A stretch of 64,000 bases of DNA from a virus: IMG/VR virus record IMGVR_UViG_3300020411_003736, positions 1 through 64,000 of that record. One strand, written 5' to 3'. The position numbers were made by a program, and so were the translations under genes. This document shows positions 1 to 64,000 of this stretch, one piece after another. The number at the start of each line of letters is the position of its first letter. Within the stretch, counting starts at the first letter, position 1. The notes below the pieces were generated by a model. The model searched no databases, was not told the origin of the DNA, and saw nothing but the letters and a program-made list of their open reading frames with translations.

Positions 1-605
1 ATAACGATAGCAGGTGCTTTTGAAGATGATCCTGAACCACTTCCTGGAATCACTAAGTAAATGTAAGCACCATCCTGAAAAGGACTTTTGATACCATTGT
101 TACCCATATTCTTTTTGAAGTCAGCAGCACCATCAGCATCGAATCCAACTTGAACTTGATGTTGGTCACCAGCAAAACTCATCCAATCACCTTGTAGTGC
201 ATCTTCATCATCAACAGATGGTGAAAAAACATATACGAAATCTGAGTTATCATCAGTATAAGCACCTATGTTAGCAAGGATATCTTCTACATATGCTTCC
301 AAAGCTTCATCAGTATCTTGACCATCAGCTAATGTAACACCACCAACAGCAGCGTCATACTTAGCTTGTCCAGGGAAACGACCTTTACCCTCTTCAGATA
401 CAGCTTGGTTGTAATAGTTATTAGCTACAGATAAAAGTTTATCAATGTTATTCATTGTTTTCTTTTCTTTAGCACCAGAACCAACAGCACCAAACTTTGG
501 AGCAGCTGTGGTAGCCAATGTAGCCATCATAGCAGTAGTAACAGCAAATTCAGCAAGTGAATTTCCTTTGCTACTCTTTATTTTTTTAATTAAGTTTATG
601 AACAT
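1..605 (-). CDS. Type IV pilin / pseudopilin-like protein (3' end outside window)
   Basis: Not in ORF track. ATG at 605 with AGGAG upstream. Translates MFINLIKKIKSSKG|NSLAEFAVTTAMMATLATTAAPKF...: basic leader, Gly-1, Glu+5 and hydrophobic helix, i.e. a class III (prepilin) signal. Open to window edge. Confidence 0.8.
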   Translation of the reverse strand, partial: MFINLIKKIKSSKGNSLAEFAVTTAMMATLATTAAPKFGAVGSGAKEKKTMNNIDKLLSVANNYYNQAVSEEGKGRFPGQAKYDAAVGGVTLADGQDTDEALEAYVEDILANIGAYTDDNSDFVYVFSPSVDDEDALQGDWMSFAGDQHQVQVGFDADGAADFKKNMGNNGIKSPFQDGAYIYLVIPGSGSGSSSKAPAIV

Positions 606-727
606 TTCAGTTCTCCTAGTTAAGTTAATATTTACATCTTATATAATACAAAAACCATACCAAACTTTGCAAACACCGAAAATCAACATATTTTGTATCA
701 GAAAATTACAATATATGTATCAATCTG

Positions 728-1372
728 TTAATTTCTGTTACTATAACTAATCAATTGATTACTTAATAAACTTTGTATTGAATAATAAAGAGATGGATTT
801 CTCTTTAACAACTCTTTAAATTCATTTTGTTTCCAAACTAAACATTCTGTATCATGTTTTGCAATACAAGTTGCTGTTGCTGGTTTTTCAGTAAGAAATG
901 ACATCTCTCCTACAAACTGACCATCTTTCAGTTGAGCTACAGCTTTATGGTCTACAGCAACATCTACTGTACCATTGTATATCAACACTAAATCTGTTAC
1001 TGGTGTATTTTGTGTTATTATTTTTTCACCACAACTATATGTTTTCCACTCAGCTACTTTACTAATTTTTAAATATTCAACAGGACTTAAATCTTTAAAT
1101 AAAGTTTCATACAATTCTTTGTCCTTTGGATCCATATACACAGGTCTTTTTTCATATATGATAACTGCTATGTGATACAGATTAAGAACTATAAAAACAA
1201 AATTCCAATGTATAGCAATCCACATTGGCTCTATAGGTATTACCCAATTATAAAATACAGAAAAGAGACTCGCTAATATAGATACAACTCGTAACCATAA
1301 GATGTCCTTGACCAGAAAAGAAAAGGCTATTAGTCCAAATGCTAAGTGACCAGCTATAAGAGCTATATTCAT
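728..1372 (-). CDS. Popeye-like membrane protein with cyclic-nucleotide-binding domain
   Basis: Three N-terminal TM helices (DILWLR motif), then a CNB domain (LIYNGTVDV...GQFVGEMSFL...ATAT). Confidence 0.8.
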   Translation of the reverse strand: MNIALIAGHLAFGLIAFSFLVKDILWLRVVSILASLFSVFYNWVIPIEPMWIAIHWNFVFIVLNLYHIAVIIYEKRPVYMDPKDKELYETLFKDLSPVEYLKISKVAEWKTYSCGEKIITQNTPVTDLVLIYNGTVDVAVDHKAVAQLKDGQFVGEMSFLTEKPATATCIAKHDTECLVWKQNEFKELLKRNPSLYYSIQSLLSNQLISYSNRN

Positions 1373-1746
1373 TAGAATACATCTTCTGCCAACATATCGT
1401 CTATAGCACCTTTGATGTCTTTAGCAGAACAGTCTACTTCTCCATCCATATCGGCTTTCCAAGTTTCTTTTTTACTTCCATCAAAGAAGAGGGCAATTGA
1501 TGGGAAGTTTCTAAATCTTAATTTCTTAACAACCTTTTTTGCCTGTTCACTCTTAACATAAATGATTTCACAATCTTGGTATCCTTCAACACCTTTAAGT
1601 ATCTTCTTATCTAATTCTTGCTCCTGCCATTCTGCAGTAAAAACAGCCACTACTACACCACCATTTATTTTTTCTTTGAAGTTCTTGTCATTTACTTGTG
1701 AAAATGTAACAGACAGGAATAGCAATAATGTTAATATATTTCTCAT
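1372..1746 (-). CDS. Secreted thioredoxin-fold protein lacking CxxC
   Basis: Signal peptide; VVAVFTAEW(QEQ) where WCxxC is expected; cis-Pro-like NFPSIALF. Confidence 0.6.
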   Translation of the reverse strand: MRNILTLLLFLSVTFSQVNDKNFKEKINGGVVVAVFTAEWQEQELDKKILKGVEGYQDCEIIYVKSEQAKKVVKKLRFRNFPSIALFFDGSKKETWKADMDGEVDCSAKDIKGAIDDMLAEDVF

Positions 1747-1755
1747 AACAAACTC

Positions 1756-2385
1756 CTATTTATCCCTCTTGCGTCTTTCAAGATCCTTTATATCTTGTCT
1801 CAACTCTTTTATAAGTTCCTCATACTCATCTAGTATTTCATAAACAGCATCCATATCTTCCTGCAATCCACCAACTTGATTTTTATATTGTTCATAAGAC
1901 CGAGGCCAGTTATGCCCTTCTGGTTTAGATGGATATTCAGCTGAATATAAAGTTTCTAAATTTGGTAATTCTTTTGCTTCTTGTATTTCTCCTTGTAGAG
2001 TATACCACATTCCAATCAATGATGCCATACCAGTTCCCAATGCCACCATAGTCTGTACTGACAATGTGAACTTAGTATCTAATACTTTGTCTTCACTCAA
2101 TTCTATTGGTTGTTTTTTCTTAGGTTTTTCTTTTGGTTTTTTTATAACTTGTTTGGGTTCAGAATGTATTTCTTCTGTTTTTTCTTCGTGATGTTTAGTA
2201 TCAGCTTCATGATTTAATAAAGCATCTGTGATATCATCAAATTCGCAAAAGCCCATACTAACAAGTATTTCACCAAGTGTGCGTTTATCACCCTTTACTT
2301 GAACTTGTAGAGCTTTGTTCAATTGTCGTTTAGTAATGATATCCTCATCACATAACAATTTACCTATTTTGATATCACCATTCAT
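1756..2385 (-). CDS. MshEN-like (c-di-GMP-binding) domain, TM helix and coiled coil
   Basis: KIGKLLCDEDIITKRQLNKALQVQ and RTLGEILVSMGFCEFDDITDAL match the tandem RLGxxL..QLxxALxxQ MshEN motif; one TM helix around residues 110-130. Confidence 0.7.
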   Translation of the reverse strand: MNGDIKIGKLLCDEDIITKRQLNKALQVQVKGDKRTLGEILVSMGFCEFDDITDALLNHEADTKHHEEKTEEIHSEPKQVIKKPKEKPKKKQPIELSEDKVLDTKFTLSVQTMVALGTGMASLIGMWYTLQGEIQEAKELPNLETLYSAEYPSKPEGHNWPRSYEQYKNQVGGLQEDMDAVYEILDEYEELIKELRQDIKDLERRKRDK

Positions 2386-2537
2386 TACTTTCCAAATCTT
2401 CCAAATCTATTAACAGGTTGACCACCACCCTTTGCTACCCATTTTTTATGTTGATTTGCTGTTCTACCTTCTGTAGCCCATTTTTTATTTAATTTTGCTT
2501 TTTGTTGTTTTCTTAATTTAGCTGCTTTATTTGGCAT
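2385..2537 (-). CDS. Small basic protein (50 aa)
   Basis: MPNKAAKLRKQQKAKLNKKW...; fills the gap exactly with overlapping stop/start codons; below the ORF-track cutoff. Confidence 0.6.
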   Translation of the reverse strand: MPNKAAKLRKQQKAKLNKKWATEGRTANQHKKWVAKGGGQPVNRFGRFGK

Positions 2538-3124
2538 TAGTAAAACTCCGAATAAAATGTGTTTGCTGTATCTGTTCCTATCGTAACATTCTCAAATAAT
2601 AACAAACCATTTTGTAATGTTTCATTATATGGATTATAGAAAGTTCCCTCTACAACTCCATCTACTACATTGTCCTCATTTCTTATTATTGCACCTTGTG
2701 CATTTGATGTGTAATCTGATAATCCTACAATCTCCAATGTAACACCTTTTGTAGATTGTGATGCTGGGTTTACATAAGAACCCTCATCAATTAAATCATC
2801 ATTATCTATACCATCAATATCATACATTATCAAAGCATAATGTTCTTTTTCAGGTGAAATCCTACCACCATCCTTCTGAAAATGGATTACAAATACCTTT
2901 TTAACATCACCACTATCCGTAAGAGTTTTTACTCCATAAGTAGTTACGCTTTCATAATAATCATATACAGGTATTTCATTACCATCTAACCACATTTGGA
3001 TTAACTCTTGTGGTGTTTCATCTGCCACTCTATCATCTTCACAACTTGACATCATAAACATGGTCACCATTAACAATGAACCACAAATTGCTCTTACTGT
3101 GTTATATATTTCCTCATGTGTCAT
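2537..3124 (-). CDS. Putative lipoprotein
   Basis: Probable start MTHEE; hydrophobic stretch ending MMSS-C (lipobox-like), then acidic domain. Confidence 0.5.
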   Translation of the reverse strand: MTHEEIYNTVRAICGSLLMVTMFMMSSCEDDRVADETPQELIQMWLDGNEIPVYDYYESVTTYGVKTLTDSGDVKKVFVIHFQKDGGRISPEKEHYALIMYDIDGIDNDDLIDEGSYVNPASQSTKGVTLEIVGLSDYTSNAQGAIIRNEDNVVDGVVEGTFYNPYNETLQNGLLLFENVTIGTDTANTFYSEFY

Positions 3125-3125
3125 T

Positions 3126-4427
3126 TTAAAATCCCATAAATTGATAGTTAACACCTAATTTGATATCGTATGCTGGTCTTTCCCAATAATACAAATATCT
3201 ACCTTCAGCAAACACTCCAAGATTATCTTTGAGTTTTACTCCAAATATTGCACCCATATCGTAATCATTCCAACTCATCCACATTGGATCCATAAACATA
3301 AAATCATATGGTTCTTTACCTTCTTCCAAATGATCTTGATATGCTGCAGCATTGTGATATGAATGTTTAGTATGCCCATAATGATATGGTAGCCAATTAC
3401 CCCAAGCATGCAACCACCAACTTTCATCATAATGATAAAAATCAGCACCTATTACTACTGATGTTTCATTTTGATTTCCTAAACCCTTTTTTAAATCATC
3501 TATATATTCTTCCAACATTCCTGGAAAATGATAGACAAAATATTCTCTATCAGTATAAGCAAATATTCTACCATCAGCATCTCTCCATAACCAATCATGT
3601 CCCCAATATTCACCTTGCCCATTCCAAAAAGGACCATCTCCTTCAACTCTCTGCCATTCTCCATTTACATATTCCAATAATTCGTTATGTTTCCAAATAG
3701 GATTACCATCTTCATCATAACCCTCTAACATATCTTCATCATACCACATATTATCATCAATACCAAAAGCATCTTCAGCGAATGCCCACCACGAACCACG
3801 ATACCAAGTGGTATCAAGAACCATAGCGTCAAATCCATATACAGGATGTTGTCTGTGTTTAAATCCAGCAGAAAAATGTAATTTGTTACCAAGAGCTTCT
3901 GGTGTGAGATGTAATCTTATATCCCCTTGACCATATTTAATATCTTCCAATCCTAATTCAGTAACACCAACTTTAGCCATCACCCAATCACCGATATATC
4001 TTAACCAATACTCTTGATTCAGATATTCATCACCCCATTGACGACCTTGTGAGAACTTAACTAAATATTCCCAACCTTTAACAGGTCCGAATGTAGCACT
4101 TTCGTTAGCATTCTGTTCTGAACCATCATACCACTTACCACCTTTACCAGCAGATTTAACTCCATGTTTTGCTTCGTATTGGAATCTACCAATTTTACGA
4201 AGTCCAAAAGATGTTTGAAAATCTGGTTTTAATTCTCTATCAGTTCTTTCCACTATTAAATCACCTGTGGATAAACCACCTATTATAGCAAATCTATCGT
4301 CTTGATATCTTGGTGCATTTAAACTAAAACTACTATAAGCAGTTGAGTATTTAAAAAAATTCAGCAATGCATCTTGGCCAAACAAAGATGAGGCTAATAA
4401 TAACCCAATTATAAGTTTCTTTAACAT
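3126..4427 (-). CDS. Putative outer-membrane beta-barrel protein
   Basis: Signal peptide, aromatic-rich alternating strands, C-terminal YDIKLGVNYQF(MGF) beta-signal-like end. Confidence 0.55.
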   Translation of the reverse strand: MLKKLIIGLLLASSLFGQDALLNFFKYSTAYSSFSLNAPRYQDDRFAIIGGLSTGDLIVERTDRELKPDFQTSFGLRKIGRFQYEAKHGVKSAGKGGKWYDGSEQNANESATFGPVKGWEYLVKFSQGRQWGDEYLNQEYWLRYIGDWVMAKVGVTELGLEDIKYGQGDIRLHLTPEALGNKLHFSAGFKHRQHPVYGFDAMVLDTTWYRGSWWAFAEDAFGIDDNMWYDEDMLEGYDEDGNPIWKHNELLEYVNGEWQRVEGDGPFWNGQGEYWGHDWLWRDADGRIFAYTDREYFVYHFPGMLEEYIDDLKKGLGNQNETSVVIGADFYHYDESWWLHAWGNWLPYHYGHTKHSYHNAAAYQDHLEEGKEPYDFMFMDPMWMSWNDYDMGAIFGVKLKDNLGVFAEGRYLYYWERPAYDIKLGVNYQFMGF

Positions 4428-4477
4428 CTGTTTTCTCCTAATAAGTTTTTATAACTATAAATATTAATATTGTTAAG

Positions 4478-5305
4478 TTAGTAATCCATCCGTAAAAAAA
4501 ATCTCATTGGAAGTTCCGTTGATTTTGGGATAGGTTTCGACATTCTTGATATAGCCATTAAATCTCCTTCTTCATCATATAAACCAACCTCTGATATATA
4601 ATTTGGCCAATAACTAGAAGTTAAATTATCTTTAAAATGCCCCAATCCGTCTTTTTTATATATTGTAATATTCTGAGTTTCATTTAGTTCATTTGGTTCA
4701 GTTCTACAGACAAATTCATAAGTAGATATTTCCAAACTCCCCTTAAAAGATAAAGAGTAATTACCATCAGTAACATCAGCATAAGTTTTGGTAGCACTAA
4801 AAGATCCCGTTTCTGTTATAGTAAACACACCCAAATCATAAAATATATTTCCTACATAATTAGCAGATGATGATATCGAAGCTCCTGAATCTTCAAATCG
4901 TGTGGCATTTGTTGCATAAAGATTTCCATTTGAATCATCTACTATTTTAGCACCAGTGGTTGTATCATCTAAAACAAAACTTCCTTTCTTTATTTCTTCC
5001 CCAAATAAAGATTGTGATATTGAGACAACAGAACCAGTATTATGAAACTTACTTAAAAATATACCCTGCCCATCGAATCTATTACCAACAGTAGGATATG
5101 TATTGAATAATGGATTTGATTGCGCTACATCAGAACCACTCAAATAAAAATTTATTCTAGAAAACTCATAATAACTTTTAGATACTTCATTAGATGAAGC
5201 AGATAGAAATTGATGTCTTGTTACATCAGCTTGAGTTAAAGAGTGGGTTTTGTGGGCCTTGAATTTATAAGTATTTATCTGACCTTCTTCAAAATGCTTA
5301 AACAT
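4478..5305 (-). CDS. Virion structural (tail/baseplate) protein
   Basis: C-terminal YISEVGLYDEEGDLMAISRMSKP motif shared with the neighbouring paralog; typical of phage tail-collar/baseplate proteins. Confidence 0.6.
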   Translation of the reverse strand: MFKHFEEGQINTYKFKAHKTHSLTQADVTRHQFLSASSNEVSKSYYEFSRINFYLSGSDVAQSNPLFNTYPTVGNRFDGQGIFLSKFHNTGSVVSISQSLFGEEIKKGSFVLDDTTTGAKIVDDSNGNLYATNATRFEDSGASISSSANYVGNIFYDLGVFTITETGSFSATKTYADVTDGNYSLSFKGSLEISTYEFVCRTEPNELNETQNITIYKKDGLGHFKDNLTSSYWPNYISEVGLYDEEGDLMAISRMSKPIPKSTELPMRFFLRMDY

Positions 5306-5318
5306 TTCATAAGATCAC

Positions 5319-6395
5319 TTAGTAAGTCAATCGTACTTTTACGACTGCCTCTGAACTAAAGTTTTTTACCAATGGTGAACTTAATCTACCAACTGCCATC
5401 AATTCACCTGATGCATCATACAATCCAACTTCACTAATATAAGTTTGTGGGTTGGAAACCATATCATTGTGTCTAATTGCATATTGTGAACCACTCCAAA
5501 ATGTTACATTATTAGAAAGGTTAAACTCATTAGCCTTAGCTCTACAAAAATAATCATATATGTATTGATTCTCTTCAGAACGCATTGTCTGTGATGCTGA
5601 AATCATACATGCTGCTAACTTACCAGCATTATCTATACTATCAGTTGAACTCCCACTATCAGGATCTAAACCAACACCCACAAATACAGCAAAAGGATCG
5701 GTGGTGGCTTGTTGTTGATATGCAGGTTTGCCTGGGAGTGAAGATGAAAGTGCATTAGCACTCAACACAATCAATCCAGCATCTGGATAAAACTTACCAT
5801 ACTCACGAGTATCTGCAGACTTTAATGTACCAGCAGAACCAGACCTTACAGAATATCTTGGACCAAATGGTGAACCTGGAGTTTCAGGATCATTAGCAAC
5901 ACTATTATCTGTTAAATTTATGGTTTTCTTTGTACCATTTTTTAAAGAACCACTCAATGAAATTGTCCAAGTTCCAGGATTCAATCTATCCTTCATTCTT
6001 AATCTTTCAGCCGCTATAAAGTAACAATCGGATTGTGTTACTGGATTTGTACCATCTGTACCATCAGCAATTAACCAACCACCCGAATCTCTTAACCTAT
6101 CAGATTGTGGTTCTACTAAATTATAAAAACCTTTATATATAGCTTCTGTTGTACCTACCTCATTAGTAGCATCAGCATTACTACCACTTCCAGCAATATG
6201 TCCATAAGCAACACTAAAATGATCTGTTGAATTATATTGCAAATTATAATAATATTCTTTTTGTGTTGATGATAGTGACGATGTTGCTAATGAACCACTA
6301 TTTATTGTTCCAGTACCAGAAGTTCCGAAGAAACCATTGGTTGTTGTTATCTCTGTTATCACTACATCATTTTGTGGATTTATACTTTTTAACAT
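5319..6395 (-). CDS. Virion structural (tail/baseplate) protein, paralog of 4478-5305
   Basis: YISEVGLYDASGELMAVGRLSSP motif; S/G/T-rich. Confidence 0.6.
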   Translation of the reverse strand: MLKSINPQNDVVITEITTTNGFFGTSGTGTINSGSLATSSLSSTQKEYYYNLQYNSTDHFSVAYGHIAGSGSNADATNEVGTTEAIYKGFYNLVEPQSDRLRDSGGWLIADGTDGTNPVTQSDCYFIAAERLRMKDRLNPGTWTISLSGSLKNGTKKTINLTDNSVANDPETPGSPFGPRYSVRSGSAGTLKSADTREYGKFYPDAGLIVLSANALSSSLPGKPAYQQQATTDPFAVFVGVGLDPDSGSSTDSIDNAGKLAACMISASQTMRSEENQYIYDYFCRAKANEFNLSNNVTFWSGSQYAIRHNDMVSNPQTYISEVGLYDASGELMAVGRLSSPLVKNFSSEAVVKVRLTY

Positions 6396-6411
6396 TTCTA
6401 TTCCTATCTAA

Positions 6412-7050
6412 TTAATTCGAAGTATTTGATTCAATAGTTACAGTTAAAAATGCAGGTGCAGCACCATCTCTACGAACCTCAACACCAATAACTTTTTGTG
6501 CAGTAATTTCACCTGCTCGAGCATTTAAAACAAGTTGCTCACCACTTACCTGAACTGGTTGAACATCTGGACTAGAAAAAGGATTTGCTGTGGTATCATC
6601 ATCATTTATTATCAAACCTCTGGCATCCAAAATTCTAAATGTAAAACCTATTGATGTTTCACTAATTGGGACTACAGTTGGTGTAATTGATATTGGTTGA
6701 CTAGTAAAACCTTCATTCCCCACTGTGTTTGTTTTTGAAATTGTTTCTGTAATATTTTGTAGATGAACATATGTATAATTCTGTACATTTCTTTGCCCAG
6801 TTCCATAAAGTTTTGATCTCATAAAAACCAACTCATGTGGTACTGCTTCCATCTGTGGTAAAGATGTTATAGCTGTTCCATAAGCAGAAGAACCATCAGG
6901 GTGATTTGGATTATATAATGTGTAATCCACACCAGTATCACCAAAGGCAAATTGAGTTATACCCAATGGTTTTCCCTCAGCCAATTTTCTTCTACCAGCT
7001 TTTGTTAAAATTGCATCTACTATTACTGTATCGTTGTCAAGTAAGCCCAT
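6412..7050 (-). CDS. Virion structural protein
   Basis: AILTKAGRRKLAEG..ITQFAFGD resembles the tail-collar/fibre N-terminal motif (LTxxGxxxLA...). Confidence 0.55.
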   Translation of the reverse strand: MGLLDNDTVIVDAILTKAGRRKLAEGKPLGITQFAFGDTGVDYTLYNPNHPDGSSAYGTAITSLPQMEAVPHELVFMRSKLYGTGQRNVQNYTYVHLQNITETISKTNTVGNEGFTSQPISITPTVVPISETSIGFTFRILDARGLIINDDDTTANPFSSPDVQPVQVSGEQLVLNARAGEITAQKVIGVEVRRDGAAPAFLTVTIESNTSN

Positions 7051-7112
7051 AATATTTTTTCCCGTTTATACTTTCGTTAATAAATATATCTAAAAAAAGT
7101 TTTATATATCTA

Positions 7113-10100
7113 TTATGTTAATTGTAATTGATTACCCCCCGTACTTGTAATTGTATAGGCAGATTGTGTATGATATACATCCGGCGCTGTGTTGGTAGGA
7201 TCTAAAGTTGGATTACTACCATCATGTTGTGTTCCTTTGTAAATTAAATTATCTAATACATCTTTACTCGTTCTAGCAATCAGATAATGATTTGATGGAT
7301 AATGTATATTTCCTTCTGATGAACTAAAGTAACTTGTTCTACCAACCATCCTTCCATCTATTGTTGGATTGGGTTGATGTAATGTTGAGTAAGTATATCC
7401 ATTACCCGCGTCAATAAATTGTCTGTTAAAAAAGTCCTCAAACTCATCATGTTTATTTGTCTTTTGTCTAACACCAGCAGTATAACTAGCAGTTATAGGT
7501 ATGTAAAGTTCGGTATCACCTATAGTTGGAAAAGTAAATCTATCCTCATAATGATATGTATTAAAAGTGCTTCCTGATCCTGGATTAGCAGATTTAAACC
7601 AAGTCTTATCTGGTTCTTTTCCATGATTTTTATAAAATTCATTTTTAGAACCTAACATTATATTTTTAAAATCACTTGGTTCTAAAGTATAAACAGATTG
7701 ATTTATTGAATTGGTTAAATCTACAGTATTTAAAGATACTGCATTTGACCTTATAGTTAGATTTTCTGATGAGAGATTATAAAGATTTGTGCCGCTTATC
7801 TCCCCACCCCTTATAGTTAGATTTTCTGATGATACATTATAAATGTTTGTACTTTTTACCTCTCCATTTGGATTGAATCCAGCAACCCTTTGATCAAAAT
7901 ATGAATAAGAATAAGAATCAATTTTTGAAGATGATAAAGTCAATTCATTTGTTAAAACATTTATATTACCATCTTTTACAGTATCATTTACAAATGTGGA
8001 AATAGTTGGTTCTGCTAAACTAGAACTACCCACAACATTATTTGCATTTAACTCAGTAGTTAGTTTTGCATTTTTTATTCTACTTCTAAAAAGAACATCA
8101 TTCCTCACATCATAAGAAAAATTTAATTGAGTGCGTGCGGGTAACAAATCCGACATCTGTCCTTCATCTAATGTTGATATAAAATTCTCTATTGATTTTT
8201 GATTTTTCCCAACATCTACTGTTATTTCCGCATTAGTAATCAAATTTTTTCTCAAATCCTTTAAATCCTCATAACCATCGGATAGTGTAGAATTATAATC
8301 TCCTATTTCATTTTCTATACTAAAATCAGGAATGATATTAAATATCAAAGAATCTACAGCATTAACATACGATAGACTTGAACCAAAATTATTTGAGAAA
8401 AATCTTCCTGGAGTAGGATTATAAGGTTCAGTCAAAGATTCAAAATTTGGATTCAAATTTGCTTCACTTGATAATTCAGGATAAAGATTTGAAGTATTAT
8501 CATTTTGAATATCATCCCTACCACGAACACCAAAAGAATAAAAAATTTGTTCTGTAGTTACAGTTCTATAATTTAATTTATCTTGTGTTGTTAGTAAATG
8601 GGTAAAGTTCTTTACATTATTTGGATTCGAATCATTTATGTTAAGTGAAGCTAAATCAGGATTTGTATCTGAATTTACATATCCCTCATTCAAACGATAC
8701 CTATATATTATATCAGAGAAAGAAGATGTTATAGTTCCACCAACCGTACTTTCATAATTTAAAATATGTTGTTTAAATTTAGAAGAACTTAAATAAGCAC
8801 TCCAAGCCCTAACCTCTGCAATAGAACCAGTTACAGTTTCTCCAATCAATAAATTTTGTATTCTTGCACCATCGGATGCAATACTTCCAGAATTTCTAAA
8901 ATTTCTATTAGCTCTCTTTGCCATAAGTTTACTAATACCATCACCAATTGATGAAGATATTGACATACTAACTATATGATAATCCACTATAGCATCATTA
9001 TTCTTTCTACCAACAAACATCTGATAAGATTGACTTAATGGGAATCCATCTTCAAAATCACTTCCAGAATTTCTTTGTAAAATTAAATTATAGATATTAT
9101 CCCCAAATAAATTATCTATTAATGGTGTCTCCATACTAAAATGTGTAGTACCACTTCCATTCGCTGTCCTATTCAATCGAAATTGAATCTTACCTTTTGT
9201 TGTAGAAGTATTATGTTCTGGTATTAAATTTATATTCCACAAATCATTATTAGAACCACTTAATCTCATCAAAGATTGTGTTACATTACTCGTCGGTTCT
9301 TCCGCATTAAAAACTAACTCCAAACCATTTGGTTCAGCACTATTAGCAAACCAATCCACCCCAAATCTATTATGTCCATTTGAAGCAGATGATACATTCA
9401 ACATTAAAAAGGGAGTTATATTTTCAATGAAAGATATACTACCAGATGTATTCTTCAGACCATCTAACAAACCTTGAGAGTCATTTGTAATTATAGTAGG
9501 ATTATGTTCAGTTATAGAACCACCATATTCCCTTAAATTAAATGCATCGGAATTGAATCCATGAATATTAAGTAATGCTTTTATCGATTCTACAGAACCT
9601 TTTGTTTTATAAATGTAAATTAAATTATTTAATATTTTTTTCCATGTAGCATTTATAGCATCTTTTGTTCCTATTTCTTCCGTCTTATTAGAATCTATAT
9701 AATCAGATAAACTACTTGATAAAGAAGATAAAAGTTCATAACCAGCGCTATCAGCAACAATTGGCAAAAGATTATCTGGAATAGAATTTGGATTTTTGTA
9801 ACCCAACTTAGTAATATTTAAATAATTGTCTATATAATTTCTTAATAAATCATATTCTTCGGATATCATATTTATAAAATCACGTAAAACTTTATGTTGA
9901 TTATCCTCTCTCAAAAATTCAGGTATGTTATTAACTAATGAATGTATATTTTGAGTATCATATAGAGATGCAGAACTAAGCATTCCATCATACCACCCAT
10001 TCCATTCCGATGAACCACCATAACTTCCACTCGGTGGTCTATACATTGGCGAAAATGGATGAGTATTAGTTGGATCTTTTAAAGATACTCTTACATCACT

Positions 10101-11873
10101 GACATATGTTTCATAATTACCATTTGACTTTATTCGTATTGGAAACAAATCACCTTGCGGTAAAACAGATGCTGTTACATATCCACGATTAACTAAACCC
10201 TTTTCATCCACAATAGTTGGAAAAAAAGATGGTGTATGATATCCACTAGCATCCTTTATTCCATAAGCAAAACCATCACCAATACTACCACTTGTTGAAG
10301 CACTTATATAATTAGAACCCGATAAAATTTCATAATCATCATTTAATCCACCAACCCAATCATTTATAAGAATTATTTCTCCCCCAACCCCTAAAGTATT
10401 TAATGGTCTCCAATAATTTTGTTGAGCTCTTACTATATATCTCTTATATTCCGAACCAGTTGCTGTTGGATTTAAAAGAGAAGAACCACTAGCTGCTTCT
10501 TTAGGTACATTTACACTTTTATTATATTTGAAACCATCTAATGATTCATCACGATAAATTGGATTTGAAGATGAATTTTCTGTAGTGATATTATATGTTG
10601 TATCTGATTGTCTATCACCACTTAATATAAAAGATAAATAAACCCAATCATTTGTATTATAAAAAGGTGGTTGTGCTACATCATAAATGCCAGTAAACAT
10701 ATGAAGTTCATCATTTGAACTTGTAAAATGTGTTACTCTATCAAAACCATCAAAGTCTTGAAATGACTCTATAAAACCATGATTATTATTAAATTGCCCA
10801 CCAGCTAAATTTTTTCCTAAACTTGGTGCAGAAGATGTTGAATAACTTTGACCATCATTATATAAAAATTTCTCATATAGTGTGAATGTATCTTTTACTT
10901 CTTCTATTTTTTTAAATATCTTTTTTCTTTTTTCTTTAACATCAAAACTACTACTGTAAGATAATGAATTATTTATTGAGTTGTAATATCCTTCTAATGT
11001 AACAACCTTATCTTTAAAATTTTCTAATTTACTAACAGCTGAACCAAAATGTGTGTGATTTTTAAATTCAGTGAAATCTATATTTAGATTTAAATCTTTT
11101 TTATCTCTTTTGAATTCATCGAAAATTCTTTCACTTAAAGATCCAGTTATAGTATTAAATGATTCATAGGTATCTTCATCTAAATTATTATCTGCACTGG
11201 TACTAACATCAACAGCCAAAGCTTTGGCTTGTATTGCCAATCCCTCAATATCCTTAAAAAATATTTCATTTCTTTGTGTTGGAATAAATTTTCTTACTAC
11301 TTCAAATGATTGATATAATCTCCCTATTTCATTAGGTAATGGATTATTTAATTTAAAAATTAAAGTTGGTTCTTCATATGTTACCCTATCCTCAACAAAT
11401 GAATTTATTGGTATATATTGATTATTTGGTAATTCTAAATTACCCTCAAAGGTATAGAGATTTTCTGAATTAGTTAACCTCTCAAAAGATGATGATATAA
11501 AATTCTGATTATCACCATCATTTTTTGATTTCAATCTTATTTCAGTTCTAGTTGAAGAAATTTCATCAATATATAAATTTTCTGTAGAAACTTTTTGGAT
11601 AAAATCATATTGTAATTCGTAATTACCCTCTACTAATTGTGCTGAATCTAATTTATCATTTGGTTTAAAAATAATTGAACCATTATTTACATAATAATCC
11701 TCATCTTTGGTTAGTTCATAACTGTCAATATATGTACCCCTACTATAAACAGATAATTTAATAATATGTGTTTCATCAAATTCTGGTAAAGTATATAAAA
11801 AATCTTCTCTGTCATCTAAACTACCAGTAATAATTGACATAATATCAGAAGTGTAATCGTATCTTATATCCAT
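7113..11873 (-). CDS. Large baseplate/tail structural protein (1586 aa)
   Basis: Contains YIYKTKGSVESIKALL (YxxKGT/S motif of baseplate wedge/tail-I proteins) and a LamG-like region. Confidence 0.55.
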   Translation of the reverse strand: MDIRYDYTSDIMSIITGSLDDREDFLYTLPEFDETHIIKLSVYSRGTYIDSYELTKDEDYYVNNGSIIFKPNDKLDSAQLVEGNYELQYDFIQKVSTENLYIDEISSTRTEIRLKSKNDGDNQNFISSSFERLTNSENLYTFEGNLELPNNQYIPINSFVEDRVTYEEPTLIFKLNNPLPNEIGRLYQSFEVVRKFIPTQRNEIFFKDIEGLAIQAKALAVDVSTSADNNLDEDTYESFNTITGSLSERIFDEFKRDKKDLNLNIDFTEFKNHTHFGSAVSKLENFKDKVVTLEGYYNSINNSLSYSSSFDVKEKRKKIFKKIEEVKDTFTLYEKFLYNDGQSYSTSSAPSLGKNLAGGQFNNNHGFIESFQDFDGFDRVTHFTSSNDELHMFTGIYDVAQPPFYNTNDWVYLSFILSGDRQSDTTYNITTENSSSNPIYRDESLDGFKYNKSVNVPKEAASGSSLLNPTATGSEYKRYIVRAQQNYWRPLNTLGVGGEIILINDWVGGLNDDYEILSGSNYISASTSGSIGDGFAYGIKDASGYHTPSFFPTIVDEKGLVNRGYVTASVLPQGDLFPIRIKSNGNYETYVSDVRVSLKDPTNTHPFSPMYRPPSGSYGGSSEWNGWYDGMLSSASLYDTQNIHSLVNNIPEFLREDNQHKVLRDFINMISEEYDLLRNYIDNYLNITKLGYKNPNSIPDNLLPIVADSAGYELLSSLSSSLSDYIDSNKTEEIGTKDAINATWKKILNNLIYIYKTKGSVESIKALLNIHGFNSDAFNLREYGGSITEHNPTIITNDSQGLLDGLKNTSGSISFIENITPFLMLNVSSASNGHNRFGVDWFANSAEPNGLELVFNAEEPTSNVTQSLMRLSGSNNDLWNINLIPEHNTSTTKGKIQFRLNRTANGSGTTHFSMETPLIDNLFGDNIYNLILQRNSGSDFEDGFPLSQSYQMFVGRKNNDAIVDYHIVSMSISSSIGDGISKLMAKRANRNFRNSGSIASDGARIQNLLIGETVTGSIAEVRAWSAYLSSSKFKQHILNYESTVGGTITSSFSDIIYRYRLNEGYVNSDTNPDLASLNINDSNPNNVKNFTHLLTTQDKLNYRTVTTEQIFYSFGVRGRDDIQNDNTSNLYPELSSEANLNPNFESLTEPYNPTPGRFFSNNFGSSLSYVNAVDSLIFNIIPDFSIENEIGDYNSTLSDGYEDLKDLRKNLITNAEITVDVGKNQKSIENFISTLDEGQMSDLLPARTQLNFSYDVRNDVLFRSRIKNAKLTTELNANNVVGSSSLAEPTISTFVNDTVKDGNINVLTNELTLSSSKIDSYSYSYFDQRVAGFNPNGEVKSTNIYNVSSENLTIRGGEISGTNLYNLSSENLTIRSNAVSLNTVDLTNSINQSVYTLEPSDFKNIMLGSKNEFYKNHGKEPDKTWFKSANPGSGSTFNTYHYEDRFTFPTIGDTELYIPITASYTAGVRQKTNKHDEFEDFFNRQFIDAGNGYTYSTLHQPNPTIDGRMVGRTSYFSSSEGNIHYPSNHYLIARTSKDVLDNLIYKGTQHDGSNPTLDPTNTAPDVYHTQSAYTITSTGGNQLQLT

Positions 11874-14656
11874 TATATCGCTTGCTTAGTTTTATTTATT
11901 TCTGTTTGTGATGTATTCATAATACCTTTTTTTCTTATTGGAGTCTCTTCATTTTTTTTCTCTAATTCATAATCACCAATTAAAATAGCAGTTTTACTAG
12001 TTCCTATTGTATTTTGTAAAGTTGTAAAAGTTCTTTTTTCCGCATTTAATTCCATTGTGACATCCCTCTTAACATTATTATCAACTCTATCTATAAATAT
12101 ATTACTCACCAAAGTATTATCAAATGAACTACTATTAATATTAAAATCACCAATATGGTTCTCTAATCTCTTAACTCCTGAAAAAGTTCTTAATGTACCC
12201 AAATCAAATTTTTCAGGACTCTTACCCCACATACCATTTTCAAGTTGTTTTACAAATTCCTTATTTGCACCTCTATTTAGATAATCACCTGAACCATATT
12301 GATCTTTATCGTTTATCATTCTACTACTTTTTACATATTTAGAATCTTCATCCAAACCACCAACTATAATTTGATTCTTCCCCATTGGTAAAAATTTATA
12401 ATCCGTTCCACCGAATATCTCAAAGTCTTGTGTTGTTATTGTACCATCGTTAATTATTATATTCTTTGTTAAAAGTGTAGTGCTGAGTATATAAAACCCA
12501 TTTTTTGTATAACGAAAAATTAAAATCTTAATTGATTTTATTCCAGGAGTTATATATGTATGTTTTGTTTTTTCAGTTAGATGTTTAGCCCCCTTCTGTG
12601 TTTGTGCAAATAATTTATAAAAATAATTATTGCTAGTAGTTGGTGCTTCATTAATTTCAAAGTCTTCTTCATCATAAAATTTACTATAATACCGTTCCTC
12701 TAATTCCTCATCTGTTAATAATTTCTTCTCATCACCCCACTGTATTACCCTATATGAATAATATGATTCCGATGGGTTATCATCAAAATTATCAACTGCT
12801 GTATAATCCCCTCTATAATATTGATTTAAAAATTCATTATAATCATCTGGTGGTGTAACCATATCTAAATCTATTGTTGATGATTGATTATATAAACCCA
12901 GATTAACTTCAACAGTCAAAGGAAATGAAGTATTTTGATAATCATCTGTTTCCTCATCATAAAATAATAATGGTTTTTCCAAATCATTGATGTATGTGTT
13001 TACTACAAAATCTACTTCCTGAACATAAGGATTATCTTCAGATGTATAATCAGTTCTATATTGTAACTTATACAAATCCTCTCCATCTGATCTATGACCA
13101 AGTGATGTTAACTGGCTACTAAAATATGTTGAAATAGAATCTTGTAAGTAAATACTCATCTCACCAAATCCAGACTCAGCACCATCTACTTCCCCCTCTT
13201 CCACCATTCCATCCGTAACTGTGGGTGAAAATATCATTATATTATTATCAGGAATATGTTGATAAGCTCCCCAATCCGATTCCACTGACCACTTTTGTCC
13301 ATTATGAAAAGTACTTGGATAAGCAATACTGAAATGGTAGGGATTCAATTCCCAACGATCTATGTCAGACCCATCATCTGAATTAGGAAATATAAATGGG
13401 GAATGGTAATGCCTAACACGTTGAATTGTATGATTTTCCCCAGTGTCTGGATGATTAAAAGAATATGTAGCTGAGTCAGGTATATTCACTGTAAAAGGAA
13501 AAGAATCTGAATCTACTGGTATTTTTGGGTATAATCTATCATCATCAAGTACTCCCATTAATATTCTTCCTGGCCTTGGTGATCTCCAATAATCAGTACT
13601 ACCACCATCTCCAGCAAATGATTCATCACCAAATAAATCTATACCCACAACATACTCTATATCTTCATGCATAATAGTAAAATGTCTTGGAAAAAATATC
13701 TCATGAGTTGGTCTCTCCAAAACACCAGTACCAGCTATATCATATAGATATCTTGGATCATTCCAATCAGCTCCATTGGGCTCCCCTGAAAAAAGTGCTG
13801 AAAAGAGTGGATATATAGTATCTAAACTTTTTAGATTATTTGGTAGACTATCATAAATTGGTTCAGATAAATCAAATACATGAACTAATTGTTGTATTTT
13901 TTGTAATATATTTTCTGGAAACTTAAATTCAAATCTTTCGTATCTACTACTAACTTTTTGTTGTATATAAACCTCACCATCATCATAACTAATAAGTTCT
14001 CTATTCGGTAAAATAGCTTCACCATACCGACCATTCTGCATTGGTAGAACCGATCCATGATGGTTTATATCAAAATAATGTTGTAATATTTTAAATTGTC
14101 TATAATGAGTATGTCTATGATCCTGGTAATTACCATTTTTATCTATATATCCACCATTATTTGCTGGAGCTATAAGTCTCTTGTTACCAAAAGAATCAAA
14201 ATTCCATTGATTATTCTCATAAGTGCTCTGGTCAGGATCACTAGCTGGCACTCCTATTTGTGATAAATTACAAATTCTAAATTCAGGGTGTGCACCACCA
14301 CCAGACTTACCAACAATATTTACTATTTGATTATTATTATTTACATGAACTAAGTAACTTCCCAATGGTGCTGCATATGGATCTAGTAAGCCACCACGAA
14401 ACTCTTTTGTCCCAAATCTCATTCTAACAGGTCTTCCTCTTTGTGGTGGTTGATTTGGATCAAAAAGTTTATTCAATAATTCTTCATTTTGTAAATAACC
14501 TAAATTTAATTTTTCATTTCTATAAGATGTATTCCAAGAACCTAAACTAAATTTTTCGAAATCATCATAACCGATTCCATTTAATTTATCATCCTCATCC
14601 CAATAAATTCCAGGTTTATCTGGATTAGGTATTCTATCTTTTTTTATAAATCCCAT
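11873..14656 (-). CDS. Structural protein with PKD-like domain
   Basis: IQWGDE...HTYITPGIKSIK; C-terminus similar to the adjacent gene. Confidence 0.45.
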   Translation of the reverse strand: MGFIKKDRIPNPDKPGIYWDEDDKLNGIGYDDFEKFSLGSWNTSYRNEKLNLGYLQNEELLNKLFDPNQPPQRGRPVRMRFGTKEFRGGLLDPYAAPLGSYLVHVNNNNQIVNIVGKSGGGAHPEFRICNLSQIGVPASDPDQSTYENNQWNFDSFGNKRLIAPANNGGYIDKNGNYQDHRHTHYRQFKILQHYFDINHHGSVLPMQNGRYGEAILPNRELISYDDGEVYIQQKVSSRYERFEFKFPENILQKIQQLVHVFDLSEPIYDSLPNNLKSLDTIYPLFSALFSGEPNGADWNDPRYLYDIAGTGVLERPTHEIFFPRHFTIMHEDIEYVVGIDLFGDESFAGDGGSTDYWRSPRPGRILMGVLDDDRLYPKIPVDSDSFPFTVNIPDSATYSFNHPDTGENHTIQRVRHYHSPFIFPNSDDGSDIDRWELNPYHFSIAYPSTFHNGQKWSVESDWGAYQHIPDNNIMIFSPTVTDGMVEEGEVDGAESGFGEMSIYLQDSISTYFSSQLTSLGHRSDGEDLYKLQYRTDYTSEDNPYVQEVDFVVNTYINDLEKPLLFYDEETDDYQNTSFPLTVEVNLGLYNQSSTIDLDMVTPPDDYNEFLNQYYRGDYTAVDNFDDNPSESYYSYRVIQWGDEKKLLTDEELEERYYSKFYDEEDFEINEAPTTSNNYFYKLFAQTQKGAKHLTEKTKHTYITPGIKSIKILIFRYTKNGFYILSTTLLTKNIIINDGTITTQDFEIFGGTDYKFLPMGKNQIIVGGLDEDSKYVKSSRMINDKDQYGSGDYLNRGANKEFVKQLENGMWGKSPEKFDLGTLRTFSGVKRLENHIGDFNINSSSFDNTLVSNIFIDRVDNNVKRDVTMELNAEKRTFTTLQNTIGTSKTAILIGDYELEKKNEETPIRKKGIMNTSQTEINKTKQAI

Positions 14657-15795
14657 TAGAATGCTTGCTCACTATTTCTCTTTTCCATCAATTCAATATT
14701 ATCCTTTTCACCTTTTTGTACTCTTATCTTATCATCAAACTCAACAGAAAAATCAAATGTACCCTTTATTTCAAATTGAGATGTTCTATCAATTAAATCA
14801 TTCACAGTATCTTGATTGAAATCAATATCTAAAATCAAACTTTTTTCACCACCCCGACCTTCAGGTTCACCAATTGCTACATTCGTAAAACCATAAGAAG
14901 ATGTAACTTCATTTACAAATTTTCCAACTTTATTTATTTTTGGTAAAACAGGCCAATACCCATTTACCCAACTCTGTGTAGCACTATCATCAATATGATA
15001 TTCTTTATATTCTTCAATTAAAGCTTTTGAGCCTGATATAGGTTCTCTGTAAATACCATAATCAATTCCCTCTCTATCAGTCCATTTCCATTTCTTTGGA
15101 ATTATATTGTTCCAATATTCATCTTTATTTGGATCATTAGCTGGTGATGTATTATTAAAACCCAAGTGTTTATTCATCTTTCTAACACCAGTATACATTT
15201 TACAACTCCCAACATCTACATTATTCAAACCTGTAGTTTTTAAAATATCTTTATATTTTTTAGATGAATAATTATTATTAATCAATTCATCACCATCATA
15301 TATAGGTTTTGTATATGCATCCAAATATGTGTTATATAAATTTCCATCAAACTTCATCAGTGTATCTAAAATTTTTATTTTATCAAATTCATTATATTCT
15401 TCAATGTTAACTATATTGGTTTTAATTTCTTTATCGAAATTATATCCACCAATAACTAACATTGTTTTAAAATAAGTAGAATCTTCACTATAACCACCTA
15501 TCATAATAAAATCTTCTTCCTCAAAATATGGTGTATCATATGTATTGGATTCATTTATCACTATATTTGATTTAAACCTCTCCCATGTCATCACTTCTTT
15601 TTTGTCAGGATTATCGATATTATTTATAGCAAAAACTAAACCTGTAATAGTATAAAATCCAGGTTTATCATACACATGCTCAAACAAATCTATATCATCA
15701 TATAATCGTTTAGGTTTATCTGTAAATTGTGGATCCGAACCATCACCCCAATTTAAATTCATAACATAATATTCACCTATTCTTGTGTAAGACAT
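14656..15795 (-). CDS. Structural protein with PKD-like domain
   Basis: NWGDGS...HVYDKPGFYTIT. Confidence 0.5.
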   Translation of the reverse strand: MSYTRIGEYYVMNLNWGDGSDPQFTDKPKRLYDDIDLFEHVYDKPGFYTITGLVFAINNIDNPDKKEVMTWERFKSNIVINESNTYDTPYFEEEDFIMIGGYSEDSTYFKTMLVIGGYNFDKEIKTNIVNIEEYNEFDKIKILDTLMKFDGNLYNTYLDAYTKPIYDGDELINNNYSSKKYKDILKTTGLNNVDVGSCKMYTGVRKMNKHLGFNNTSPANDPNKDEYWNNIIPKKWKWTDREGIDYGIYREPISGSKALIEEYKEYHIDDSATQSWVNGYWPVLPKINKVGKFVNEVTSSYGFTNVAIGEPEGRGGEKSLILDIDFNQDTVNDLIDRTSQFEIKGTFDFSVEFDDKIRVQKGEKDNIELMEKRNSEQAF

Positions 15796-15796
15796 A

Positions 15797-18700
15797 TCAG
15801 TTTCCCTGACCTAATTCTGTGTTTATTAGCGACTCGGTGCGCTCCAGCGCATCATCATCACCATCCCCTGGCCGTTTTCCACCACCATCATTTCCACCAT
15901 CAGCAAATATTGCTCTAACACTAGCAGTTCCATCATCATAGTTACCACCATTATTCCATTTTAATTCAGGATCATCATATATCTCATACCTAAGATAATG
16001 TGGTCCGAATCCCACTATTCCTATCTCATTATCATCGTTTGAATCTTCCATACCAGTCCAATTCTCAACACTCCACCTAACGAATTCCTTTCCATCATCA
16101 GGAAAAGCTTGTATCATTTGAATTTGGTCTGAATGTGTCATTGTAAATACATAAACTCCATCACCATTTTGAGAAACTCCTGGAACATTTACTTCTCCAC
16201 CACTTCCACCATAAACCGTAACCTCTACAGGGTTACCATAATCCTCTGACACAGGTATATAATTTGCATGTAGTGTCAAATTAAGTATATCTTCACTTTC
16301 CCCATTTGCATCATTTGCCCATTGTATCGTTGTAGTACCCAAATCATATAAATTATCAATAATTATTGCATCTGTATTTGCATGTGGTGGTTGTATTTCC
16401 CAACCAGTAAATTCATATCCAGATTCTGATATAGCACTTATACTCACTTGTGATGGATAATCATCATCACTATCTGGTGCACTTAATATCAATTCAGTTC
16501 CTTCTGGTGGTGCAATATTATCATCCCTCGTAGAACTTAAAATTACTCTTACAAGACCCAATCCAACATATTGGTCTCCGCTATCAACTCCAACCATTGA
16601 TTCAACATAACTATCAGAACCAGGATAAAATAGAGTTCCTTGATTTGTATTTGGTGATTCGACTACTGCTCGAATTGCAAACTTATAATTTGTATTGAAT
16701 TTATATTCATCAAAAGTTGTATCAAAAGTAAATGTATTCACACCACCATTAACTGTACCAATATATTGATAATCTCCATAACCAATGTACTCTGACAAAT
16801 ATTCTGCCACATACAACTTATAACTAACCTGTTGTGCTACATCAATATCCCAATTATATCTTGTACCTACGCCTATGGTTTCATATTCCCATTTAAAAAC
16901 ATCTGATGGCATTACAGTCCATGATAAATCTATCTTACCAGTAAATACCCCATATTCTAAATTAAAATTATGTTGTGTAATAAAATAAAGTTTAGTTGCT
17001 GCAGTAACATCAAATGGTGCCTCTAAAGGGTGTCTATTGGCAAATGGATTATGATATCCAACATAATTATTTAAATCACTTTGTATATCACCTCTACCAC
17101 TCGTTCTTTTGATAATCTTCAAATAAACTTTATTATCTGAAGTTGCTTTATACTCCTCTTCATGTAATTTTTTATCATAATAAAAACATAAAGGATATAG
17201 TTTATCACCATCTAAAGTTTCTTTTTTTGTATATGCAAAAGCATCAACTGAAAATGTTTCTAACATTCTATCCCTCACCCCTTCAGGTCTTGTTGAATAG
17301 TTAGCCGTTATATCAGGCTCTACTAATTTTTCCTCATCTCCAAAAATTGCTGGATAAGTTGACCACTCTCTTTCAAACGAATCAACCATTTGTAAATCCA
17401 CATCTTTTATATTAGATTCAAGTTTTTCTGCATCAAAAGTATTTTGTTCCCAAAAATCTCGATTATTTTCAGTATAAGTTCCCAATGGAAATCTATTATC
17501 ATTTTCATATGATAAATTATCATCATCATGATCAATATAAATTTCCCTTCCTTGCCATGGGTGATTAACTACAGAAAAGGTGCTTATTTGTTCTTCCATA
17601 GCTGGTTTTGTTATTTGAAAATTAACATCAATATTTGCATCTATCAAATCTTCTAGTGATGAAGAAATCATACCATAAGATGAAAAATTAATTGGTAGTT
17701 CGTCTATCTGTGGTGTGAATGTTGTTGTTATTGTTTGACTCCAATTAACTATATATTCATCACTAATTGGTGGTGCTAACCTATATGATATATTACTATG
17801 AACCGATGTATTTTGGACATTATTATATTGTCCCTCACTTGGTATTTCAAAACTAAACCACATATCAAGAGTTGTGCCAGGATCATCCTCTCCCCAATTT
17901 TGAACAACTCCTTGAAATATTTCTGTCCCATCTATTCCAGGTACCTCTATACGATATTGTCTGTTAGGCATGTTCTCTCCATTCAAAGATGTACCGTACC
18001 AATCATAATAATTTGAACCATCATTTGAATCATAGTATGTGGTGAACCAACCTCTGTATGTTCTTTCAACTCCATCACCAATAGTAACAAGCCACCAAGC
18101 ATATTGCGGTGGGGAAGTTAAGTTATCTGCATTAACACCACCACCATAATACTGTCCATTGGTTAACCATTGCCACTGCCAAACATTTCCCGACATATCA
18201 GTGAAATTTTCATATAAAGTTGGTGTCCCACCACCATATTCCTCTGTTGGAAATTCGGGCATTCCATTTGGATACTCCACAGTAGTTTGAAATTTTCCTG
18301 AAGATAATTCTAATATTTCAAAAGGAAAATGATCTGATAAATCTTCTTGAATTGTAAATTTGGAATCATCAGCATATGTTGGTGTTAAATTTTCAATCTC
18401 AATCGATGGATTTTCTTCTTCTCCTTGCCAGATTTGAAGATTTTGTGTTTCAAATGGATTACCAGTTACCAAATCAACTTTAACATTATTATTGTTACTA
18501 TAAAACGCTACAGTCCTATCTGTCAAATCAGAGTTATAAGTTGCTTTAATAGAAGCAATACCACCAAACCAATCTGTAGTAACCTCAGGATTCCCTTCAC
18601 CCATACCATAATCACCACCAAAATCAATAATTCCATGAATTAAACTATCTGCAGTATGATGAATAAAATAGTGTGCTATATCTGTGCTATGTTGATAATA

Positions 18701-19327
18701 TTCAACACCAGTAATATTATCACTTTGATCATTCTGAAGAACGACACCTGTATTATATTGTGGTATTGTAAACCCAAAAGTTTGTGTACCATTTCCATTA
18801 TTTTGATTTACAAAAAAATCTGTGAAATCCTCATTCCAATTAGCATTTATATTGGTTGTTGACATATCATCAACTACTATTCTATACTGCGCCTCTCCAA
18901 TCCGTTTTAAAGTTCCCGTTCCACTAAGTTCAATGCTATCGTGATGTGTAATATCTTCTATATCCGATGAATATATTTGTGTATCAATTATTATTTCATT
19001 CGCTTGTTCATTTGGAACAGTTGTTATATTTACAGTCTCTTCTCTTGTAATACCATCATCATCTGTCAAACTTATAACAACATCACTCCACAAGTCTTGT
19101 GCATTAACTCTATCAGTTCCACTATATAATAATGATTGATTAGTTGATTCAATAGAATTAACAGTAATCATCTGTGATGGCGTCGCAATTGATCCGACAA
19201 TTGTAATAGTTTCCGCTGGCTCATAAGGTAAATCAATGGATGTAGATATAGATGAACTACCAACAGTTTGAAAATTGTAAGCTGTAAGGCTATCTAAACT
19301 TCTTCCATCTATATTAATATCAGACAT
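15797..19327 (-). CDS. Large acidic virion protein with FN3-like and InlB-B/Flg_new-like repeats
   Basis: DLSW..YKLY..YKFAIRAV (FN3-like); SGYEFTGWE and PDDGKEFVRWS repeats. Confidence 0.5.
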   Translation of the reverse strand: MSDINIDGRSLDSLTAYNFQTVGSSSISTSIDLPYEPAETITIVGSIATPSQMITVNSIESTNQSLLYSGTDRVNAQDLWSDVVISLTDDDGITREETVNITTVPNEQANEIIIDTQIYSSDIEDITHHDSIELSGTGTLKRIGEAQYRIVVDDMSTTNINANWNEDFTDFFVNQNNGNGTQTFGFTIPQYNTGVVLQNDQSDNITGVEYYQHSTDIAHYFIHHTADSLIHGIIDFGGDYGMGEGNPEVTTDWFGGIASIKATYNSDLTDRTVAFYSNNNNVKVDLVTGNPFETQNLQIWQGEEENPSIEIENLTPTYADDSKFTIQEDLSDHFPFEILELSSGKFQTTVEYPNGMPEFPTEEYGGGTPTLYENFTDMSGNVWQWQWLTNGQYYGGGVNADNLTSPPQYAWWLVTIGDGVERTYRGWFTTYYDSNDGSNYYDWYGTSLNGENMPNRQYRIEVPGIDGTEIFQGVVQNWGEDDPGTTLDMWFSFEIPSEGQYNNVQNTSVHSNISYRLAPPISDEYIVNWSQTITTTFTPQIDELPINFSSYGMISSSLEDLIDANIDVNFQITKPAMEEQISTFSVVNHPWQGREIYIDHDDDNLSYENDNRFPLGTYTENNRDFWEQNTFDAEKLESNIKDVDLQMVDSFEREWSTYPAIFGDEEKLVEPDITANYSTRPEGVRDRMLETFSVDAFAYTKKETLDGDKLYPLCFYYDKKLHEEEYKATSDNKVYLKIIKRTSGRGDIQSDLNNYVGYHNPFANRHPLEAPFDVTAATKLYFITQHNFNLEYGVFTGKIDLSWTVMPSDVFKWEYETIGVGTRYNWDIDVAQQVSYKLYVAEYLSEYIGYGDYQYIGTVNGGVNTFTFDTTFDEYKFNTNYKFAIRAVVESPNTNQGTLFYPGSDSYVESMVGVDSGDQYVGLGLVRVILSSTRDDNIAPPEGTELILSAPDSDDDYPSQVSISAISESGYEFTGWEIQPPHANTDAIIIDNLYDLGTTTIQWANDANGESEDILNLTLHANYIPVSEDYGNPVEVTVYGGSGGEVNVPGVSQNGDGVYVFTMTHSDQIQMIQAFPDDGKEFVRWSVENWTGMEDSNDDNEIGIVGFGPHYLRYEIYDDPELKWNNGGNYDDGTASVRAIFADGGNDGGGKRPGDGDDDALERTESLINTELGQGN

Positions 19328-19335
19328 TTTATAAC

Positions 19336-22320
19336 CTATTCCATTACCGGATCTTCATAACTCTCCGGCGTTATAGCATCTGAATCTCTGGTTGTTATTT
19401 CAGCATCTTGTGGTTCACTATCCTTTGGTTCTTCTCGTTCTAAATCAATATCGTCTGGTTCTAAATCAACATCTCCATCATCTAAATCAAAATCCATAGT
19501 TGTCTCATTTGAATCATCTTCTGGTACTGGTGGATCTTCCTCTTCACTTGCTATTTCAACTTTAAATCCCCTCGCTGTTAATAAATCTCTTTTACTTATT
19601 ATTTCAACTTTAGCTCTATCTTCTTCTGTCCTATCAACTTCAGGATCGTAAGTTGCACATATAAAAAACCACTCATCTAGATTATCAGTAGGTATTCTTG
19701 TATAGTTGAAAGCAAATTCATGTAATGCACCTCTCTGCCCCTGCTCCCCATATTCTGAAGAAGGGAAATAAACAGGAAGTGCGCTTTTTCTACCTGAAGC
19801 ACCCTCACCCCTTACCTGGCCCTGCGAACTATCAATTGGATTATAAAGTTTTTGTCTAGATTTTCTCTGTGTACTAAAATGGCTATCATAAAGTTTTCCA
19901 TATGTTCCATCATCATTAACTAATGAACCACTAACATATGGTTCTGTATCTGTGTGATCCCAAACCACAAGTCTTACAAACCTCTCATAATCGCTATATG
20001 CAAATGGTTCTGGATCCAACCAATCACCATTTGCAAATCTGCCTTGTGTGAAACCATTTATAGGTTCAGATAATTCTTCAAACTCAGTAAGATTATCAGT
20101 TTCAAAATCATGAGATGGTTTAGTAATCCAATTCGATGCGTTATATCGATATTTTGGTGTTCCATCGTCATTATAGTCACCAGTTTCCACCCTATATTGA
20201 TGTGGATAAAGTGGATATCTATCCTTTTTACTTACAGTAAATGTTTCTAATCTAAACCCATATCTACTTTGTACATCTTCTTTGTAGGGATTGCCATAAC
20301 TAAATAAAGTTCCATTTCCAGTCCTACCAACAAATCTAACCCACATTGTTATTGTAAACCCATCAGTTAAATAAGAATCATTCTTTTGAAAATCCATTTC
20401 ACCACCATCAGGATTTCTTATAATAATTGCTTGATTTGGTTTCCTTAACTTTAAAAAACCCTCTGATTTATTTTGGTATTCTGGTCTGATATCATCTATC
20501 TCATCCACTATATTATCAACATCTTTCAAATAAAGATTTAATGTATTTCGTAATGATTCTAGTGTTTTATTCTCATTAGCAATATTTGCCTGATTATCAA
20601 GTCTTGTAATTGGTGCATTTAAATCATCGGTTTCACTTATTCTAGATCCAGAATCAACGGCTAAATTCTGATTTGTAATGGAAGCATCGGCATCAAATGC
20701 TGGAATATTTCCTAAAAAATTATCTGATGTAAATTTTGTAAAAAGTTCATCAATTTCATTTTGTCTAGATCTCTGATATGGTAATAATTCAAATATATTA
20801 GTATCCAAATTTGATTGCGCTTTTCTTATATCTACTGTTTCCCCAAATTGATTTAAAAAATTTATATTCGGTATATTCGGAACATTTGTCCATTGTCCTT
20901 CTTCTTTGATGGCATAAATTTCCGTTATCTCTGGAATGTTTGTGTATATCACTTTATAAGCATAAGGCATGCCCATACCACCACTTTTGGTATATTGTAA
21001 ATTAGAAGATATTTGATTCTTAATTATGTCTAACAATTGACTTTCACTTTCCATAGAAGAAAAAGCTTCAAGGAAATCTGTGTAAATCCTTCTGACTATT
21101 CTCTCTATATCTTCACCAGATTGATTCAATACATTCCCATCTTTTTTCGTATAAACTAAAAGTTCATCATCACTTCTACCAACAGTCAATGCACCATCTC
21201 TTACTGTTTGTTGAAAACTCAATACATCTTCAGCTGATAATGTCTCATCATTTAATATTGAACCATACATTCCCTCATAAACTTTTTCTCTAATAAACCT
21301 CTTTATAGTTTTTTCATCTGGTATTATAGCCGCACCATCACTTCCAGTTGGATAAAAATCAACTTGCCCCCCAACATCTTCTATATCTGGTGAGACATAA
21401 AAATCAGGTGATTGTGGTTCTAATAAATCATCATCTTCCATAGGTAGGGTATCATCCACCACATTTGTCATATTTTGTTGGTTATCATCTTCCATACCAC
21501 TAGCTTCTAAGTCATCCATATTTACTGTATCATCTGTGATGTTATTTGTAAATGTAGGTGTATCAACATCATCACCTTGACCAGTTTCAGAATCTTCTGA
21601 AAATGATGGATGTGGCATTGTTGTTGTATTATTACCCCCAATATCTTCTTGTGTTTCCAAATTAGCAATAGTTGTTTTTATTTCACTCCAAGAAGCACAC
21701 CAATAATTACCTCTAACATCAGCCTTCCATTTTGAACAATAACTTCCAGCTTCTATAAAAAATTCACAATTATCGCATTTATTTTGAGTTGAAGCAAGTT
21801 GATATGCATTTGGTAGTGGTGGACTTTGTATAATTTCCCCATCACTATAATATAAACCTTCCACACCATCTATAGTAAATACTCCAGATTGTTTTTCTAT
21901 TAAACTTATTCCAGTCTCTTTATCTAATGGTGGATCGTTATCTCCTATAATAACCTCTTCAGCTATATTTGAAATTGTAGATGATTCTATTTCACTATCT
22001 GTTAATGTATCATACTTAAAAACACTCTTTGCACCATGATTATTTAAACCCATAATATTAGTTGTTAAAATAACTTCTCCAGTATTTGAATCATGGATTC
22101 TTATTTCAGCACCAACATCATATGGTGGTGGTGTATTTGGGTAAGTAAAAGAATTATCTACTAATGCTAATTTATTACCAACTGTATCAGCTGTTGCAAA
22201 ACCCTTATATGCCCCTACAGTATAATCGTATTTTTCTTTTGCTTTTAAATTAAAAATGTTTTCTAAGAAGATATCTATCGTACCATACCCACCCATAGAT
22301 CCTGTTTTATGATACGACAT
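19336..22320 (-). CDS. Virion protein with LamG-like domain and 4-Cys HiPIP-like insert
   Basis: GFTITMWVRF...EWFFICATYD (LamG-like); CDNC-x9-C-x11-WC cluster. Confidence 0.5.
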   Translation of the reverse strand: MSYHKTGSMGGYGTIDIFLENIFNLKAKEKYDYTVGAYKGFATADTVGNKLALVDNSFTYPNTPPPYDVGAEIRIHDSNTGEVILTTNIMGLNNHGAKSVFKYDTLTDSEIESSTISNIAEEVIIGDNDPPLDKETGISLIEKQSGVFTIDGVEGLYYSDGEIIQSPPLPNAYQLASTQNKCDNCEFFIEAGSYCSKWKADVRGNYWCASWSEIKTTIANLETQEDIGGNNTTTMPHPSFSEDSETGQGDDVDTPTFTNNITDDTVNMDDLEASGMEDDNQQNMTNVVDDTLPMEDDDLLEPQSPDFYVSPDIEDVGGQVDFYPTGSDGAAIIPDEKTIKRFIREKVYEGMYGSILNDETLSAEDVLSFQQTVRDGALTVGRSDDELLVYTKKDGNVLNQSGEDIERIVRRIYTDFLEAFSSMESESQLLDIIKNQISSNLQYTKSGGMGMPYAYKVIYTNIPEITEIYAIKEEGQWTNVPNIPNINFLNQFGETVDIRKAQSNLDTNIFELLPYQRSRQNEIDELFTKFTSDNFLGNIPAFDADASITNQNLAVDSGSRISETDDLNAPITRLDNQANIANENKTLESLRNTLNLYLKDVDNIVDEIDDIRPEYQNKSEGFLKLRKPNQAIIIRNPDGGEMDFQKNDSYLTDGFTITMWVRFVGRTGNGTLFSYGNPYKEDVQSRYGFRLETFTVSKKDRYPLYPHQYRVETGDYNDDGTPKYRYNASNWITKPSHDFETDNLTEFEELSEPINGFTQGRFANGDWLDPEPFAYSDYERFVRLVVWDHTDTEPYVSGSLVNDDGTYGKLYDSHFSTQRKSRQKLYNPIDSSQGQVRGEGASGRKSALPVYFPSSEYGEQGQRGALHEFAFNYTRIPTDNLDEWFFICATYDPEVDRTEEDRAKVEIISKRDLLTARGFKVEIASEEEDPPVPEDDSNETTMDFDLDDGDVDLEPDDIDLEREEPKDSEPQDAEITTRDSDAITPESYEDPVME

Positions 22321-22321
22321 A

Positions 22322-23440
22322 TTAAGTCCTCAAAATAAATTCAAAGTCATCATCAAATATAATTTCTTGATTATCATCATATGAAACTTTTATCAATATT
22401 TTATAAGACCTATTTGGTTCAAAGGTATTCAAATCCTGTTTAAAATAACTTGATACACTGTCACAACTCATTGTAGTATAAGCACTAAAAGGAACAACAT
22501 CCTCATTAGTTGCCATATCAATAATTGAGTAAGAACCAGAGCCTTCTGGTATGAAACTACCCGTAATAGTTTGTACAGATGTACTAAATGTTTTATCAAT
22601 ATATCTTTTTCTAGCTCCAAACCTAAACTTAACAACTTCACTTTCTTTATATGATTCCCTATGATGTAATTTATATAAATAATTTTCCGTATTGCCAGAT
22701 AAATCTAATGAAGTTAAACTACCTGTATTTGAACCAGTAGCAGGTAAATGGTCATCCCATTTTATCTCTAACTTAGGTGAATAGATTGTGTTGGTTTGTC
22801 TCGAAAAGAATTTCAAATCCTCGAAACTTCCACTATGCGTTTCATATGTTGTATTTGGTTCTATTGTACTACCCGATAATGTTAATAAGAAACCATAATT
22901 TTTATTTGTCCCATCCAACCATTTCTTTACAATTGATGTAACATTCATATTAATATCAGGTGACTCTGAACTAAAAGATTGTGATACTTTATCACCAGTA
23001 ATATAAGTTGTTCCAGCATTTGTCCAATCTATCTCCTTTGCTCCAGATTTATTTTTTCTATACAACCAACTAACACCATTAGTTGTTTTTGGTTCATCTG
23101 ATTCTTTTCCGACACCTTCATCCCAAGACTCACTAATAGGATAAGCAGCAATTTTGTATTCTTCCGACAAACCACTTGTCCCCTTTGTCTCATAAAGTCT
23201 AAGTGAAGCACTATATTGATTTGAAGATATGTTATTTGCAGATAAAAATGTTTGGACTTCGTTAATGTCGAACTGAATTAAAGATCTGGTATGATATTTA
23301 TATGTTCTATCACTAAAAACTTTTTTTATCTCCAATACTTCATCCTGCCCAACATTTTTATCTTTGTATGTTTCCCCATCAATTAAACTTGAACCACTAT
23401 TTATTGTAGCATCTTTTGTTGCAAAAAAGTATCTGTGCAT
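22322..23440 (-). CDS. Virion structural protein (DNRLRE/CBM96-like beta domain)
   Basis: KDATI...RSLIQFD...ASLRLY..SWDEG..NYGFLL..PKLEIKW pattern. Confidence 0.55.
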   Translation of the reverse strand: MHRYFFATKDATINSGSSLIDGETYKDKNVGQDEVLEIKKVFSDRTYKYHTRSLIQFDINEVQTFLSANNISSNQYSASLRLYETKGTSGLSEEYKIAAYPISESWDEGVGKESDEPKTTNGVSWLYRKNKSGAKEIDWTNAGTTYITGDKVSQSFSSESPDINMNVTSIVKKWLDGTNKNYGFLLTLSGSTIEPNTTYETHSGSFEDLKFFSRQTNTIYSPKLEIKWDDHLPATGSNTGSLTSLDLSGNTENYLYKLHHRESYKESEVVKFRFGARKRYIDKTFSTSVQTITGSFIPEGSGSYSIIDMATNEDVVPFSAYTTMSCDSVSSYFKQDLNTFEPNRSYKILIKVSYDDNQEIIFDDDFEFILRT

Positions 23441-23441
23441 G

Positions 23442-25364
23442 TTATCTCACCTTACCTATGATATCTATATTTGGATTTCGTATTTCAAATACTGCTGGTG
23501 TTACTGATGGTCTTAGTATCTTATTAGCTACTGCCTCATTGGTTTCGTCATTATTATCGTCAGCAAATGGATAATAAAATCCATACCCAACGCTTCCATT
23601 TGTTACAGCATTACCATCTTTATCCAAATTGTATAATAAACGGTTATCTGCAAATTGATTCACTAATGATAATTTAGATATCCCAATAACACCATCCAAC
23701 CCAATAATATTATACTCTAAATCGTTTAAATTTATAGTTTGTTTAAACTGCATTTTATTAATATCAAAGAATTTTTTTATCTCATCTATCACTTCCACCT
23801 TAACTTGTTTAGGATCAAATCTCCTATCATAGTTAACATCAAACTCAACTCCAAAATTTATATAATGACCAGAAATATTTCCCCCACTTAAACCTATACC
23901 AAAATCTATATTATCATTTATCATTTTAAATTTTTCTAAATATCTTTGTAAATTTTTTAATACTGAAAATGGTGTTTGTACTAATTGTTTATTTTTGTTA
24001 TATGATAAAGTTCTAACTAAAAGAGTTTGTCCACCACTTCCCCTTTCAACATAAGCTTTAGCCACATTACCAAACTTTGCAGGCATATTCATTATTCTTG
24101 CCTGATAATCTTCCTTCGTCACACACCTATGTTGTGATGAAAACATTGATTTAGCATTTTCTCGTATTTCATCTTCACTAAATCCATCCGAACCACCAAC
24201 AGCTGGAATTTCATTTGTTACAGTAACCCCATCAGTAGTATCAACAACCTCAGTTAATTCACCTGATTGTGCATTGGAAAGTGAACCACCACCAACTCTA
24301 TATGATACAGTTAAAATTGTATTGGCTGGTGTCTCACCCAAATTTACAGTATTATTTTGTACCAAATTATCTAAAGCAGAATTTATATTTGATAATGGTA
24401 CACCAGCAACATTTATTCCTTGTTGTTGTATTATAGAATCAAATGAACCAGCAGAACCAGATACACTATATTTATATAAACCATTTCCAAATTGTAACTT
24501 AGTATTATTAGTATCAACATCTACCTTTCTAACAAATTTTTTGTTAGTTTTTATATATTCCAAAGTATATGGTACAGCAACATCAACTTCCCCATCTGGT
24601 ATTATTTGGTTTTGATTACTATTTTTACTATAATGTGTTTCTTTTAATAATTTGTTTTGTGCTAAATAATCTACTTCATACCACTTTTGTCCTGAACTAT
24701 CTATTACATTCAGTATTTCTATCACATTACTTTCACCCAAATCCAATTCCAAAAATTTAGTTGGGCTAGTTATGTTAAAAGTTTTAGTCTTTGTTTCACC
24801 AGAAATCGCATTTATGGTATGTGTAATGTTATATTTGGTGGCAATACCATTTGCATCTTGTGCCGATACCTCTACAGTTGGTTGTGGATATGAACCAGTA
24901 TTTTGGAAATCAACATAATCCAATGTTTCAAATATCAATTCACTATCAGCTGATGATTTTATTTGGAAGCCTGGTTCTAATAAAGTAGTTGTTTTAGTTG
25001 GTTTAGAAGTATCATTGGTATCAGCATCAACTTCTTTTGTTATTTTCAATTCAACCATAGCTGGGGAAACATCATTATATTTGTAACCTAAGAATTCAGC
25101 TAGATTTAAAATGTTTCTTTTTTCTGTCGCTGTAGATAATAAACTTTCCTTGTATTGATAATCTATATAATAACTTAAAACATCACCAACATAACTTGAA
25201 AGTTCAATCATCATCATACCAGGAGAAGTTTCATTAAAATCCCTATAGGTATCTGGAAAATATGTTTTAGTATAATTTATCAAATCCTCTTTTATTGATG
25301 AAAAATCTTTTGAGGTGTATTTGATATTCGTTGGTTGAAATTTATTATCGTTTGTGTAAGCCAT
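23442..25364 (-). CDS. Baseplate wedge subunit (T4 gp6 / baseplate J-like)
   Basis: KDFSSIKEDLINYTKTYFPDTYRDFNETSPGMMMIEL; QHRCVTKEDY. Confidence 0.85.
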   Translation of the reverse strand: MAYTNDNKFQPTNIKYTSKDFSSIKEDLINYTKTYFPDTYRDFNETSPGMMMIELSSYVGDVLSYYIDYQYKESLLSTATEKRNILNLAEFLGYKYNDVSPAMVELKITKEVDADTNDTSKPTKTTTLLEPGFQIKSSADSELIFETLDYVDFQNTGSYPQPTVEVSAQDANGIATKYNITHTINAISGETKTKTFNITSPTKFLELDLGESNVIEILNVIDSSGQKWYEVDYLAQNKLLKETHYSKNSNQNQIIPDGEVDVAVPYTLEYIKTNKKFVRKVDVDTNNTKLQFGNGLYKYSVSGSAGSFDSIIQQQGINVAGVPLSNINSALDNLVQNNTVNLGETPANTILTVSYRVGGGSLSNAQSGELTEVVDTTDGVTVTNEIPAVGGSDGFSEDEIRENAKSMFSSQHRCVTKEDYQARIMNMPAKFGNVAKAYVERGSGGQTLLVRTLSYNKNKQLVQTPFSVLKNLQRYLEKFKMINDNIDFGIGLSGGNISGHYINFGVEFDVNYDRRFDPKQVKVEVIDEIKKFFDINKMQFKQTINLNDLEYNIIGLDGVIGISKLSLVNQFADNRLLYNLDKDGNAVTNGSVGYGFYYPFADDNNDETNEAVANKILRPSVTPAVFEIRNPNIDIIGKVR

Positions 25365-25373
25365 TATTATTCT

Positions 25374-25892
25374 CTATAAGGGTGAATCAGGTATTGTACC
25401 AACAGTATCAGTAATTGGCGAAATGGTTAAATCTGAATCAGATACAAATTTGTTGAAATTCAAATCAACAGTTTCGAAATCACTACTCGCCGTAGAAAGA
25501 GATGCTGGAGATTTATTAATATTAAATCCCAATTTAACATTCAATTGATTAGAACTATCAACCATTTCGATGCTAGTAAGTTCGACAAATGGCATCCACA
25601 TCTCTAAAGCTTCTACAATAATATTTTCTATTTGAATTTGATGTTCATCATTTAATGGTTCGAATAAAAATTCTTTTATAGATATACCTAAATTTGGTTG
25701 AAAAACTCTTTCACCTTTATTGGTATTCAATAACATTTTAATATTATTCTTTATAGATTCTATTGTAGTTTTCGATGATTCAAAATACCCATCTCCACCT
25801 GTTTTATTTGAGAATGGTAATTTGATCCCAACGCTTATTCTAGAATCTTTATCTTCAATAAATTGATTTGTTCTTCTATCTAATATTGCCAT
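25374..25892 (-). CDS. Baseplate protein, gp25-like
   Basis: IKNNIKMLLNTNKGERVFQPNLG..LFEP. Confidence 0.85.
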   Translation of the reverse strand: MAILDRRTNQFIEDKDSRISVGIKLPFSNKTGGDGYFESSKTTIESIKNNIKMLLNTNKGERVFQPNLGISIKEFLFEPLNDEHQIQIENIIVEALEMWMPFVELTSIEMVDSSNQLNVKLGFNINKSPASLSTASSDFETVDLNFNKFVSDSDLTISPITDTVGTIPDSPL

Positions 25893-26227
25893 TATGGTAG
25901 TATCTCTTCAGGTTTTACAAATTCAGCTTTAACCTTTGTTACATATGTGTTTAAAGGTTCTAATGGAAGTCCCGTCATACCTTTTCCCTCTCTACTCAAA
26001 CTAGCAACACCCGGCCCCATAGCTGTCATAACTGGAGCGTTCATTTCAGTAATAACAAATTCTTGCCGAGCGACATATTCTGTAATCGCTTTGGTTAAAT
26101 CAAATGCCAACTTATCAAGCTTACCACCCTTACCAAGCTCATCCGCAGGATTAACCAACTCACCATCAGCATCGGTATATGTTAAGTTTTCAGCTATAGC
26201 ATTATATATATCCGTTCTCAATCCCAT
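25892..26227 (-). CDS. Hypothetical virion protein
   Basis: ORF packed within the baseplate operon. Confidence 0.5.
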   Translation of the reverse strand: MGLRTDIYNAIAENLTYTDADGELVNPADELGKGGKLDKLAFDLTKAITEYVARQEFVITEMNAPVMTAMGPGVASLSREGKGMTGLPLEPLNTYVTKVKAEFVKPEEILP

Positions 26228-26229
26228 TA

Positions 26230-26646
26230 TTAAATTCCATTTTTCATTTTAGATTTTTCATCAGCTTTTTTTATTATCTGTGAATAATCTTTATTAAAAG
26301 CATCAGCTAAATGATCTGGTAAATTAGTAGTCTCTTTAGCAGATTTAGTATCCATAGGTCTATCCATATCTTTCCATTCACCACTTTGCGCTGTTTCTGC
26401 TAAAATATCATTCAATATCTGATTCTTTGTGTTAATAGGACCTTTAGGTATACCACGAACGCGAGTTGAATCTAATTTTTTCTGTAACTTATTATAGACA
26501 TCCTCTTTAGGCGCCTCTTCATATATCTTAGTTACCTTGTTCTTAACTATAGCTTCTTGTATATTATTTTCAAGTCGTTTCAAAGAAAAATCTAATTCTT
26601 CTCTTATTACTTCCCTAATTAATCTCTTAAATATATCAACCTTCAT
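26230..26646 (-). CDS. Hypothetical virion/head-associated protein
   Basis: N-terminal FKRLIREVIREE, a motif typical of large-phage virion proteins. Confidence 0.5.
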   Translation of the reverse strand: MKVDIFKRLIREVIREELDFSLKRLENNIQEAIVKNKVTKIYEEAPKEDVYNKLQKKLDSTRVRGIPKGPINTKNQILNDILAETAQSGEWKDMDRPMDTKSAKETTNLPDHLADAFNKDYSQIIKKADEKSKMKNGI

Positions 26647-26654
26647 TTCAACTC

Positions 26655-28025
26655 CTATGTTGTTCTGTTTGTATTTTCTAAATTTGGTTCAATAAAATGA
26701 TGATGGCTCCAGTAAGAAGGACCTGTTATTCTATCACCTTCTGGAATACCTTCATTGTAATTCTTTTCAAATTGCACATCAAGTTTTTTAATAATTTCAT
26801 TTATTTTTGGTAAGAGTACAGCACCTCCAGAATCAACTAAAGGTACAGGTACTCCTTGAACTAAAGCATGTGCACTTTGTATGATATCCATAATATCCTT
26901 CAGTAAATTATTTAATTCATTACCCAACACCATAGGTTGAGTTCTTTTTTTAGCTTCCTCTCCTAAATAAATATTCTTTGACTGAATAACTGTAAACCCT
27001 TTGTTTGTTAAAGTAAAATTCTTTCCAGCACCAATATTTATATTTTTCATTGATGATAATGTAAGATGACCATCACCATATGCATCAAAAACAATTCTTT
27101 CAGATGTTATAAATATCTGATGTTTTGGTTCATATTCTATATCATTTCTATTCTCAGGTGGAATTCTTTTTAATGTGGGTCCATAATCATAATCAAATCC
27201 CCTCTCATCATTTAAATCATCATTACCCATACCTATTTTCCATTTCTGCATATAATCTTCTGTTGGTGGATTATCATTATCACAAGATAACATAAAGGTA
27301 TTTAAAATTGTTTCATCATTTCTTTTACTGGGTGTTTCTGTGTCAAAGTGGTCATCAATACCACCAAGTGATGACATAAAAATTGTTGAACCGACATATG
27401 TTTGATTTGTATTACTACCATTATTAATACTAATCAATGGTGATACATTTCTGTTTCCTATTCTTATGTGGTTGTTATATCTACCTTCAATTATTAAATC
27501 ACTAACTCTTGATTCATAATCAACTAATGAACCATCAAACTCAGCTGTTTTTTGATTAGGGTCGTCTAAGTCTTTATTAGTTTTACTTTCTACTTTGGGA
27601 ATTGATACTCTTGGAACTAATTTATTATAACCATCTGAATCTTTCATATCATCAAGTTCATCATTCATATAAACATGATCAGCTGAATAGTTAGGATTAT
27701 TATTTGTATTTACAGGACCAATATAAAATGATTTATCATCTACATTACAATATAAAATCAAATCACCATGAGTAATAGCATCTGAGAATCCTCTAAACAT
27801 AGGTATTCCCAATTTCTTTCGTTTTCTTCTATTGGATTTTGATGATTTGGAATATGGTGAGAATTCTACTACTTGTGATGCATAAGTAAAAGTCTTTTCA
27901 TAACTTTTATTATAAGAACTTAAATCAAAACTATCATTAAAGACTCTTTCCACATGTCCCAATTTAAATTTTATTCCCGAAGATAAAATGCTATCAGGTA
28001 TAAATGCTCCAAATCTATTAGACAT
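26655..28025 (-). CDS. Baseplate hub/spike-associated protein (gp5-like)
   Basis: DLIIEGRYNNHIRIG, IFITSERIVF, IYLG..QPMVLGNEL; lies next to gp25/gp6. Confidence 0.55.
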   Translation of the reverse strand: MSNRFGAFIPDSILSSGIKFKLGHVERVFNDSFDLSSYNKSYEKTFTYASQVVEFSPYSKSSKSNRRKRKKLGIPMFRGFSDAITHGDLILYCNVDDKSFYIGPVNTNNNPNYSADHVYMNDELDDMKDSDGYNKLVPRVSIPKVESKTNKDLDDPNQKTAEFDGSLVDYESRVSDLIIEGRYNNHIRIGNRNVSPLISINNGSNTNQTYVGSTIFMSSLGGIDDHFDTETPSKRNDETILNTFMLSCDNDNPPTEDYMQKWKIGMGNDDLNDERGFDYDYGPTLKRIPPENRNDIEYEPKHQIFITSERIVFDAYGDGHLTLSSMKNINIGAGKNFTLTNKGFTVIQSKNIYLGEEAKKRTQPMVLGNELNNLLKDIMDIIQSAHALVQGVPVPLVDSGGAVLLPKINEIIKKLDVQFEKNYNEGIPEGDRITGPSYWSHHHFIEPNLENTNRTT

Positions 28026-28026
28026 A

Positions 28027-28410
28027 TTAATTAACCGATTTACTTATTGATGATTGTTTATCTACCCTTTTGTTTAAATCGTTAGCAACTTCTTCTAAAC
28101 TAGCCATCAACTCTTCCTTCTCTTCCTCACTTAATAGTGAAACATCACTATCATCAATTGGCTGTTTTGACATAATTCTTTGATATATGGTTGCTAACTT
28201 AACTAAATTATCATCATTCTTAATACCAGCTTCCATCAATTCTTTTATGATAGGACCAACTACAGCAATATCTTCAATTCCTTGTATATAGCCATGCACC
28301 TCTTGAATTAAAAGCTCTATTTGAGTTTTCTTTACTTTGGAATTCTCATATATCTCTTCTGATAAATCAGAGAATTTTTTGTTGCCGAATATTTTAAAAT
28401 CTTTTTCCAT
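28027..28410 (-). CDS. Conserved phage hypothetical protein
   Basis: Intact ORF with late-type promoter motif upstream. Confidence 0.55.
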   Translation of the reverse strand: MEKDFKIFGNKKFSDLSEEIYENSKVKKTQIELLIQEVHGYIQGIEDIAVVGPIIKELMEAGIKNDDNLVKLATIYQRIMSKQPIDDSDVSLLSEEEKEELMASLEEVANDLNKRVDKQSSISKSVN

Positions 28411-28445
28411 ATCATTCTAATAATAAATATAGAATGAAAGAAAAC

Positions 28446-29180
28446 TTATCCTATAGAACCCGTTGTTGACATTAAATCTTCTATATGTCCCTTTTCCAAA
28501 ACTTCTTTTTGAATTTTAGGATATATTGATCTAAATATATTTGATACTTGAGTTATTTTGGATGTCTTAACATCTGTCATTTCCCTTATCATAATATACA
28601 AAGCCTTTTTATTATAATTGTCAATACTATCTTTATTTTTACACAAATATAAAATAGATTCAGCTACATGTCTATCATTTTCTGAGGGGAATAGTTCTTC
28701 CAATTTTGTATCAAAATAACTTATGGTTTTATCGAAAATATCATTGGTTGGTGATGGATTTAAATTATTATCAAAATCAGCTTTAGTGGATAATACAGTT
28801 AAATCATCATGTGTTTTAAGTTTTTTATAATTAGCATTATTATTGAGAATTAAATAATTTTTTGCTATAATAGAAAAATAACTAAACGCTTTAGATCCTC
28901 TTGTCTCATCATACTTATGCATGTTTATGAGTAGATTAGATACAACTTCTTCTTGCAAATCTCTGAATCCGTAATCAAAATAACTAAACTTAAATGTATT
29001 GATTATGTTTTCAGCCAACTTCATAAATGCTGGATGAATTGTTTCGGTATATATTTTATGTTTAAATTCTGTATCTTCAGAATGATTATATTCTATAATA
29101 GCTTCTTGTACAGGTAATCCGAAATATATTTTACTTTTTTTCTTTCTTTTTACTGGTGCTTTTTTCATCAACAACCTCAT
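28446..29180 (-). CDS. Phage sigma-factor-like protein (possible late sigma)
   Basis: DLQEEVV..LL..MHKYDETRGSKAFSYFSIIAKN resembles sigma region 2 (FDPxRG..FxxY) and T4 gp55-like proteins. Confidence 0.6.
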   Translation of the reverse strand: MRLLMKKAPVKRKKKSKIYFGLPVQEAIIEYNHSEDTEFKHKIYTETIHPAFMKLAENIINTFKFSYFDYGFRDLQEEVVSNLLINMHKYDETRGSKAFSYFSIIAKNYLILNNNANYKKLKTHDDLTVLSTKADFDNNLNPSPTNDIFDKTISYFDTKLEELFPSENDRHVAESILYLCKNKDSIDNYNKKALYIMIREMTDVKTSKITQVSNIFRSIYPKIQKEVLEKGHIEDLMSTTGSIG

Positions 29181-29436
29181 CTAATGGTTCAAAAAGTTCT
29201 TCTAAATTAGAACTTAATAATTTTATTTCCTCAAAAAAGAAACCGACTTCATCATCGGCTTCAAAATGACCTTTATCATCTATTAGTTTTAGTTGTTGTT
29301 TTATGTATTCTATTCTATTATTAATGTTTAGTATTATCGATTCATATTGATTAATTCTTTTTATGGTATAATAACTTAACAACCCAAAAAAGGATGTAAG
29401 TATACCAAGTAAAATAAAAAGTGTTGTTTCTAACAA
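29131..29436 (-). CDS. Membrane-anchored hypothetical protein
   Basis: N-terminal TM helix, then DDEVGFFF motif. Confidence 0.55.
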   Translation of the reverse strand: MLETTLFILLGILTSFFGLLSYYTIKRINQYESIILNINNRIEYIKQQLKLIDDKGHFEADDEVGFFFEEIKLLSSNLEELFEPLDEVVDEKSTSKKKEKK

Positions 29437-29757
29437 TTAAGACTCACCAACTATTGTATCTAAAAAATCAATATCGAATTCTTCTTCAAAATCTTTTGAG
29501 TTTTCTTCTTTCATATGTAAACTATTTAGTGTAGTCAAGACTTGAAGATGTTTTTTTTCTATTTCATCAATCTTAGGGTGTTCCCCCACTATCTCAATTA
29601 ACAATGTATCAAGCTCTTGATTTATATCTTTCAATTCATTTTTAACTGTAACTAATGCTTCAGAAATTCTTTTATTTTCCTTTTCATTTTTTTCAATGCG
29701 TGTGATTACAGCATCTAATAAGATTTTGATGTCTTTATTTGAAGGATCCATTCTCAT
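29437..29757 (-). CDS. Hypothetical coiled-coil protein
   Basis: ORF track; ends IVGES. Confidence 0.5.
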   Translation of the reverse strand: MRMDPSNKDIKILLDAVITRIEKNEKENKRISEALVTVKNELKDINQELDTLLIEIVGEHPKIDEIEKKHLQVLTTLNSLHMKEENSKDFEEEFDIDFLDTIVGES

Positions 29758-29768
29758 ATATAAATATC

Positions 29769-30131
29769 CTAATTCAGTGATTTTTTACATAAATTTTTAT
29801 CCCTCTTAGCTATATCTTCTGCTTGTACTTCATATGGATGTGTGTTATATTCATACCCCATATTGTAATATCTTTCCATCCATGTCGGTGATTGCAAATA
29901 ATGTTGATATTCGTGAATTATAGTTTCAATCAATTCATCATAAGTATTAATATGTTTTGGATATATAATTAAAGAATTATCATCTGCGATATATTCCCCC
30001 ATCATACCCAAATCATCTTCACTAAAATCCAACCATGGTACATCATCATGGTGTTTAGAAAAACCATATGTATCTAAACACCAATCTAATGCCCGTTCAG
30101 CATCATCTAAACCTGTTTCCCAACAAATCAA
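29769..30131 (-). CDS. Zincin-like metallopeptidase
   Basis: IIHEYQHYLQ (HExxH) and PYEVQA. Confidence 0.65.
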   Translation of the reverse strand: MICWETGLDDAERALDWCLDTYGFSKHHDDVPWLDFSEDDLGMMGEYIADDNSLIIYPKHINTYDELIETIIHEYQHYLQSPTWMERYYNMGYEYNTHPYEVQAEDIAKRDKNLCKKSLN

Positions 30132-30367
30132 TATATGTCCATCCCCGCGTCGCTAAGAGTTTCAATTTCTTCTCTACCATCACAATCTGAATAATCATCT
30201 ACCCCAACATCTTCAAGTTCATCTTGATTATAATATTCTAAATTAACCCTTTTATTTTTTGGGTAATTGGGATCATCTTTCATAGTTTTGTTATCAAGTG
30301 ATTTCATTCGTTTCTCATCTTCTTCATCCAACATAAATTGTGATAAGTCTATCTTTTTATTTTTCAT
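30128..30367 (-). CDS. Hypothetical acidic protein
   Basis: ORF with AAGGA RBS. Confidence 0.5.
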   Translation of the reverse strand: MKNKKIDLSQFMLDEEDEKRMKSLDNKTMKDDPNYPKNKRVNLEYYNQDELEDVGVDDYSDCDGREEIETLSDAGMDIY

Positions 30368-30497
30368 ATTTATCCTTAGATTTTAGTTAAAATTTTTTTG
30401 GGTTTGAAAAGAAAGGAAGAAAGAATTCAAACCCGAAGTTCTTTGGAGAACGATAACCATTAGTGTACTTCCAACACATTGTAATATAACAATTATT

Positions 30498-30935
30498 TTA
30501 CTTACTTACAAGTATTTTATCAACTCTTTTTTTAAATCTTTTGTACATTTTATTTAAAGCCTTTCGCTGATTCAATGTCAATTGGCTACCCCTTCGCAAC
30601 CAACTATCCATACTTTTTAAAAACTCATCAGCACTAAGCTCATAGGATGCTGTATATTTACATTGATATAAAAGAGATTGAATCTTAGTAATCTTTTCAC
30701 GACTTTTTTCAATTTTCTCTTTATAGTTAGGATCATTTTTCAAAAAGAAATATTTGGCATATCTTTTAACAGCTTTACTTACAGCCGCATTTTGTTTTTC
30801 TGTCAATACCCTACCTTTATGTAGGTGTTTATGCATATCTTTTATAAAGTCTTTAAAACCATTATCATTTTTCCAATAAGCATCATCACTTATCATATGT
30901 GCTAATTGGTCTTTTCTTTTACTAGCTGAAACCAT
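30498..30935 (-). CDS. Hypothetical protein
   Basis: Two internal LT-x-x-Q repeats. Confidence 0.5.
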   Translation of the reverse strand: MVSASKRKDQLAHMISDDAYWKNDNGFKDFIKDMHKHLHKGRVLTEKQNAAVSKAVKRYAKYFFLKNDPNYKEKIEKSREKITKIQSLLYQCKYTASYELSADEFLKSMDSWLRRGSQLTLNQRKALNKMYKRFKKRVDKILVSK

Positions 30936-30938
30936 TAT

Positions 30939-31316
30939 TTAATAAGGACCATCAATTGTTGATTCTAAATTACCCCACATAAGAAGAGAACCTACTAACT
31001 TATCATCATTATCTGTCCACTCATCATTAGTTTTATCTTCCCAATAAATCTCACCTGTATCGTGATTGTATATTTGATGAACATGCATTTCATCATCTTT
31101 ATAATACCACACAACAGCTAACATTTTTATTTCATCAATCTCTTTTTGTGGTATTCTTGTACCATCATTATTTGTTAAACAATTAGTTTCATCCAATAAT
31201 GCAAGTAATGTAATATTCCTCAATGGTGTATTATCTACTTCATCGACACCAATTAAATAACTGGTGGGATAGATTGTTTCATCATAATTCCAATAATGAT
31301 TTTCTGTGTATTTCAT
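30939..31316 (-). CDS. Hypothetical early protein
   Basis: First gene after an early-type promoter. Confidence 0.5.
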   Translation of the reverse strand: MKYTENHYWNYDETIYPTSYLIGVDEVDNTPLRNITLLALLDETNCLTNNDGTRIPQKEIDEIKMLAVVWYYKDDEMHVHQIYNHDTGEIYWEDKTNDEWTDNDDKLVGSLLMWGNLESTIDGPY

Positions 31317-31337
31317 AATATTTTCCCTTTATTAACA

Positions 31338-31380
31338 CCTAAAGCTAATAATAAAATGCAATACAAGTCAAGACTTTTTT
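31338..31380 (-). promoter_or_regulatory. Early-type promoter (A-tract, TTGACT-N18-TAGCTTTAG)
   Basis: Member of a family of at least 7 near-identical intergenic elements. Confidence 0.7.
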
Positions 31381-32162
31381 TAAATAAATTTATCCACTTC
31401 TCTTTGTTCTTCGACTTCGACTTTCTGGATTTCTGCGGTGTTTATAGTGTCGGCGGGATAAGGATATAGTTTATGTTTTAGTTTTGATTTGTATAGTCTG
31501 TTTTCTTTTTTGTTTCCGATGAAATAGAGATATCTATGTTTCTCTGCTTCCTTCTTCAACCAAAATGTTTTACCTATTTTCTTAATTAAATTTTTGGGTG
31601 CGGCTGAACCATATAAAGAATAAACGGTTCTGCTATGTATCCACTCTCCATCTTCTGTGAGTCTTAAACTGAATGTTGGCGCCATCTGTATTTCGCCGCA
31701 CCCTTGATATAACCAATTAGTTGCTTGATAAATTTTACCTGAATGATTTTGTTCAGGATCTGCATATGATATTAATACTTTAATGTTTGGTGCGTTCTGT
31801 TTCAACCAAGCAAACATAGCACCTAATACAAGTGATTCTATATTCTTACCATAACCATCATCAATATAAAGTCTTGTAAGTTCTAAAAGATTTGTTGTTT
31901 CCAATCCTATATCTTCACTAAAGATAGAACCCAACACTCTTCTTCCTACGGGAAAACCAAGGGTCATACAACCTATGAGAGTTTCTTTGGATTCGTTTTC
32001 GAAGAATGGATGTGGGGAATCATCTTTATAAAAGATTCCTAAAGCATATCTACAAGAAGAAGATTTATGAGTATAATGTTTTTCAACAATTATATTCTTT
32101 GCTTGTTTCTTAGGTATTTGTTGTAGATATACTTTTGATTTATCTACATATTTTTCTTCCAT
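31380..32162 (-). CDS. Mom-like (GNAT-fold) DNA adenine modification protein
   Basis: HY..; LELTRL; VLISYADPEQNHSGKIYQATNWLYQG is characteristic of Mom-family proteins. Confidence 0.7.
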   Translation of the reverse strand: MEEKYVDKSKVYLQQIPKKQAKNIIVEKHYTHKSSSCRYALGIFYKDDSPHPFFENESKETLIGCMTLGFPVGRRVLGSIFSEDIGLETTNLLELTRLYIDDGYGKNIESLVLGAMFAWLKQNAPNIKVLISYADPEQNHSGKIYQATNWLYQGCGEIQMAPTFSLRLTEDGEWIHSRTVYSLYGSAAPKNLIKKIGKTFWLKKEAEKHRYLYFIGNKKENRLYKSKLKHKLYPYPADTINTAEIQKVEVEEQREVDKFI

Positions 32163-32197
32163 ACCATATAACTCGGTTATCGTTCACTTAAAATTTG

Positions 32198-32269
32198 AGC
32201 GGTGTTAGAGAATCGAACTCCACCTTCTTCGTTGGAAACGAAGTGTATCGCCTTTGATACTTCCACCGC
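32198..32269 (-). tRNA. tRNA-Gly (UCC)
   Basis: GCGGTGG AA GTAT CAAAGGCG ATAC A CTTCG TTTCCAA CGAAG AAGG TGGAG TTCGATT CTCTA ACACCGC T. Cloverleaf with U73 discriminator; CCA not encoded. Confidence 0.88.
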
Positions 32270-32277
32270 AAATCAAT

Positions 32278-32340
32278 GGGTAACTCTGTTGTCTTTTATT
32301 CTTGAATTCTAGTGGAGAAAAAAGATCGATCGAATTACCC
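32278..32340 (-). ncRNA. Small hairpin RNA element B
   Basis: Closing stem GGGUAAUUC/GAGUUACCC plus inner UCUUUU-UUCU/AGAA-UAAAAGA. Confidence 0.4.
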
Positions 32341-32351
32341 ATAAAACTTTA

Positions 32352-32771
32352 TTGGAATTTAGGTGGGATGTGAGATTAACGATTACTCACAACTTTCAGC
32401 TCAGATTTTTTATACCTTGTACCTAACACCTATCAGCTACTATAGTTCTTTGTAATGAATGGTTAGTTCACGTAACAAAGTGAGTACAACCTCTGTGTTA
32501 TTACCTTATCTCTCTGAGTTTAGATTATTCAGTCATAAAGTGGGATTAGGTTTTATCCGACCCACAACAAGGTCAAAGAATCGTGTTCTTTATTTTTCTG
32601 AAAGTACATTAGATGGTAGATGTCTCTACAGGACAGTTAAACCTCTACAACATTTAGCAGAGTTCCAAGCACCATACTTCATCTTAGATTCCCTTATGAG
32701 CTTCAAAGTATACTCATTATTCAGGCAATCCCATACAGAGTTAATTACTCTCTGTACTTTCCTATTCCAAA
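32352..32771 (-). ncRNA. Large (~420 nt) structured ncRNA, ROOL/GOLLD-class candidate
   Basis: No ORF on the transcribed strand; ends pair (UUGGAAU/AUUCCAA, AGG/CCU, UGGGAU/AUCCCA); many internal and long-range helices; adjacent to a tRNA. Confidence 0.7.
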
Positions 32772-32786
32772 TTTTCAAAAATCAAG

Positions 32787-32842
32787 GGTTGATGCCAGAA
32801 GAACTATGTTCTAACAGTGATGATATACATCCTAATCAACCC
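32787..32842 (-). ncRNA. Small three-way-junction RNA element A
   Basis: GGGUUGAU/AUCAACCC closes two hairpins (GAUG/CAUC, AGAAC/GUUCU); starts right after the predicted TSS. Confidence 0.45.
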
Positions 32843-32854
32843 ATATCTTATATA

Positions 32855-32890
32855 TTAATATAAGTATATTTATATATATAAGTCAAGAGG
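32855..32890 (-). promoter_or_regulatory. Promoter of the ncRNA/tRNA cluster
   Basis: TTGACT (32886-32881)-N18-TATATT. Confidence 0.6.
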
Positions 32891-33164
32891 TTTTTTTATT
32901 TTTTTTTAATCCTAATAACTTTAAATTATGTGATATAAAACCACCAATCTCTTTCTTACCTACCTTGCTTCTATATACATTCTCTAATCGTGTCCATGGA
33001 CAATCTAATGTTCTACTGAATGCTAAATGCATTATCCAAGCACAAATTGGAAATGAAATATAGAATGGTTCACATATCAACACCAATGGTACTGACACTC
33101 CAGCCATGATAAGAAATATCCAATGTGATAATTGAATAAAAAATAATATTAATTTATTTACCAT
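32883..33164 (-). CDS. Small membrane protein (DUF2784-like)
   Basis: Two TM helices and CPWTRLEN motif. Confidence 0.5.
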   Translation of the reverse strand: MVNKLILFFIQLSHWIFLIMAGVSVPLVLICEPFYISFPICAWIMHLAFSRTLDCPWTRLENVYRSKVGKKEIGGFISHNLKLLGLKKNKKTS

Positions 33165-33775
33165 AAGATAAGCGCTTTATCATCCCATTGTTGATATGTT
33201 TTTATATCAAAATTATTTGGATTCAAAAGAGGTCTTGTATTTGATAAAAATTCCATATTGATAGAAATTCTTGGCTCTTCACTCTTACAAGGATTTGGTT
33301 TATGTGACAACCAACCAGGCATAAGAAAGAGATGTTTTTCAAATGGTTTAATTTCTACCTCTTCCCCATTTTCCACCATCAAACTCAATGTACCATCAGT
33401 ATCTGGAACACTTGCATAGTAAACACCATTTACCGAAGCTCTGTTACAATGGTTGTGCCAATAAGAATCATATCTCTTTTTACCATAAGATACATAAGCA
33501 CATCCAAGTGATTTATTGGGATTCATACTCATACAATTTTCAGGTAGATTATTAAACAATTTATGACATCCATGTTTAAAGATATTATAAAGATTTTTCA
33601 TTTCCCATGTATCATCCATTCGTGTATTATAAGTTCCTTCCTCTAAATTGGATCTTTCCTTATTATCCGATTCTATAGATTGTTCCACCAACTTATCATT
33701 AGTTTCATCATCTATAACATCTGATAAATCCAATCTCAATAACCATGGATAGTTTTTTATTGGCAATAAATTCAT
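33158..33775 (-). CDS. 2OG-Fe(II) oxygenase-like protein
   Basis: WHNH..VNGVYY..LFLMPGWLSH..RISINM. Confidence 0.7.
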   Translation of the reverse strand: MNLLPIKNYPWLLRLDLSDVIDDETNDKLVEQSIESDNKERSNLEEGTYNTRMDDTWEMKNLYNIFKHGCHKLFNNLPENCMSMNPNKSLGCAYVSYGKKRYDSYWHNHCNRASVNGVYYASVPDTDGTLSLMVENGEEVEIKPFEKHLFLMPGWLSHKPNPCKSEEPRISINMEFLSNTRPLLNPNNFDIKTYQQWDDKALILW

Positions 33776-34350
33776 TTATTGAAATATTTAAAAACTCTAT
33801 TGACATAAAAGTTATCTGATATATAAGCATAACTATATTTTTTTGTAGCAGTTGGACCGTGACTATAGCCTGTTAAAGCATAATACCAATCATCACCAGA
33901 GTTGTGATATAAATCAGAAAGATACATTATACCAACAGTTACATTAACATATGGATCATATAAATCTTCTTTAGGTGTTTTGAATTCACTATATGCTGTT
34001 TCAGGTTTTATCTGCATCAATCCTATAGCACCACTCGTAGATACTGCTTTGTGATCCCAACTTGATTCAGTCATTATAACTGATTTAGCCAAATCATATG
34101 GTACGGTATATTCATCACATAAGGCATGGATATAAATCAACACATGCTTTAGTTTGGATTTATTTAATGATGAATTTATTTGTTCTGCATCATCGGAAAA
34201 GTTTGGTTTGGGTTTTTCTATTTCAACTAAATTATCAATCTTACGAACTACAGTTTTTATTGGAACTTCATACATATTTTCCATATAGAAAACTACAGCG
34301 GCAAACGCAGTAAGTATTCCCATTATAAAAGTTGTTTTAGGGTTATTCAT
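33772..34350 (-). CDS. Lytic transglycosylase (SLT domain) with N-terminal anchor
   Basis: VIMTESSW..AVSTSGAIGLMQI..LYDPYVNV..G..YL..YSHG. Confidence 0.85.
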   Translation of the reverse strand: MNNPKTTFIMGILTAFAAVVFYMENMYEVPIKTVVRKIDNLVEIEKPKPNFSDDAEQINSSLNKSKLKHVLIYIHALCDEYTVPYDLAKSVIMTESSWDHKAVSTSGAIGLMQIKPETAYSEFKTPKEDLYDPYVNVTVGIMYLSDLYHNSGDDWYYALTGYSHGPTATKKYSYAYISDNFYVNRVFKYFNK

Positions 34351-34804
34351 TATTATCTCCTGTTTTATGTTTCATATCTTGTTTAGTTTTTTCTTTGTGA
34401 CATTTACGACATAAGGTTTGTAGATTCTTCTCATCCCAATATGACCAATCCACCTCATCAGCTGTTTTATTCTTTTGTTCATACAATGGTTTGATATGGT
34501 CTATTTCAAATCGTACATCATAATTACCACATTCAGCACATTCACAATAATCTCTTTTTTTGATATACTTTCTAATATGTTTAGAATTGTATATCATCAA
34601 ATATTGTTCACTACATTCTGGATGCCAACTAGCCCTATTATTTCTTCTACCATATTCATCATTAATAACAGAACCACACCACCTACACTGACCCCTTTCC
34701 TTTATATCATAATAGGAATCAGGCTTAGGTGGATATCGATAATCCTTTTCTTGATAATCGAATTTTCTAGACTTTCTTCCGAGTGTTCTTCTTATCCTTG
34801 GCAT
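34343..34804 (-). CDS. HNH endonuclease
   Basis: CAEC..IDHIKPL..NLQTLCRKCH. Confidence 0.85.
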   Translation of the reverse strand: MPRIRRTLGRKSRKFDYQEKDYRYPPKPDSYYDIKERGQCRWCGSVINDEYGRRNNRASWHPECSEQYLMIYNSKHIRKYIKKRDYCECAECGNYDVRFEIDHIKPLYEQKNKTADEVDWSYWDEKNLQTLCRKCHKEKTKQDMKHKTGDNNE

Positions 34805-34961
34805 ACTTTTCGATATCTTCTTTCAAAGAATATAACTCACATCTTGCGGAATCAACATAAGACTTACCATCACTATTACAATCATATTCTGGAATAGAAT
34901 AGTAAGCATCATCTAAAGCACCCTCTATTTCGATTAATTTTTCTAATATTTTATCTAACAT
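34767..34961 (-). CDS. Hypothetical protein
   Basis: AAGGAG RBS; packed ORF. Confidence 0.5.
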   Translation of the reverse strand: MLDKILEKLIEIEGALDDAYYSIPEYDCNSDGKSYVDSARCELYSLKEDIEKYAKDKKNTRKKV

Positions 34962-34974
34962 TTTTTACTCCTTA

Positions 34975-35337
34975 TTATAAATAGTTTGGACCTGTCCAAC
35001 TAAACCAATCGGTTCTACCATCGAAGATACTACCTCTAACCCATTTGGCTGGAGCATTCCAACTAGCAGCTTTGAATACATCCCCACACTCATAGGTTTG
35101 TCCTTTGAACACACCAGCTTTTTTAGCTATGAATCCCCAAACCCTACCTTTTTCAATAACCTTATCGAATTTCCTACCAGAGTTTATTTTCAAACCACTT
35201 CTAAATTGATTGACTCTATCTGCATTATTGTGAGGATTCCAATTGGCATAACTATTACCGATTTCGGTTAGTAGGTTTTCCACCGACTCATCGTATTTTG
35301 ATTCGTTTAACACACTATTTAGGTTCATCGTTGACAC
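34975..35337 (-). CDS. Conserved phage early protein
   Basis: GRKFDKV..VWGFI..GDVFKAASWNAPAK motif common in large phages. Confidence 0.6.
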   Translation of the reverse strand: MSTMNLNSVLNESKYDESVENLLTEIGNSYANWNPHNNADRVNQFRSGLKINSGRKFDKVIEKGRVWGFIAKKAGVFKGQTYECGDVFKAASWNAPAKWVRGSIFDGRTDWFSWTGPNYL

Positions 35338-35608
35338 TCCTATTTGAGAGATTTTCTTGAGAGATTTTTTGCTCTTCGCTGTCTATATATATAGAATTCA
35401 AAATCTCATCTAATGTTTCCCCTGTACCTTCAAAACCAGGTATTATATCTTTCATAAATGGTTCAATGCCAGAATCATTATCAGGAGCTGGATTGGATAG
35501 TATTTCATAATGTTCATCAGGTGTGAGTGGAATACCATCAACATATATTGGTTCAATATCTTCAGCCGACATTTGTTCAAAGATTATAGTTTCAGCTATG
35601 TTTCCCAT
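35315..35608 (-). CDS. Hypothetical protein
   Basis: Packed ORF in early cassette. Confidence 0.45.
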   Translation of the reverse strand: MGNIAETIIFEQMSAEDIEPIYVDGIPLTPDEHYEILSNPAPDNDSGIEPFMKDIIPGFEGTGETLDEILNSIYIDSEEQKISQENLSNRSVNDEPK

Positions 35609-35610
35609 AC

Positions 35611-35871
35611 TTATATCCCCATCGCTAATTCAGCTTTCATTTCATAGTATTCAGCTGCTGTGTCATCCAACTTTACATAAATAGAATCAGGAACGATTCT
35701 TTGTAATGTTGTCCAATCCTCAGTACTAAGAGCATCAAAGAACTCTTCATTCTCTATGTCGTCAATGTGACAAGCACCATCTACATCATAGTCACCATCA
35801 ACTAACATTGGATAAGTTACACCATTCTCATCAATGACACAACCAACACTATTTAAGTTTTTTAAAACCAT
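35611..35871 (-). CDS. Hypothetical protein
   Basis: Packed ORF in early cassette. Confidence 0.5.
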   Translation of the reverse strand: MVLKNLNSVGCVIDENGVTYPMLVDGDYDVDGACHIDDIENEEFFDALSTEDWTTLQRIVPDSIYVKLDDTAAEYYEMKAELAMGI

Positions 35872-35873
35872 AT

Positions 35874-36092
35874 CTACCCAACCTTCTTTCTGATGACAGT
35901 GTTATTAAGTAAATAATCCTCTTCCAACCTAGCCATCAACTTATCCCTACCTTCGTGACTCATCCAATTAACCCTATGGAACTTACCATTAACCCACATA
36001 TCAACCACTTTGATTGAATCAGTAACAGTGCTAAAGCAATACTCTACTTTAACATTGTCCTCATTTACAACATATTCAAAAACATAAGTCAT
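35874..36092 (-). CDS. Hypothetical protein
   Basis: First gene after an early-type promoter. Confidence 0.5.
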   Translation of the reverse strand: MTYVFEYVVNEDNVKVEYCFSTVTDSIKVVDMWVNGKFHRVNWMSHEGRDKLMARLEEDYLLNNTVIRKKVG

Positions 36093-36114
36093 TTATTTTT
36101 TTCCTTTTCTTTAC

Positions 36115-36160
36115 CCCTAAAGCTACAAAAGAAATACTATACAAGTCAAGAGGTTTTTTT
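36115..36160 (-). promoter_or_regulatory. Early-type promoter TTGACT-N18-TAGCTTTAG
   Basis: Same family as 31338-31380. Confidence 0.7.
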
Positions 36161-36272
36161 ACTTTTTTTTAATTTTTTTTTACTCGTTTAACTTGTAGTG
36201 TATTAATTAAAAATTTAATACTTTCCTGGATATCTTTATCCATTGATTTAAATAACTTCTGTACTTTTTTAT

Positions 36273-36710
36273 TCATTGGATTTCTTTTAATCCCGTTAGG
36301 TCACTACTGCTTCGTATCTTATCACCTAACCCATCAACCATCTCAATGTTATATTCTTTCATGACCTTTGTTTCAGGTATCTCACCCAATGACCTATCAC
36401 CACCATTGGCGAATATGTCTGGCTTTATGGCAGCTAAAGATTCACATACACTTCTATCTCTATCTATACTGAGAAAGGCTTTATCCACAACCTTTAATGA
36501 TTGTACTATCTTTAACCTATCTTGTTCTGGCATAAATGATTTACCCTTCTTCAACTCACATTGGTAATCATTATTCACTATCACTATAAGTTCACCCCAA
36601 AGTTCATCACCACTTAATGCTCTTTGGTCTGTTAATTTTCTAGCTAATTCTAAATACTCTATATGTCCCACATGTATGGGATCAAAATATCCACTTACTG
36701 CTACTCTCAT
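36273..36710 (-). CDS. Cytidylyltransferase-like nucleotidyltransferase (TagD/RfaE-C/FAD synthase family)
   Basis: SGYFDPIHVGH (HIGH motif), FANGGDR, RSSS. Confidence 0.85.
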   Translation of the reverse strand: MRVAVSGYFDPIHVGHIEYLELARKLTDQRALSGDELWGELIVIVNNDYQCELKKGKSFMPEQDRLKIVQSLKVVDKAFLSIDRDRSVCESLAAIKPDIFANGGDRSLGEIPETKVMKEYNIEMVDGLGDKIRSSSDLTGLKEIQ

Positions 36711-36931
36711 ACGAAAGGCGGAGTTTCTTTTTTTATCCACTCTATATCCTCATATCTATTATTACTTTTTGGATCTAATACTTTGCGTTCTATATCCTCT
36801 TTAGATTCCCCATATAGCCAGAATTGTATAACCTTACCCTTTGGTTTAAAAATGTCTATACATCTGGCTCTTATATGATACCATCCTTCTTGGTCTTCAT
36901 CATCTCCCCAAAAAGGATTATTTGTCATCAA
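36707..36931 (-). CDS. Hypothetical protein
   Basis: Packed ORF. Confidence 0.45.
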   Translation of the reverse strand: MMTNNPFWGDDEDQEGWYHIRARCIDIFKPKGKVIQFWLYGESKEDIERKVLDPKSNNRYEDIEWIKKETPPFV

Positions 36932-37172
36932 AGAAACCCATATCTTTTAATACAATTAATGCTAAATGATTAGCCATAGCTCTATACTTAGAATGATTAC
37001 CCAACGCATTAATCAGATTAACAAAATATTCAGTAGGAATATGTTCTATCTCAAATTCCATCATAGCTTCACACGCAGTTGCAAATGATTTTAATGCTAC
37101 ATCAACATCTTCAGGTAAGTTTTCTACCACTTTTAATTTTTTAAAAACTTCCGATAAATTTTCTTTTTCCAT
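36918..37172 (-). CDS. Hypothetical protein
   Basis: Follows TTGATT-N17-TATATT. Confidence 0.5.
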   Translation of the reverse strand: MEKENLSEVFKKLKVVENLPEDVDVALKSFATACEAMMEFEIEHIPTEYFVNLINALGNHSKYRAMANHLALIVLKDMGFFDDK

Positions 37173-37252
37173 ATCCTAATATACATTATTTCGTTTAATT
37201 AATCAAGCTTTATATTTATAAGTACAACGCGTTAATTTCATAGGAGTTTAAA

Positions 37253-37447
37253 ATGAAATCTATATTATCAGGAATACTTTCTCTCTTTATATTCTTTGGT
37301 GCTGTTCCAACTGCTAATGCTGCAGATATGAACATGGCAGGAATGGAAGAAGTAAAGAAAAAGAAGAAGAAGAAAGGTAAAAAACTTTCCGAAAAAGGAA
37401 AGAAAAAGAAGAAAGGATTCTTCTCAAAAGTATTTGGTTCTAAGTAA
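37253..37447 (+). CDS. Secreted lysine-rich peptide
   Basis: AGGAG RBS, signal peptide (ANA|A), poly-Lys, C-terminal GFFSKVFGSK; own promoter motif and terminator. Confidence 0.7.
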   Translation: MKSILSGILSLFIFFGAVPTANAADMNMAGMEEVKKKKKKKGKKLSEKGKKKKKGFFSKVFGSK

Positions 37448-37469
37448 CCAATCACTTTTAAATATACAA

Positions 37470-37503
37470 TAAAAAGCCAGATTATTTTTAATCTGGCTTT
37501 TTT
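37470..37503 (+). terminator. Intrinsic terminator (bidirectional shape)
   Basis: AAAAAGCCAGATTA-tttt-TAATCTGGCTTTTT. Confidence 0.8.
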
Positions 37504-37533
37504 ATATATTTTATTCTCTATATTTATGTATGT

Positions 37534-37797
37534 ATGGAAGAGTATTCTCAGTTTATACCAAAGGGTTCTGGCTCTAATATTAAGTTTGTGGTAAACATAG
37601 TAGGATTATTAGGTGCTATGGCTGGTGGATGGTATAAGTTAGAGAGTAGAGTATCTGATTTGGAAAGACAATTAGAGCAACAAGAAAAAGTTAAATCCAT
37701 ACAGCGTGAAATAGAATTGATGGAGAGAGACCAACAGTTAGAAGAATTAAAGTGGCAGTTTAAATTAGATTCATTAAAAATGGCTAACAATGATTAA
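37534..37797 (+). CDS. TM plus coiled-coil protein
   Basis: One TM helix then coiled coil; late motif upstream. Confidence 0.6.
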   Translation: MEEYSQFIPKGSGSNIKFVVNIVGLLGAMAGGWYKLESRVSDLERQLEQQEKVKSIQREIELMERDQQLEELKWQFKLDSLKMANND

Positions 37798-38026
37798 GTT
37801 AAAAGATTTACTTAACGAGAGATATGTATCAAAAAGGTCTGATACGATTGAAGATGTATATCAATCTGCAGTAGACTCATTAGAAGACTTATCTGATTTA
37901 TTCAAAAAACATGCACCAGAAGAAAGATTATTATCCCGTACTTTAGAAAAACAATCTATGATGGTAAGAAGAATGATAACTAAAAGTAAATCTTATCAAG
38001 ATATTAAGGATATGACAAATGATTAA
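37790..38026 (+). CDS. MIKLKDLLNE-leader protein
   Basis: Shared 5' cassette. Confidence 0.6.
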   Translation: MIKLKDLLNERYVSKRSDTIEDVYQSAVDSLEDLSDLFKKHAPEERLLSRTLEKQSMMVRRMITKSKSYQDIKDMTND

Positions 38027-38204
38027 ATTAAAATGGATTCTTGCAATAATTCTTTTATGTGGCGCCTTAGAACCTATTGAAGCTAATGTTAAAGAAGGTA
38101 AGGAACAAATAAAAGAAAAGAAACCAAAGAAACATACGCCAGGATGCAATTGTGGTGAACCACCAAAACCACCAAAGTTTTGGTTTTGGTTCAATTGGAA
38201 ATAA
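38019..38204 (+). CDS. MIKLK-leader small secreted-type protein
   Basis: Shared start, hydrophobic signal, HTPGCNC. Confidence 0.5.
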   Translation: MIKLKWILAIILLCGALEPIEANVKEGKEQIKEKKPKKHTPGCNCGEPPKPPKFWFWFNWK

Positions 38205-38205
38205 A

Positions 38206-38472
38206 ATGATTAAGTTAAAAGATTTACTAATAACATTCTTTCTGTTATCAACATTGAATGGGCAAGAGATACTAAAGGATGGTGTTAAACCAACATCATT
38301 TACTTATGAAGAAGCGGTAGAGATGTTAAAGGCTCGTGACGCTGAGTGGGAAGCTAAAGTTAAGAAGTTGGAAGAGAGAGTATATGTAGATTCTCTTATC
38401 ATAGTTGCAAAGAACGCTCACATTGAATCCCAAAAGAAACAGATAAAGGTATTGGAGTTACTTACAAAATGA
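38206..38472 (+). CDS. MIKLKDLL-leader protein with signal-like segment
   Basis: True start likely 38206 (22-nt cassette), not 38152. Confidence 0.55.
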   Translation: MIKLKDLLITFFLLSTLNGQEILKDGVKPTSFTYEEAVEMLKARDAEWEAKVKKLEERVYVDSLIIVAKNAHIESQKKQIKVLELLTK

Positions 38473-39158
38473 TTAAGTTAAAAGATTTATTAAACGAAGG
38501 AAAGTACACAGTTTATTTTGATGTTGGTTCACCTGGCTTAATGTCTAAAACTGTTAGTGCAAGAAATGAAAAGGAAGCTGCTAAACAAGTTGCTAGTGGA
38601 TTAAAGGGTGGCGCAAAACTTATTAAAAAAGTGGTAAAGGAAGGAACTGGTCTTACATATAAAAAAGGTAAGACAGTAAAGGTTAAACATAAAACATCTG
38701 GAAAAAGTATTGTTATTATAGATAAACCAAATGTAAGAAGAGAATATGAAAAAATAGGATTTTTTGCTGAAGGAAGTTGTGGGTATGGAATAGATGGAAA
38801 GGTTGGTAAAAAGCCAGCAGGTCCTCATTTGTTAAAAAAGAAGAAAAAAATATTAAAATCAAGAGTACATGAAGCACCAGGTAAATCTGGCAAAGATGAA
38901 TATGTTGGTACTGCTAGAGTTAAAGTAGAGCCTGGTACATATAAAGGTCAAAGAGTTAATTTTCACGATGTATCAATGTATCGTGACCATAAAAAACCAT
39001 ATCATTATTATTTGACAATTAGACTTGCTCACTCTGATGGTAAGAAAGTTGATATGGTGATAAGTACAGGCACACATATTCTAAAAAAAGCTGGTAAGTG
39101 GGCACAAGGATTTATTAAGAGAAGAGTTGGTGGGACTGGTAAAGAGAGATTTCAATAA
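38469..39158 (+). CDS. MIKLKDLLNE-leader basic protein (possible internal head protein)
   Basis: Lys-rich, modular segments separated by xxE|G/A sites (LLNE|G, VVKE|G, FFAE|G, RVHE|A). Confidence 0.55.
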   Translation: MIKLKDLLNEGKYTVYFDVGSPGLMSKTVSARNEKEAAKQVASGLKGGAKLIKKVVKEGTGLTYKKGKTVKVKHKTSGKSIVIIDKPNVRREYEKIGFFAEGSCGYGIDGKVGKKPAGPHLLKKKKKILKSRVHEAPGKSGKDEYVGTARVKVEPGTYKGQRVNFHDVSMYRDHKKPYHYYLTIRLAHSDGKKVDMVISTGTHILKKAGKWAQGFIKRRVGGTGKERFQ

Positions 39159-39298
39159 TGACTAAACATTTAAAAGAAACAAACATGGGTTATTTTAAAC
39201 ATTGGTGGAGAGCTATGAAGTTAAGTGGTGCACTATTTATTCATGCATTCTTACCTGATGTTTTAAGTGATTACGCAAGTAAGGAGTTACAGAAATGA
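39158..39298 (+). CDS. Small protein (46 aa)
   Basis: MTKHLKETNMGYFKHWWRAM..FIHAFLP; overlaps both neighbours' stop/start codons. Confidence 0.6.
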   Translation: MTKHLKETNMGYFKHWWRAMKLSGALFIHAFLPDVLSDYASKELQK

Positions 39299-39570
39299 GT
39301 AATGTATTAACATTAACACTAAAGAAGAAATACTTTGACGCAATATTAAGTGGTGAGAAAACAATAGAGTATAGGGATATAACTGATTATTGGAGACCAC
39401 GATTGGAGAATAAAGATTATGATACTATTCTATTTAGGAATGGATATAGTCCTGATTCACCTACAATGACTGTAGAGTATAAAGAATTAACAATAGATAG
39501 ACAATCTAATCCAAACCGATACGCATTAGTGTTGGGAGAAGTATTAGATTCTGCAAATTTGAAGAACTGA
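39295..39570 (+). CDS. ASCH/PUA-domain protein
   Basis: LKKKYFDAILSGEKTIEYR..FRNGY. Confidence 0.8.
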   Translation: MSNVLTLTLKKKYFDAILSGEKTIEYRDITDYWRPRLENKDYDTILFRNGYSPDSPTMTVEYKELTIDRQSNPNRYALVLGEVLDSANLKN

Positions 39571-39599
39571 TAACCTTAAACAAAAGGAGTGAGAAGTAA

Positions 39600-39887
39600 A
39601 TGGGACTATTTGGTAATGACGCTGAGTTAGAAGCTAAGATAACTCAAATTGAACAGAATATATCTGTAATAGAAGAACGGATTACACAACTTAATGTTGA
39701 TGTAGAGAGTTCTTATTCAGATATAAAGAACGATATCCAAAGGTTAAAAACAAATACATTGGAGAGTCTTGAGATACCAGAGCCTGTAGTTACATCCACA
39801 ATAGATGAATCCAAACTAAGTGATTTGGAACAAAGGTTAGAAACAATAGAGAAGAGATTAATGATTGGTGGATGGGCACCTAAGTAG
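39600..39887 (+). CDS. Coiled-coil hypothetical protein
   Basis: AAGGAG RBS. Confidence 0.55.
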   Translation: MGLFGNDAELEAKITQIEQNISVIEERITQLNVDVESSYSDIKNDIQRLKTNTLESLEIPEPVVTSTIDESKLSDLEQRLETIEKRLMIGGWAPK

Positions 39888-40056
39888 AAATATCTTTTAT
39901 CTTTTTACCACTATCTATATAATCCATAATATAACGCTCTATATCTTTAGGTCTAATATATAACCCAAACATCTTTATTGAACCCTTCTTATTGCTGAGT
40001 AGTTCTTGTTCTAAACACATTCGTTTAAATAGGTACTTAGCTAAATCATCTAACAT
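39880..40056 (-). CDS. Hypothetical protein (58 aa)
   Basis: MLDDLAKYLFKRMC...; below the ORF-track cutoff. Confidence 0.4.
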   Translation of the reverse strand: MLDDLAKYLFKRMCLEQELLSNKKGSIKMFGLYIRPKDIERYIMDYIDSGKKIKDIST

Positions 40057-40070
40057 TCTGCTAATATAAT

Positions 40071-40118
40071 CTATTTACAATCACATCCACAATCGCAACA
40101 TTCACAACACTTACACAT
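40071..40118 (-). CDS. 15-aa Cys-rich micropeptide MCKCCECCDCGCDCK (metallothionein-like)
   Basis: GGAG RBS 6 nt upstream of ATG; ATATTTAT late motif at 40148-40155. Confidence 0.55.
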   Translation of the reverse strand: MCKCCECCDCGCDCK

Positions 40119-40254
40119 AATTTTCTCCAGTTTTATTATACACATAGATAAATATAAAAAAGCTATACTGAAAAAAACCTGGCTCGGTATTCGTGTCGAT
40201 TTAGCGTGGGCCTCACACCTCTTCGATCGGTGGACAACCAAATGAAGATGTCGG

Positions 40255-40450
40255 TGTGGGGGTCGGGTGGTGTTTAGGTGTGGGGTAGTTGGTGGGTGGT
40301 AAAATCGAAACAAAATCGACAACATCGGAAATCGATTTGTAGGTCGGGTGGTGTGTTGTGTAAATGGTTGGTGGGTAGTAAAATCCCCTAAATCGGATTT
40401 GTCGGAAATAGGGCGGGTGGTGTGTTGTGTAAGTGGTTGGTGGATAGGGT
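40255..40450. repeat. Three imperfect G/T-rich direct repeats (CGGGTGGTGT...GTTGGTGG)
   Basis: Units start at about 40262, 40343 and 40413; extreme G skew; non-coding. Confidence 0.75.
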
Positions 40451-40616
40451 GATAGGTGTGATTGGGTTAACCATCACTTTACCATTCTTCACGCCTTCCA
40501 AAATTATTTTTGTTTATTCTTTTTTTAAGGTGTCGTTTATACCACCAAAAAAAATATATCTTTTGTATCCTATCTATTATGTAATGTATAAAATTAACCA
40601 TAGTAACTCCCACGCC

Positions 40617-40817
40617 TTATTGAGACTCAATCTCAATAAATAATTCTAATTGGTTTGGGTTGGGTTTCATAGGTCGAAACCAATTACCATATTCATCAAT
40701 CCAATTTTCCCAACCATAAGAAGTCATTTGTATTTCTATACATTCCAACATATATGGTGTTAGATTGTCGTGTGATTCTAATGTGATTGGTAATTTACTA
40801 TGTCTTATTTTCTTCAT
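40617..40817 (-). CDS. Hypothetical protein
   Basis: ORF track; ends NQLELF-like motif. Confidence 0.45.
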   Translation of the reverse strand: MKKIRHSKLPITLESHDNLTPYMLECIEIQMTSYGWENWIDEYGNWFRPMKPNPNQLELFIEIESQ

Positions 40818-40955
40818 TCATTTTTCTTTACATATTAGTAATATCAGATATATCTTATATTACTCATTCGTAAAATGGAAGTGCCTCTTTTTAATAGAAT
40901 AGGTGGGGTAAGAAAAAGGAGGAAACTCACCCCACCACACGATGGGTAAATGAAC

Positions 40956-42104
40956 TTAGTCACTCACCTCATCAAATAATTCTTCATCACTTCCATCACT
41001 CACAAACTTTTGAACGATTTGTTTGACAAAGGTTCTTTCGGAATCAACACCACCACTACTATCGTATTGTGGGTAGATTGTGATATCCGCGGATTCTTCC
41101 AAAGTGAATCCATCAAATAATAGTGATACTATTTCAACAGAAGTTCGAGTTGAGATACCACTACTAATTCGTGGATTATCATTTAGTGATTCCATTCGTG
41201 TCATATGAGATATTTTACTTACATTAGAAACTAATGTCTCATCTACAGATGGAAACATATATCTGAGTAATCCGAACTCTTCTTCTTCATTTAGTAAATC
41301 CATTTCAATAGTAGTGAACCTATCCATAAGTGCCTTATCTAATTGTCGGGTCGCGGTATACTCATTACCTATGTTCGCCGTGGCGACAAATGTAACTCCA
41401 TCAGATACCTTTATTGTATCCGAACCATCTTTTTCATCCAACCTTAAATATCTTTGTCCATAATCCAAAACAGACATTAGGATATTCCACGCATCGGGAT
41501 GTGCCCGCGTCAACTCATCCAATAGTATGATTGAGTTTGGAGTTTGTATCGCCTTTACAAAAAGTGATTCCGAAAAGTAAGTTCCTTTTTTGGAATCGAA
41601 ATGTGTATTTCCAATTAGGGTACTTCGTGGATCTTGTGTACTTCCCAAATTGAAGTAGAAAGATTCCCTATCCAAAGAATTGATTAAGGATTTCGCCGCG
41701 AGTGTCTTACCACACCCCGCTTGCCCTGTCATCATAATATTCTTACCTCTAATCGCAGACCTTATGAGATATTTCCACTTCAACTCTTTCATCACCAAAT
41801 CTTTTGGTTTGAGTTTATATGAAGTTGAAATGAAGTTCATCACTTCTTCGTGTTCAGATGGTATTTCGACATCCGAAGATGGTGGTGTAGTATATGTACT
41901 TCCCATACTATCGAATTGTGACATTGGGACTTTCCACCAATATATCCTTCCACCCTTCCCAACTCTTTGTTCTAAGGCCATACCCGCGTTAAAGGCGGAT
42001 TTTCGTGTGGATGTGAGAATCTCTGAAGTCCTTTTGACTCCATTCTGATCCCACGCATTGAATCTGTTCCCACTTTTTTCAATTTTAACGATTGTTGAAT
42101 TCAT
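40956..42104 (-). CDS. MoxR/CbbQ/NirQ-type AAA+ ATPase
   Basis: Walker A GQAGCGKT, Walker B ILLDELTR, ATAN, LDKALMDRF. Confidence 0.88.
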   Translation of the reverse strand: MNSTIVKIEKSGNRFNAWDQNGVKRTSEILTSTRKSAFNAGMALEQRVGKGGRIYWWKVPMSQFDSMGSTYTTPPSSDVEIPSEHEEVMNFISTSYKLKPKDLVMKELKWKYLIRSAIRGKNIMMTGQAGCGKTLAAKSLINSLDRESFYFNLGSTQDPRSTLIGNTHFDSKKGTYFSESLFVKAIQTPNSIILLDELTRAHPDAWNILMSVLDYGQRYLRLDEKDGSDTIKVSDGVTFVATANIGNEYTATRQLDKALMDRFTTIEMDLLNEEEEFGLLRYMFPSVDETLVSNVSKISHMTRMESLNDNPRISSGISTRTSVEIVSLLFDGFTLEESADITIYPQYDSSGGVDSERTFVKQIVQKFVSDGSDEELFDEVSD

Positions 42105-42124
42105 CGTTTTTTCTCCTTTTTCTG

Positions 42125-42175
42125 ATACCTAAATTTACTCACTAAATACTATATGAGTCAAGCTTTTTTTTCACT
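42125..42175 (-). promoter_or_regulatory. Early-type promoter TTGACT-N18-TAAATTTAG
   Basis: Promoter family motif upstream of the AAA gene. Confidence 0.7.
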
Positions 42176-42194
42176 TTTTTTCAATAAATCGCGA

Positions 42195-42520
42195 GGTGGG
42201 GAAGAGGTCTTATTGACATCGCCTTCCTCACCCACCGAAATTTTCAGAGGGAATTAGTCGTCACCATTCCCTCTATATCTTAACTCACCGAATGACTATT
42301 CCCGTCGGAATTCATTACAAAGTGTTTAAGAAGTCTTTAAAAAATCTTTGGGAGTCTTTGTCAATGAGTTCTCCCTTTTCTCATCACCTCTGAAAATTTT
42401 ATCATCACCACGAGGATTTTTATGATGATGGTTGGTACATTCTACTCCTTAGTTCGTATTTACCGGCCCAACTCGGTGAACTTCAAATAGGGTATCATTT
42501 AAGTCATCTAAGTCTCAATT
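42195..42520 (-). ncRNA. Candidate structured ncRNA
   Basis: Own promoter (42546-42590); 13-bp long-range helix, pseudoknot, several hairpins; no long ORF. Confidence 0.5.
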
Positions 42521-42545
42521 CCTTTTTTTTATCTCTCTCATTACA

Positions 42546-42590
42546 CCCAAATGTACCCATAAAATGCAATATGAGTCAAGGTTTTTTTTC
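42546..42590 (-). promoter_or_regulatory. Early-type promoter TTGACT-N18-TACATTTGG
   Basis: Promoter family motif with no protein gene directly downstream. Confidence 0.65.
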
Positions 42591-42975
42591 ACTTTTTTTC
42601 ACTTTTTTTTACCATAAGTTATCCCCCCCACGCCTTATTGAGACTCATTATCAATAAGTGTAACTATAGTAATATTAAGACTTACGACACGCATTTTGTT
42701 GAGTCTCAATAACATTTGAGTAATTAATCCAAAACTCTAAGTTATGGTAAAGTGTGGAATATACATAAAGTTATCCTTAAAGTCAAGCTTTTTATATCGA
42801 TATATTGTTTTATATACCAAAAATTTTAAAGTGGCGTGCGTGTGTCCATAGTATTTTGGATTCTATAGTATATTATATTAACCCTAATTAAAATATATAT
42901 TAGGGTTTTATGAAGTGGGTAATTGTGGTTTAAAGTGGTAACTTATGGTTAAGTACCACTATTATAAGGTATATC

Positions 42976-43191
42976 TTAATCTTCTATAAAATATTTGACT
43001 AAAACGGCGAGTTTATCCTCATATTCTGCCATTTTCTCTAATTCTTTTTCGATTGTCTCCATAGTATCTGGATGTTCCGCCACACCCACACCATTTTCAA
43101 TCATTATATTGATATTAACTTTATGTTTATTAATTTGGGATTCAAAGTAATCTTTCAATCCTTCCATTATATCATCTCTAAAGTTATTCAT
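42976..43191 (-). CDS. Conserved small phage protein
   Basis: GVGVAEHPDTMETIEKEL motif common in marine myoviruses. Confidence 0.65.
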   Translation of the reverse strand: MNNFRDDIMEGLKDYFESQINKHKVNINIMIENGVGVAEHPDTMETIEKELEKMAEYEDKLAVLVKYFIED

Positions 43192-43387
43192 ATCCTCACC
43201 TCTCTCAATGTCTTAACATATTTCCACGCATCACCCATTGTTTTGGAAATGTACTCTTTCGCATCTTCTTCATTTAGTGCGAGAAATGTGTACCCTTCAT
43301 CGGTTCTCCACCTCTTATAGTGTGAGAATTGTTTTGATTTTTTATCTTTCTTTTGTCTCTTCATATTATGTGTCTAACTTCCTTATT

Positions 43388-43600
43388 TTATTTGTTTTTA
43401 TTTGTGAGTGAAATTTGGGTTCGAATCCATTCATCATATATCTTATCTATCTGTTCATCATCATATCCTCTCTTCTGGAATGCATCTTCTCTACTCATAT
43501 ATGTCATAGGTACATCGGATAGATTATACTCCCTACCATATGTATCTACAAATATTCTTTCCTTTAACCATTTAGGTTTATACTCTCTGTATGTTATCAT
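43388..43600 (-). CDS. Hypothetical protein
   Basis: Packed ORF. Confidence 0.5.
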   Translation of the reverse strand: MITYREYKPKWLKERIFVDTYGREYNLSDVPMTYMSREDAFQKRGYDDEQIDKIYDEWIRTQISLTNKNK

Positions 43601-43601
43601 C

Positions 43602-43805
43602 TTAATTCATGTCCTTTTTAACTTTAGGTTCATAGTATACTTTATCATAACAATTTAAACATAATTGTCCACACCCTTCTATATATCCCAATCTGAAATC
43701 CAAATGTTCATCTATGTCAAATTGAGTTTCACAATCACATATCACGCATTTATCTTTAGGTTTTATCTCTTCTTCTATTCCAATTGTCATTAATGGTTTT
43801 CTCAT
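43602..43805 (-). CDS. Small Zn-finger-like protein
   Basis: CVIC...YIEGCGQLCLNC. Confidence 0.55.
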   Translation of the reverse strand: MRKPLMTIGIEEEIKPKDKCVICDCETQFDIDEHLDFRLGYIEGCGQLCLNCYDKVYYEPKVKKDMN

Positions 43806-44050
43806 TTTACTAAATTATATCCTTCTATTAAATCCTCTACTTCATCTGTATTAGGAAATCTCCCAACCTCTTCCTTACTAAACAACATAGATGTCGCGTT
43901 ATTTGTGTGTAGAAACTTTACATTAAATATTCCATCCGAACCTTGTATTAAATCTACTTCTACTCCGAATCTATTTACTAAACTTTCCCTTAAACTAAGG
44001 GCTTGAAATTCATACCCTCATTGAGTACAATACTCTATAGTGATTTTCAT
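43802..44050 (-). CDS. Rdx/SelW-family selenoprotein (82 aa, UGA = Sec at codon 11)
   Basis: MKITIEYCTQU*GYEFQALSLRESL...GSDGIFNV...LFSKEEVGRFP: the Rdx family signature with CxxU. In-frame TGA at 44018-44020; hairpin CCCUUA-GUU-UAAGGG 17-31 nt downstream. Confidence 0.85.
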
Positions 44051-44148
44051 CTATTTATCCATTTATACATTCTAAGAATCTTTTTAATATTCTTTTTATC
44101 TTATTCCTTTCACCTCTATTTCTTTCCCATAATAGAAATAACTCTTCT

Positions 44149-44334
44149 CTAAGTTTTGCCTCCGCTGACTCGCTCATTACTCTCTAATTCCTTTAACTCT
44201 TTTTCCAAACCTTCAATCATCCAACCATCCAAATGTCCTTTGGCTGTCAATTGTTGTTTGATGTGTTCTATTCTTTCCTTTCTCTTTAACTCTAAGGACA
44301 TCCCCTCTATCCAATTAGAAACTTGCTTCATCAA
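44149..44334 (-). CDS. Hypothetical protein
   Basis: Packed ORF. Confidence 0.45.
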   Translation of the reverse strand: MMKQVSNWIEGMSLELKRKERIEHIKQQLTAKGHLDGWMIEGLEKELKELESNERVSGGKT

Positions 44335-44597
44335 CCTCTTAACTCATAGTCTGAATATAAATCATCTTCCAATTCATCTTTCTTCTTACCTAATCTCCTA
44401 ATGATGTCCGACTCTTCCTTATCGGGACTAATACTTTCGGTTTTTTGTGCTATGTCAATACAATGAACCAAAAACTTCAATTGTTTTTCACTTAACGCAA
44501 TTCCATAACTTTTCTCCACATTTGGATTCATATAATTATGAACTTCACCAATTGTAAATTTCTCTTTCATTATTCTTTCTCCAAGGTTATTCCGCAT
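44331..44597 (-). CDS. Hypothetical protein
   Basis: Packed ORF; real start probably MKEKF. Confidence 0.45.
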   Translation of the reverse strand: MRNNLGERIMKEKFTIGEVHNYMNPNVEKSYGIALSEKQLKFLVHCIDIAQKTESISPDKEESDIIRRLGKKKDELEDDLYSDYELRG

Positions 44598-44815
44598 CCT
44601 TCCAACAACTCATCTAATGATATACCATCATCATATTCTTTACATTTTTGCATTTCTTCTACTAAGGGTACTAAAAACTTTTCATTTATTTCGGGCCGTT
44701 CTTCTATCAATCCCATAATAACAATTAATAATTGATTCATCACATCCCCATTCACCACATACTTATTTTCTCTAGCAAATGAGTAATAATCATAAAACTC
44801 GTTGTTAAACATCAC
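44570..44815 (-). CDS. Hypothetical protein
   Basis: Packed ORF. Confidence 0.45.
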   Translation of the reverse strand: MMFNNEFYDYYSFARENKYVVNGDVMNQLLIVIMGLIEERPEINEKFLVPLVEEMQKCKEYDDGISLDELLEGCGITLEKE

Positions 44816-44821
44816 ATCATC

Positions 44822-45103
44822 TTAAGCTTGCCCAATCTTATCATTCATTAAATCTTCCATAATTTGTTTCATCATATGGATTTCTTTAATTTCTTCAAAA
44901 CTCAATGCTTCCATCTCTTCTTCATTATGTTGTAACAATTGAGCTTTACTGATAACATCCACCAAATCTTCCGTAATACATTCTAATGAATCTTTTGTAG
45001 TATCATCTATATTAGAACCTTCTACAATTAATTCAATCAACCTATCTACCACGGTAGTTAGTTTTTTAGTGTCTAATTTTGGATTTGTTAAAGTATTTCT
45101 CAT
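44822..45103 (-). CDS. Hypothetical protein
   Basis: Probable start MRNTL directly after late motif at 45111-45118; ends KIGQA. Confidence 0.45.
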   Translation of the reverse strand: MRNTLTNPKLDTKKLTTVVDRLIELIVEGSNIDDTTKDSLECITEDLVDVISKAQLLQHNEEEMEALSFEEIKEIHMMKQIMEDLMNDKIGQA

Positions 45104-45188
45104 ATCAACTATAAATATCTTCTTTTTCATACAAACCTGAGAACTATTTCGTATATATAGTGCCCCAACAAATTTTGGCTCCACTCTC

Positions 45189-45659
45189 TCATTTGAGAGG
45201 CATTTTCCCCCAACCCGTTAAATTTCTCGCTTTCAACCCACTCTCAAAATTATCAACCCAATCTTTTGATTCTTTAAGAGTTGGTATGTTCCCCTTACCA
45301 TTTAACCTTTCCATTTCTTTTCTGTATATTTTTATTGCTTCTATCTTCATACCCTTCTGTAATTTTTTTTCTATCTGATACTCCAATTGTGATTGAAAAG
45401 AACCATCAACTTCGCCATTCCACACCTTACGCCTATATTTCCAAATGATATTAGCCCTTCTCATTATATCTGCAATTTCTTCCTCTGTTAATTCATCATA
45501 ATTCGCAGCAACATTCGCTGTCATTACATAAGCCTCAGAGGAAAATGAAGAGAATAAATGATCATCGGTAGGTTTTATGTCTGGCTCTGTTGCCTTACAT
45601 AACTTTAATAACCTCTGGAGTCTTTCATACATCCATTCTTTTTTGTTACTACTAGGCAA
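45189..45659 (-). CDS. Protein with C-terminal ribosomal L7/L12 CTD-like domain
   Basis: KIEAIKIYRKE...TLKESKDWVD resembles bL12 K-x-x-VIK-x-VR...GLKEAKDLVE. Confidence 0.55.
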   Translation of the reverse strand: MPSSNKKEWMYERLQRLLKLCKATEPDIKPTDDHLFSSFSSEAYVMTANVAANYDELTEEEIADIMRRANIIWKYRRKVWNGEVDGSFQSQLEYQIEKKLQKGMKIEAIKIYRKEMERLNGKGNIPTLKESKDWVDNFESGLKARNLTGWGKMPLK

Positions 45660-45830
45660 TTATTTAACTATCTCATCCAATTTCAATTTTAACCTACTAA
45701 CCCAACTACCTTCTTTCTGAATCACCACAACATTTTCACCATCTATACTCTCGACCTCATACAAACCATCAATCCCAACCTTTAAAACTTTTACCCAATC
45801 TCCTACTTTTATTTCCTTTTTTTCTTTCAT

Positions 45831-47798
45831 TTATTTCTCCAAAAACATATTGTTCATTGTTTTAGCCACTTCCATCATATTTGTGGGATTGATAAAAGTC
45901 GCATCCCTACCATACATTCTACTAAAAGTAGTTTTTTCATTCTCATAGGAATAATCACTACTGATAAAGTAACTCAATATTTTGATTCCATTATTTCGAA
46001 GTTGCTTCACCATTTTTTGAGTATGTTTCACAGCTTCTGTGCCTGAATAATGAATATCATTATTACCAAACCAAGGAGCCCCATCTGAATAATTGATGAA
46101 GTAATTATCATCACTATTTGACAAACCTAAAAAGTGATTCATCATAGCTTCGTAACATAGTGACTCTGGAGTAGTTCCACTAGTTCTAAGTGATGGCCAT
46201 AGATTCTTAACTTTACTTATCTTATCTTTTTGTGAATCATACGCAATCAACAGAACAGGATTATTTTCATTAGTATATCTCATACTCACAACAACTCTAA
46301 TGTTTCCAGCCATCTCAGCCGCTTTAATGATTGCCACAGTAGAGGTAATTGCATTTTCCCACTTCTTACCATTCATAGAACCTGAACCATCAATAGAAAT
46401 ATGAAGATTAGCTTTATTATATCTTTCTGTAAAGGTTTGTGAAAAAACTCTCTCATTACCAAATCCCAACTCAGAAATTAATCTTTTGTCTATTTTACCA
46501 GTATCTTGACGAGTGAAAATTAAATCTCTCTCTTCCCCACGAACCTTTAATTTCTTACCTAACATAGTTCCCAAACGAAGACCCTCAAGAATTGGTTTCC
46601 CATAATGTGAATCCCATACATCATCACCACCATACAACCAAGGTTTTTGAGCAAAATGAAAAGCATTACTATCTATTAAATCTTGAGTAAGATTAGGAAT
46701 AACAACACATTTTGTTTTTCCCATATATCCACCATCACCAACCTCAACCATCTCAGCACCACTTTTTGCAACAGAATTAACAATCTGAGCATCTCTTTTG
46801 GTTAGTTTGGATTTTGGTGTTTTTCCATCCATAAAATCTTTAGCTTTTTGAACAGCATTGATGAGTGATTTCTTTTGTCTATCTGATAACTCTTCAAAAT
46901 CTACAGAATCACCTTTTTCACCATCTTCAGCATCACCCGACTCAGCATCATCTCCTGGAGTCATTTCAGCATCACCAATATCAATAGTAGTTCCACCACC
47001 CATTTGAGAATCACTTTCTTCATTCTCTCCATCACCATTTTGTGACTCCGGCTGACCATTACCATTTTCATCATTGGTAGATTTAACAGAACCAACTATT
47101 GAAAATACCATATTTGAAACTTCTCTAGCCAAATCAATCACACCTTCAGGACTCAATCTCAATACATTTTTCAAATCCATCAAATTGTATATCTCACGAA
47201 GTTTTGGAAGTGCGTCTAAATCTGATTCCTTTGGAGCCATAAAACCTAAGATACGAAACTCATAACTTTCGATATCATACTCACGATACATACCTGATTT
47301 CAAACCCTTCCTAATGGCGTTATTTCTGAAATACTTCTTATAAAGACTGTGGTAGTAACCTTTGTAGCCAGGTGAAGATTTGAAAACCTTAGTATCGATT
47401 CTCCTATCCTCAATAAAGTTAATCATATTTTTGAAAAAAGCCCTTTGTTCATAAGTCCAATCCTCAGGAGTTTCTCTAATAGCGTCAGCCAAAAGTTCAA
47501 AATCACTAAAGGCAATGTGACTACCTTCGTGAAGAGCCAAACCAACTACATGGTCAAAATTCTTATCATTAATATTAGCAGAAATAGTAACATTCTTACC
47601 ATCTGTGTAACTATCTCCTCTTTGTGTATATTTAACAGGAATATTTTGTCCACTTACAATACGAACAAAATTTGCGATAGCTCTCTGATTAGAAGCCATC
47701 TGAATGTAATCTTTCTTTGGTTTTTCCTTTTCGATACCCAACAACTCATCAATGTCAGTATCATATTTATCAAACCAAAAATCCGAATAATTTTTCAT
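45831..47798 (-). CDS. vWA-domain protein with N-terminal HExxH domain (MoxR partner, CobT-like)
   Basis: LHEGSH..EDRRID; acidic linker; MIDAS DGSGS..T..SDG. Confidence 0.8.
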   Translation of the reverse strand: MKNYSDFWFDKYDTDIDELLGIEKEKPKKDYIQMASNQRAIANFVRIVSGQNIPVKYTQRGDSYTDGKNVTISANINDKNFDHVVGLALHEGSHIAFSDFELLADAIRETPEDWTYEQRAFFKNMINFIEDRRIDTKVFKSSPGYKGYYHSLYKKYFRNNAIRKGLKSGMYREYDIESYEFRILGFMAPKESDLDALPKLREIYNLMDLKNVLRLSPEGVIDLAREVSNMVFSIVGSVKSTNDENGNGQPESQNGDGENEESDSQMGGGTTIDIGDAEMTPGDDAESGDAEDGEKGDSVDFEELSDRQKKSLINAVQKAKDFMDGKTPKSKLTKRDAQIVNSVAKSGAEMVEVGDGGYMGKTKCVVIPNLTQDLIDSNAFHFAQKPWLYGGDDVWDSHYGKPILEGLRLGTMLGKKLKVRGEERDLIFTRQDTGKIDKRLISELGFGNERVFSQTFTERYNKANLHISIDGSGSMNGKKWENAITSTVAIIKAAEMAGNIRVVVSMRYTNENNPVLLIAYDSQKDKISKVKNLWPSLRTSGTTPESLCYEAMMNHFLGLSNSDDNYFINYSDGAPWFGNNDIHYSGTEAVKHTQKMVKQLRNNGIKILSYFISSDYSYENEKTTFSRMYGRDATFINPTNMMEVAKTMNNMFLEK

Positions 47799-47824
47799 TT
47801 GTTTCCTTTTTTATTTCTCATTTC

Positions 47825-47870
47825 GACCAAATATAACGATAAAATGCAATATGTGTCAAGCTTTTTTTTC
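47825..47870 (-). promoter_or_regulatory. Early-type promoter TTGACA-N18-TATATTTGG
   Basis: Promoter family motif. Confidence 0.7.
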
Positions 47871-47874
47871 ACTT

Positions 47875-48192
47875 TTATTTAATTTGTAATTCTTGTAACC
47901 ATTTTGGTACATTCTCCTTCATATAATGTTGTATAACAAATGCTTCAACCATATGAGTAAAAAACCAAATAAATGTAAGTATTGGTACATATATCCTAAA
48001 ATCCAATTCTAAATATCCCACACCAAACCAAGTCAGAAATAACATACCAACCGTTTTAGTTAAAAATCCCATTCCAGTAAAACCCAAACTCATCAAATTA
48101 CCACGTGCCACCACTACATACAAACCCATAACTAAATGTAATAAGTTTAATATAATTGGTGCTAACACACCTAATAAAATATATTCAATCAC
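47875..48192 (-). CDS. Small multi-pass membrane protein
   Basis: Three hydrophobic helices. Confidence 0.55.
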   Translation of the reverse strand: MIEYILLGVLAPIILNLLHLVMGLYVVVARGNLMSLGFTGMGFLTKTVGMLFLTWFGVGYLELDFRIYVPILTFIWFFTHMVEAFVIQHYMKENVPKWLQELQIK

Positions 48193-48490
48193 TGTTTTCC
48201 CCTATATTAGTAGCTACCAAACGACCTTTATAACATTGACTATAAAATTTATACAACCTATTACATATTTTCATTTCATTGGTAGTTAGTTTCTGTTGAT
48301 TTTCTGGCAACCCATCATCACTTAGTATTCTATCTAATTTCTGAACAAATTTAAAGTCATCTTTCCACTCAACTCCGTTTCTAGATGGAATAGAGTAGTC
48401 GTAGTCTGCAGCCTTTTTGATTTTATTATCCTCTGCCCACACAATCATAGTGTGTTCTAAATGTCTAAGTTTCTTCAGATTTTTGTTCAA
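48185..48490 (-). CDS. Hypothetical protein
   Basis: Packed ORF. Confidence 0.45.
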   Translation of the reverse strand: MNKNLKKLRHLEHTMIVWAEDNKIKKAADYDYSIPSRNGVEWKDDFKFVQKLDRILSDDGLPENQQKLTTNEMKICNRLYKFYSQCYKGRLVATNIGENSD

Positions 48491-48585
48491 CTTCTACCTC
48501 ACATTTTTCACCAGTTGTTTCAGATACAAATCTATATATTTTTGTCTTTGGTTTTGGTTTTTGTAAAAACCATTTTTTTAACCAT

Positions 48586-49095
48586 TTAAAAATCACCTGG
48601 CGCTACCTGAAATGTATTCAATCCCAAATCTCTCCACATCTTCACAACCTTATCTCTATCATCTACAACCAGAAAAACATCATTGATATCTACGAAAGTA
48701 TCTAACATAGCTTTCTTTAAGATTTCATCTGGCATATATCTCATATCTGGTGTAGCTGGATTACCATCAGCAATCGGCCACGAGTCTGCTTTAAATTTAT
48801 CTGGTCTCATAACTAAAAGGTCAAATGGTACATTGTGTATCTTTAACCAATCTTTAGTAGCAAAGAAACCTCTATCGTTTCTACCACTAAATATAACTAT
48901 TTTGAATCCATCATTTTTAAATAGTTGAGCCATCTTGATGACTGGTACATTAGGTGTATCCCAATCCATAATAGAAGTAGGTGAGGCAAATATTTCCCAA
49001 TCCAACTTACCATTAGGTTTAAGAGACTTATCTCTCCTAACATCAATATTAGCAAGAGTTCCATCCAAATCAAATATAACTGTATTTTTACTCAT
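48586..49095 (-). CDS. HAD-family phosphatase (T4 PNK 3'-phosphatase-like domain)
   Basis: IFDLDGTL, FSGR, K..VDDR..V..W. Confidence 0.85.
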   Translation of the reverse strand: MSKNTVIFDLDGTLANIDVRRDKSLKPNGKLDWEIFASPTSIMDWDTPNVPVIKMAQLFKNDGFKIVIFSGRNDRGFFATKDWLKIHNVPFDLLVMRPDKFKADSWPIADGNPATPDMRYMPDEILKKAMLDTFVDINDVFLVVDDRDKVVKMWRDLGLNTFQVAPGDF

Positions 49096-49114
49096 TATTT
49101 CCCCTTTAATCCAT

Positions 49115-49155
49115 TTACTAAAAATAACAATAAAATAACATACAAGTCAAGTTTT
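49115..49155 (-). promoter_or_regulatory. Early-type promoter TTGACT-N18-TATTTTTAG
   Basis: Promoter family motif. Confidence 0.6.
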
Positions 49156-49507
49156 ATTTAAAACTCTTTTTATTTTTATTTACTATGTAAGTGTATCCCC
49201 ATTCACCATTCTCATCTTTCCTATAAACTACTTTGATATCTTCCCAATGGAAATGAAAAGCACAATATTGTGTCAATTTCTGATTGTGCTGTGGGAATAT
49301 AAAACTATCAAAATTATCTCTGTATTTATGTTGCTCTCCCTTATAATCAATAAGTGGATAACTCGTAATCTTTGTGGGAACTCTTGCTATTGGTACACCC
49401 TTATGTGTTGTATTTTTTGCACAACCCTTCAGTAGTAATACAATTATTAAAACTATCAGTAAATAAAAAAAAGATAATAAATCCTTTAAATCAAAATTAT
49501 TCTTCAT
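49154..49507 (-). CDS. Putative lipoprotein
   Basis: Hydrophobic helix ending LLKG-C. Confidence 0.5.
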   Translation of the reverse strand: MKNNFDLKDLLSFFYLLIVLIIVLLLKGCAKNTTHKGVPIARVPTKITSYPLIDYKGEQHKYRDNFDSFIFPQHNQKLTQYCAFHFHWEDIKVVYRKDENGEWGYTYIVNKNKKSFK

Positions 49508-49766
49508 CTTCTGGCTTCTTCCTCGGTTTATTAGTCCAATGCCCCTTTACCAATTCCACATCTGCAAAATCATACCACATTTCATCACCACCATTTCCTA
49601 ACATAATATAATACATTTCATTCTTCATATCTCTTTCCTGTATGAAGCCGAATGTCTCTTTCCTTATCGGACCAATTGATGTGTATTCAGTTGTAAATAT
49701 CCTACAAGGATTTCTCCTACTACCTTCTAAAATTGATTTTTTCTTTTTCTTTTTGAAAAATGCCAT
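49497..49766 (-). CDS. Hypothetical protein
   Basis: ORF track. Confidence 0.45.
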   Translation of the reverse strand: MAFFKKKKKKSILEGSRRNPCRIFTTEYTSIGPIRKETFGFIQERDMKNEMYYIMLGNGGDEMWYDFADVELVKGHWTNKPRKKPEDEE

Positions 49767-49798
49767 ATGTAACCTTTATTTTAATTAAAAAAACTTTT

Positions 49799-50050
49799 TT
49801 ATGATCCGAAATAACTCCATATTCTATCAATCATAAGAGCCATAAAACCAGTACCTAAAATACCTCTCCACTTAGCAGTATTTTCTCTAAATTGAGTATT
49901 CTTCTTTGTCTCAGCCCACAAACCTTCATGTGGATTAAATAGATTCTCTTTGATAAATTTGATATCTTCATGCATCTTTATCCTATCACGTTCGGCCTGT
50001 TCCATCCGTTCTATTATCACATTCAAATCTTTTTTATCTTGCCCATTCAT
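49799..50050 (-). CDS. Coiled-coil plus C-terminal TM protein (holin/XhlA-like shape)
   Basis: Topology; late motif upstream. Confidence 0.45.
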   Translation of the reverse strand: MNGQDKKDLNVIIERMEQAERDRIKMHEDIKFIKENLFNPHEGLWAETKKNTQFRENTAKWRGILGTGFMALMIDRIWSYFGS

Positions 50051-50129
50051 TGTATTGTTCCATTAGTTGTAAATAAATATAAAATCATATCTGTATCGTT
50101 GTATTTCCTTGCTTGGAAAATATAGAAAA

Positions 50130-50648
50130 TTAAGCTTTTCCAAATTGCATCATTATCATTTGTTCAAGTTGTGGTTTGTTCTCTTCAGGAGTATTGTGCC
50201 ACTGTAATACCAAGGATTTCATCATTACATCAATCTTATTTTTGGTCATCTCTATCTGTACACTCAAATAAGAAACCTCATCTATTTCTTCTTCAATGTT
50301 TACATCATACTTTTGAGCCATATCAATCAAACCATCCAAATCATAACTGTCAACATCATCTTTTAACTTTTGGAAATCCTTATGACTTCCAGTCTTCTTA
50401 TCAGGATGAACCTTTTGAGCTAACTTCTTATATATGACATCAACTTCTTCTCTTCTTTCGACTTTTGGTTTTTCAGCTTTAGCCTCCTCAGCCGCCTTCC
50501 CAGTTCTCATCATATCTAACTTATCTCTGAAATATTCATCAAAGCCCTTTTGAGCTTGTTCGAATATAGCCTGTTGATACTCCAATTCAGCCTTTAGATA
50601 TTTATACTCAGCATTCAGTTTTCTTTTCTCTAACTCTTTATCAATCAT
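50130..50648 (-). CDS. J-domain (DnaJ-like) protein
   Basis: IYKKLAQKVHPDK..G...FQKL. Confidence 0.7.
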   Translation of the reverse strand: MIDKELEKRKLNAEYKYLKAELEYQQAIFEQAQKGFDEYFRDKLDMMRTGKAAEEAKAEKPKVERREEVDVIYKKLAQKVHPDKKTGSHKDFQKLKDDVDSYDLDGLIDMAQKYDVNIEEEIDEVSYLSVQIEMTKNKIDVMMKSLVLQWHNTPEENKPQLEQMIMMQFGKA

Positions 50649-51399
50649 TAAATAGTTCTTTGAACAAATCGTTAGCTTTCTTAGATTGTTCCGATACTGC
50701 TTTCTTCTCTTTTGGTTTCTCTTTCATTTCATTGGCATAAGCACCACGTTTCCACCTATCAAATTCAATATGAGTAGCCATCATATCAGCTTGATGTAAT
50801 ATGTAAGCAATATTGGTTTTCAATGACCTTTCAGGTGTCCAACCTATGAAGTAACTTTTATTAGCCTCTTCATAAAGTCCATCTGTCAATTTTAACCCAA
50901 TGTACTCATTCTCTGACATATTGATACCAAAGTGTTGTAACAAAAACATAGCTCTATCAGTTACAGTCATATACTGTAAGTTAGGATTATGTTTGTATAT
51001 CAGACCTTGATTCTTACGATGCCACTCCGAATCATTTATGGAATAATAATCCTCAGCCAAATCCCCAATCTTACCTAAGTCATGATGCATAGCCGCAAAT
51101 ACTAATTCCTCTTCTGTGAAGTTTATTGTAGCACCATTATCTTCCCACAACTTATAGATTTGTTTAGCACAATTAATAACATGCAACACATGATCCACAT
51201 ATCCACCAGCATAAGCATTATGGTAGTGCTCCCTACCACTCGCAGGAGCTATTGACATCCTTTCCTCAAAATAATCATACATTTCACGCAATTTAGTATG
51301 TCTTTCGTTATCGTCTGTATCTACGAAAGTATCATCTATAATTTGCATTAACTCTTTCCAATTATCCACAATATCTTCTGATGTTAATTCTCTTATCAT
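50641..51399 (-). CDS. HD-domain hydrolase
   Basis: APAS..HYH..GGYVDH, HHDLGK, HQAD. Confidence 0.8.
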   Translation of the reverse strand: MIRELTSEDIVDNWKELMQIIDDTFVDTDDNERHTKLREMYDYFEERMSIAPASGREHYHNAYAGGYVDHVLHVINCAKQIYKLWEDNGATINFTEEELVFAAMHHDLGKIGDLAEDYYSINDSEWHRKNQGLIYKHNPNLQYMTVTDRAMFLLQHFGINMSENEYIGLKLTDGLYEEANKSYFIGWTPERSLKTNIAYILHQADMMATHIEFDRWKRGAYANEMKEKPKEKKAVSEQSKKANDLFKELFND

Positions 51400-51995
51400 A
51401 AAGAAACCTCTATTCCTATTTTACCTTTATAAAACTCTTTACCTTGAAGTTTGGATACTTCACCTAAATTATACAACCTAATCTTATCTGTAAGTTTCCA
51501 ACTAACTTTGAACTTATCTTCAAATTCAAAATTATCTAAACGGGTATCACCATTTTCATCAGGTGGTAAATATCCATCAAATGTTGCTTCAATTTCTATC
51601 TTATCATCAAAGTATTTTTTCTTTTTACTCATACCAATTGAAGCAAATGTTTCAAAGTTTTTGCTGAATACATTGTCATCATCATTACGACTTGTAAATC
51701 CATATGACCAATCTTTCCATTTATGTCTCCAGTCAAGTTTAAAATATTTGACACCTTGACTTTCTTTATTCATATACTCTGGTTTGAAGTAAATACCATC
51801 CTCAATCTTAACCCATATCAAATCATCAATATAAGGTTTACCAAGTTCCCTTTCCCACTGACGATTGAAATAGTATGCTGGGTGACTAACACCAATACTA
51901 ACTTCGTAGTCATCAGGATTAGGTTGAACATTTGGTGTTCTAATTGCGAATGAACTAAATAACATCACACCCGCTAATAGACTGTCCAATATCAT
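51396..51995 (-). CDS. Putative outer-membrane beta-barrel protein
   Basis: N-terminal hydrophobic signal, amphipathic strands, C-terminal YKGKIGIEVSL. Confidence 0.45.
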   Translation of the reverse strand: MILDSLLAGVMLFSSFAIRTPNVQPNPDDYEVSIGVSHPAYYFNRQWERELGKPYIDDLIWVKIEDGIYFKPEYMNKESQGVKYFKLDWRHKWKDWSYGFTSRNDDDNVFSKNFETFASIGMSKKKKYFDDKIEIEATFDGYLPPDENGDTRLDNFEFEDKFKVSWKLTDKIRLYNLGEVSKLQGKEFYKGKIGIEVSL

Positions 51996-52125
51996 TATTT
52001 TTTTCTCCTGGTATATTTTCTTTTTGTAGTTTTTCTTTTAGAAGTTTTAACTCTCCGCTCATCACCACTTCTCTTATCAACACCAATCCAATTCATTAGT
52101 GTCTCAATTGCTTTCATAAAGTTAT

Positions 52126-53490
52126 TCATTTGTCTCTCCATTCATAACCATGTTTAGTAAATTTAATCTCATCATACTTCCTAAGAGCGTGTCTATAACC
52201 ATTCCAACCTATTCGAACTCCCCATCCAAGGTATTCCAAAAGTTCTTTTTTGGTTACAAATCTTTTCCTCTCTATAAAGTCTTTTATTTTAAGAACACTT
52301 TCAGTTTCTTGTACTGGTTTAAAGTCAAAGACAGTATCCCAACCATTGAACCATTTAGATATTCTCTCTTCCCACATCATATTTTTAGCCAATGTAGTAG
52401 TGTCGTAATCTATTTTATTATCCAACATTGAATTAAATTTGTTCTTAAAATCTTCTCTGTCGTCATATAAATATGGATAGGGATCATCAACTACACTAGT
52501 CATTTCAGGATAACATAGTTTGTTAGGTAGTAGATATGGAACACCAACAGAAAAACCATCAGTAGTTGAAATACTCCAAGCAGAATACTTCTGAAATGTT
52601 CCCACTCCAAACTTCACATTGGATAGAAAATTCATATAGTCATCTCTCGTATCAATACTAACTCTCTCATTCCAAGGCCTATCAACCTGTGTCAATGTGG
52701 TGTAGACTTTGAAGTCCTGCCTTTGTTCCCATATCTCATCAACAACCTTTACGAACCATTCCCATCCAGTATATCCAGCACCTCTATGATTGAAAACCAC
52801 AGTCTTATCTTTGTATTTGTCCCGTACATTAATCCTATCCACACCCAAATAATGAGGTTGAATGATTTCATGCAATCTGTTGATAACCTTATCATTCCAA
52901 TGTAGAGCTGCGTTCTTAATGGTAAGTTGTTTTAACCAATCGCTATTAACTCCACACTCATCCATCATAAGCAATCCAGCCACACTTTCATACAAAGCTC
53001 TAGCAGGAAAATCCTTATGAACTCCAGCCCTATCACCATATGGTGCATTTTCAGGAACCTCAAACCAATGTGAATAACCAATAAATTTAGGTTTAAGATT
53101 TGAATTGTTATACAGACAATTAGCCATCTGTAGTGTATGTTCTGGCAAATGTGAATACACTATGTCAAAATCATTTCTCTTCCAATCCACATGCGACATA
53201 AATTGTTTTGTGTCAAAATGTTGTCTCATCGTATTGATGTATGTTGGAAGTGTGTACATCCTCTGTTCTACATTAGGGAAATTCAGAGACTTAACAAACT
53301 CTGGTATTAATAATGTGAAATGTATCTTCCATCGTTTGCTCATATATGGTATGGTGTGTCTCAACACCTCAACCAAACTATCAGCCTCTAAGTTATCACG
53401 ATAGGTATAGTTACCATATAACAATATCTTATAATCATATTGTTCATGCTCATACCTATCATCTAAGTAATCATTTATATCTCTTATCAT
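52126..53490 (-). CDS. GT-B (GT4-like) glycosyltransferase
   Basis: DIVYSHLPE, VVFNHR, WSISTTDG..GVPYLLP..YPE. Confidence 0.7.
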   Translation of the reverse strand: MIRDINDYLDDRYEHEQYDYKILLYGNYTYRDNLEADSLVEVLRHTIPYMSKRWKIHFTLLIPEFVKSLNFPNVEQRMYTLPTYINTMRQHFDTKQFMSHVDWKRNDFDIVYSHLPEHTLQMANCLYNNSNLKPKFIGYSHWFEVPENAPYGDRAGVHKDFPARALYESVAGLLMMDECGVNSDWLKQLTIKNAALHWNDKVINRLHEIIQPHYLGVDRINVRDKYKDKTVVFNHRGAGYTGWEWFVKVVDEIWEQRQDFKVYTTLTQVDRPWNERVSIDTRDDYMNFLSNVKFGVGTFQKYSAWSISTTDGFSVGVPYLLPNKLCYPEMTSVVDDPYPYLYDDREDFKNKFNSMLDNKIDYDTTTLAKNMMWEERISKWFNGWDTVFDFKPVQETESVLKIKDFIERKRFVTKKELLEYLGWGVRIGWNGYRHALRKYDEIKFTKHGYEWRDK

Positions 53491-53498
53491 ATTCCTTC

Positions 53499-54854
53499 CT
53501 ACTTTACTTCTGGCACATTACAATCACGACAGATAACTTTGGTGTTCTCTACAGTGGTAGCACCACCAGCAGAATGTGCATCTATATGTCCTTTCACTGC
53601 GTCACCGAAACGAAGTGTACATCCACAATCCTCACAAACCTTATTACCTTTACCATCATCATTTTGTAACCATAAATTAAATAAATCTCTATCCGAAATA
53701 ACTCTCAATGGATCAACACCAATCACACCATCGCAACTATCTAACTCATTAAGTAAAAATTGCAATCTAATCTCTAATCCCCTTGAATCAGAACCTAATC
53801 GTGTCTTTTGGTGATAAGCTGTCTCCTCAATACCCATCTTCTTCTGCTCATCACTAACCATTGATAATCTATTGTGTGTAACAAAAAACCAATCAACAAA
53901 CTTATTCCAATGTTTGACTCTCAATGACTTATCATTTAATATATGATTTGTTATGAGAGTTAAATTTAAAATAACACCTAAGTTTATACTCTTCTTATAC
54001 TTCTTGTTTTCCAACATGGTGTATAACTTATCTAAAACTTTATCAACTTTTGTGCTGATAAAGTGATTTCTATATTCAGGTTTCAAATACATATCTTTCA
54101 AAGTTTTTGCTGAAAGACCAGATTCTTTACCTATACCCAAAACAATAGCAGTAATCTTAGCTAACAACTCATCTTGTGCCATCTTCTTAAATGTCAATGA
54201 AGTATACAATGATTTAAGAGATTTACTATCCCTCTTAAATAAATTATGTAATTCAAACTTCGTACCCTTCCACTCATTATCTAATCTAGCAGTTCCACGA
54301 ACATAAGCAGCAGGTGCGGTATTTATCGCATTTCTCTTTTCAGCTTCTGTCATAGCATTAAGGTCATTTAAATCACAAAACATCTGCATTATCTCAGCTT
54401 CATTTGAAGAATGAGTCAACACCAATCTTAATTCGGATGAGAGAAACTTCTCTGCTAAGTGTGGGTGATTATTCTTCACATCAGACCAATTCATACCACT
54501 AAGATCATAATTATCTCTTAACTCATAATCTACCACAACACATGTACCCAATTTAAATTTGTCATTAAGAAAATCCGTAATGGTTCTAAATCTCTGTTGT
54601 CCATCTATCATTTCTGTTATGGAATGTAAAGCGCTTATTCTATTTCCACCATCCATAACCATATACTGATCATCAACTCTAGCGTATAAATTAGGGATGA
54701 CACGATTACCCTCAAAAATACTACCAATGAGTTTTTGTTGCCAACCCTTCCTTTCATGTGCGATGTAATCTCGCTGATAGGCTGGGTTTAAATTTATTGT
54801 TTTTGATATCGTTTCGATATCCTTTATGTTTATCACTTTAAGTGAACTCTTCAT
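53499..54854 (-). CDS. DUF262 (ParB-like/GmrS) plus C-terminal HNH nuclease
   Basis: PAYQR..W, IDGQQR, F..LN; C-terminal CEDC..GHIDAH..GG.T..N..VICRDCN. Confidence 0.8.
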   Translation of the reverse strand: MKSSLKVINIKDIETISKTINLNPAYQRDYIAHERKGWQQKLIGSIFEGNRVIPNLYARVDDQYMVMDGGNRISALHSITEMIDGQQRFRTITDFLNDKFKLGTCVVVDYELRDNYDLSGMNWSDVKNNHPHLAEKFLSSELRLVLTHSSNEAEIMQMFCDLNDLNAMTEAEKRNAINTAPAAYVRGTARLDNEWKGTKFELHNLFKRDSKSLKSLYTSLTFKKMAQDELLAKITAIVLGIGKESGLSAKTLKDMYLKPEYRNHFISTKVDKVLDKLYTMLENKKYKKSINLGVILNLTLITNHILNDKSLRVKHWNKFVDWFFVTHNRLSMVSDEQKKMGIEETAYHQKTRLGSDSRGLEIRLQFLLNELDSCDGVIGVDPLRVISDRDLFNLWLQNDDGKGNKVCEDCGCTLRFGDAVKGHIDAHSAGGATTVENTKVICRDCNVPEVK

Positions 54855-54973
54855 TTGTTTATTTTCCTATGTTTGGCTATTATTATGTAGGACAATCATT
54901 TAAACCATTTCAATAAATGGTATGATTCTTAATCCCTTTGACATATACTCTGCCAATATAGAGTATAATTTTT

Positions 54974-55186
54974 TTAATCTAAAATCTTATCATCAATGTT
55001 TCTAAGCAAAATCCTAACCTTATTATTGTCAACATCCTCATTTTCTTGCTTAGTGATATCCCATTCAACCAATGTACCCTCTTCCCAATCCAACTCATCA
55101 TATATCGCTTTTGGTATGGTGAAAATCAATTCCTCTGTTTTGAAGATTTCATCATTTACTAATTTCTTTTCTACTTTTATTTTCAT
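54974..55186 (-). CDS. AbrB/MazE-like DNA-binding protein
   Basis: FTIPKAIYDELDWEEGTLVEW. Confidence 0.6.
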   Translation of the reverse strand: MKIKVEKKLVNDEIFKTEELIFTIPKAIYDELDWEEGTLVEWDITKQENEDVDNNKVRILLRNIDDKILD

Positions 55187-56379
55187 CTACCTACCTCATT
55201 TAAATACTTTGCCTTTGTTTGATTCCAACTCTTACCAACAACATCAGCATAAAATAACTTCTCAGGTTTCAATCTACCCTCATCAAATAACTTACTATAT
55301 CTTCTGATAGCTTTTGGTTTCCACCAATTGTTTATATAATCCACATCATCAACATACTTCTTCTTCATAATAAGTTCATCCTCATAGATGTTACCCTTTA
55401 GAAACTCTCTACCATTCTCATATATATCTGAATAGTAAACACCTCTTTTGAAACCATGATCATAATTTGAAGCTCTTAAACCCAACTCTTTAAATATCAT
55501 ATTAATGATAATACTCTTCACTCCAGTCTTTGGACCAGCAACTCCCTCTTTTTGTGTGGTTCTTTCTAAATACTCTTCTCTCTTATTCTCTTTAATCCAA
55601 TCATGCCAAACCTCATAAAATGAATCATCTGGCTTCAATGCAATCCTACCAGCAGATTCCCCAAGAGTTTTCCAATGTGGAATTCCATTATACATTGAAT
55701 GTACACCATAAAGAGCAGTAGTGGTAATACCAACTAAAGTTTCATTATAAAGTTCTTCCCATTTATTTCTTATAACAGAACTTGTAGTCATAGCTGCAAC
55801 CAACTTACCACCTAAGAAATTAAATCCCAAAGGTTGTGTACAACATATAGTAGTAGCAATAGAAGTATGTCTCAATTTACCATCAGTTAATTTATCTTCT
55901 TTTGTCCAACCAATATGTTTATCTCTGACACCTATTGCAACTACATCAGACCCCAAACATACCACACCTAATACTTTCTCTGTGTTTCTATCTTTGATAA
56001 AGAACTTTAGATTTCTACCAGGATTAGCAGTAAACTCCATACTATGAATCAACTTCCTTACTGAAACCCAAGTATCTGTAGCTTTGGCATCCCCTTGCTC
56101 AATATATTCCACATAAGGGTTTAACTCTTCTATCTCTTTTATAGTTTGTTGTTTGTTGTTTATGTCAGTGGGTGTCCACAACATATAACCGACATTGAAA
56201 AACTTATTTGCCTTCTTTACCATTTTGTAGGCATCTTTGTTCAGTTCCTGCCACTTTTTATATAAAGTAATCTCTTCAACTGACATAGCCTTCAACATAT
56301 TCATATTATCGATAAACTTATCCCGCTCCCGATCGTAATTAAACTCATCCGGATCGTCAAAAAAATCATTGAACGCCAC
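55183..56379 (-). CDS. DUF4338 / DruA-like protein
   Basis: PGRNLKF..LGVVCLGS..RDKHIGW..QPLGFNFLGGKLVA..TTTALYG..SMYNG. Confidence 0.65.
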   Translation of the reverse strand: MAFNDFFDDPDEFNYDRERDKFIDNMNMLKAMSVEEITLYKKWQELNKDAYKMVKKANKFFNVGYMLWTPTDINNKQQTIKEIEELNPYVEYIEQGDAKATDTWVSVRKLIHSMEFTANPGRNLKFFIKDRNTEKVLGVVCLGSDVVAIGVRDKHIGWTKEDKLTDGKLRHTSIATTICCTQPLGFNFLGGKLVAAMTTSSVIRNKWEELYNETLVGITTTALYGVHSMYNGIPHWKTLGESAGRIALKPDDSFYEVWHDWIKENKREEYLERTTQKEGVAGPKTGVKSIIINMIFKELGLRASNYDHGFKRGVYYSDIYENGREFLKGNIYEDELIMKKKYVDDVDYINNWWKPKAIRRYSKLFDEGRLKPEKLFYADVVGKSWNQTKAKYLNEVGR

Positions 56380-56455
56380 TAAGAACCTTTTATTTGAAAT
56401 ATAACCATAATTTAACTTAAAGACATTTATTCAAAATGTCAAGCTTTTTTTTACT

Positions 56456-56707
56456 TTATTTTGATTCAGCTACAGATGCTTTACGATACTCAGTAACAAG
56501 TTTCTTAATCTCACCAACTGCTTTACGAGCTCTTCCACCAGCGGCTTTGTTACCTTTCTCTACGAACTTATGATGATCAGCTTCAAAAGCATCCCATTGT
56601 TCTTTCATCTGAGCAAATAATTCTGCACTACTCATTATCTTTTCCTTAATCTGAATTACTTTTTTCTCAACTATAACTGGTTTTTGTGGACCTACACCAC
56701 CCCCCAA
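56456..56707 (-). CDS. Histone H1-like Hc1-family protein
   Basis: EKGNKAAGGRARK..EIKKL..EYRKASV; alternative start at 56635. Confidence 0.75.
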   Translation of the reverse strand: MGGGVGPQKPVIVEKKVIQIKEKIMSSAELFAQMKEQWDAFEADHHKFVEKGNKAAGGRARKAVGEIKKLVTEYRKASVAESK

Positions 56708-56740
56708 CTTATTTCTCCTATTATAGTTGTTAATTAATAA

Positions 56741-57244
56741 TTACGCCTTTTCTTCAGCCGGCTTATCAATTAAGTCACCAGCTTTACCAGCTTTTTCTTC
56801 TTCAATTTCTTTCTTAGCTTCTGCTTTGAAATCTTTTTTCTTACCACCATGATAATCGTAAGCGTGACCTTCTTCAATCAGAATGTCATTTATACTTACC
56901 AATCCATCTTTATTTCTATCAACATTTTCTGATATCTCATGACCAACTACTGATGGGTCTACAAATATTTCTCCCAACACTCTACCGAACTTACCTGTGC
57001 CATAAGATACAATCTTAAATACACCAGCTTCCAATAACTCTTTATTTCGAGCCTTAGCTGCAAGTCCTTTCACCTTCTCTTCTTTATCACGAGTTCTACT
57101 TTCCCAAGTATCAATACCCATATATCTAATTCGTTTTTTAATTTTTAAATCGAAACCTAAATCAATATAACAATCGATTGTATCCCCATCTAAAACTTTT
57201 ACAAGTGTGCCATTATACTCAAATGACGCTGGTTTCTTTGCCAC
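56741..57244 (-). CDS. Thermonuclease (SNase)-family protein
   Basis: KVLDGDTI..RYMGIDTWE..GKFGRVLG. Confidence 0.85.
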   Translation of the reverse strand: MAKKPASFEYNGTLVKVLDGDTIDCYIDLGFDLKIKKRIRYMGIDTWESRTRDKEEKVKGLAAKARNKELLEAGVFKIVSYGTGKFGRVLGEIFVDPSVVGHEISENVDRNKDGLVSINDILIEEGHAYDYHGGKKKDFKAEAKKEIEEEKAGKAGDLIDKPAEEKA

Positions 57245-57256
57245 ATAATTTCTCCG

Positions 57257-57712
57257 TTAAAGGCGATGATTTAAATAATCTTCCCTTTCCTTTACAGCCT
57301 TTTTCAAAGCTGCTTTCTTTTCTTTCTCTCTATCTATAAGTATTTGAGTTTTGGTTCTTCTTTTGGGTTTTTTCTTAACTTTTACCTTTGTAGGTGATAA
57401 TGTACCTTTTAATTCAGGCACCTCTTTACCTTTATGATAAACTGTTCCATCCTTATCAACGAACTCAGCCATCCAATGCCAACCAGCAGGTCGACCTGTT
57501 TTTACTTTGACAGGTTTGTTTTGTTCGGGGAACATTTTGTGTAGTCTAGCCATAAGAGCCCTACTACCTATTACGGATACTGCATCTGTACTTACATTAG
57601 CAACAGGATCACCTGTTATTTTGCAATCCATATATGCTACCCCATCTATAGTGTAACCACCATTCATTTCGAATCTCCTTTCTTTTTGTTCATTTGTTTC
57701 TTTATGTTTCAT
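57257..57712 (-). CDS. Conserved phage hypothetical protein
   Basis: GRPAGWHWMAEFVDKDGTVYHKG motif. Confidence 0.55.
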   Translation of the reverse strand: MKHKETNEQKERRFEMNGGYTIDGVAYMDCKITGDPVANVSTDAVSVIGSRALMARLHKMFPEQNKPVKVKTGRPAGWHWMAEFVDKDGTVYHKGKEVPELKGTLSPTKVKVKKKPKRRTKTQILIDREKEKKAALKKAVKEREDYLNHRL

Positions 57713-57758
57713 AATCCTAACCCAATATAGATATATATAACTATAAAAGTCAAGACAA

Positions 57759-57944
57759 TTAAATCATTTCATACTCTGCATCTATTATTTTCATACAAAT
57801 ATATAATTCATTACCATTTCTTAAAATGGTGTCGGCCAATGAGTACTGTGCCTTTAACTCTTCATTGGAATATTCAGTATTGACCGACACCTTTCCGAGT
57901 ATCATATAACTCACATCATTTACATTGATGATCTTTTTTACCAC
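57759..57944 (-). CDS. Hypothetical protein
   Basis: Packed ORF. Confidence 0.5.
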   Translation of the reverse strand: MVKKIINVNDVSYMILGKVSVNTEYSNEELKAQYSLADTILRNGNELYICMKIIDAEYEMI

Positions 57945-57951
57945 TCAATCC

Positions 57952-58428
57952 TTAACTTATTTTGACTGAATGTTTTTGGGGCTTGGCGGGCTCCATTTTC
58001 GGAATTTCTATTGATAGTACACCATCCTTAAAATTGGCTTTTATAGATTCACCATCAAGTAATTCACCCAATGTGAAAGATCGTTTAAATGATGAGGCCT
58101 TTAACTCTCTACGAAGCACTTTAGCACCATTCTCTTCAGGTACTCCATGTTTATCACCTGAAATGGTTAAGACTCCTTCCTCAACATCAACATTGAGTTG
58201 CTTCTTATCCAAACCAGGTATTTCGGCAACAATACCAACTTTGTCATCGTATTCATAGACATTTACCTTTGGATAAGCTGTACCTTGATATGGTTTGACA
58301 CCTACTTGGTCTATGATTTCTGGAAATTGAGTTTCCACCATAGTGTCAAACATTTTATCAAATGGGGTTAAAAAATCATCCCTATCTGGAAAAGGGAAAT
58401 TGCGTGTATTAAAAACTAATTTAGTCAT
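57952..58428 (-). CDS. Hsp20/alpha-crystallin small heat-shock protein
   Basis: PKVNVYE..AEIPGL..VLTISG..FKRSFTL..ANFKDGVLSIEIPK. Confidence 0.92.
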   Translation of the reverse strand: MTKLVFNTRNFPFPDRDDFLTPFDKMFDTMVETQFPEIIDQVGVKPYQGTAYPKVNVYEYDDKVGIVAEIPGLDKKQLNVDVEEGVLTISGDKHGVPEENGAKVLRRELKASSFKRSFTLGELLDGESIKANFKDGVLSIEIPKMEPAKPQKHSVKIS

Positions 58429-58556
58429 TTTTTTCTCCTATGTGTTAACTTTTTAGTCTAACTAATTACCATCCCACTCTGTGGCGATAGCACTCGGTAT
58501 ATTATATACAATAACTATACCTTATATAAATATATGTCAAATTGACAAAATGTATG

Positions 58557-58826
58557 TCATTTTTTACTTTCAGTTATTGGTGCATCCACATCCAAATAAG
58601 ATTCCTCATCCTTCCACCATTCATATTGTTTACCTTGTCTATCAGCTAATTCTCTTTGTGTGTCGTAATGTTGTTCACTCATTACTTTCCATAACTTATC
58701 AAACTCTTTTTCTTCCATTTGTTTGATACCCATAAAATATGTTTTAGCACCAGAAATACCAACACCGCTAGCAATTTCACATCTACTAACTACCTCATCT
58801 GTTTTATTAACCAATACCCATTTCAT
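58557..58826 (-). CDS. Hypothetical protein
   Basis: AGGAG RBS. Confidence 0.5.
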   Translation of the reverse strand: MKWVLVNKTDEVVSRCEIASGVGISGAKTYFMGIKQMEEKEFDKLWKVMSEQHYDTQRELADRQGKQYEWWKDEESYLDVDAPITESKK

Positions 58827-58839
58827 ATGTTTCTCCTAA

Positions 58840-59304
58840 TCATTCATTGTCAACTACTCTCACATGTAATGAATCTACAAAGTGGTCTCCATGATCATCT
58901 GTGTAACCACATATAACTGTAATTCTATACCCTATAAAATTTTCCCAAACTGCAAACATAACATGAGCATTCCCATCTTCATCTGTCATAGATGATGGAT
59001 TAACTAAACTAACCCACTCATTATCGATCTGATACATATAATTTGAATCCCACATTAATCTCTGTGACCATCCACAATTAGTTGAGGCATCCAATCTCGT
59101 ATAAGTTTGTGCTAAATCTGCATTAAATTCTAATTCATAACTTTCATCTGTTTCATTATATGGTAATGTGCTGGATATATCTAACCCACAATCACAATCC
59201 TCAACCATTTCCATTTCTGAACCCATTGGATTTTCTGAACACCCTATCAGTGTCATAACAAAAAAACCTAATAGAAAAAACAATATAAACCTATAACTAT
59301 TCAT
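58840..59304 (-). CDS. Putative lipoprotein
   Basis: Signal peptide ending LIG-C. Confidence 0.6.
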   Translation of the reverse strand: MNSYRFILFFLLGFFVMTLIGCSENPMGSEMEMVEDCDCGLDISSTLPYNETDESYELEFNADLAQTYTRLDASTNCGWSQRLMWDSNYMYQIDNEWVSLVNPSSMTDEDGNAHVMFAVWENFIGYRITVICGYTDDHGDHFVDSLHVRVVDNE

Positions 59305-59381
59305 TTAAAACTCCCTTTTAAAAGTTACATAATATCCAGCCAAAAAATAAAAATATAAAAATACCATTGTAAAAACTACCA

Positions 59382-59549
59382 TTAGTTACCACCTACCACT
59401 ATAGCATTTGGAAACTTTTCTTTTAGTGATTTCATTTTTTTCTTCACTACCTCTTCCACATCATATACAGCATCAGGTACAACCTCTACACCATTTATAG
59501 TGATGGTTTCCATAGGATTTTCAAGTTTCCTAAACTTATATGTTTTCAT
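59382..59549 (-). CDS. Hypothetical early protein
   Basis: Start MKTYKF after promoter and RBS. Confidence 0.5.
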   Translation of the reverse strand: MKTYKFRKLENPMETITINGVEVVPDAVYDVEEVVKKKMKSLKEKFPNAIVVGGN

Positions 59550-59569
59550 TGTTTTTTCCCCTTTTTTCA

Positions 59570-59615
59570 TACCTAAAGCTAACAATAAAATGTAATACAA
59601 GTCAAGTCTTTTTTT
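59570..59615 (-). promoter_or_regulatory. Early-type promoter TTGACT-N18-TAGCTTTAG
   Basis: Promoter family motif. Confidence 0.7.
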
Positions 59616-59710
59616 TACCTTTTTTGAATATTTTTTCCCACCTTTTTGCCCATTCTTTTGGTGATATTTTTACTCTTGATTTATCACCCTTACCTGCATC
59701 TGAATATTTT

Positions 59711-59974
59711 TTATTCATCTTCATCTTCTACAAATTGGTCATAACCTTGCATTGGACTAACTTCTGGAGGTGTATCTGTCATTCTCATTATCTTTGTTCT
59801 CTCCTCTTCTAATTTATGAATCCAATCGTTTAACAAATCAATAATTTTATTTTTAGTTACTTCATGATCGTCATTATCCAAAATCTTATCAACCCACTTT
59901 TTATAAGTTCCCAAAAAACCAGACAGCCATATAGCAATTTCAGCCCTCTCTTCAGGCCAGGATCTTTGTCCCAT
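59711..59974 (-). CDS. Hypothetical protein
   Basis: GGAG RBS. Confidence 0.5.
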   Translation of the reverse strand: MGQRSWPEERAEIAIWLSGFLGTYKKWVDKILDNDDHEVTKNKIIDLLNDWIHKLEEERTKIMRMTDTPPEVSPMQGYDQFVEDEDE

Positions 59975-60542
59975 AATTAGTCTCCGTAGATTACTTTTAA
60001 GTTGTATGAAGCGTCAGTTACCCAGGTTGGGTAAAGGTAGGTGGTATGTGTTTTCTCTTTTGTTACTAAATAGTCAATTATAATTTCCATATTAATCTCC
60101 ACTAATAAATATCAATTCCCATCTCAATAAGACTTATCATTTATTTTATCCATCATCCTCTGAAGATCAAGTTTCAGATTTTTTCTAGACTTTAACTTAT
60201 CCCGTTTGCTTTTTATAATTTGCTTTATTGGAATTGGGTGTGTGGACATCCTAAGTGTTTTTTTCTTTTTCTTTCTCATCTCTTTATATAATTTACTAAC
60301 TTATGAATTGTATTCAATAATAAATATAATATATTACTTACCACCATAACAAACAAAATAAAAAGTTTACTCTCTATAACCTTATAGTACATATCAACCC
60401 AACTCTCCGCAATCTCTGGAGTAGTTTTCTTAATTTCGTTAATTATCTTCGACATCTTTCAGATCATCAATTAGAAGTTTTACAGCATCCCAATCTTTAT
60501 CATTGACAGCCCACTGAAGTCTTTTTATTATCATTTCTTTTG

Positions 60543-60803
60543 TCATATCAAATTACTATACTTTTGTAACTTTTCTTTTTTATATTTCATCCTTTTCATG
60601 ATATCTTTTGGATGAATCAATTCCTTTTCAAGCAACATATTTATCATAACTTGCACATCACCAACTTCTTCTATGAGTTTTTCATTATCATAATAATCTT
60701 CGGATCTTATAGCCTTAGAACATGCTTCAACCAACTCTCCACATTCTTCCATTGTAATCATTAACAATTCAGTATTATATTCTAACTTATCATTTATTAC
60801 CAT
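60543..60803 (-). CDS. MazG-like nucleotide pyrophosphohydrolase
   Basis: MEECGELVEACSK...LIEEVGDV. Confidence 0.75.
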   Translation of the reverse strand: MVINDKLEYNTELLMITMEECGELVEACSKAIRSEDYYDNEKLIEEVGDVQVMINMLLEKELIHPKDIMKRMKYKKEKLQKYSNLI

Positions 60804-61075
60804 GACCACCCCATTATTACAAAGTGAAAATATGAATATCCAGCAACAATCCAAAGAAAGCCTTTATAATATTCCATTCTAACATCAGCATCTGTTACCA
60901 TTTTTTTGGTATACATATCTTCTTTAGTTATTTTTCTATTTCCAAATACATCTCTAGCCATAAAAACCCCACATTATTAATTTATATAAAAGATACCAAC
61001 CTAATGCTGTTCCAATTGGCATTAAAATTAACCAGACAAACACTCCAAGCCAATCTACCTTTACTTTAGAATCTC

Positions 61076-61498
61076 TCATCCTTCTTCCTCATGTGGTTTG
61101 CCATGCCAAGGATATAATTCAGCATCATCCTCATCATCAAAAACCATAGGTTTGTCTTTATCTGATTCATCTACATCTTCTGCTATATTAGGATTAATTC
61201 CAGCAGAATTATTCGATTCCACCTCTAATTCACAACCCAAATGATTATAAGCAGAGCCGATGTAATCAAAATCTACATCAAAAGTATTTTTACCACATAT
61301 AGAACATACCCACTTTGCTCTCTCAGCTATTTCTTCTAAATCTTTTTCTTGCCCACCATCAAGTATCATTCTTTCCAAATCATCAATAGTTTCTTCCAAT
61401 TCCAATTTTTGACGAGTATTATTATCCTCTATCTCATCCTTCAATGTATATAATCGAGCCACTATTCTAACTAAATCTTCTTTCATCACGGACTCCAT
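61076..61498 (-). CDS. Hypothetical protein with CxxC..HxxC Zn motif
   Basis: WVCSICGK..HLGCE. Confidence 0.5.
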   Translation of the reverse strand: MESVMKEDLVRIVARLYTLKDEIEDNNTRQKLELEETIDDLERMILDGGQEKDLEEIAERAKWVCSICGKNTFDVDFDYIGSAYNHLGCELEVESNNSAGINPNIAEDVDESDKDKPMVFDDEDDAELYPWHGKPHEEEG

Positions 61499-61643
61499 TT
61501 CCCATCATCTTTATATTCATGTTGATATGATTTAATACCTTCATATAACCAATGAATGTATCTTCTAACTCTAGCACCCAACTCCATATCATTTGGATAT
61601 TTATCAACCATTTCTTTTATTATTTTTCTTACGGTTTTCATAT

Positions 61644-62054
61644 CTATGCTCCCACATAATTGGTTGTTCTATACCAATCAGGTTTCATTGCGATTTTCTC
61701 TTCTATCCTTTTTCTAATAATTTTATAATCCTCAACCTTTGGCATCCAATCTTTCCACAATTCATCAGGCCATTGTTCCCGTTTAAATACTCTTTCCGAA
61801 TCCGGCTTCATCCCGCGTAACCTCATCTCCCTTACCAATTCATTATAACGCTTAGACAAATACTTACCCTTATTATAAAAAAACTTTACATGACCAGTAT
61901 TCAATGTGTATCGTTTTGGAATACTATCAATATCCCAACTCTTTGATTTGAGACTCCGTTGTAATGCTGAACCAACCATAAATATCTCACGATACTCAGC
62001 AATTAAATGTTGGTCTGTCAATTCAGATGGATGTACAATATTAATTCTAGTCAT
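61644..62054 (-). CDS. denV: Pyrimidine-dimer DNA glycosylase / endonuclease V
   Basis: MTRIN..ELTDQHLIAEYRE..YTLNTGHVKFFYNK..EMRLRG..KP.WY. Confidence 0.92.
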   Translation of the reverse strand: MTRINIVHPSELTDQHLIAEYREIFMVGSALQRSLKSKSWDIDSIPKRYTLNTGHVKFFYNKGKYLSKRYNELVREMRLRGMKPDSERVFKREQWPDELWKDWMPKVEDYKIIRKRIEEKIAMKPDWYRTTNYVGA

Positions 62055-62081
62055 TGTTCTTAATATACTCAATAATTTTAT

Positions 62082-62831
62082 TTAAGTCAAGTCCAAATTT
62101 ATCTCATGTTCATCTTCATATGTTTTTAATATTCTCTTAACCAATGGATGTCTGATACAATCATCTCTCGTAAACTGATGATGGGCCACACCTTCGACAT
62201 CTTTTAATCTGAACCAAACATCATAGAACCCACTCTTTTCATAATTGACAACTCCATTGGCTTTGTACTTATCACATTGGCTCATATCACCTTGTATAAT
62301 CATCTTACAATTCTCTGATAATCTAGTCATCAATGTCTTTATCTGCATTGGTGATACATTTTGAGCCTCATCTAATATCACATAACAATTCTCTAAGTTT
62401 ACACCTCTGAGAAAATTCAATACTCCTATTTCAATTTTACTGTCATGTACCATTTTAGCTGCTTTATCCTTACCAATTATCTTATCCAATATGGTAAAGG
62501 TTGATTCGTTGTATTGTTGTATCTTCTTATCTAATTCACCAGGTAGGTATCCTAACTTATCTTCATTACCAACATCAACCGTAGGATTTATGATTATGAG
62601 TTTGTCATAACCCGTACCTCTCCTAAGTACATCTTGCAATGCCTTATAAATTGATACATAAGTCTTACCAGTTCCAGCAATACCATGACACAATATTAAT
62701 TGATTATCAAAATTACAAAGTTTCTGATATAATAACTTTTGATTTTCTGTTTTAGGTTCAAAGTTATTTACAATTTTTGGTATCTGTCCAATTGGTGTTT
62801 TATAAACTCGCTCTTTCTTCAATTTAACCAT
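62082..62831 (-). CDS. phoH: PhoH-family ATPase
   Basis: GIAGTGKT, LGYLPG, FLRG, ILDEAQN, GDMSQ, RHPLV. Confidence 0.92.
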   Translation of the reverse strand: MVKLKKERVYKTPIGQIPKIVNNFEPKTENQKLLYQKLCNFDNQLILCHGIAGTGKTYVSIYKALQDVLRRGTGYDKLIIINPTVDVGNEDKLGYLPGELDKKIQQYNESTFTILDKIIGKDKAAKMVHDSKIEIGVLNFLRGVNLENCYVILDEAQNVSPMQIKTLMTRLSENCKMIIQGDMSQCDKYKANGVVNYEKSGFYDVWFRLKDVEGVAHHQFTRDDCIRHPLVKRILKTYEDEHEINLDLT

Positions 62832-63187
62832 TCCCTATCAAAATCCCAACTTGCTCCTGTGTATGGCACTCTAACTAAATGATATAATTTGCCATCTATA
62901 GAAAAAATTTCATTTTTATGTTGTGGATTTACAACTTCAAAAGCTATTCTTTCATAAATCATCTCTAAAGTTTCTTCTCTTTGTATATCTATAGGTATTG
63001 AATTAAGTGAATATGGATGAATTATAGTAATACCAAGTTCTAAATTACTATCTGGATGATAATCATTTGGTGATAATATATAAGGTATCATTTCTGGTCT
63101 CACTTGCCCAGTCAGTTTTGCTGTACAAAAAAGGAATGTACTAATTGCAATTAAAAGATGAACTAACGATATATTTATTTTTTTCAT
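62819..63187 (-). CDS. Hypothetical secreted protein
   Basis: Signal-peptide-like N-terminus. Confidence 0.45.
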   Translation of the reverse strand: MKKINISLVHLLIAISTFLFCTAKLTGQVRPEMIPYILSPNDYHPDSNLELGITIIHPYSLNSIPIDIQREETLEMIYERIAFEVVNPQHKNEIFSIDGKLYHLVRVPYTGASWDFDREWLN

Positions 63188-63822
63188 TATGACTCCACTA
63201 AAACCCAACCCCTTTCCAATAAGGGTATTGCTTTTTTATATTTAACAACCTTTGAATCAGGACCACAAGCAATTAATACCTTCTGATTCCTACCTATTTT
63301 CTTTTCAACTCTGACAGTAGTATCCACTTTCCTATCCATACATACTACACCATTCAAATGATCAATCTCATGTTGAACACAAACTGATTCTAACAATCTC
63401 TGTTCCCTATCATGTTCTTTTGCTTTTTCTGCTTCCCAAGTACCTTTTGCACTTTCACCAACATCACAACCACTAAAAATCCAACCACTTTCTGATTGTG
63501 CGGTTTTTATGTGGACTGTTTCGTATCTTTTGGTGTGTACTCCTTTACCAGGATAAGATAAACATCCTTCATAATAATCTATCTCATTATGTTTCTCAAC
63601 GATTTTAGGATTTATTAAAACTATCGGCTCGCGTACATTAACAACAGCAACAGCAGCATCGATACCAATTTGGTTAGCAGCCAAACCAATTCCATCTTTA
63701 TTTTTGTTGAGGATCCTAAATAATTCTGTTGCAATTTGTTCACCTTCTTCAATTGAAACCTCTCTCAGTTTTTTATTAATAACTGGATTGTGTTCTTTAA
63801 AACAATTTATAACCTTTTTCAT
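63187..63822 (-). CDS. def: Peptide deformylase
   Basis: GIGLAANQIG, EGCLS, QHEIDHLNG. Confidence 0.93.
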   Translation of the reverse strand: MKKVINCFKEHNPVINKKLREVSIEEGEQIATELFRILNKNKDGIGLAANQIGIDAAVAVVNVREPIVLINPKIVEKHNEIDYYEGCLSYPGKGVHTKRYETVHIKTAQSESGWIFSGCDVGESAKGTWEAEKAKEHDREQRLLESVCVQHEIDHLNGVVCMDRKVDTTVRVEKKIGRNQKVLIACGPDSKVVKYKKAIPLLERGWVLVES

Positions 63823-64000
63823 GTATTAACTTACATAGAAAATCTATGATTGTCAAGTATTTTTTGGATCTAACTTTCTGATACAATGGGTGGGTACATT
63901 TTTTATAACTTCCTTTGTTTCCAGTACCTTAACAACATAAACGCCACCAGCTTCATCTAATATTTCAACCCTTTGTGTTTTATGTATCACACCATCTGGA

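What the first reader, a model, noticed from the sequence alone, without database searches (positions are those of the whole stretch)
32352..32771. ~420-nt ornate ncRNA co-transcribed with tRNA-Gly
Seen on the minus strand: terminal helices UUGGAAU/AUUCCAA, AGG/CCU and UGGGAU/AUCCCA. Local hairpins include UACAGAG/CUCUGUA, UGAG/CUCA, CUCUGC/GUAGAG, GUAGA-GACA-UCUAC, GUGGG/CCCAC, CUUUGU/ACAAAG and UGUGAG/CUCACA. Long-range pairs include ACCUUGU/ACAAGGU, CUCAGA/UCUGAG, UAACAC/GUGUUA and ACUUUCAG/CUGAAAGU. CUGAAUAAU occurs twice. Known: ROOL and GOLLD RNAs are large phage-associated RNAs, often next to tRNAs, with unknown function. Inference: this is a compact ROOL-like or new large RNA class in a marine phage.
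Basis: partly seen in the sequence, partly recalled or inferred. Interest (0 to 1): 0.82.

Follow-up and report, generated by a model that had tools for sequence, protein, structure and literature searches.

The report
Nested two-core manA phage RNA
The flagged stretch is a real, elaborately folded phage RNA of about 400 bases, but it is an enlarged two-core relative of the known marine "manA" RNA, not a ROOL-like or wholly new class, and in this genome it sits just before a tRNA gene.

Summary
On that alignment 98.0% of cells pair, and 66 of 87 pairs show changes on both sides (0 of 500 shuffles reach this; slid controls score far lower).

Rfam's manA model (RF01745) matches 32365-32558 (-) at 70.8 bits (cut-off 55.2). 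No ROOL, GOLLD, RNase P, tmRNA or intron model matches.

The RNA is one integrated fold. An outer manA-like core has its P4 arm replaced by two long-range helices. These helices enclose a second manA-like core and a covarying pseudoknot.

In most relatives the RNA has its own promoter-like region and a conserved terminator hairpin. It lies before a gp32-type gene in 52 of 65 relatives. Only the window and one close relative carry tRNA-Gly downstream, and there the U-run is lost.

The plus-strand ORF is not conserved (3 of 65). Contigs from marine RNA libraries cover the RNA.

I found no description of this layout in the papers I could search. Earlier follow-ups of this scan reported the same family on other genomes. 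I class it as a new variant of a known kind.

The parts
32857..32886 (-). Promoter-like site: TTGACT, 18-nt spacer, TATATT, preceded by an A-rich tract.
   Evidence: 10 of 12 matches. The scan found 2 sites where 4.0 are expected in shuffles, so it is not significant on its own. The same position holds a -35-like TTGGGA/TTGAGA, an AT-rich -10 region and an upstream A-tract in 62 aligned relatives.
32786..32842 (-). 5' leader hairpin ('element A'): GGGUUGAU...AUCAACCC.
   Evidence: Read. It is 76% alignable to L003. Relatives carry a hairpin of variable sequence at this place.
32772..32783 (-). Nearly invariant U-rich leader box just 5' of the outer helix, proposed to be boxA-like.
   Evidence: the best conserved unpaired stretch of the leader in 62 sequences; 2 matches in the 130-kb genome against 1.12 expected. 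The comparison with Pelagibacter rrn leaders was inconclusive.
32764..32770 (-). Outer closing helix, 5' strand (UUGGAAU). It pairs with 32352-32358.
   Evidence: The helix forms in 65 of 65 relatives, with different sequences.
32611..32757 (-). Outer manA-like core, 5' part. It holds the P1 hairpin, GGGAU, the CUGAAUAA / hairpin / UAAGG module, and a multi-hairpin P3 arm.
   Evidence: Weak manA match of 17.6 bits at 32610-32756. Helices 1-6 are 96-100% paired, and 5 of the 6 show covariation.
32392..32605 (-). Two long-range helices (32605-32598 with 32399-32392; 32572-32568 with 32419-32415). They stand where the single-core P4 hairpin would be and enclose the inner core. A small hairpin lies at 32591-32575.
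   Evidence: helices 7-9: 11 of 13 pairs have changes on both sides. Coordinates.
32424..32563 (-). Inner manA-like core. It holds P1', the second CUGAAUAA/UAAGG module, and a P3' junction with three hairpins.
   Evidence: It is part of the Rfam manA match at 32365-32558, 70.8 bits. Helices 10-13 and 15-19 are 91-100% paired.
32400..32518 (-). Pseudoknot: CUCAGA (32518-32513, in the loop of the inner P2' hairpin) with UCUGAG (32405-32400).
   Evidence: helix 14: 96.7% of cells paired, and 4 of 6 pairs have changes on both sides.
32365..32390 (-). P5 hairpin (GUGAG...CUCAC) followed by AUCCC, which pairs with GGGAU at 32732-32728.
   Evidence: (helices 2 and 20). The AUCCC/GGGAU helix is invariant, with 100% of cells paired.
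32352..32358 (-). Outer closing helix, 3' strand (AUUCCAA).
32276..32342 (-). 'Element B': a long hairpin (AUGGGUAA...UUACCCAU) homologous to the family's conserved terminator hairpin. Here it lacks the U-run.
   Evidence: the stem covaries across relatives and the interior is nearly invariant. By my inspection of the rows, 56 of 65 have a run of at least 5 U after the stem. The window is among the 9 that do not.
32197..32269 (-). tRNA-Gly (anticodon TCC), starting 6 bases after element B.
   Evidence: ARAGORN. Rfam tRNA model, 38.2 bits. It is the only tRNA in the 130-kb record.
32459..32863 (+). Chance open frame of 134 codons on the opposite strand. It is not a gene.
   Evidence: No PHROG or Pfam hit. 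No equivalent ORF in L003. At least 100 open codons in only 3 of 65 relatives, median 55.

Best explanation
This is a gene for a folded RNA of about 390-420 nt belonging to the manA kind.

Shown:
- It is a single integrated fold, not two independent tandem copies.
- An outer manA-like core comprises the P1 hairpin, GGGAU paired with a far-3' AUCCC, a CUGAAUAA/UAAGG module, a P3 arm and a P5 hairpin.
- Its P4 arm is replaced by two long-range helices. These enclose a second manA-like core and a pseudoknot.
- An extra outer helix clamps the two ends.
- In the family the RNA has its own promoter-like region and a conserved terminator hairpin, and it occurs in several gene contexts.

Inferred for this window:
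- The terminator hairpin is kept but its U-run is lost.
- tRNA-Gly begins 6 bases later, and the Mom-like gene 34 bases after the tRNA.
- Transcription probably runs on, and RNase P cutting at the tRNA 5' end would release the RNA.

Mechanism, by analogy only:
- The RNA probably acts in trans as a stable, abundant folded particle, not as a switch for the next gene.
- A 2026 preprint reports that single-core manA RNAs form closed RNA-only oligomers in vitro through loop-loop contacts.
- The two-core form may build one such partner contact into the chain and may still assemble further.
- What it binds or encloses in the infected cell is unknown.
For: Family and fold:
- manA match of 70.8 bits against a cut-off of 55.2, plus a second weak manA match over the 5' half (17.6 bits).
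- The same two-part layout occurs in the close relative L003 (40.2 and 26.4 bits). There the flanks align with the window by blastn but the core does not.
- In 12 of 12 further relatives the inner core plus 3' end matches manA at 44.7-68.1 bits, 8 of them at or above the cut-off.
- The structure is supported: 66 of 87 pairs covary and the pseudoknot is 96.7% paired.
- The inner core lacks its own 5' GGGAG-type strand (marked as non-pairs in the alignment). The only AUCCC pairs with the outer GGGAU (helix 2).

Independent unit:
- Conserved promoter-like leader.
- Conserved hairpin followed by a U-run in 56 of 65 (counted by inspection).
- Varied downstream genes: gp32-like in 52 of 65, and six other ORF types or none found in the other 13.
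- In this genome the gp32-like gene lies about 70 kb away with no such RNA before it.

Presence in RNA libraries:
- Contigs of four marine metatranscriptome runs from four studies lie on 32366-32781.
- They include short contigs with 0-2 differences over 111-227 nt.

Assembly analogy:
- Ren et al., bioRxiv 10.64898/2026.07.01.735769. I read the abstract and sections 7 and 8.
Against: - No experiment or read-level data show the strand, the ends or the processing. Logan contigs cannot show them.
- The link to a gp32-type gene in 52 of 65 relatives, and in 8 of 47 single-core manA loci, fits a cis role as well as an independent one.
- The order 'aptamer-like fold, then terminator hairpin, then gene' is also the classic riboswitch layout.
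- Oligomer formation is reported only for single-core manA RNAs, only in vitro, and only in a preprint.
- My search for self-complementary loops was not significant.
- The promoter scan found fewer sites than shuffles do.
- In this window the RNA heads what may be one transcript with tRNA-Gly and the Mom-like gene, so here it could act as a leader.
Confidence: 0.55

Rival explanations
1. It is a cis-acting leader or riboswitch. The two manA-like cores would sense a metabolite or a protein, much as tandem aptamers do. They would then set how often transcription passes element B into the next gene: gp32 in most relatives, tRNA-Gly and the Mom-like gene here.
For: - Weinberg et al. 2010 proposed manA as a cis-regulatory riboswitch candidate in 5' UTRs (PMC2864571, passages read).
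- The order promoter, fold, terminator hairpin, gene holds in most relatives.
- The downstream gene is gp32-like in 52 of 65.
- Single-core manA directly precedes T4-type gp32 in 8 of 47 loci, with no terminator in the L057 example.
Against: - The element B stem sequence varies freely. I saw no conserved alternative pairing between it and the 3' strands of the fold.
- A second promoter-like region of the same design lies between element B and gp32.
- The RNA occurs before unrelated genes, and in this genome far from gp32.
- No ligand is known for manA.
Confidence: 0.25
2. It is part of an rRNA-operon-like or processive anti-termination cassette. A leader hairpin and a boxA-like box would load host Nus factors. 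The polymerase would then fold the long RNA as it is made and read through element B into tRNA-Gly and the following genes. The outer helix would serve as a processing stem.
For: - A nearly invariant U-rich box follows a hairpin just before the outer helix in 62 sequences.
- An A-tract lies upstream of the promoter-like site.
- A distal tRNA follows without a U-run in the window.
- Pelagibacter rrn leaders show a hairpin followed by a U-rich box of similar make-up, by my own alignment by eye, with gaps.
- One class-B contig is binned in a Pelagibacter MAG.
- An earlier follow-up of this scan raised the same idea.
Against: - My motif pattern matched only 1 of 12 rrn leaders near the expected place.
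- The sequences are very AT-rich, so likeness is cheap: 2 genome hits against 1.12 expected.
- The host is unknown.
- Most relatives keep a full U-run after element B (56 of 65, by inspection), which speaks for termination and not read-through.
- The likeness to a boxA consensus rests partly on my recollection.
Confidence: 0.1
3. It is a compact ROOL- or GOLLD-like RNA, or an entirely new RNA class.
For: - Its size and ornateness.
- Its phage origin.
- Its position beside a tRNA.
Against: - cmscan of the whole window at gathering thresholds finds only manA.
- At E up to 10 over 32100-33000 it finds manA twice, tRNA and four chance-level snoRNA or miRNA rows. No ROOL or GOLLD match appears.
- The conserved motifs and helices map onto the manA model.
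Confidence: 0.02
4. The stretch encodes the 134-aa plus-strand protein (32459-32863), and the apparent RNA structure is incidental.
For: An open frame of 134 codons exists.
Against: - No family hit in PHROGs or Pfam.
- The frame is closed in relatives: at least 100 open codons in 3 of 65, median 55.
- Substitutions follow base-pairing and not codons.
Confidence: 0.01

Closest known systems
manA RNA motif (Rfam RF01745; Weinberg et al. 2010, PMC2864571)
   Same: - A marine phage setting.
- A P1 hairpin followed by a GGGA(G/U) strand that pairs with a 3'-terminal (C/A)UCCC.
- A CUGAAUAA ... UAAGG module around a hairpin.
- A P3 junction with three hairpins.
- A P5 hairpin with a UAAUC-type loop.
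- The Rfam model scores 70.8 bits here.
- It often lies before a gp32-type gene.
   Different: - Two cores in one chain of about 400 nt, against one core of about 190 nt.
- The P4 hairpin is replaced by two long-range helices that hold the second core.
- There is an extra pseudoknot and an extra outer closing helix.
- The inner core has no GGGAG strand of its own.
- The RNA is followed by a conserved terminator hairpin and does not run straight into an ORF.
- It comes from a different phage group. The gp32-like protein's nearest GenBank phage relatives are Microcystis phage Mel-JY01 (48%) and Flavobacterium phages (39%), with four Synechococcus phage ACG-2014f (cyanophage) records only at about 26% identity.
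- 4 of 12 relatives tested, and also L003, fall below the Rfam cut-off.
Single-core manA RNA assemblies (Ren et al. 2026 preprint, bioRxiv 10.64898/2026.07.01.735769)
   Same: The same family core. The preprint shows that manA cores carry loops that make RNA-RNA contacts and build pentamers, decamers and a 60-mer cage in vitro.
   Different: - The preprint studies RNAs under 200 nt.
- The words tandem, nested, tRNA and gp32 do not occur in its main text.
- Nothing is known about assembly of the two-core form.
- Its supplements were not open to me.
ROOL and GOLLD RNAs
   Different: No sequence or structure match to their Rfam models. This RNA is shorter and has a different set of conserved motifs.
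Tandem-aptamer riboswitches such as the tandem glycine riboswitch
   Same: Two similar ligand-type cores in one RNA that contact each other (from my own knowledge; one 2026 cryo-EM paper was seen only in the search listing).
   Different: - Here the cores are nested, not side by side.
- They share one terminal helix.
- No ligand or expression platform has been identified.

Membership tests
manA RNA (RF01745) | Score of the Rfam covariance model at or above the gathering cut-off (55.2 bits). | tested here: met
   70.8 bits, E 5.4e-16, full model 1-192, at 32365-32558 (-). This match covers the inner core plus the shared 3' end. The outer 5' half alone scores 17.6 bits.
manA RNA (RF01745) | A P1 hairpin followed by a GGGAG-type strand that pairs with the 3'-terminal CUCCC-type strand. 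| tested here: met
   The outer core has P1 and GGGAU (32732-32728) paired with AUCCC (32369-32365), 100% paired in 61 rows but invariant (helix 2). The inner core lacks the 5' strand (non-pairs in the alignment).
manA RNA (RF01745) | A conserved CUGAAUAA ... UAAGG module flanking a hairpin. | tested here: met
   It is present twice: 32724-32716 with 32696-32692, and 32532-32524 with 32508-32504. The columns are invariant or nearly so in A1.
manA RNA (RF01745) | A single compact domain of about 190 nt with a local P4 hairpin. | tested here: not met
   The fold spans 32770-32352. The P4 position is taken by long-range helices that enclose a second core.
manA RNA (RF01745) | Position in the 5' UTR directly before a protein-coding gene (as described in 2010). 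| tested here: not met
   It is followed by a terminator-type hairpin and then tRNA-Gly here. In relatives a hairpin plus U-run and a further promoter-like region precede gp32.
manA RNA (RF01745) | Formation of closed RNA-only oligomers (a property reported in 2026 for single-core members). | not testable with these tools
   Known only from the preprint. My loop self-complementarity test was not significant.
ROOL / GOLLD RNAs | A match to the Rfam covariance models of these families. | tested here: not met
   No such match at gathering thresholds over the whole window, nor at E up to 10 over 32100-33000.
rrn-type anti-termination leader (boxB hairpin plus boxA) | A boxA sequence like that of the host's rRNA leaders, placed after a hairpin near the transcript start. 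| tested here: inconclusive
   A conserved U-rich box follows a hairpin. 12 Pelagibacter rrn leaders show a similar hairpin-plus-U-rich-box layout, but my pattern hit 1 of 12 at the expected place. The host assignment rests on one MAG contig.

The most novel reading that the evidence does not exclude
The phage may express this RNA in the manner of a ribosomal RNA operon. The signs would be a strong promoter with an A-tract, a hairpin plus a boxA-like leader, a flanking processing helix and a distal tRNA. Such a cassette could mass-produce a two-core manA RNA that self-assembles into RNA-only cages or lattices inside the infected cell. That would be a phage-encoded RNA compartment or sponge with no protein shell. 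The nested second core would act as a built-in partner that sets the geometry.
Probability: 0.1. Interest if true: 0.85.

Novelty: new variant of a known kind. Interest (0 to 1): 0.55.

Why it matters
manA has been an orphan 'riboswitch candidate' since 2010. In 2026 a preprint reported that it builds RNA-only cages in vitro.

A natural form with two nested cores is common in marine viral contigs. I found 86 class-B loci among 127 stretches carrying the narrower motif, pooled from two capped viral-contig scans, and 28 among 119 metagenome stretches. It is also present in marine RNA libraries.

This form has its own promoter-like region and terminator hairpin. That suggests the family can act as a free-standing RNA and not only as an mRNA leader.

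It also offers a ready test of how the core's contacts are used. The two cores can be compared within one molecule.

The recurrent position before gp32-type genes in two unrelated phage groups is an unexplained regularity. The tRNA-linked arrangement in this window is another. Both can be tested directly.

Tried and rejected
- **Single-sequence folding.** Both strands fold about equally well, so it gives no evidence either way.
- **GenBank phages.** I found no DNA match for the window stretch or for the L041 RNA. The family is therefore known only from uncultured contigs.
- **Synteny through the Mom-like protein.** 37 related loci were fetched, and only L002 and L003 carry the RNA and the tRNA. 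Linkage to Mom is therefore local.
- **Cover of the flanks in RNA libraries.** The bins over 31300-32343 and 32782-33900, the tRNA and element B had next to no contig cover. Contigs of X2 and X3 end at 32366. Contigs cannot show ends, strand or level, and no DNA run was laid. I therefore draw no conclusion on the RNA's ends, on co-transcription or on expression level.
- **Promoter and terminator scan.** Promoter-like sites were fewer than in shuffles, and no terminator-like site was found because the element B loop is too long for the rule. The scan is weak on its own.
- **boxA idea.** It stays inconclusive (see the membership test). The Pelagibacter host hint rests on one binned contig among 120 genome stretches.
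- **Naive all-against-all covariation scan.** It returned 512 'pairs', of which only 48 lie in the structure. Shared ancestry and G-U tolerance dominate, so I claim no further tertiary contact.
- **Self-complementary P1 loops.** My hairpin finder set many stems wrongly, and shuffles reached the same palindrome length in 19-100% of trials. I rejected this as evidence.
- **Antiterminator pairing.** I considered pairing between AUCCC and the 3' strand of element B. It fits only the relatives whose stem is G/C-run based and not the others, so I rejected it.
- **gp32 operator idea.** I considered the RNA as an operator on which gp32 would nucleate. It does not fit this genome, where gp32 is about 70 kb away.
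- **Supplements.** Those of Weinberg 2010, Zhang 2023 and Ren 2026 were not open to me. They may list tandem or unusual manA examples. My statement that the layout is not in print rests on searches and on the passages read.
Full report
**What is there**

The flagged stretch lies on the minus strand between a small ORF (32883-33164) and tRNA-Gly(TCC) (32197-32269). All neighbouring genes are also on the minus strand.

The downstream gene is a Mom-like DNA modification gene (PHROG 1384, E 3.4e-43; Pfam Mom, 149 bits). Upstream lie a 2OG-Fe(II) oxygenase-like gene, a transglycosylase and an HNH endonuclease.

The window belongs to an IMG/VR virus record of 130,380 bases. The record is estimated 71% complete, has 32.5% G+C and carries a single tRNA.

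**Checking the observation**

I mapped each to window coordinates. Folding one sequence does not separate the strands (z -2.31 against -2.14), so the test had to be comparative.

I collected relatives in three steps:
- A protein-guided search with the Mom-like protein gave 37 loci. Only the near-identical pair L002/L003 carries the RNA and the tRNA.
- Between the window and L003 the flanks align by blastn (76-83%) but the core does not. Even so, the same two-part layout, outer helix and GGGAU/AUCCC pairing are there.
- Two scans of viral contigs followed, using a motif shared by the window and L003.

Together the scans gave 127 stretches with the narrower motif. Of these:
- 86 are relatives of the window RNA ('class B').
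- 82 are full length.
- 65 are unique.
- They are 55-78% identical to the window.

The first scan also returned 73 ordinary single-core manA loci, which I call 'class A'.

On the alignment of the 65 unique sequences (A1), RNAalifold predicts 83 pairs, 62 of them with compensatory changes.

I then counted pairs for my own 87-pair structure, which drops two doubtful pairs and adds a pseudoknot:
- 98.0% of 5,292 cells are paired, against 78.4% in shuffles.
- 66 pairs have changes on both sides, against 48.9 in shuffles.
- The covariation score is 0.592, against 0.212 in shuffles and at most 0.108 when the 3' partners are slid.
- 0 of 500 shuffles reach the observed values.

The structure came partly from this same alignment, which favours it against the slid versions. 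Even so, the margin is very large.

The GGGAU/AUCCC helix never varies. It is conserved but not proven by covariation.

MAFFT aligns the outer helix badly, so I analysed it sequence by sequence. A duplex forms in 65 of 65 sequences, with several different sequences. The mean energy is -10.07 kcal/mol, against -4.76 for shuffled partners. Non-cognate partners still reach -8.40, because many members share the same AU-rich strands.

**What it is**

Rfam's manA model (RF01745) matches 32365-32558 at 70.8 bits, against a cut-off of 55.2. A second weak match of 17.6 bits covers 32610-32756. Nothing else above noise matches apart from the tRNA. No ROOL, GOLLD, RNase P, tmRNA or intron model appears. 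The repeated CUGAAUAAU is the manA core motif, present once in each half.

The two halves are not independent tandem copies:
- The 5' half has the P1 hairpin, the GGGAU strand, the CUGAAUAA/UAAGG module and a multi-hairpin arm.
- The 3' half has its own P1', a second module and a three-hairpin junction. It has no GGGAG-type strand of its own.
- The only AUCCC, next to the P5 hairpin at the far 3' end, pairs with the GGGAU of the 5' half.
- Between them, two long-range helices (32605-32598 with 32399-32392, and 32572-32568 with 32419-32415) stand where a single-core manA has its P4 hairpin.
- The loop of the inner P2' hairpin forms a pseudoknot with 32405-32400 (96.7% paired; 4 of 6 pairs covary).

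So one manA-like core is nested inside the P4 arm of another. An extra helix (32770-32764 with 32358-32352) clamps the two ends.

In 12 further relatives the Rfam model finds the inner core plus 3' end in 12 of 12, at 44.7-68.1 bits. Eight are at or above the cut-off. It finds the outer 5' half in only 2.

**Surroundings in the family**

Upstream, 62 aligned relatives share the following order:
- an A-rich tract;
- a -35-like hexamer;
- an AT-rich -10 region;
- a hairpin of variable sequence;
- a nearly invariant U-rich box just before the outer helix.

In the window the simple scan finds TTGACT, an 18-nt spacer and TATATT at 32886-32857, but such sites are no rarer in shuffles.

Downstream, nearly all relatives have a long hairpin, which I call 'element B'. 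Its G+C-rich stem covaries and its interior is almost invariant. By my inspection of the rows, 56 of 65 have a run of at least 5 U after the stem.

After element B comes another promoter-like region of the same design, then a gene of about 252 aa. This holds in 52 of 65 relatives. The gene is gp32-like (Pfam PF08804, 52 bits). The other 13 have six different first ORFs or none found.

**This genome differs**

The gp32-like gene lies at 102006-102764 of the record, with ordinary genes and no Rfam match before it. The RNA sits elsewhere.

Its element B keeps the stem (32342-32335 with 32283-32276) but has no U-run. tRNA-Gly starts 6 bases later, and the Mom-like gene 34 bases after the tRNA. Only the window and the L002/L003 sequence have this arrangement. 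One other locus has a tRNA-His upstream.

Co-transcription of the RNA, the tRNA and perhaps the Mom-like gene is therefore a reasonable inference here. It is not a family trait, and it is not shown.

**Expression**

The index found 24 marine RNA runs from 18 studies holding part of the stretch. I laid four runs from four studies. Their contigs lie on 32366-32781. They include contigs of 111-227 nt with 0-2 differences, and many from relatives.

These are assembled contigs. They show that the sequence, or close kin, is present in RNA libraries. They do not show strand, ends or level.

**Protein-coding rival**

The 134-codon plus-strand frame has no family hit and no counterpart in L003. It stays open for at least 100 codons in only 3 of 65 relatives.

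**How it most likely works**

Shown: a conserved, integrated two-core fold, with promoter-like and terminator-like signals of its own in most relatives and with varied neighbours.

Inferred: it is a free-standing RNA and not the leader of one particular gene. In this window a leaky element B lets transcription continue into tRNA-Gly, where RNase P would cut.

By analogy only: a 2026 preprint reports that single-core manA RNAs form pentamer-based decamers, octamers and a 60-mer cage in vitro through kissing loops. I read its abstract and sections 7 and 8. The two-core RNA may turn one such contact into an intramolecular one and may still assemble.

I give this whole reading 0.55. The cis-regulatory reading gets 0.25. 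It is kept alive by the striking linkage to gp32-type genes, both here (52 of 65) and for single-core manA in T4-like cyanophage contigs. There 8 of 47 loci have manA before gp32, and the L057 example scores 164 bits for PF08804.

An rRNA-operon-like anti-termination reading gets 0.10. The conserved leader box resembles the hairpin-plus-U-rich-box layout of 12 Pelagibacter rrn leaders. However, my pattern hit only 1 of 12 at the expected place. The sequences are very AT-rich. The host hint rests on one MAG contig.

**Known or new**

The papers I could search are these:
- Ten papers hold 'manA RNA', 'manA motif', 'manA riboswitch' or RF01745.
- The 2026 preprint was found.

In the passages I read, they describe only the single-core motif.

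Neither the window RNA nor the L041 RNA has a match in GenBank phages.

Earlier follow-ups of this scan reached the same 'nested or fused two-core manA' reading on other genomes. I had reached the integrated-fold reading before looking. Their lead to the preprint, and their boxA idea, I checked myself.

I class the finding as a new variant of a known kind. The window's own twist is the move away from gp32 and the link to tRNA-Gly.

Noticed in passing
L057:1-1228 and other class-A loci (L044, L069, L071, L072 ...): Ordinary single-core manA RNAs in T4-like cyanophage contigs directly precede a T4-type gp32 gene in 8 of 47 unique loci (PF08804, 164 bits for L057). Five precede transaldolase-like genes and three precede HAD-like genes. 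The 2010 passage I read does not list gp32 among the associated genes.
   Followed up: partly
window 32276-32342 (-); e.g. L041, L079, L105 just after the RNA: 'Element B' is a long terminator-type hairpin. Its stem covaries, but its interior (an AU-rich upper stem and a CCAC-containing loop) is nearly invariant across relatives. That is more conservation than a plain terminator needs.
   Followed up: partly
L048, L054, L059, L069 (class A), about 200-260 nt after the manA start: Several cyanophage single-core manA RNAs are followed by a different conserved hairpin plus U-run (stem GACC/GGUC type with a conserved loop). This may correspond to the small 'abiF' Rfam hit reported about 100 nt after manA in phage S-CREM1 (PMC9964418, Table 4).
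   Followed up: no
L330 (contig NHJA01000041.1, 16.4 kb): One class-B RNA, 97% identical to that of L041, lies on a contig binned in a 'Candidatus Pelagibacter sp.' MAG. This is a weak hint at a SAR11 host, or else a mis-binned phage contig.
   Followed up: partly
L003:2765-2840: The closest relative has an extra hairpin of about 75 nt inserted between the RNA's outer helix and element B. The window lacks it. Rfam gave only a chance-level snoRNA row there.
   Followed up: no
window 32739-32751 (-) and the same loop in relatives: The P1 loop often holds a self-complementary six-letter word, and different such words occur in different subgroups. That would suit a kissing-loop dimer, but my shuffle control did not make it significant.
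   Followed up: partly
window 31380-32162 (-): A Mom-like DNA modification gene (Pfam Mom, 149 bits) follows the tRNA by 34 bases. 37 viral contigs carry relatives at 28-96% identity.
   Followed up: partly
window 32883-33164 (-): The 93-aa ORF just upstream of the RNA's promoter-like site gives a sub-threshold DUF2784 match (26.3 bits against a cut-off of 29.7). L003 has no ORF of at least 40 codons at that place.
   Followed up: no

Follow-up and report, generated by a model that had tools for sequence, protein, structure and literature searches.

A 4-kb block of an uncultured marine T4-like phage genome almost free of AGC/GCT and CAG[C/G/T]

Why should a few kilobases in the interior of a phage contig be almost devoid of very short words that are present elsewhere in the same genome? 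The question is raised by an IMG/VR record of 130,380 bp, of which positions 1–64,000 form the window, that is, the whole 64,000-nucleotide stretch of DNA analyzed here. The source is an uncultured marine T4-like phage with a T4-like gene set; the record is rated 71% complete, no terminase gene was found in it, and a search of the 130-kb record for an end repeat found none. Since the same sequence is present, with few differences, in four runs from four different studies (as contigs, not raw reads), we regard it as real.

The zone in question and its neighborhood comprise the following features:

40204..44163 (3,960 bp), both strands: zone in which AGC/GCT and CAG[C/G/T], with its complement, are nearly missing (word counts)
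40251..40447, plus strand: G-rich direct repeats (C-rich on the transcribed minus strand), about three units spaced 69–81 nt (repeat families D2, D3, and D10)
40609..40639, no strand assigned: 31-nt element with a short palindrome (D4, 94% identity; I2, I7)
40617..40817, minus strand: small ORF, 66 aa, without a known family (ORF list, family searches)
40911..40925, minus strand: stretch directly 3' of the ATPase stop codon (I8)
40956..42104, minus strand: AAA+ ATPase, MoxR/CobS type, 382 aa (Pfam AAA_5 3.3e-17; PHROG 249 1.7e-26)
41719..41727, minus strand: sole AGC/GCT and sole CAG[C/G/T] of the ATPase gene, in the Walker A codons (GQAGCGKT; from the sequence)
42132..42161, minus strand: predicted early promoter P1, TTGACT, 18 nt, TAAATT, with an upstream A-tract and AAGCTT (consensus)
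42185..42549, minus strand: transcribed stretch downstream of P2, minus strand without an ORF of at least 30 aa (ORF list)
42550..42579, minus strand: predicted early promoter P2, in a 77-nt repeat (D1) common to P1 (consensus)
42758..42786, minus strand: predicted early promoter P3, TTGACT, 17 nt, TATATT, with AAGCTT (consensus)
42976..43805, minus strand: four tightly packed small ORFs of 71, 58, 70, and 67 aa (ORF list, PHROG)
43809..44050, minus strand: Rdx/SelW-like gene with an in-frame TGA at the CxxU position (Pfam Rdx 4.4e-16, TGA read as U)
45831..47798, minus strand: vWA (CobT-like) partner gene, outside the zone (Pfam VWA 5.2e-4, below the curated cut-off; PHROG 5298 3.6e-4)

We write CAGB for CAG[C/G/T] and VCTG for its complement, [A/C/G]CTG. 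Between 40204 and 44163, one finds 6 AGC/GCT vs. 66.5 expected and a single CAGB/VCTG vs. 51.3 expected; TGCA is also low (2 vs. 9.2), and CAGA/TCTG is normal (21 vs. 30.4). The initial annotation had described 40206–44000 as nearly devoid of AGC/GCT, and the effect is larger than it claimed, with five triplets at three places against 56.8 predicted from the rest of the window. It missed the second class, CAGB/VCTG, which is depleted as fully as AGC/GCT, and it likewise missed the purge of non-coding DNA: the 1,422 non-coding bp of the zone hold four AGC/GCT and no CAGB, the expectation from the record's other intergenic DNA being about 19 and 10, respectively. By coding strand, observed/expected counts are 4/27.3 for AGC, 2/39.2 for GCT, 1/19.2 for CAGB, and 0/32.1 for VCTG; this symmetry between strands favors a cause at the level of DNA and disfavors one at the level of mRNA.

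The words lost are triplets constrained by their flank on one side only; within the zone, the ratios are 0.30 for CAG, 1.75 for CAC, 1.63 for GAC, 1.35 for GAG/CTC, and 0.79 for GTT/AAC. The under-representation of short palindromes as a class, as in Type II restriction-site avoidance, is absent from the zone, where four-base palindromes number 206 (median 215) and six-base palindromes 54 (vs. 54). Among single four-base palindromes, only AGCT and TGCA are low, and CGCG and TCGA are high.

Both edges are sharp. On the left, this agrees with the first description, the last AGC/GCT lying at 40203 and the G-rich repeats starting near 40250; on the right, where a gradual fading had been reported, both word classes return at one base, 44164. 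The switch points common to the two classes are 40178/40203 and 44164. Within the zone, the remaining AGC/GCT occupy four places, two Gln-Ala dipeptides and two AAGC-TTGACT promoter elements, and all four are constrained. In the Rdx/SelW-like gene, a Gln-Ala junction makes the AGC at 44001 unavoidable. The other dipeptide, in the Walker A motif of the ATPase, is encoded here as CAA GCG and is irremovable without a protein change, since CAR GCN always yields either AGC or CAGG; the AGC at this column is kept in 10/10 close relatives. Of the three sites listed initially, the two AAGCTT at predicted early promoters stand (42161/42162 and 42786/42787), and the one placed at 41709 is actually at 41719.

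Nothing comparable is seen in the rest of the record. The three longest AGC/GCT-free gaps of the window (1516, 1214, and 624 bp) all lie in the zone, the next being 516 bp in the window and 625 bp in the 130,380-bp record. Non-overlapping 3,795-bp windows of the record (n=34) contain 23–129 AGC/GCT, and the minimum of a sliding window of that size is 6, at 40201. A sliding k-mer scan had been proposed as a check; when all 3- and 4-mers of the record were scanned, 113 of the 135 windows with log10 p below −6 overlapped the zone, the best value was −22.7 in the zone and −8.6 elsewhere, and no equally depleted window was found in the rest of the 130 kb. When some 2.1 Mb from related phages was compared in 2.5-kb windows for both classes jointly, the minimum was 5 sites here and 13 in the next locus. 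No purge is seen at the record's other early promoters, in its other early genes, or in its other conserved genes (e.g., polymerase and capsid genes), and the vWA gene has a normal word content.

The codon usage of the zone is shifted for Ala, as had been observed before: GCT, which makes up 58% of Ala codons genome-wide, accounts for 0/23 in the zone genes, and GCG rises from 6% to 14/23. The depletion nevertheless stays significant under two codon nulls, a codon-shuffled null being the refutation suggested at the outset. Resampling the ATPase gene with genome codon usage gave 19.4 ± 3.3 sites (minimum 9; 2000 runs), and permuting its own synonymous codons gave 9.5 (minimum 3; 1000 runs), vs. 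1 observed. The four small ORFs have 0 AGC/GCT, where codon resampling expects 3.6 + 2.9 + 1.7 + 1.6. In 80 orthologues, the ATPase gene carries 12–42 AGC/GCT and 11–34 CAGB, vs. one of each here. Of 39 ATPase columns with AGC/GCT in at least three of ten close relatives, 24 have been changed silently, including by coordinated pairs (e.g., AAA GCT to AAG GCG), and in the other 15 the residue is replaced, mostly Ala by Ser, or there is a gap. The purge has thereby altered the protein, which with 16 Ala (vs. 18–36) and 43 Ser (vs. 20–42 in the 80 orthologues) has the fewest Ala and the most Ser among 81 orthologues. With two nulls rejected, the non-coding DNA purged, and many substitution routes used, the depletion reflects selection on the DNA itself rather than codon usage or chance, as the initial annotation had supposed.

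The zone contains three of the record's 12 A-tract sigma-70-type promoters (called by consensus only), all of which lie between 31 and 73 kb; a GC-TTGAC junction occurs in 5 of these 12. The stretch at 42185..42549, likely a non-coding RNA, is conserved at 77–81% with the sister contig L005 and exists as indel and duplication variants in three runs. A second copy of the 31-nt element lies 2,018 nt away at 42627–42657, and the stretch behind the ATPase stop codon is complementary to the ribosome-site region at 42109–42123 (15 nt, 93%). The G-rich repeats, which may act as a Rho-type termination region, differ in copy number between populations (contig joints skip 74 and 90 nt) and have no aligned counterpart in the sister; a terminator scan found none. 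In one contig of run X6, 40248–40889 is replaced by 40 other letters. Searches of Pfam and PHROG found no informative family for the small ORFs of the zone; within the group of four, the first matches PHROG 1811 and the last is Cys-rich. As a separate observation, TGA is found at the same position in 12/12 Rdx/SelW-like homologues, which makes this gene a conserved phage selenoprotein candidate.

How far does the purge extend among relatives? The sister contig is collinear, with 76.5% nucleotide identity in the ATPase gene and 67 to 89% in other aligned segments, and its divergence is similar in the zone (71–81%) and outside (67–89%). It shows no purge of AGC/GCT or CAGB, nor does any of the 160 relatives examined. 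Since a sister with the same gene order is unpurged, position alone does not force the purge. To the left of the zone, comparison with the sister reveals an inverted block (37.5–39.9 kb) and a stretch that has no counterpart there; contigs of three runs stop at 40056–40057 and resume at 40172 or 40381. Two further contigs, L017 and L022, contain patches at other places that are poor in AGC/GCT (observed/expected 0.10 and 0.08), the remainders being half-depleted.

Many relatives share a different signal. In the same block, taken as the ATPase gene together with the 3 kb upstream and the 0.5 kb beyond, TGCA occurs 116 times vs. 283.3 expected in 26 non-redundant loci, which are not independent and whose block contains an unusually conserved, G+C-richer gene. 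TGCA is the only clearly depleted four-base palindrome with large counts in that block, and it falls to 3 vs. 52.8 in 11 lineages from two clades (within-gene codon permutation). The vWA gene is TGCA-free where it abuts the ATPase gene, as in most relatives, and has a normal TGCA density where it lies 4 kb away (e.g., in the sister). Control windows in relatives also have some depleted words; of the 26 loci, the zone outdoes its upstream control in 20 and its downstream control in 22.

The explanation we put forward, tentatively and at somewhat below an even chance, is selection at the DNA level, limited to one early block rich in promoters, against an activity that cuts or senses DNA in a sequence-specific way. 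Purifying selection on double-stranded DNA would keep 40204–44163 free of AGC/GCT and CAGB/VCTG, and largely of TGCA, across the SelW-like gene, the four small ORFs, the promoter-rich non-coding stretch, the ATPase gene, the small ORF, and the G-rich repeats. The driver would most likely be a putative cutting or sensing activity with very short recognition words, reaching the early, host-promoter-driven block while the remaining genome is protected, by time or by state; the logic would be that of the restriction-site-free early regions of phages, namely T5 first-step-transfer DNA and the T7-like leading region. We infer both the nature of the agent, a nuclease or a sensor, and the reason why only this zone is exposed. 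Several points weigh against this reading. We know of no bacterial restriction system with a three-letter recognition word; the loss of every AGC far exceeds what is needed to avoid AGCT or GCWGC; and short palindromes as a class are not avoided, nor are other early promoters and genes purged.

The initial annotation took the zone for the first DNA to enter the cell; it would lie at a fixed end of the genome, as in T5, and would have lost a motif of host restriction or sensing. Local motif loss, strong host-type promoters (by consensus) with small early ORFs, repeats at one zone edge, and the scarcity of TGCA in this block of the relatives, a positional signal, speak for it, and PMC10644984 and PMC12455610 provide published precedent. 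The zone is, however, internal to a 130-kb contig, its left edge is bridged by an independent-run contig (39198–42610), and the record, without end repeat or terminase gene at 71% completeness, has a T4-like gene set. Headful packaging, with no fixed end, is the usual mode in T4-like phages. A little upstream of the ATPase gene, contigs break at the repeated promoter, and we take these to be assembly breaks; palindromes in general are not avoided, and the sister is not purged of AGC/GCT or CAGB. A first-injected end is unsupported by these data, and we consider it unlikely. A low probability also goes to recombination: the block would come from a donor lineage, as yet unseen, whose DNA has few of these words throughout, and the dialect would be donor history rather than local function. 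Such an origin would account for both word classes switching together at each edge, for the rearranged DNA and the contig stops to the left, for the promoter and stem-loop repeats inside the zone, and for the patches in L017 and L022 with their half-depleted remainders, and the early cassettes of T4-type phages are known to change places between promoter/stem-loop elements, cassette shuffling and mini-circles being described for these phages (abstract of PMC2839356). It is at odds with the nearly equal divergence from the sister in the zone and outside, with zone edges that do not lie on promoter or stem-loop elements, and with the positional TGCA trough of the relatives; no donor was seen in the best 80 of 211 viral matches, the best 80 of 581 metagenome matches, or the 30 loci found with a small ORF.

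The words might instead be contexts of the phage's own DNA modification (Mom-family and sugar genes), in a block that must stay unmodified, which was the second proposal of the initial annotation. The genes it invoked are present: the record has glycosyltransferase genes and three Mom genes, one of them 35 nt from the only tRNA gene (tRNA-Gly), and the sister record, which has no AGC purge, has two. According to PMC13219725, the Mom enzyme of Mu draws on Gly-tRNA-Gly, and its target is the A of SAS contexts, CAG among them; every depleted word here has A/T flanked by G/C. The SAS contexts do not, however, behave alike in the zone, CAG alone being depleted and CAC, GAC, and GAG/CTC enriched, and two related records (L071 and L078) with three Mom genes each are without AGC or CAGB loss. 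We know of no reason for 4 kb of mostly coding DNA to stay unmodified, and the proposal, left unsupported, is quite unlikely. Recognition by host CRISPR, the words being PAMs removed from a conserved early block where protein-changing escape is costly, would suit a strand-symmetric loss of short words, as PAMs have 2–4 letters and work on either strand; that phages are depleted of PAMs has reportedly been proposed in print (PMC4246573). To our knowledge there is no PAM set of the form AGC/GCT plus CAGB, the polymerase, capsid, and other conserved genes are unpurged, and the TGCA of relatives resembles a restriction site more, all of which makes PAMs very unlikely. We find it highly improbable that the block is a replication origin region whose two strands are kept clear of primase start triplets. 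The start triplets are GCT/GTT for T4 primase and CTG for Escherichia coli DnaG, the words depleted here are triplets with a flank rule on one side, GTT/AAC is mildly low (0.79), and three promoters are predicted to drive ORF-less transcripts beside G-rich repeats; the TGCA of relatives does not fit, and we know of no benefit of a primer-free zone. Chance, codon usage, or mutational bias (e.g., context-specific deamination) has nothing in its favor beyond the shifted codon usage and carries virtually no weight. All are refuted by the two codon nulls, the purged non-coding DNA, and the many substitution routes, with their paired changes and residue replacements; the expected deamination products AGT, TAG, and GTT are not enriched in the zone, and its G+C is not lowered.

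DNA-level selection against a cutting or sensing activity could also be read more broadly, although we find this rather doubtful: an agent in marine bacteria or phages, be it a nuclease, a sensor, or a marking enzyme, would read 3- to 4-letter words and act only on one class of early DNA, and lineages would answer with a block dialect of their own. That dialect would be TGCA-free in many lineages and AGC/GCT- and CAGB-free here, and the block would perhaps be exposed by moving or working separately from the protected genome, e.g., as an early cassette after excision. If true, this would be a general, undescribed layer of phage–host conflict. The target is sharply bounded, as a reader of AGC/GCT and CAGB must act on the zone and not on its neighbors, and the TGCA-poor block of many relatives offers a comparative handle on what reads the words. 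More generally, composition dialects can mark functional or historical units in phage genomes at single-base resolution.

That the first-entering DNA of T5-like and T7-like phages can locally lack restriction sites is already known; our search of the literature for a near-complete, strand-symmetric loss of 3-/4-letter words from 4 kb of a T4-like phage found only genome-wide avoidance and such T5/T7-type cases. T5-like phages are restricted only via sites in the first-step-transfer region (PMC10644984). The zone resembles that region in its size of a few kilobases, its host-type promoters with small early genes (three TTGACT/TAnnnT promoters with A-tracts, strong by consensus), its repeats at the inner edge, and the local absence of putative recognition words (AGC/GCT, CAGB, and TGCA) that are present elsewhere. 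The differences are that the region of T5 lies in a terminal repeat, located at a fixed end, and is the first DNA to enter, whereas the zone is internal to a contig; that T5 avoids ordinary restriction sites of 4–8 bases, whereas here the words have 3–4 letters and palindromes are generally kept; and that this phage is T4-like, not T5-like.

Marinomonas podophages escape a Type I system when its motif is absent from the leading region (PMC12455610). In these murciaviruses (Autographiviridae), as here, motifs matter in one early region only and persist elsewhere, but theirs is one bipartite Type I motif with a known entry order, in contrast with two or three very short words. With the PeSL (promoter-early/stem-loop) cassettes of T4-type hyperplastic regions (PMC2839356), the zone shares strong sigma-70-type early promoters, short stem-loop repeats among small non-essential genes, and neighboring DNA that is rearranged between close relatives. 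The abstract of that paper deals with cassette shuffling and mini-circles, not word avoidance; unlike PeSL cassettes, the zone has its edges off such elements, the promoter repeat D1 and the 31-nt palindrome repeat D4 lying inside it, and it holds a conserved ATPase gene. Genome-wide avoidance of restriction sites or PAMs likewise consists of a strand-symmetric loss of short words by silent changes, but it is usually mild, whereas the loss described here is confined to 4 kb, is near-total, and alters amino acids.

AGC and its complement GCT are nearly absent from a block of 3,960 bp at 40204–44163 (hereafter, the zone), where 6 copies are found versus 66.5 expected. The initial annotation had listed three places with such triplets within 40206–44000, and this is right: together they hold five triplets, whereas the remainder of the window predicts 56.8. 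The zone also contains the window's three longest stretches free of AGC/GCT. Across the whole 130,380-bp record, non-overlapping windows of the same length hold 23–129 copies, and the sliding minimum of 6 falls at 40201. A second purged class, missing from that annotation, is CAGB (CAG followed by C, G, or T) with its complement VCTG: one site is present between 40178 and 44164 (1 vs. 51.3 in the zone), a purge as complete as that of AGC/GCT. CAGA/TCTG is normal (21 vs. 30.4), and TGCA occurs 2 times versus 9.2. The right edge had been described as gradual, which is wrong, since AGC/GCT and CAGB both return at one base, 44164. The AGC at 44001 is a Gln–Ala junction (CAA GCC) of the SelW-like gene and cannot be silently removed, because CAR GCN must contain AGC or CAGG.

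The sliding k-mer comparison proposed with the initial annotation bears the claim out. Among all 3- and 4-mers over the whole record, 135 windows have a log10 p < −6, and 113 of these overlap the zone; the best value there is −22.7, versus −8.6 outside it, and no equally depleted window exists elsewhere in the record. The word loss is real and highly significant, and the record has no second case of it.

In minus-strand order (44163 to 40204), the zone contains the following:

43809–44050 (−), Rdx/SelW-like open reading frame (ORF), the first gene (Pfam Rdx, 4.4e-16 with TGA read as U)
then four tightly packed small ORFs
then 870 bp free of ORFs, with three sigma-70-type promoters with A-tracts (P3, P2, P1) and a 31-nt palindrome-bearing element
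40956–42104 (−), MoxR/CobS-type ATPase gene
then a 66-aa ORF and a second copy of the 31-nt palindrome-bearing element
at the end, approximately three G-rich repeats, C-rich on the transcript and variable in copy number

The ORF-free stretch with its three tandem early promoters (42185–42975, −) is 72–81% conserved in L005, the contig of a sister phage, and probably specifies one or two non-coding RNAs; variants in other populations carry a 52-nt deletion (42186–42237) or a 104-nt tandem duplication (42238–42341). Neither Rfam at gathering thresholds nor a tRNA scan gave a match inside the zone, a search of the zone for an intrinsic terminator found none, and a 71-aa ORF matched only unnamed viral clusters in the protein atlas. 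The 15 nt right after the ATPase stop codon (40911–40925) are 93% complementary to the ribosome-site region at 42109–42123 (repeat I8). We infer that the C-rich repeats serve for Rho-type termination, at the place where transcription runs into the plus-strand block at 37.5–39.9 kb. This block (37534–39887) is the only plus-strand gene block hereabouts and is inverted relative to L005; its right end lies approximately 300 bp from the left edge of the zone, and 39.9–40.85 kb has no aligned counterpart in L005.

The SelW-like ORF has an in-frame TGA exactly at the CxxU position, in the same place in all 12 homologues from related phage loci, and a short hairpin approximately 17–20 nt downstream of it. 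Between loci, the hairpin stem has matched changes on both sides, giving three stem versions, all with a GTT loop. The ORF looks like a conserved phage selenoprotein gene with a SECIS of bacterial type. When the RNA that follows the TGA is folded for minimum free energy, a competing hairpin is chosen, and the fold is no better than those of shuffled sequences (z = −0.5).

The words are lost from the coding strand in both orientations (AGC 4 vs. 27.3, GCT 2 vs. 39.2, CAGB 1 vs. 19.2, VCTG 0 vs. 32.1), which speaks against a cause at the level of mRNA. Non-coding DNA in the zone (1,422 bases) holds 4 AGC/GCT and no CAGB, where the other intergenic DNA of the record predicts approximately 19 and 10. 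In the ATPase gene, one AGC/GCT is observed. Resampled by genome codon usage, the gene would carry 19.4 ± 3.3, and never fewer than 9 in 2000 runs; when only its own synonymous codons are permuted, skewed as these already are, the expectation is still 9.5 (minimum 3 over 1000 runs), with 8.4 (minimum 3) for CAGB under the same permutation. The initial annotation had set its claim against a codon-shuffled null, and that null is rejected, the observed AGC/GCT lying below the minimum of both resampling and permutation.

The ATPase gene has replaced GCT by GCG, GCC, or GCA, has paired changes (AAA GCT to AAG GCG; TCA GCA to TCC GCC), and has many Ala-to-Ser replacements. When aligned columns with AGC/GCT in at least 3 of 10 close relatives are considered, the change is silent in 24 of 39 and not silent in the other 15. 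With 16 Ala and 43 Ser, the protein has the fewest and the most, respectively, of 81 orthologues (others 18–36 and 20–42). Because the changes took many routes, simple mutational bias is ruled out; the deamination products that such bias would leave are not enriched in the zone. The residual AGC/GCT sites are four, all constrained: two are Gln–Ala junctions, of which the one in the Walker A motif is kept in 10 of 10 close relatives, and two are promoter AAGC-TTGACT junctions, a junction present in 5 of the record's 12 A-tract promoters. The word loss reflects DNA-level selection. An anomaly in GCA/TGC and CG relative to the rest of the genome was dropped because it is within the range of the relatives' ATPase genes, and the CG excess is largely a by-product of the GCT-to-GCG changes.

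The record is a linear viral sequence rated 71% complete, of which the window is the first 64 kb, and a crude ORF call places 161 of 178 ORFs on the minus strand. By gene content it is a distant T4-like myovirus, with replication genes (family-B polymerase, clamp loader, UvsX-like recombinase, gp32-like protein, DnaB-like helicase), virion genes (sheath, tube, baseplate wedge, major head protein), and marine auxiliary genes (PhoH, peptide deformylase, Hsp20, a NeuB-type sugar cluster, and a manA RNA). The closest cultured polymerase is that of Microcystis phage Mel-JY01 (44.6% identity), and no close relative came up when cultured phages were searched at the DNA level. Near-identical DNA occurs in marine metagenome runs from 13 studies. 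The zone itself recurs in contigs assembled from four runs of four studies with few differences; it is therefore not an assembly artefact. Three further proteins deserve mention:

53499–54854 and 55183–56379 (−), early region, a GmrSD_N + HNH protein and a DruA-family protein
92770–95502 of the whole record (G000; 12770–15502, −, of contig L002), a 910-aa protein with CarboxypepD_reg and TonB-dependent receptor Plug domains and a SusC-like N-terminus

The GmrSD_N/HNH and DruA families are known in bacterial anti-phage systems; here they are phage-encoded. The protein with the SusC-like N-terminus is phage-borne; the early promoters of this phage are of sigma-70 type, not of Bacteroidota type.

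Relatives were sampled as the best 80 matches per search, in viral contigs and in metagenome contigs. The ATPase genes of the 80 viral-contig orthologues hold 12–42 AGC/GCT and 11–34 CAGB, versus 1 and 1 in this phage, and 80 further metagenome loci hold 5.3–40.3 and 12.4–35.7 per kb, versus 0.9 each. The ATPase of L005 groups with that of this phage in the tree (82% protein and 76.5% DNA identity), and the two are collinear, with 67–89% identity in other aligned segments; L005 has neither purge. Counting joint sites in 2.5-kb windows over approximately 2.1 Mb of related DNA gives a minimum of 5 in this phage and 13 in the next locus. The purge of AGC/GCT and CAGB is specific to this lineage. 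No closer relative with more than 79% identity was found among the best 80 of 581 metagenome matches, and an exact 27-nt word from the zone matched no other viral contig, although near-identical records may lie outside the set searched. An impression that populations differ less in the zone than in its flanks was set aside, as it rested on few pieces and other flanking pieces are equally conserved. Two related contigs have AGC/GCT-poor patches elsewhere (L022, 1–4500, observed/expected 0.08; L017, 10500–14000, 0.10), one containing unknown ORFs and the other a sugar-gene island; outside the patches both are half-depleted in AGC/GCT, and CAGB is not purged there.

The same block shows a different trough in relatives. 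Summed across 26 non-redundant, long-flanked loci, TGCA totals 116 versus 283.3 in a stretch that starts 3 kb upstream of the ATPase gene and runs 0.5 kb past it, with 15 loci below half of expectation; other 4-base palindromes range from 0.68 to 1.61, except the rare GCGC (6 vs. 21.3). When the loci are pooled in 500-bp bins, TGCA drops from approximately 30 sites to 5–9 between −2 and +1 kb. A single-gap test missed this trough, and windowed and pooled tests were needed to show it. In 11 lineages, which fall in two clades with exceptions within both, the vWA and ATPase genes, taken as a pair, carry 3 TGCA versus 52.8 under within-gene codon permutation. The vWA gene adjoins the ATPase gene in most relatives and is TGCA-free there; in L005 and this phage it lies approximately 4 kb away with ordinary TGCA density, and the small ORFs in its place are TGCA-poor. 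This difference by position favors a positional over a gene-specific cause, although the cases are few. The block's most depleted G+C-containing word beats equal control windows in 20 of 26 and 22 of 26 loci (Wilcoxon p = 0.001 and 0.0001), with the caveats that the loci are mutually related and that the block holds an unusually conserved, G+C-richer gene. The place of the block is special in the whole group, though the purge is lineage-specific.

What is required is an agent that reads very short words in double-stranded DNA and whose action counts for the zone alone. One rival reading, attractive but improbable, is the phage's own DNA modification, with the words as its contexts, since the phage has three Mom-family paralogues and a tRNA gene beside one:

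31380–32162 (−), Mom-family gene
32197–32269 (−), tRNA-Gly(TCC), the record's only tRNA gene, 35 nt upstream of this Mom-family gene
32365–32558 (−), manA RNA motif, the tRNA gene lying just downstream
85706–86302 and 97731–98396 of the whole record, the other two Mom-family genes

Mom of phage Mu is described in PMC13219725 as using Gly-tRNA-Gly as glycyl donor in SAS contexts, and so this phage may supply the co-substrate for its own adenine hypermodification. However, other SAS words are enriched in the zone, and two other relatives with three Mom genes are not purged; the notion that Mom gene number tracks the purge failed on these same two records. The sister record has two Mom genes and other relatives 0–3, but an absent gene is uninformative because most records are fragments. 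Alternatively, the zone could be an imported block written in a donor's dialect, which would explain its razor-sharp, coincident edges and rearranged neighborhood and would fit the cassette shuffling that PMC2839356 describes in T4-type phages. Against this, no donor was found (best 80 of 211 viral and best 80 of 581 metagenome matches; 30 small-ORF loci), and divergence from L005 is no higher inside the zone than outside. Avoidance of PAMs and a primase-free origin zone are improbable, unsupported readings.

Genome-wide, a Markov expectation predicts far more GATC, CATG, CTAG, ACGT, GGTACC, and CTTAAG than the record contains. Such palindrome avoidance is ordinary and differs from the signature of the zone, where no general palindrome avoidance was found. 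That absence speaks against ordinary Type II restriction as the agent, as do the three-letter words and the lack of a purge in the sister. The initial annotation had also suggested a first-injected genome end here, a reading that finds no support in these contigs and is doubtful: the zone is internal, its left edge is spanned by a contig from an independent run, and the phage is T4-like. An end repeat was sought in the record (71% complete; contigs only) and not found, and the terminase gene is absent from it.

We rank first, tentatively and at slightly less than an even chance, avoidance of a nuclease or sensor tied to the early, host-promoter-driven block: the zone would be kept free of the words that such an agent reads, and exposure to it would be tied to that block. 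This reading is ranked first because it follows the nearest described logic, the restriction-site-free early DNA of T5-like phages, in which, according to PMC10644984, restriction acts solely at sites of the first-step-transfer region; T7-like Marinomonas phages, as PMC12455610 describes, are a second case of the same early-DNA logic.

What the first reader, a model, noticed from the sequence alone, without database searches (positions are those of the whole stretch)
43802..44050. Phage-encoded selenoprotein (Rdx/SelW family, CxxU) with SECIS-like hairpin
Seen: an 82-codon frame, MKITIEYCTQ-TGA-GYEFQALSL..GSDGIFNV..LFSKEEVGRFP, that the ORF caller misses. The single TGA sits exactly at the second redox position. 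A hairpin CCCUUA-GUU-UAAGGG (43987-44001) has a G-starting loop 23 nt after the UGA. The final stop overlaps the next ATG. Known: the YCxxU/C, G-x-F-x-V and K..GRFP pattern defines Rdx/SelW proteins, and bacterial SECIS elements lie just 3' of the UGA. Inference: the phage uses host SelA/B/C/D to make a selenoprotein, so the host must be Sec-utilising and expression may be selenium-gated. Selenoproteins in phages are very rarely annotated.
Basis: partly seen in the sequence, partly recalled or inferred. Interest (0 to 1): 0.88.

Follow-up and report, generated by a model that had tools for sequence, protein, structure and literature searches.

The report
Selenoprotein gene in a marine phage
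An uncultured marine T4-like phage carries a small SelW-type redox-protein gene whose internal UGA "stop" is most likely read as selenocysteine by its host's machinery with the help of a conserved RNA hairpin, which I found reported for no virus of bacteria.

Summary
Observation confirmed; interpretation supported. On the minus strand, 44050..43805 is an 82-codon frame with one in-frame TGA at codon 11 (44020-44018). Read through, it is a full-length Rdx/SelW-like protein: Pfam PF10262 scores 59.2 bits against a cut-off of 22.6, and the model folds like bacterial SelW-related structures.

The TGA is no error. Contigs from two other studies keep it. So do 10 of 10 related viral loci at 38-66% identity and 80 of 80 cellular relatives examined.

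The hairpin at 43987-44001 starts 16 nt after the UGA. It pairs in 100% of cells in 9 viral sequences and 96.3% in 89 sequences, with compensatory changes and an invariant loop G.

The record is a T4-like phage (gp23, sheath, baseplate). It has no selA, selB, selD or tRNA-Sec.

A host lead: its TonB receptor is up to 69% identical to genes of one FCB-group phylum, labelled Neomarinimicrobiota or Fidelibacterota. SelB and this selenoprotein are common there.

Caveats: the hairpin is weak, the host is not proven, and no expression data exist. This scan noted the same kind of gene in at least 12 other phage genomes. I found no paper reporting one.

The parts
43805..44050 (-). Coding sequence of an 82-residue Rdx/SelW-like protein with a CTQU (CxxU) redox motif; start ATG at 44050
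   Evidence: Translation. Pfam PF10262 scores 59.2 bits against a cut-off of 22.6, and TIGR02174 scores 40.9 against 34.2. AlphaFold model pLDDT 90.4; best PDB matches are bacterial SelW-related proteins with TM 0.74-0.85.
44018..44020 (-). In-frame UGA, codon 11: proposed selenocysteine codon at the second position of CxxU
   Evidence: TGA at the same codon in 10 of 10 viral loci and 80 of 80 cellular loci examined. Unchanged in contigs of two other studies. In the 52 aligned database hits this position is W in 23, C in 19, S in 2 and a gap in 8.
43987..44001 (-). SECIS-type hairpin: 5' arm 44001-43996, loop GUU 43995-43993, 3' arm 43992-43987. 16 nt separate the UGA from the stem, and 22 nt separate it from the loop
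   Evidence: Predicted unaided by RNAalifold. Pairing is 100% in 9 viral rows, with 2 pairs changed on both sides. In 89 rows pairing is 96.3%, with 93 double-change cells. The loop G (column 29) is invariant in all 89 rows.
43802..43804 (-). Terminal TGA stop of the gene, overlapping the ATG (43805-43803) of the next ORF as ATGA
43602..43805 (-). Context: downstream 67-aa Cys-rich small ORF, probably translationally coupled to the gene; no family match
   Evidence: A 66%-identical copy sits at the same relative place in viral locus L015.
40956..42104 (-). Context: AAA_5 (MoxR/CobS-like) ATPase, one flank of the conserved module that holds the gene
   Evidence: Pfam AAA_5 63.2 bits; PHROG 249. 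82% identical in L015 and 69-70% in L010 and L012.
45831..47798 (-). Context: 655-aa protein with a weak VWA match, the other flank of the module
   Evidence: Pfam VWA scores 20.7 bits, below the 23.8 cut-off. Homologous stretches in L015, L010 and L012.

Best explanation
This is a functional selenoprotein gene of a marine T4-like phage. The mRNA is translated by host ribosomes. At UGA codon 11 the host's SelB·GTP·Sec-tRNA(Sec) is recruited by the small hairpin that starts 16 nt downstream, a bacterial-type SECIS lying inside the coding sequence. Selenocysteine is inserted and an 82-residue thioredoxin-fold SelW-like protein with a Cys8-x-x-Sec11 redox centre is made. Without Sec-tRNA(Sec) or SelB, translation would end after 10 residues. 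The phage brings only the gene and its cis element and depends on host SelA, SelB, SelC and SelD.

Shown here: family membership, conservation of the UGA, the covarying hairpin, the phage carrier and the absence of Sec genes in the held record.

Inferred: actual Sec insertion, dependence on selenium, and the role of the protein. I take that role to be a thiol/selenol oxidoreductase acting during infection; its substrate is unknown.

The host is probably a member of the FCB-group phylum labelled Candidatus Neomarinimicrobiota or Fidelibacterota (odds about 50%). That this is the group also called SAR406/Marinimicrobia is my recollection.
For: Family:
- Pfam Rdx 59.2 bits against 22.6, covering profile positions 1-73 of 74 across the TGA; TIGR02174 passes its cut-off.
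- The model has pLDDT 90.4 and a beta-alpha-beta-beta-beta-alpha order with CxxU between strand 1 and helix 1.
- The top PDB folds are bacterial SelW-related proteins 2ojl, 2obk, 2fa8 and 2oka. A profile search finds 2ljk, 2fa8, 3dex and 2npb.

UGA kept under selection:
- 10 of 10 viral relatives (8 distinct sequences, 38-66% identity) and 80 of 80 cellular relatives examined have TGA at codon 11.
- The protein downstream is conserved; 20 columns are invariant in 9 rows.
- The TGA is unchanged in two other studies' contigs.

TGA otherwise means stop:
- 22 of 85 long frames in the window end in TGA.
- The only tRNA in 130 kb is Gly-TCC.

SECIS:
- The same 6-bp hairpin with the same spacing occurs in all 89 sequences, with 96.3% of cells paired, 4 of 6 pairs changed on both sides and 0 of 500 shuffles as high. 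Slid controls pair in only 35-58% of cells.
- The viral set alone is 100% paired, with changes at synonymous sites: C-G, U-A and U-G at one pair, U-A and C-G at another.
- It meets three of the four published bSECIS constraints: loop 3-9 nt and stem 4-16 bp; G then U at the start of the loop; 16-37 nt spacing.

TGA means Sec in this family:
- 15 of 15 cellular carriers tested have SelB over its cut-off.

Phage carrier and host lead:
- IMG/VR virus record with gp23, tail sheath, PolB and baseplate.
- The gene sits in a module collinear with a 131-kb viral contig.
- The phage TonB receptor matches 76 of 151 genomes of one phylum at E <= 1e-80, up to 69% identity over its full length. It matches 0 of 285 and 0 of 201 genomes in two control groups.
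- In that phylum 243 of 401 genomes carry the SelW-like gene, and all but one of the listed rows have an in-frame TGA.
Against: - The hairpin is small and weak: -6.3 kcal/mol alone, and -7.2 for the best fold that contains it, against the -7.5 filter of the bSECIS model. Seven of the other eight viral copies also miss that filter.
- In the window's own sequence the minimum-energy fold is a competing helix that pairs the UGA with the 5' arm of the hairpin (-10.5 to -11.4).
- Within the viral set only 2 of 6 pairs vary. The sequences are related, so few independent events stand behind the covariation.
- There was no Rfam match at E <= 10.
- No expression evidence exists: the RNA-library contigs laid cover only 44581-44700.
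- The host is not identified directly. The quick Rdx tree places the phage clade beside five alphaproteobacterial rows (SH-aLRT 92), not among rows of the candidate host phylum.
- Two of the 44 aligned database homologs with a residue at that position have Ser there.
- The record is only 71% complete, so phage-borne Sec genes cannot be excluded.
Confidence: 0.85

Rival explanations
1. SECIS-independent read-through: the UGA is decoded at low level by a near-cognate tRNA (Trp or Cys) or a suppressor. This would give a CxxW or CxxC protein, and the hairpin would only slow the ribosome or be a by-product of the conserved A-L-S-L-R peptide.
For: The hairpin is weak, at -4.2 to -6.5 kcal/mol in the nine viral copies. 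It is built from codons of a conserved peptide. No Sec machinery was found in the phage record, and Sec insertion has not been measured.
Against: The paired positions change in step at synonymous sites with no broken pair in 9 viral rows, which peptide conservation alone does not require. The same hairpin, with an invariant loop G, is kept in 80 cellular genes, and 15 of the 15 cellular genomes tested have SelB. A Cys codon would be the simple solution if Cys were wanted, yet 0 Cys forms of this subfamily turned up in viral contigs; the single pattern hit is not an Rdx gene.
Confidence: 0.07
2. Genetic-code change: the phage or its host reads TGA as an ordinary amino acid (code 4 Trp or code 25 Gly), as the public gene call P0003 assumed.
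For: P0003 is 98% identical, has 86 residues and shows W at both TGA positions. Under such a code the window's frame would extend by only four codons.
Against: The window is tiled by long table-11 frames without any in-frame TGA, and 22 of 85 of them end in TGA. Reading TGA as sense mainly adds plus-strand frames, 65 against 24. There is no suppressor tRNA in 130 kb. A crude scan of the record for other in-frame TGAs beside a Cys turned up no other frame that reads like a protein. Relatives end their genes with TAA or TAG but keep this one TGA.
Confidence: 0.04
3. Dead or truncated gene: the TGA is a true stop and the downstream frame is a decaying remnant or is not translated.
For: Table-11 gene callers skip it. 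There is no RNA or protein evidence.
Against: The frame downstream stays open and protein-like in 9 distinct viral sequences that have diverged to 43-65% identity to the window's protein (A4). The TGA never reverts or moves. The gene is tightly packed between neighbours, with an ATGA stop/start overlap.
Confidence: 0.03

Closest known systems
Bacterial SelW-like selenoproteins (Rdx family, Pfam PF10262; NCBIfam TIGR02174 CXXU_selWTH). [quoted passage not shown] They are listed as 'predicted with high confidence' in a 2026 review (PMC13188914, passages read).
   Same: The same domain, length, CxxU motif at the same place, UGA at the same codon, and a homologous hairpin with the same spacing and loop G. 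The fold matches the solved bacterial members 2ojl, 2obk, 2fa8, 2oka, 3dex and 2p0g.
   Different: It is encoded by a phage with no Sec machinery in the held record. The nine viral sequences form their own clade in a quick tree (SH-aLRT 89) and are at most 48% identical to the 80 best cellular loci. The hairpin is more A+U-rich and weaker than the cellular median: -4.2 to -6.5 against -7.0 kcal/mol.
Poxvirus glutathione peroxidases of molluscum contagiosum and fowlpox virus, the viral selenoproteins named in the review PMC8310308 (passages read)
   Same: A virus carries a selenoprotein gene with its own cis element and uses the host's Sec machinery. In fowlpox the SECIS also lies in the coding region.
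   Different: Those are viruses of animals with eukaryotic-type SECIS elements and a GPx family protein. Here it is a virus of bacteria with a bacterial-type hairpin immediately 3' of the UGA and an Rdx family protein.
Phage-encoded thioredoxins and glutaredoxins of T4-type phages (e.g. T4 NrdC; recalled, not looked up here)
   Same: A small thioredoxin-fold redox protein carried by a T4-like phage that also encodes a ribonucleotide reductase.
   Different: A different family (Rdx, not Trx or Grx) with Sec in place of the second Cys. No glutaredoxin was found in this record, and the only thioredoxin-like ORF lacks a CxxC. A link to the reductase is speculation.
tRNA-Sec genes reported in huge phages from wastewater (PMC10747093, passages read)
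   Same: They hint that phages engage with the selenocysteine system.
   Different: That paper reports tRNA genes only and names no selenoprotein gene. This phage has the opposite layout: a selenoprotein gene and no tRNA-Sec.

Membership tests
Rdx / SelW-like family (Pfam PF10262) | Scores above the family's curated HMM cut-off over the whole domain | tested here: met
   59.2 bits against 22.6, profile positions 1-73 of 74. Six-frame search of the record: 51.1 bits with 1 TGA inside. TIGR02174: 40.9 against 34.2. NF041051 (the Campylobacter-type equivalog): 64 against 88, not met.
Rdx / SelW-like family (Pfam PF10262) | CxxC or CxxU redox motif in the loop between the first strand and the first helix of a thioredoxin-like fold | tested here: met
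   C8-T-Q-U11. The model has strand 2-8 and helix 14-28, with pLDDT 90.4. TM 0.74-0.85 to solved SelW-related proteins.
Rdx / SelW-like family (Pfam PF10262) | Homologs carry Cys or Sec at the second redox position | tested here: met
   Of 52 aligned database hits: W in 23 (inferred to be TGA read as W), C in 19, S in 2 and a gap in 8. TGA in 10 of 10 viral and 80 of 80 cellular loci read as DNA.
Bacterial SECIS (bSECIS consensus model as given in PMC13188914, Fig. 2 legend) | Apical loop of 3-9 nt on an upper stem of 4-16 bp | tested here: met
   3-nt loop (GUU) on a 6-bp stem. The loop is at the lower limit.
Bacterial SECIS (bSECIS consensus model) | A G in one of the first two loop positions, mostly followed by G or U | tested here: met
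   The loop starts with GU. The G is invariant in all 89 aligned sequences. The loop is GUU in 8 of 9 viral rows and GUG in 1.
Bacterial SECIS (bSECIS consensus model) | [quoted passage not shown] | tested here: met
   22 nt (columns 7-28 of the ungapped alignment).
Bacterial SECIS (bSECIS consensus model) | Minimum free energy of -7.5 kcal/mol or lower | tested here: not met
   The window scores -6.3 for the hairpin alone and -7.2 for the best fold forced to contain it. Only 1 of 9 viral copies (L013, -8.1) passes (ViennaRNA at 37 C on a 51-nt stretch). bSECISearch itself was not run, and its energy window may differ.
Bacterial SECIS (function) | Binds SelB and directs Sec insertion at the upstream UGA | not testable with these tools
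   This needs a reporter assay, 75Se labelling or SelB binding. Indirect support: covariation and SelB in 15 of 15 cellular carriers tested.
Phage auxiliary (host-like) gene | Lies inside a bona fide phage genome, flanked by phage genes, and not in host DNA at a contig end | tested here: met
   At 44 kb of a 130-kb IMG/VR record with gp23, sheath and PolB and baseplate. G+C is 31-33% across the region, as in the rest of the record. The neighbourhood is collinear in a 131-kb viral contig.

The most novel reading that the evidence does not exclude
A lineage of abundant marine T4-like phages, probably infecting SAR406/Fidelibacterota, has kept its own clade of selenoprotein genes for a long time. 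[quoted passage not shown] The gene lies in the AAA/VWA module beside the B12-related gene set. Phage DNA synthesis would then be coupled to two trace nutrients of the host, selenium and cobalamin, and the UGA/SECIS would make the protein's synthesis a read-out of the host's selenium status.
Probability: 0.12. Interest if true: 0.85.

Novelty: new variant of a known kind. Interest (0 to 1): 0.72.

Why it matters
Selenocysteine decoding needs a dedicated tRNA, three enzymes or factors and a cis element. The viral examples named in the review I read are animal poxviruses.

A conserved selenoprotein gene with a bacterial-type SECIS in a phage lineage has several consequences:

- Viruses of bacteria can also exploit the 21st amino acid.
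- It marks the host as a selenocysteine user, which helps host prediction for uncultured phages.
- Standard gene callers systematically miss such genes, or mis-read them under code 4.
- Some share of the ocean's most abundant selenoprotein family may be virus-borne. That share is probably small: I found 10 viral contigs plus this record.
- It offers a compact natural UGA/SECIS cassette (6-bp stem, 3-nt loop) for study.

Tried and rejected
Searches that gave nothing:
- PHROGs found no family for the protein.
- A tblastn against 50,697 isolate-phage records found no match.
- A blastn of 2 kb around the gene found only a 121-nt match, to a Pelagibacter phage and outside the gene.
- Rfam gave no match at E <= 10 on 43700-44150.
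- The BFVD viral fold library gave 0 matches at E <= 0.001, only generic thioredoxin folds.
- A crude scan of the whole record for other in-frame TGAs next to a Cys gave nothing protein-like besides this gene. The Rdx HMM finds one copy only.

Host by Rdx similarity: rejected as uninformative. The cellular relatives are at most 48% identical and come from many phyla. The quick tree on 75 columns is weakly resolved.

SAR11-type host: in a sample of 401 genomes of the class of G571 (its title says Alphaproteobacteria), 35 have a match and none of those is under 2.1 Mb. I could not name the genomes, so this is only a hint.

Loop sequence GUU is shared by the phage and the candidate host phylum. 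I rejected it as evidence because it is confounded with low G+C, which favours the Leu codon UUR over CUG.

The search of the phylum of G006 did not bear on the host. It includes the unpublished genomes G165 and G169, and no claim here rests on that call.

RNA evidence: two metatranscriptome runs hold contigs only for 44581-44700, outside the gene. This says nothing on expression.

Literature: six searches and passages of PMC8310308, PMC10747093, PMC13188914, PMC9312934, PMC2398784 and PMC9402790 gave no report of a phage-encoded selenoprotein. Subscription journals and supplementary files were not searchable. One search (SAR406 phages) found nothing relevant.

Full report
**What is there.** The feature lies on the minus strand. 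From ATG at 44050 an 82-codon frame runs to a TGA stop at 43804-43802. It has a single internal TGA at codon 11 (44020-44018), inside the motif C8-T-Q-U11. Table-11 ORF listing does not report the frame. The terminal TGA overlaps the ATG of the next small ORF (43602..43805) as ATGA. The upstream 40-codon ORF ends 4 nt before the start. The gene is therefore packed into a minus-strand operon.

**Family.** With the TGA read through, the protein matches Pfam Rdx (PF10262) at 59.2 bits against a cut-off of 22.6, over profile positions 1-73 of 74. The match spans both sides of the TGA. It also passes NCBIfam TIGR02174 'CXXU_selWTH' (40.9 against 34.2), but not the narrower equivalog NF041051 (64 against 88).
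- An AlphaFold model built on nine viral-type sequences has mean pLDDT 90.4 and the order strand-helix-strand-strand-strand-helix. The CxxU sits between strand 1 and helix 1.
- Its best PDB matches are bacterial SelW-related proteins (2ojl, 2obk, 2fa8, 2oka, 3dex, 2p0g; TM 0.74-0.85), followed by MIEN1 and mouse SelW.
- A profile search of PDB sequences agrees.

**The TGA is real and kept by selection.**
- Contigs from two other studies cover the gene. One has 0 differences over 43535-44614. The other has 9 differences over 43312-44351, none at the TGA.
- A public gene call that is 98% identical reads both TGAs as W and runs on for four residues, evidently a code-4 call.
- A scan of IMG/VR gave 70 pattern matches, of which 10 encode relatives. 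All 10 have TGA at codon 11; they make 8 distinct sequences at 38-66% identity by tblastn.
- A direct DNA-pattern scan for the Sec form found the same 10 contigs. The Cys-form pattern found one contig, which is not an Rdx gene.
- In one-genome-per-species bacterial contigs, 512 relatives were confirmed. The best 80 were kept, and all 80 have TGA at codon 11. The search pattern selects this subfamily, so Cys forms elsewhere are not excluded.
- I aligned 52 of 68 hits from an exhaustive HMMER search, dropping 16 long or multidomain rows. At position 11, 23 show W, 19 C, 2 S and 8 a gap because they start after that position. I infer that W stands for TGA; the DNA behind those hits was not seen.
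- Downstream of the TGA the viral proteins share 20 invariant columns, including G40, F42, S58, K59 and R64-F65-P66.

**TGA is otherwise a stop here.** The window (32% G+C) is tiled by long table-11 frames. 22 of 85 frames of at least 100 codons end in TGA. Reading TGA as sense mostly creates extra plus-strand frames. The whole 130-kb record has one tRNA, Gly-TCC.

**The hairpin.** CCCUUA-GUU-UAAGGG occupies 44001..43987. There are 16 nt from the UGA to the stem and 22 nt to the loop.
- The codon-aligned region needs no gaps in 89 sequences.
- RNAalifold predicts exactly this helix on the 9 viral rows and its inner five pairs on all 89 rows.
- In the viral set all 54 cells are paired. Two pairs change on both sides at synonymous third positions: Ala GCC/GCU with Arg AGG/AGA, and Leu CUU/CUC with Leu UUA/UUG. 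No broken combination occurs.
- In all 89 rows 96.3% of cells pair, 93 cells carry double changes, 0 of 500 shuffles reach the score, and slid controls pair in 35-58% of cells.
- The first loop base G is invariant.
- Against the published bSECIS model (PMC13188914, Fig. 2 legend), loop and stem size, the G-U loop start and the spacing are met. The energy filter of -7.5 kcal/mol is narrowly missed: -6.3 for the hairpin alone and -7.2 when the fold is forced to contain it. Only 1 of 9 viral copies passes.
- In the window alone a stronger competing helix pairs UGAGGGU with GCCCUUA. It is not conserved and remains unexplained.

**TGA means Sec in this family.** All 15 cellular carriers that I tested have SelB above its curated cut-off. 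The GOS study lists SelW-like CxxU proteins as the most abundant marine selenoprotein family.

**The carrier is a phage.**
- The window is part of an IMG/VR record of 130,380 bases, estimated 71% complete.
- It encodes a T4-type major capsid protein (Gp23, 256 bits), tail sheath, family-B polymerase and class II ribonucleotide reductase, and a baseplate wedge protein.
- The nearest isolates are Microcystis phage Mel-JY01 (50.7% capsid identity), Flavobacterium phage immuto (49.6%) and Rhodothermus phage RM378 (38%).
- The gene lies between an AAA_5 ATPase and a VWA-like protein. This module is collinear in a 131-kb viral contig (L015, neighbours 41-82% identical) and rearranged in two others.
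- G+C is even across the region.
- No selA, selB, selD or tRNA-Sec is found in the record. The phage must therefore rely on the host; this is inference, given 71% completeness.

**Host lead.**
- A protein-atlas look-up put the phage's TonB-dependent receptor next to clusters labelled Fidelibacterota.
- Tested directly, 76 of 151 genomes of the phylum of G004 match at E <= 1e-80, up to 69% identity over residues 6-910, and several matches lie on long contigs. G004's record title reads Candidatus Neomarinimicrobiota.
- Controls gave 0 of 285 (phylum of G007) and 0 of 201 (class of G571). Bacteroidota and Gammaproteobacteria could not be sampled.
- In the same phylum 243 of 401 genomes match the phage Rdx profile, and all but one of the listed rows have an in-frame TGA.
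- The example loci have 33-36% G+C.
- The five genomes with 65-66%-identical full-length receptors (the best after the very incomplete G315) all have SelB.
- Against a simple recent capture: the quick tree joins the nine viral Rdx rows into one clade (SH-aLRT 89) beside five alphaproteobacterial rows (92), not among rows of that phylum. With 75 columns this is weak.
- I put the host in that phylum at about even odds. Equating it with SAR406/Marinimicrobia is from memory; NCBI places Fidelibacterota in the FCB group.

**Function.** Only the redox fold and motif are shown. The record has no glutaredoxin. Its one thioredoxin-like ORF is secreted-looking and lacks a CxxC. The SelW-like protein is therefore the only candidate thiol/selenol oxidoreductase with a redox motif in the 130 kb held. 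A role as helper of the phage's reductase is speculation.

**Novelty.** Six full-text searches and passages of six papers gave no report of a selenoprotein gene in a virus of bacteria.
- A 2021 recoding review names only poxvirus GPx genes.
- A 2026 review of prokaryotic selenoproteomes does not contain the words phage or virus.
- One paper reports tRNA-Sec genes in huge phages without any selenoprotein gene.
- Isolate-phage records and the viral fold library hold no Rdx relative.
- Within this scan the same kind of gene was already noted and followed up in at least 12 other phage genomes, so this window is one more member of that set.

**Verdict.** A genuine, conserved SelW-like selenoprotein gene with a bacterial-type SECIS in a marine T4-like phage (confidence 0.85). 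Family and mechanism are known; the viral carrier is the new element.

Noticed in passing
window 43996-44020 (-): In this phage only, UGAGGGU (which includes the Sec codon) can pair with GCCCUUA, the 5' arm of the SECIS plus one base. This gives a more stable fold (-10.5 to -11.4 kcal/mol) than the fold holding the SECIS hairpin (-7.2). It is not conserved in the other 8 viral sequences. It could be chance or a local switch.
   Followed up: partly
window 43602-43805 (-): A 67-aa ORF with two Cys pairs (CVICDC ... CLNC) starts on the ATGA overlap with the selenoprotein stop. It has no family match, and a 66%-identical copy sits in the same place in viral locus L015.
   Followed up: partly
G000 92770-95502 (= L006:8770-11502, -), beyond the window: The phage-borne 910-aa TonB-dependent receptor is 59-69% identical over its full length to genes in 76 of 151 genomes of one FCB-group phylum, and matches 0 of 285 and 0 of 201 genomes in two control groups. 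This is a strong host lead.
   Followed up: yes
window 1372-1746 (-): A secreted-looking thioredoxin-like ORF (Pfam Thioredoxin 21.3 bits, under the cut-off) has no CxxC motif. No glutaredoxin is present anywhere in the 130-kb record.
   Followed up: partly
protein P0003 (public JGI gene call, 2515-nt contig): A near-identical copy of the gene was called with TGA read as Trp (86 aa, W at position 11 and a WENH tail). This is an example of how such genes enter databases mis-translated.
   Followed up: partly
window 40956-42104 and 45831-47798 (-); G000 95589-97598: [quoted passage not shown] Together with the TonB receptor this looks like a cobalamin-related gene set.
   Followed up: no
loci L002-L004 (three IMG/VR contigs of 32-49 kb): These three contigs carry a divergent copy (45% identity) of the selenoprotein gene, identical among the three, with a 5-residue insertion after helix 1 and a longer C-terminus. 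The UGA and hairpin are the same.
   Followed up: partly
window 44581-44700: Two metatranscriptome runs from one sample hold an identical 170-nt contig that covers 44581-44700 of the laid stretch, upstream of the selenoprotein gene. DNA carry-over cannot be excluded.
   Followed up: no
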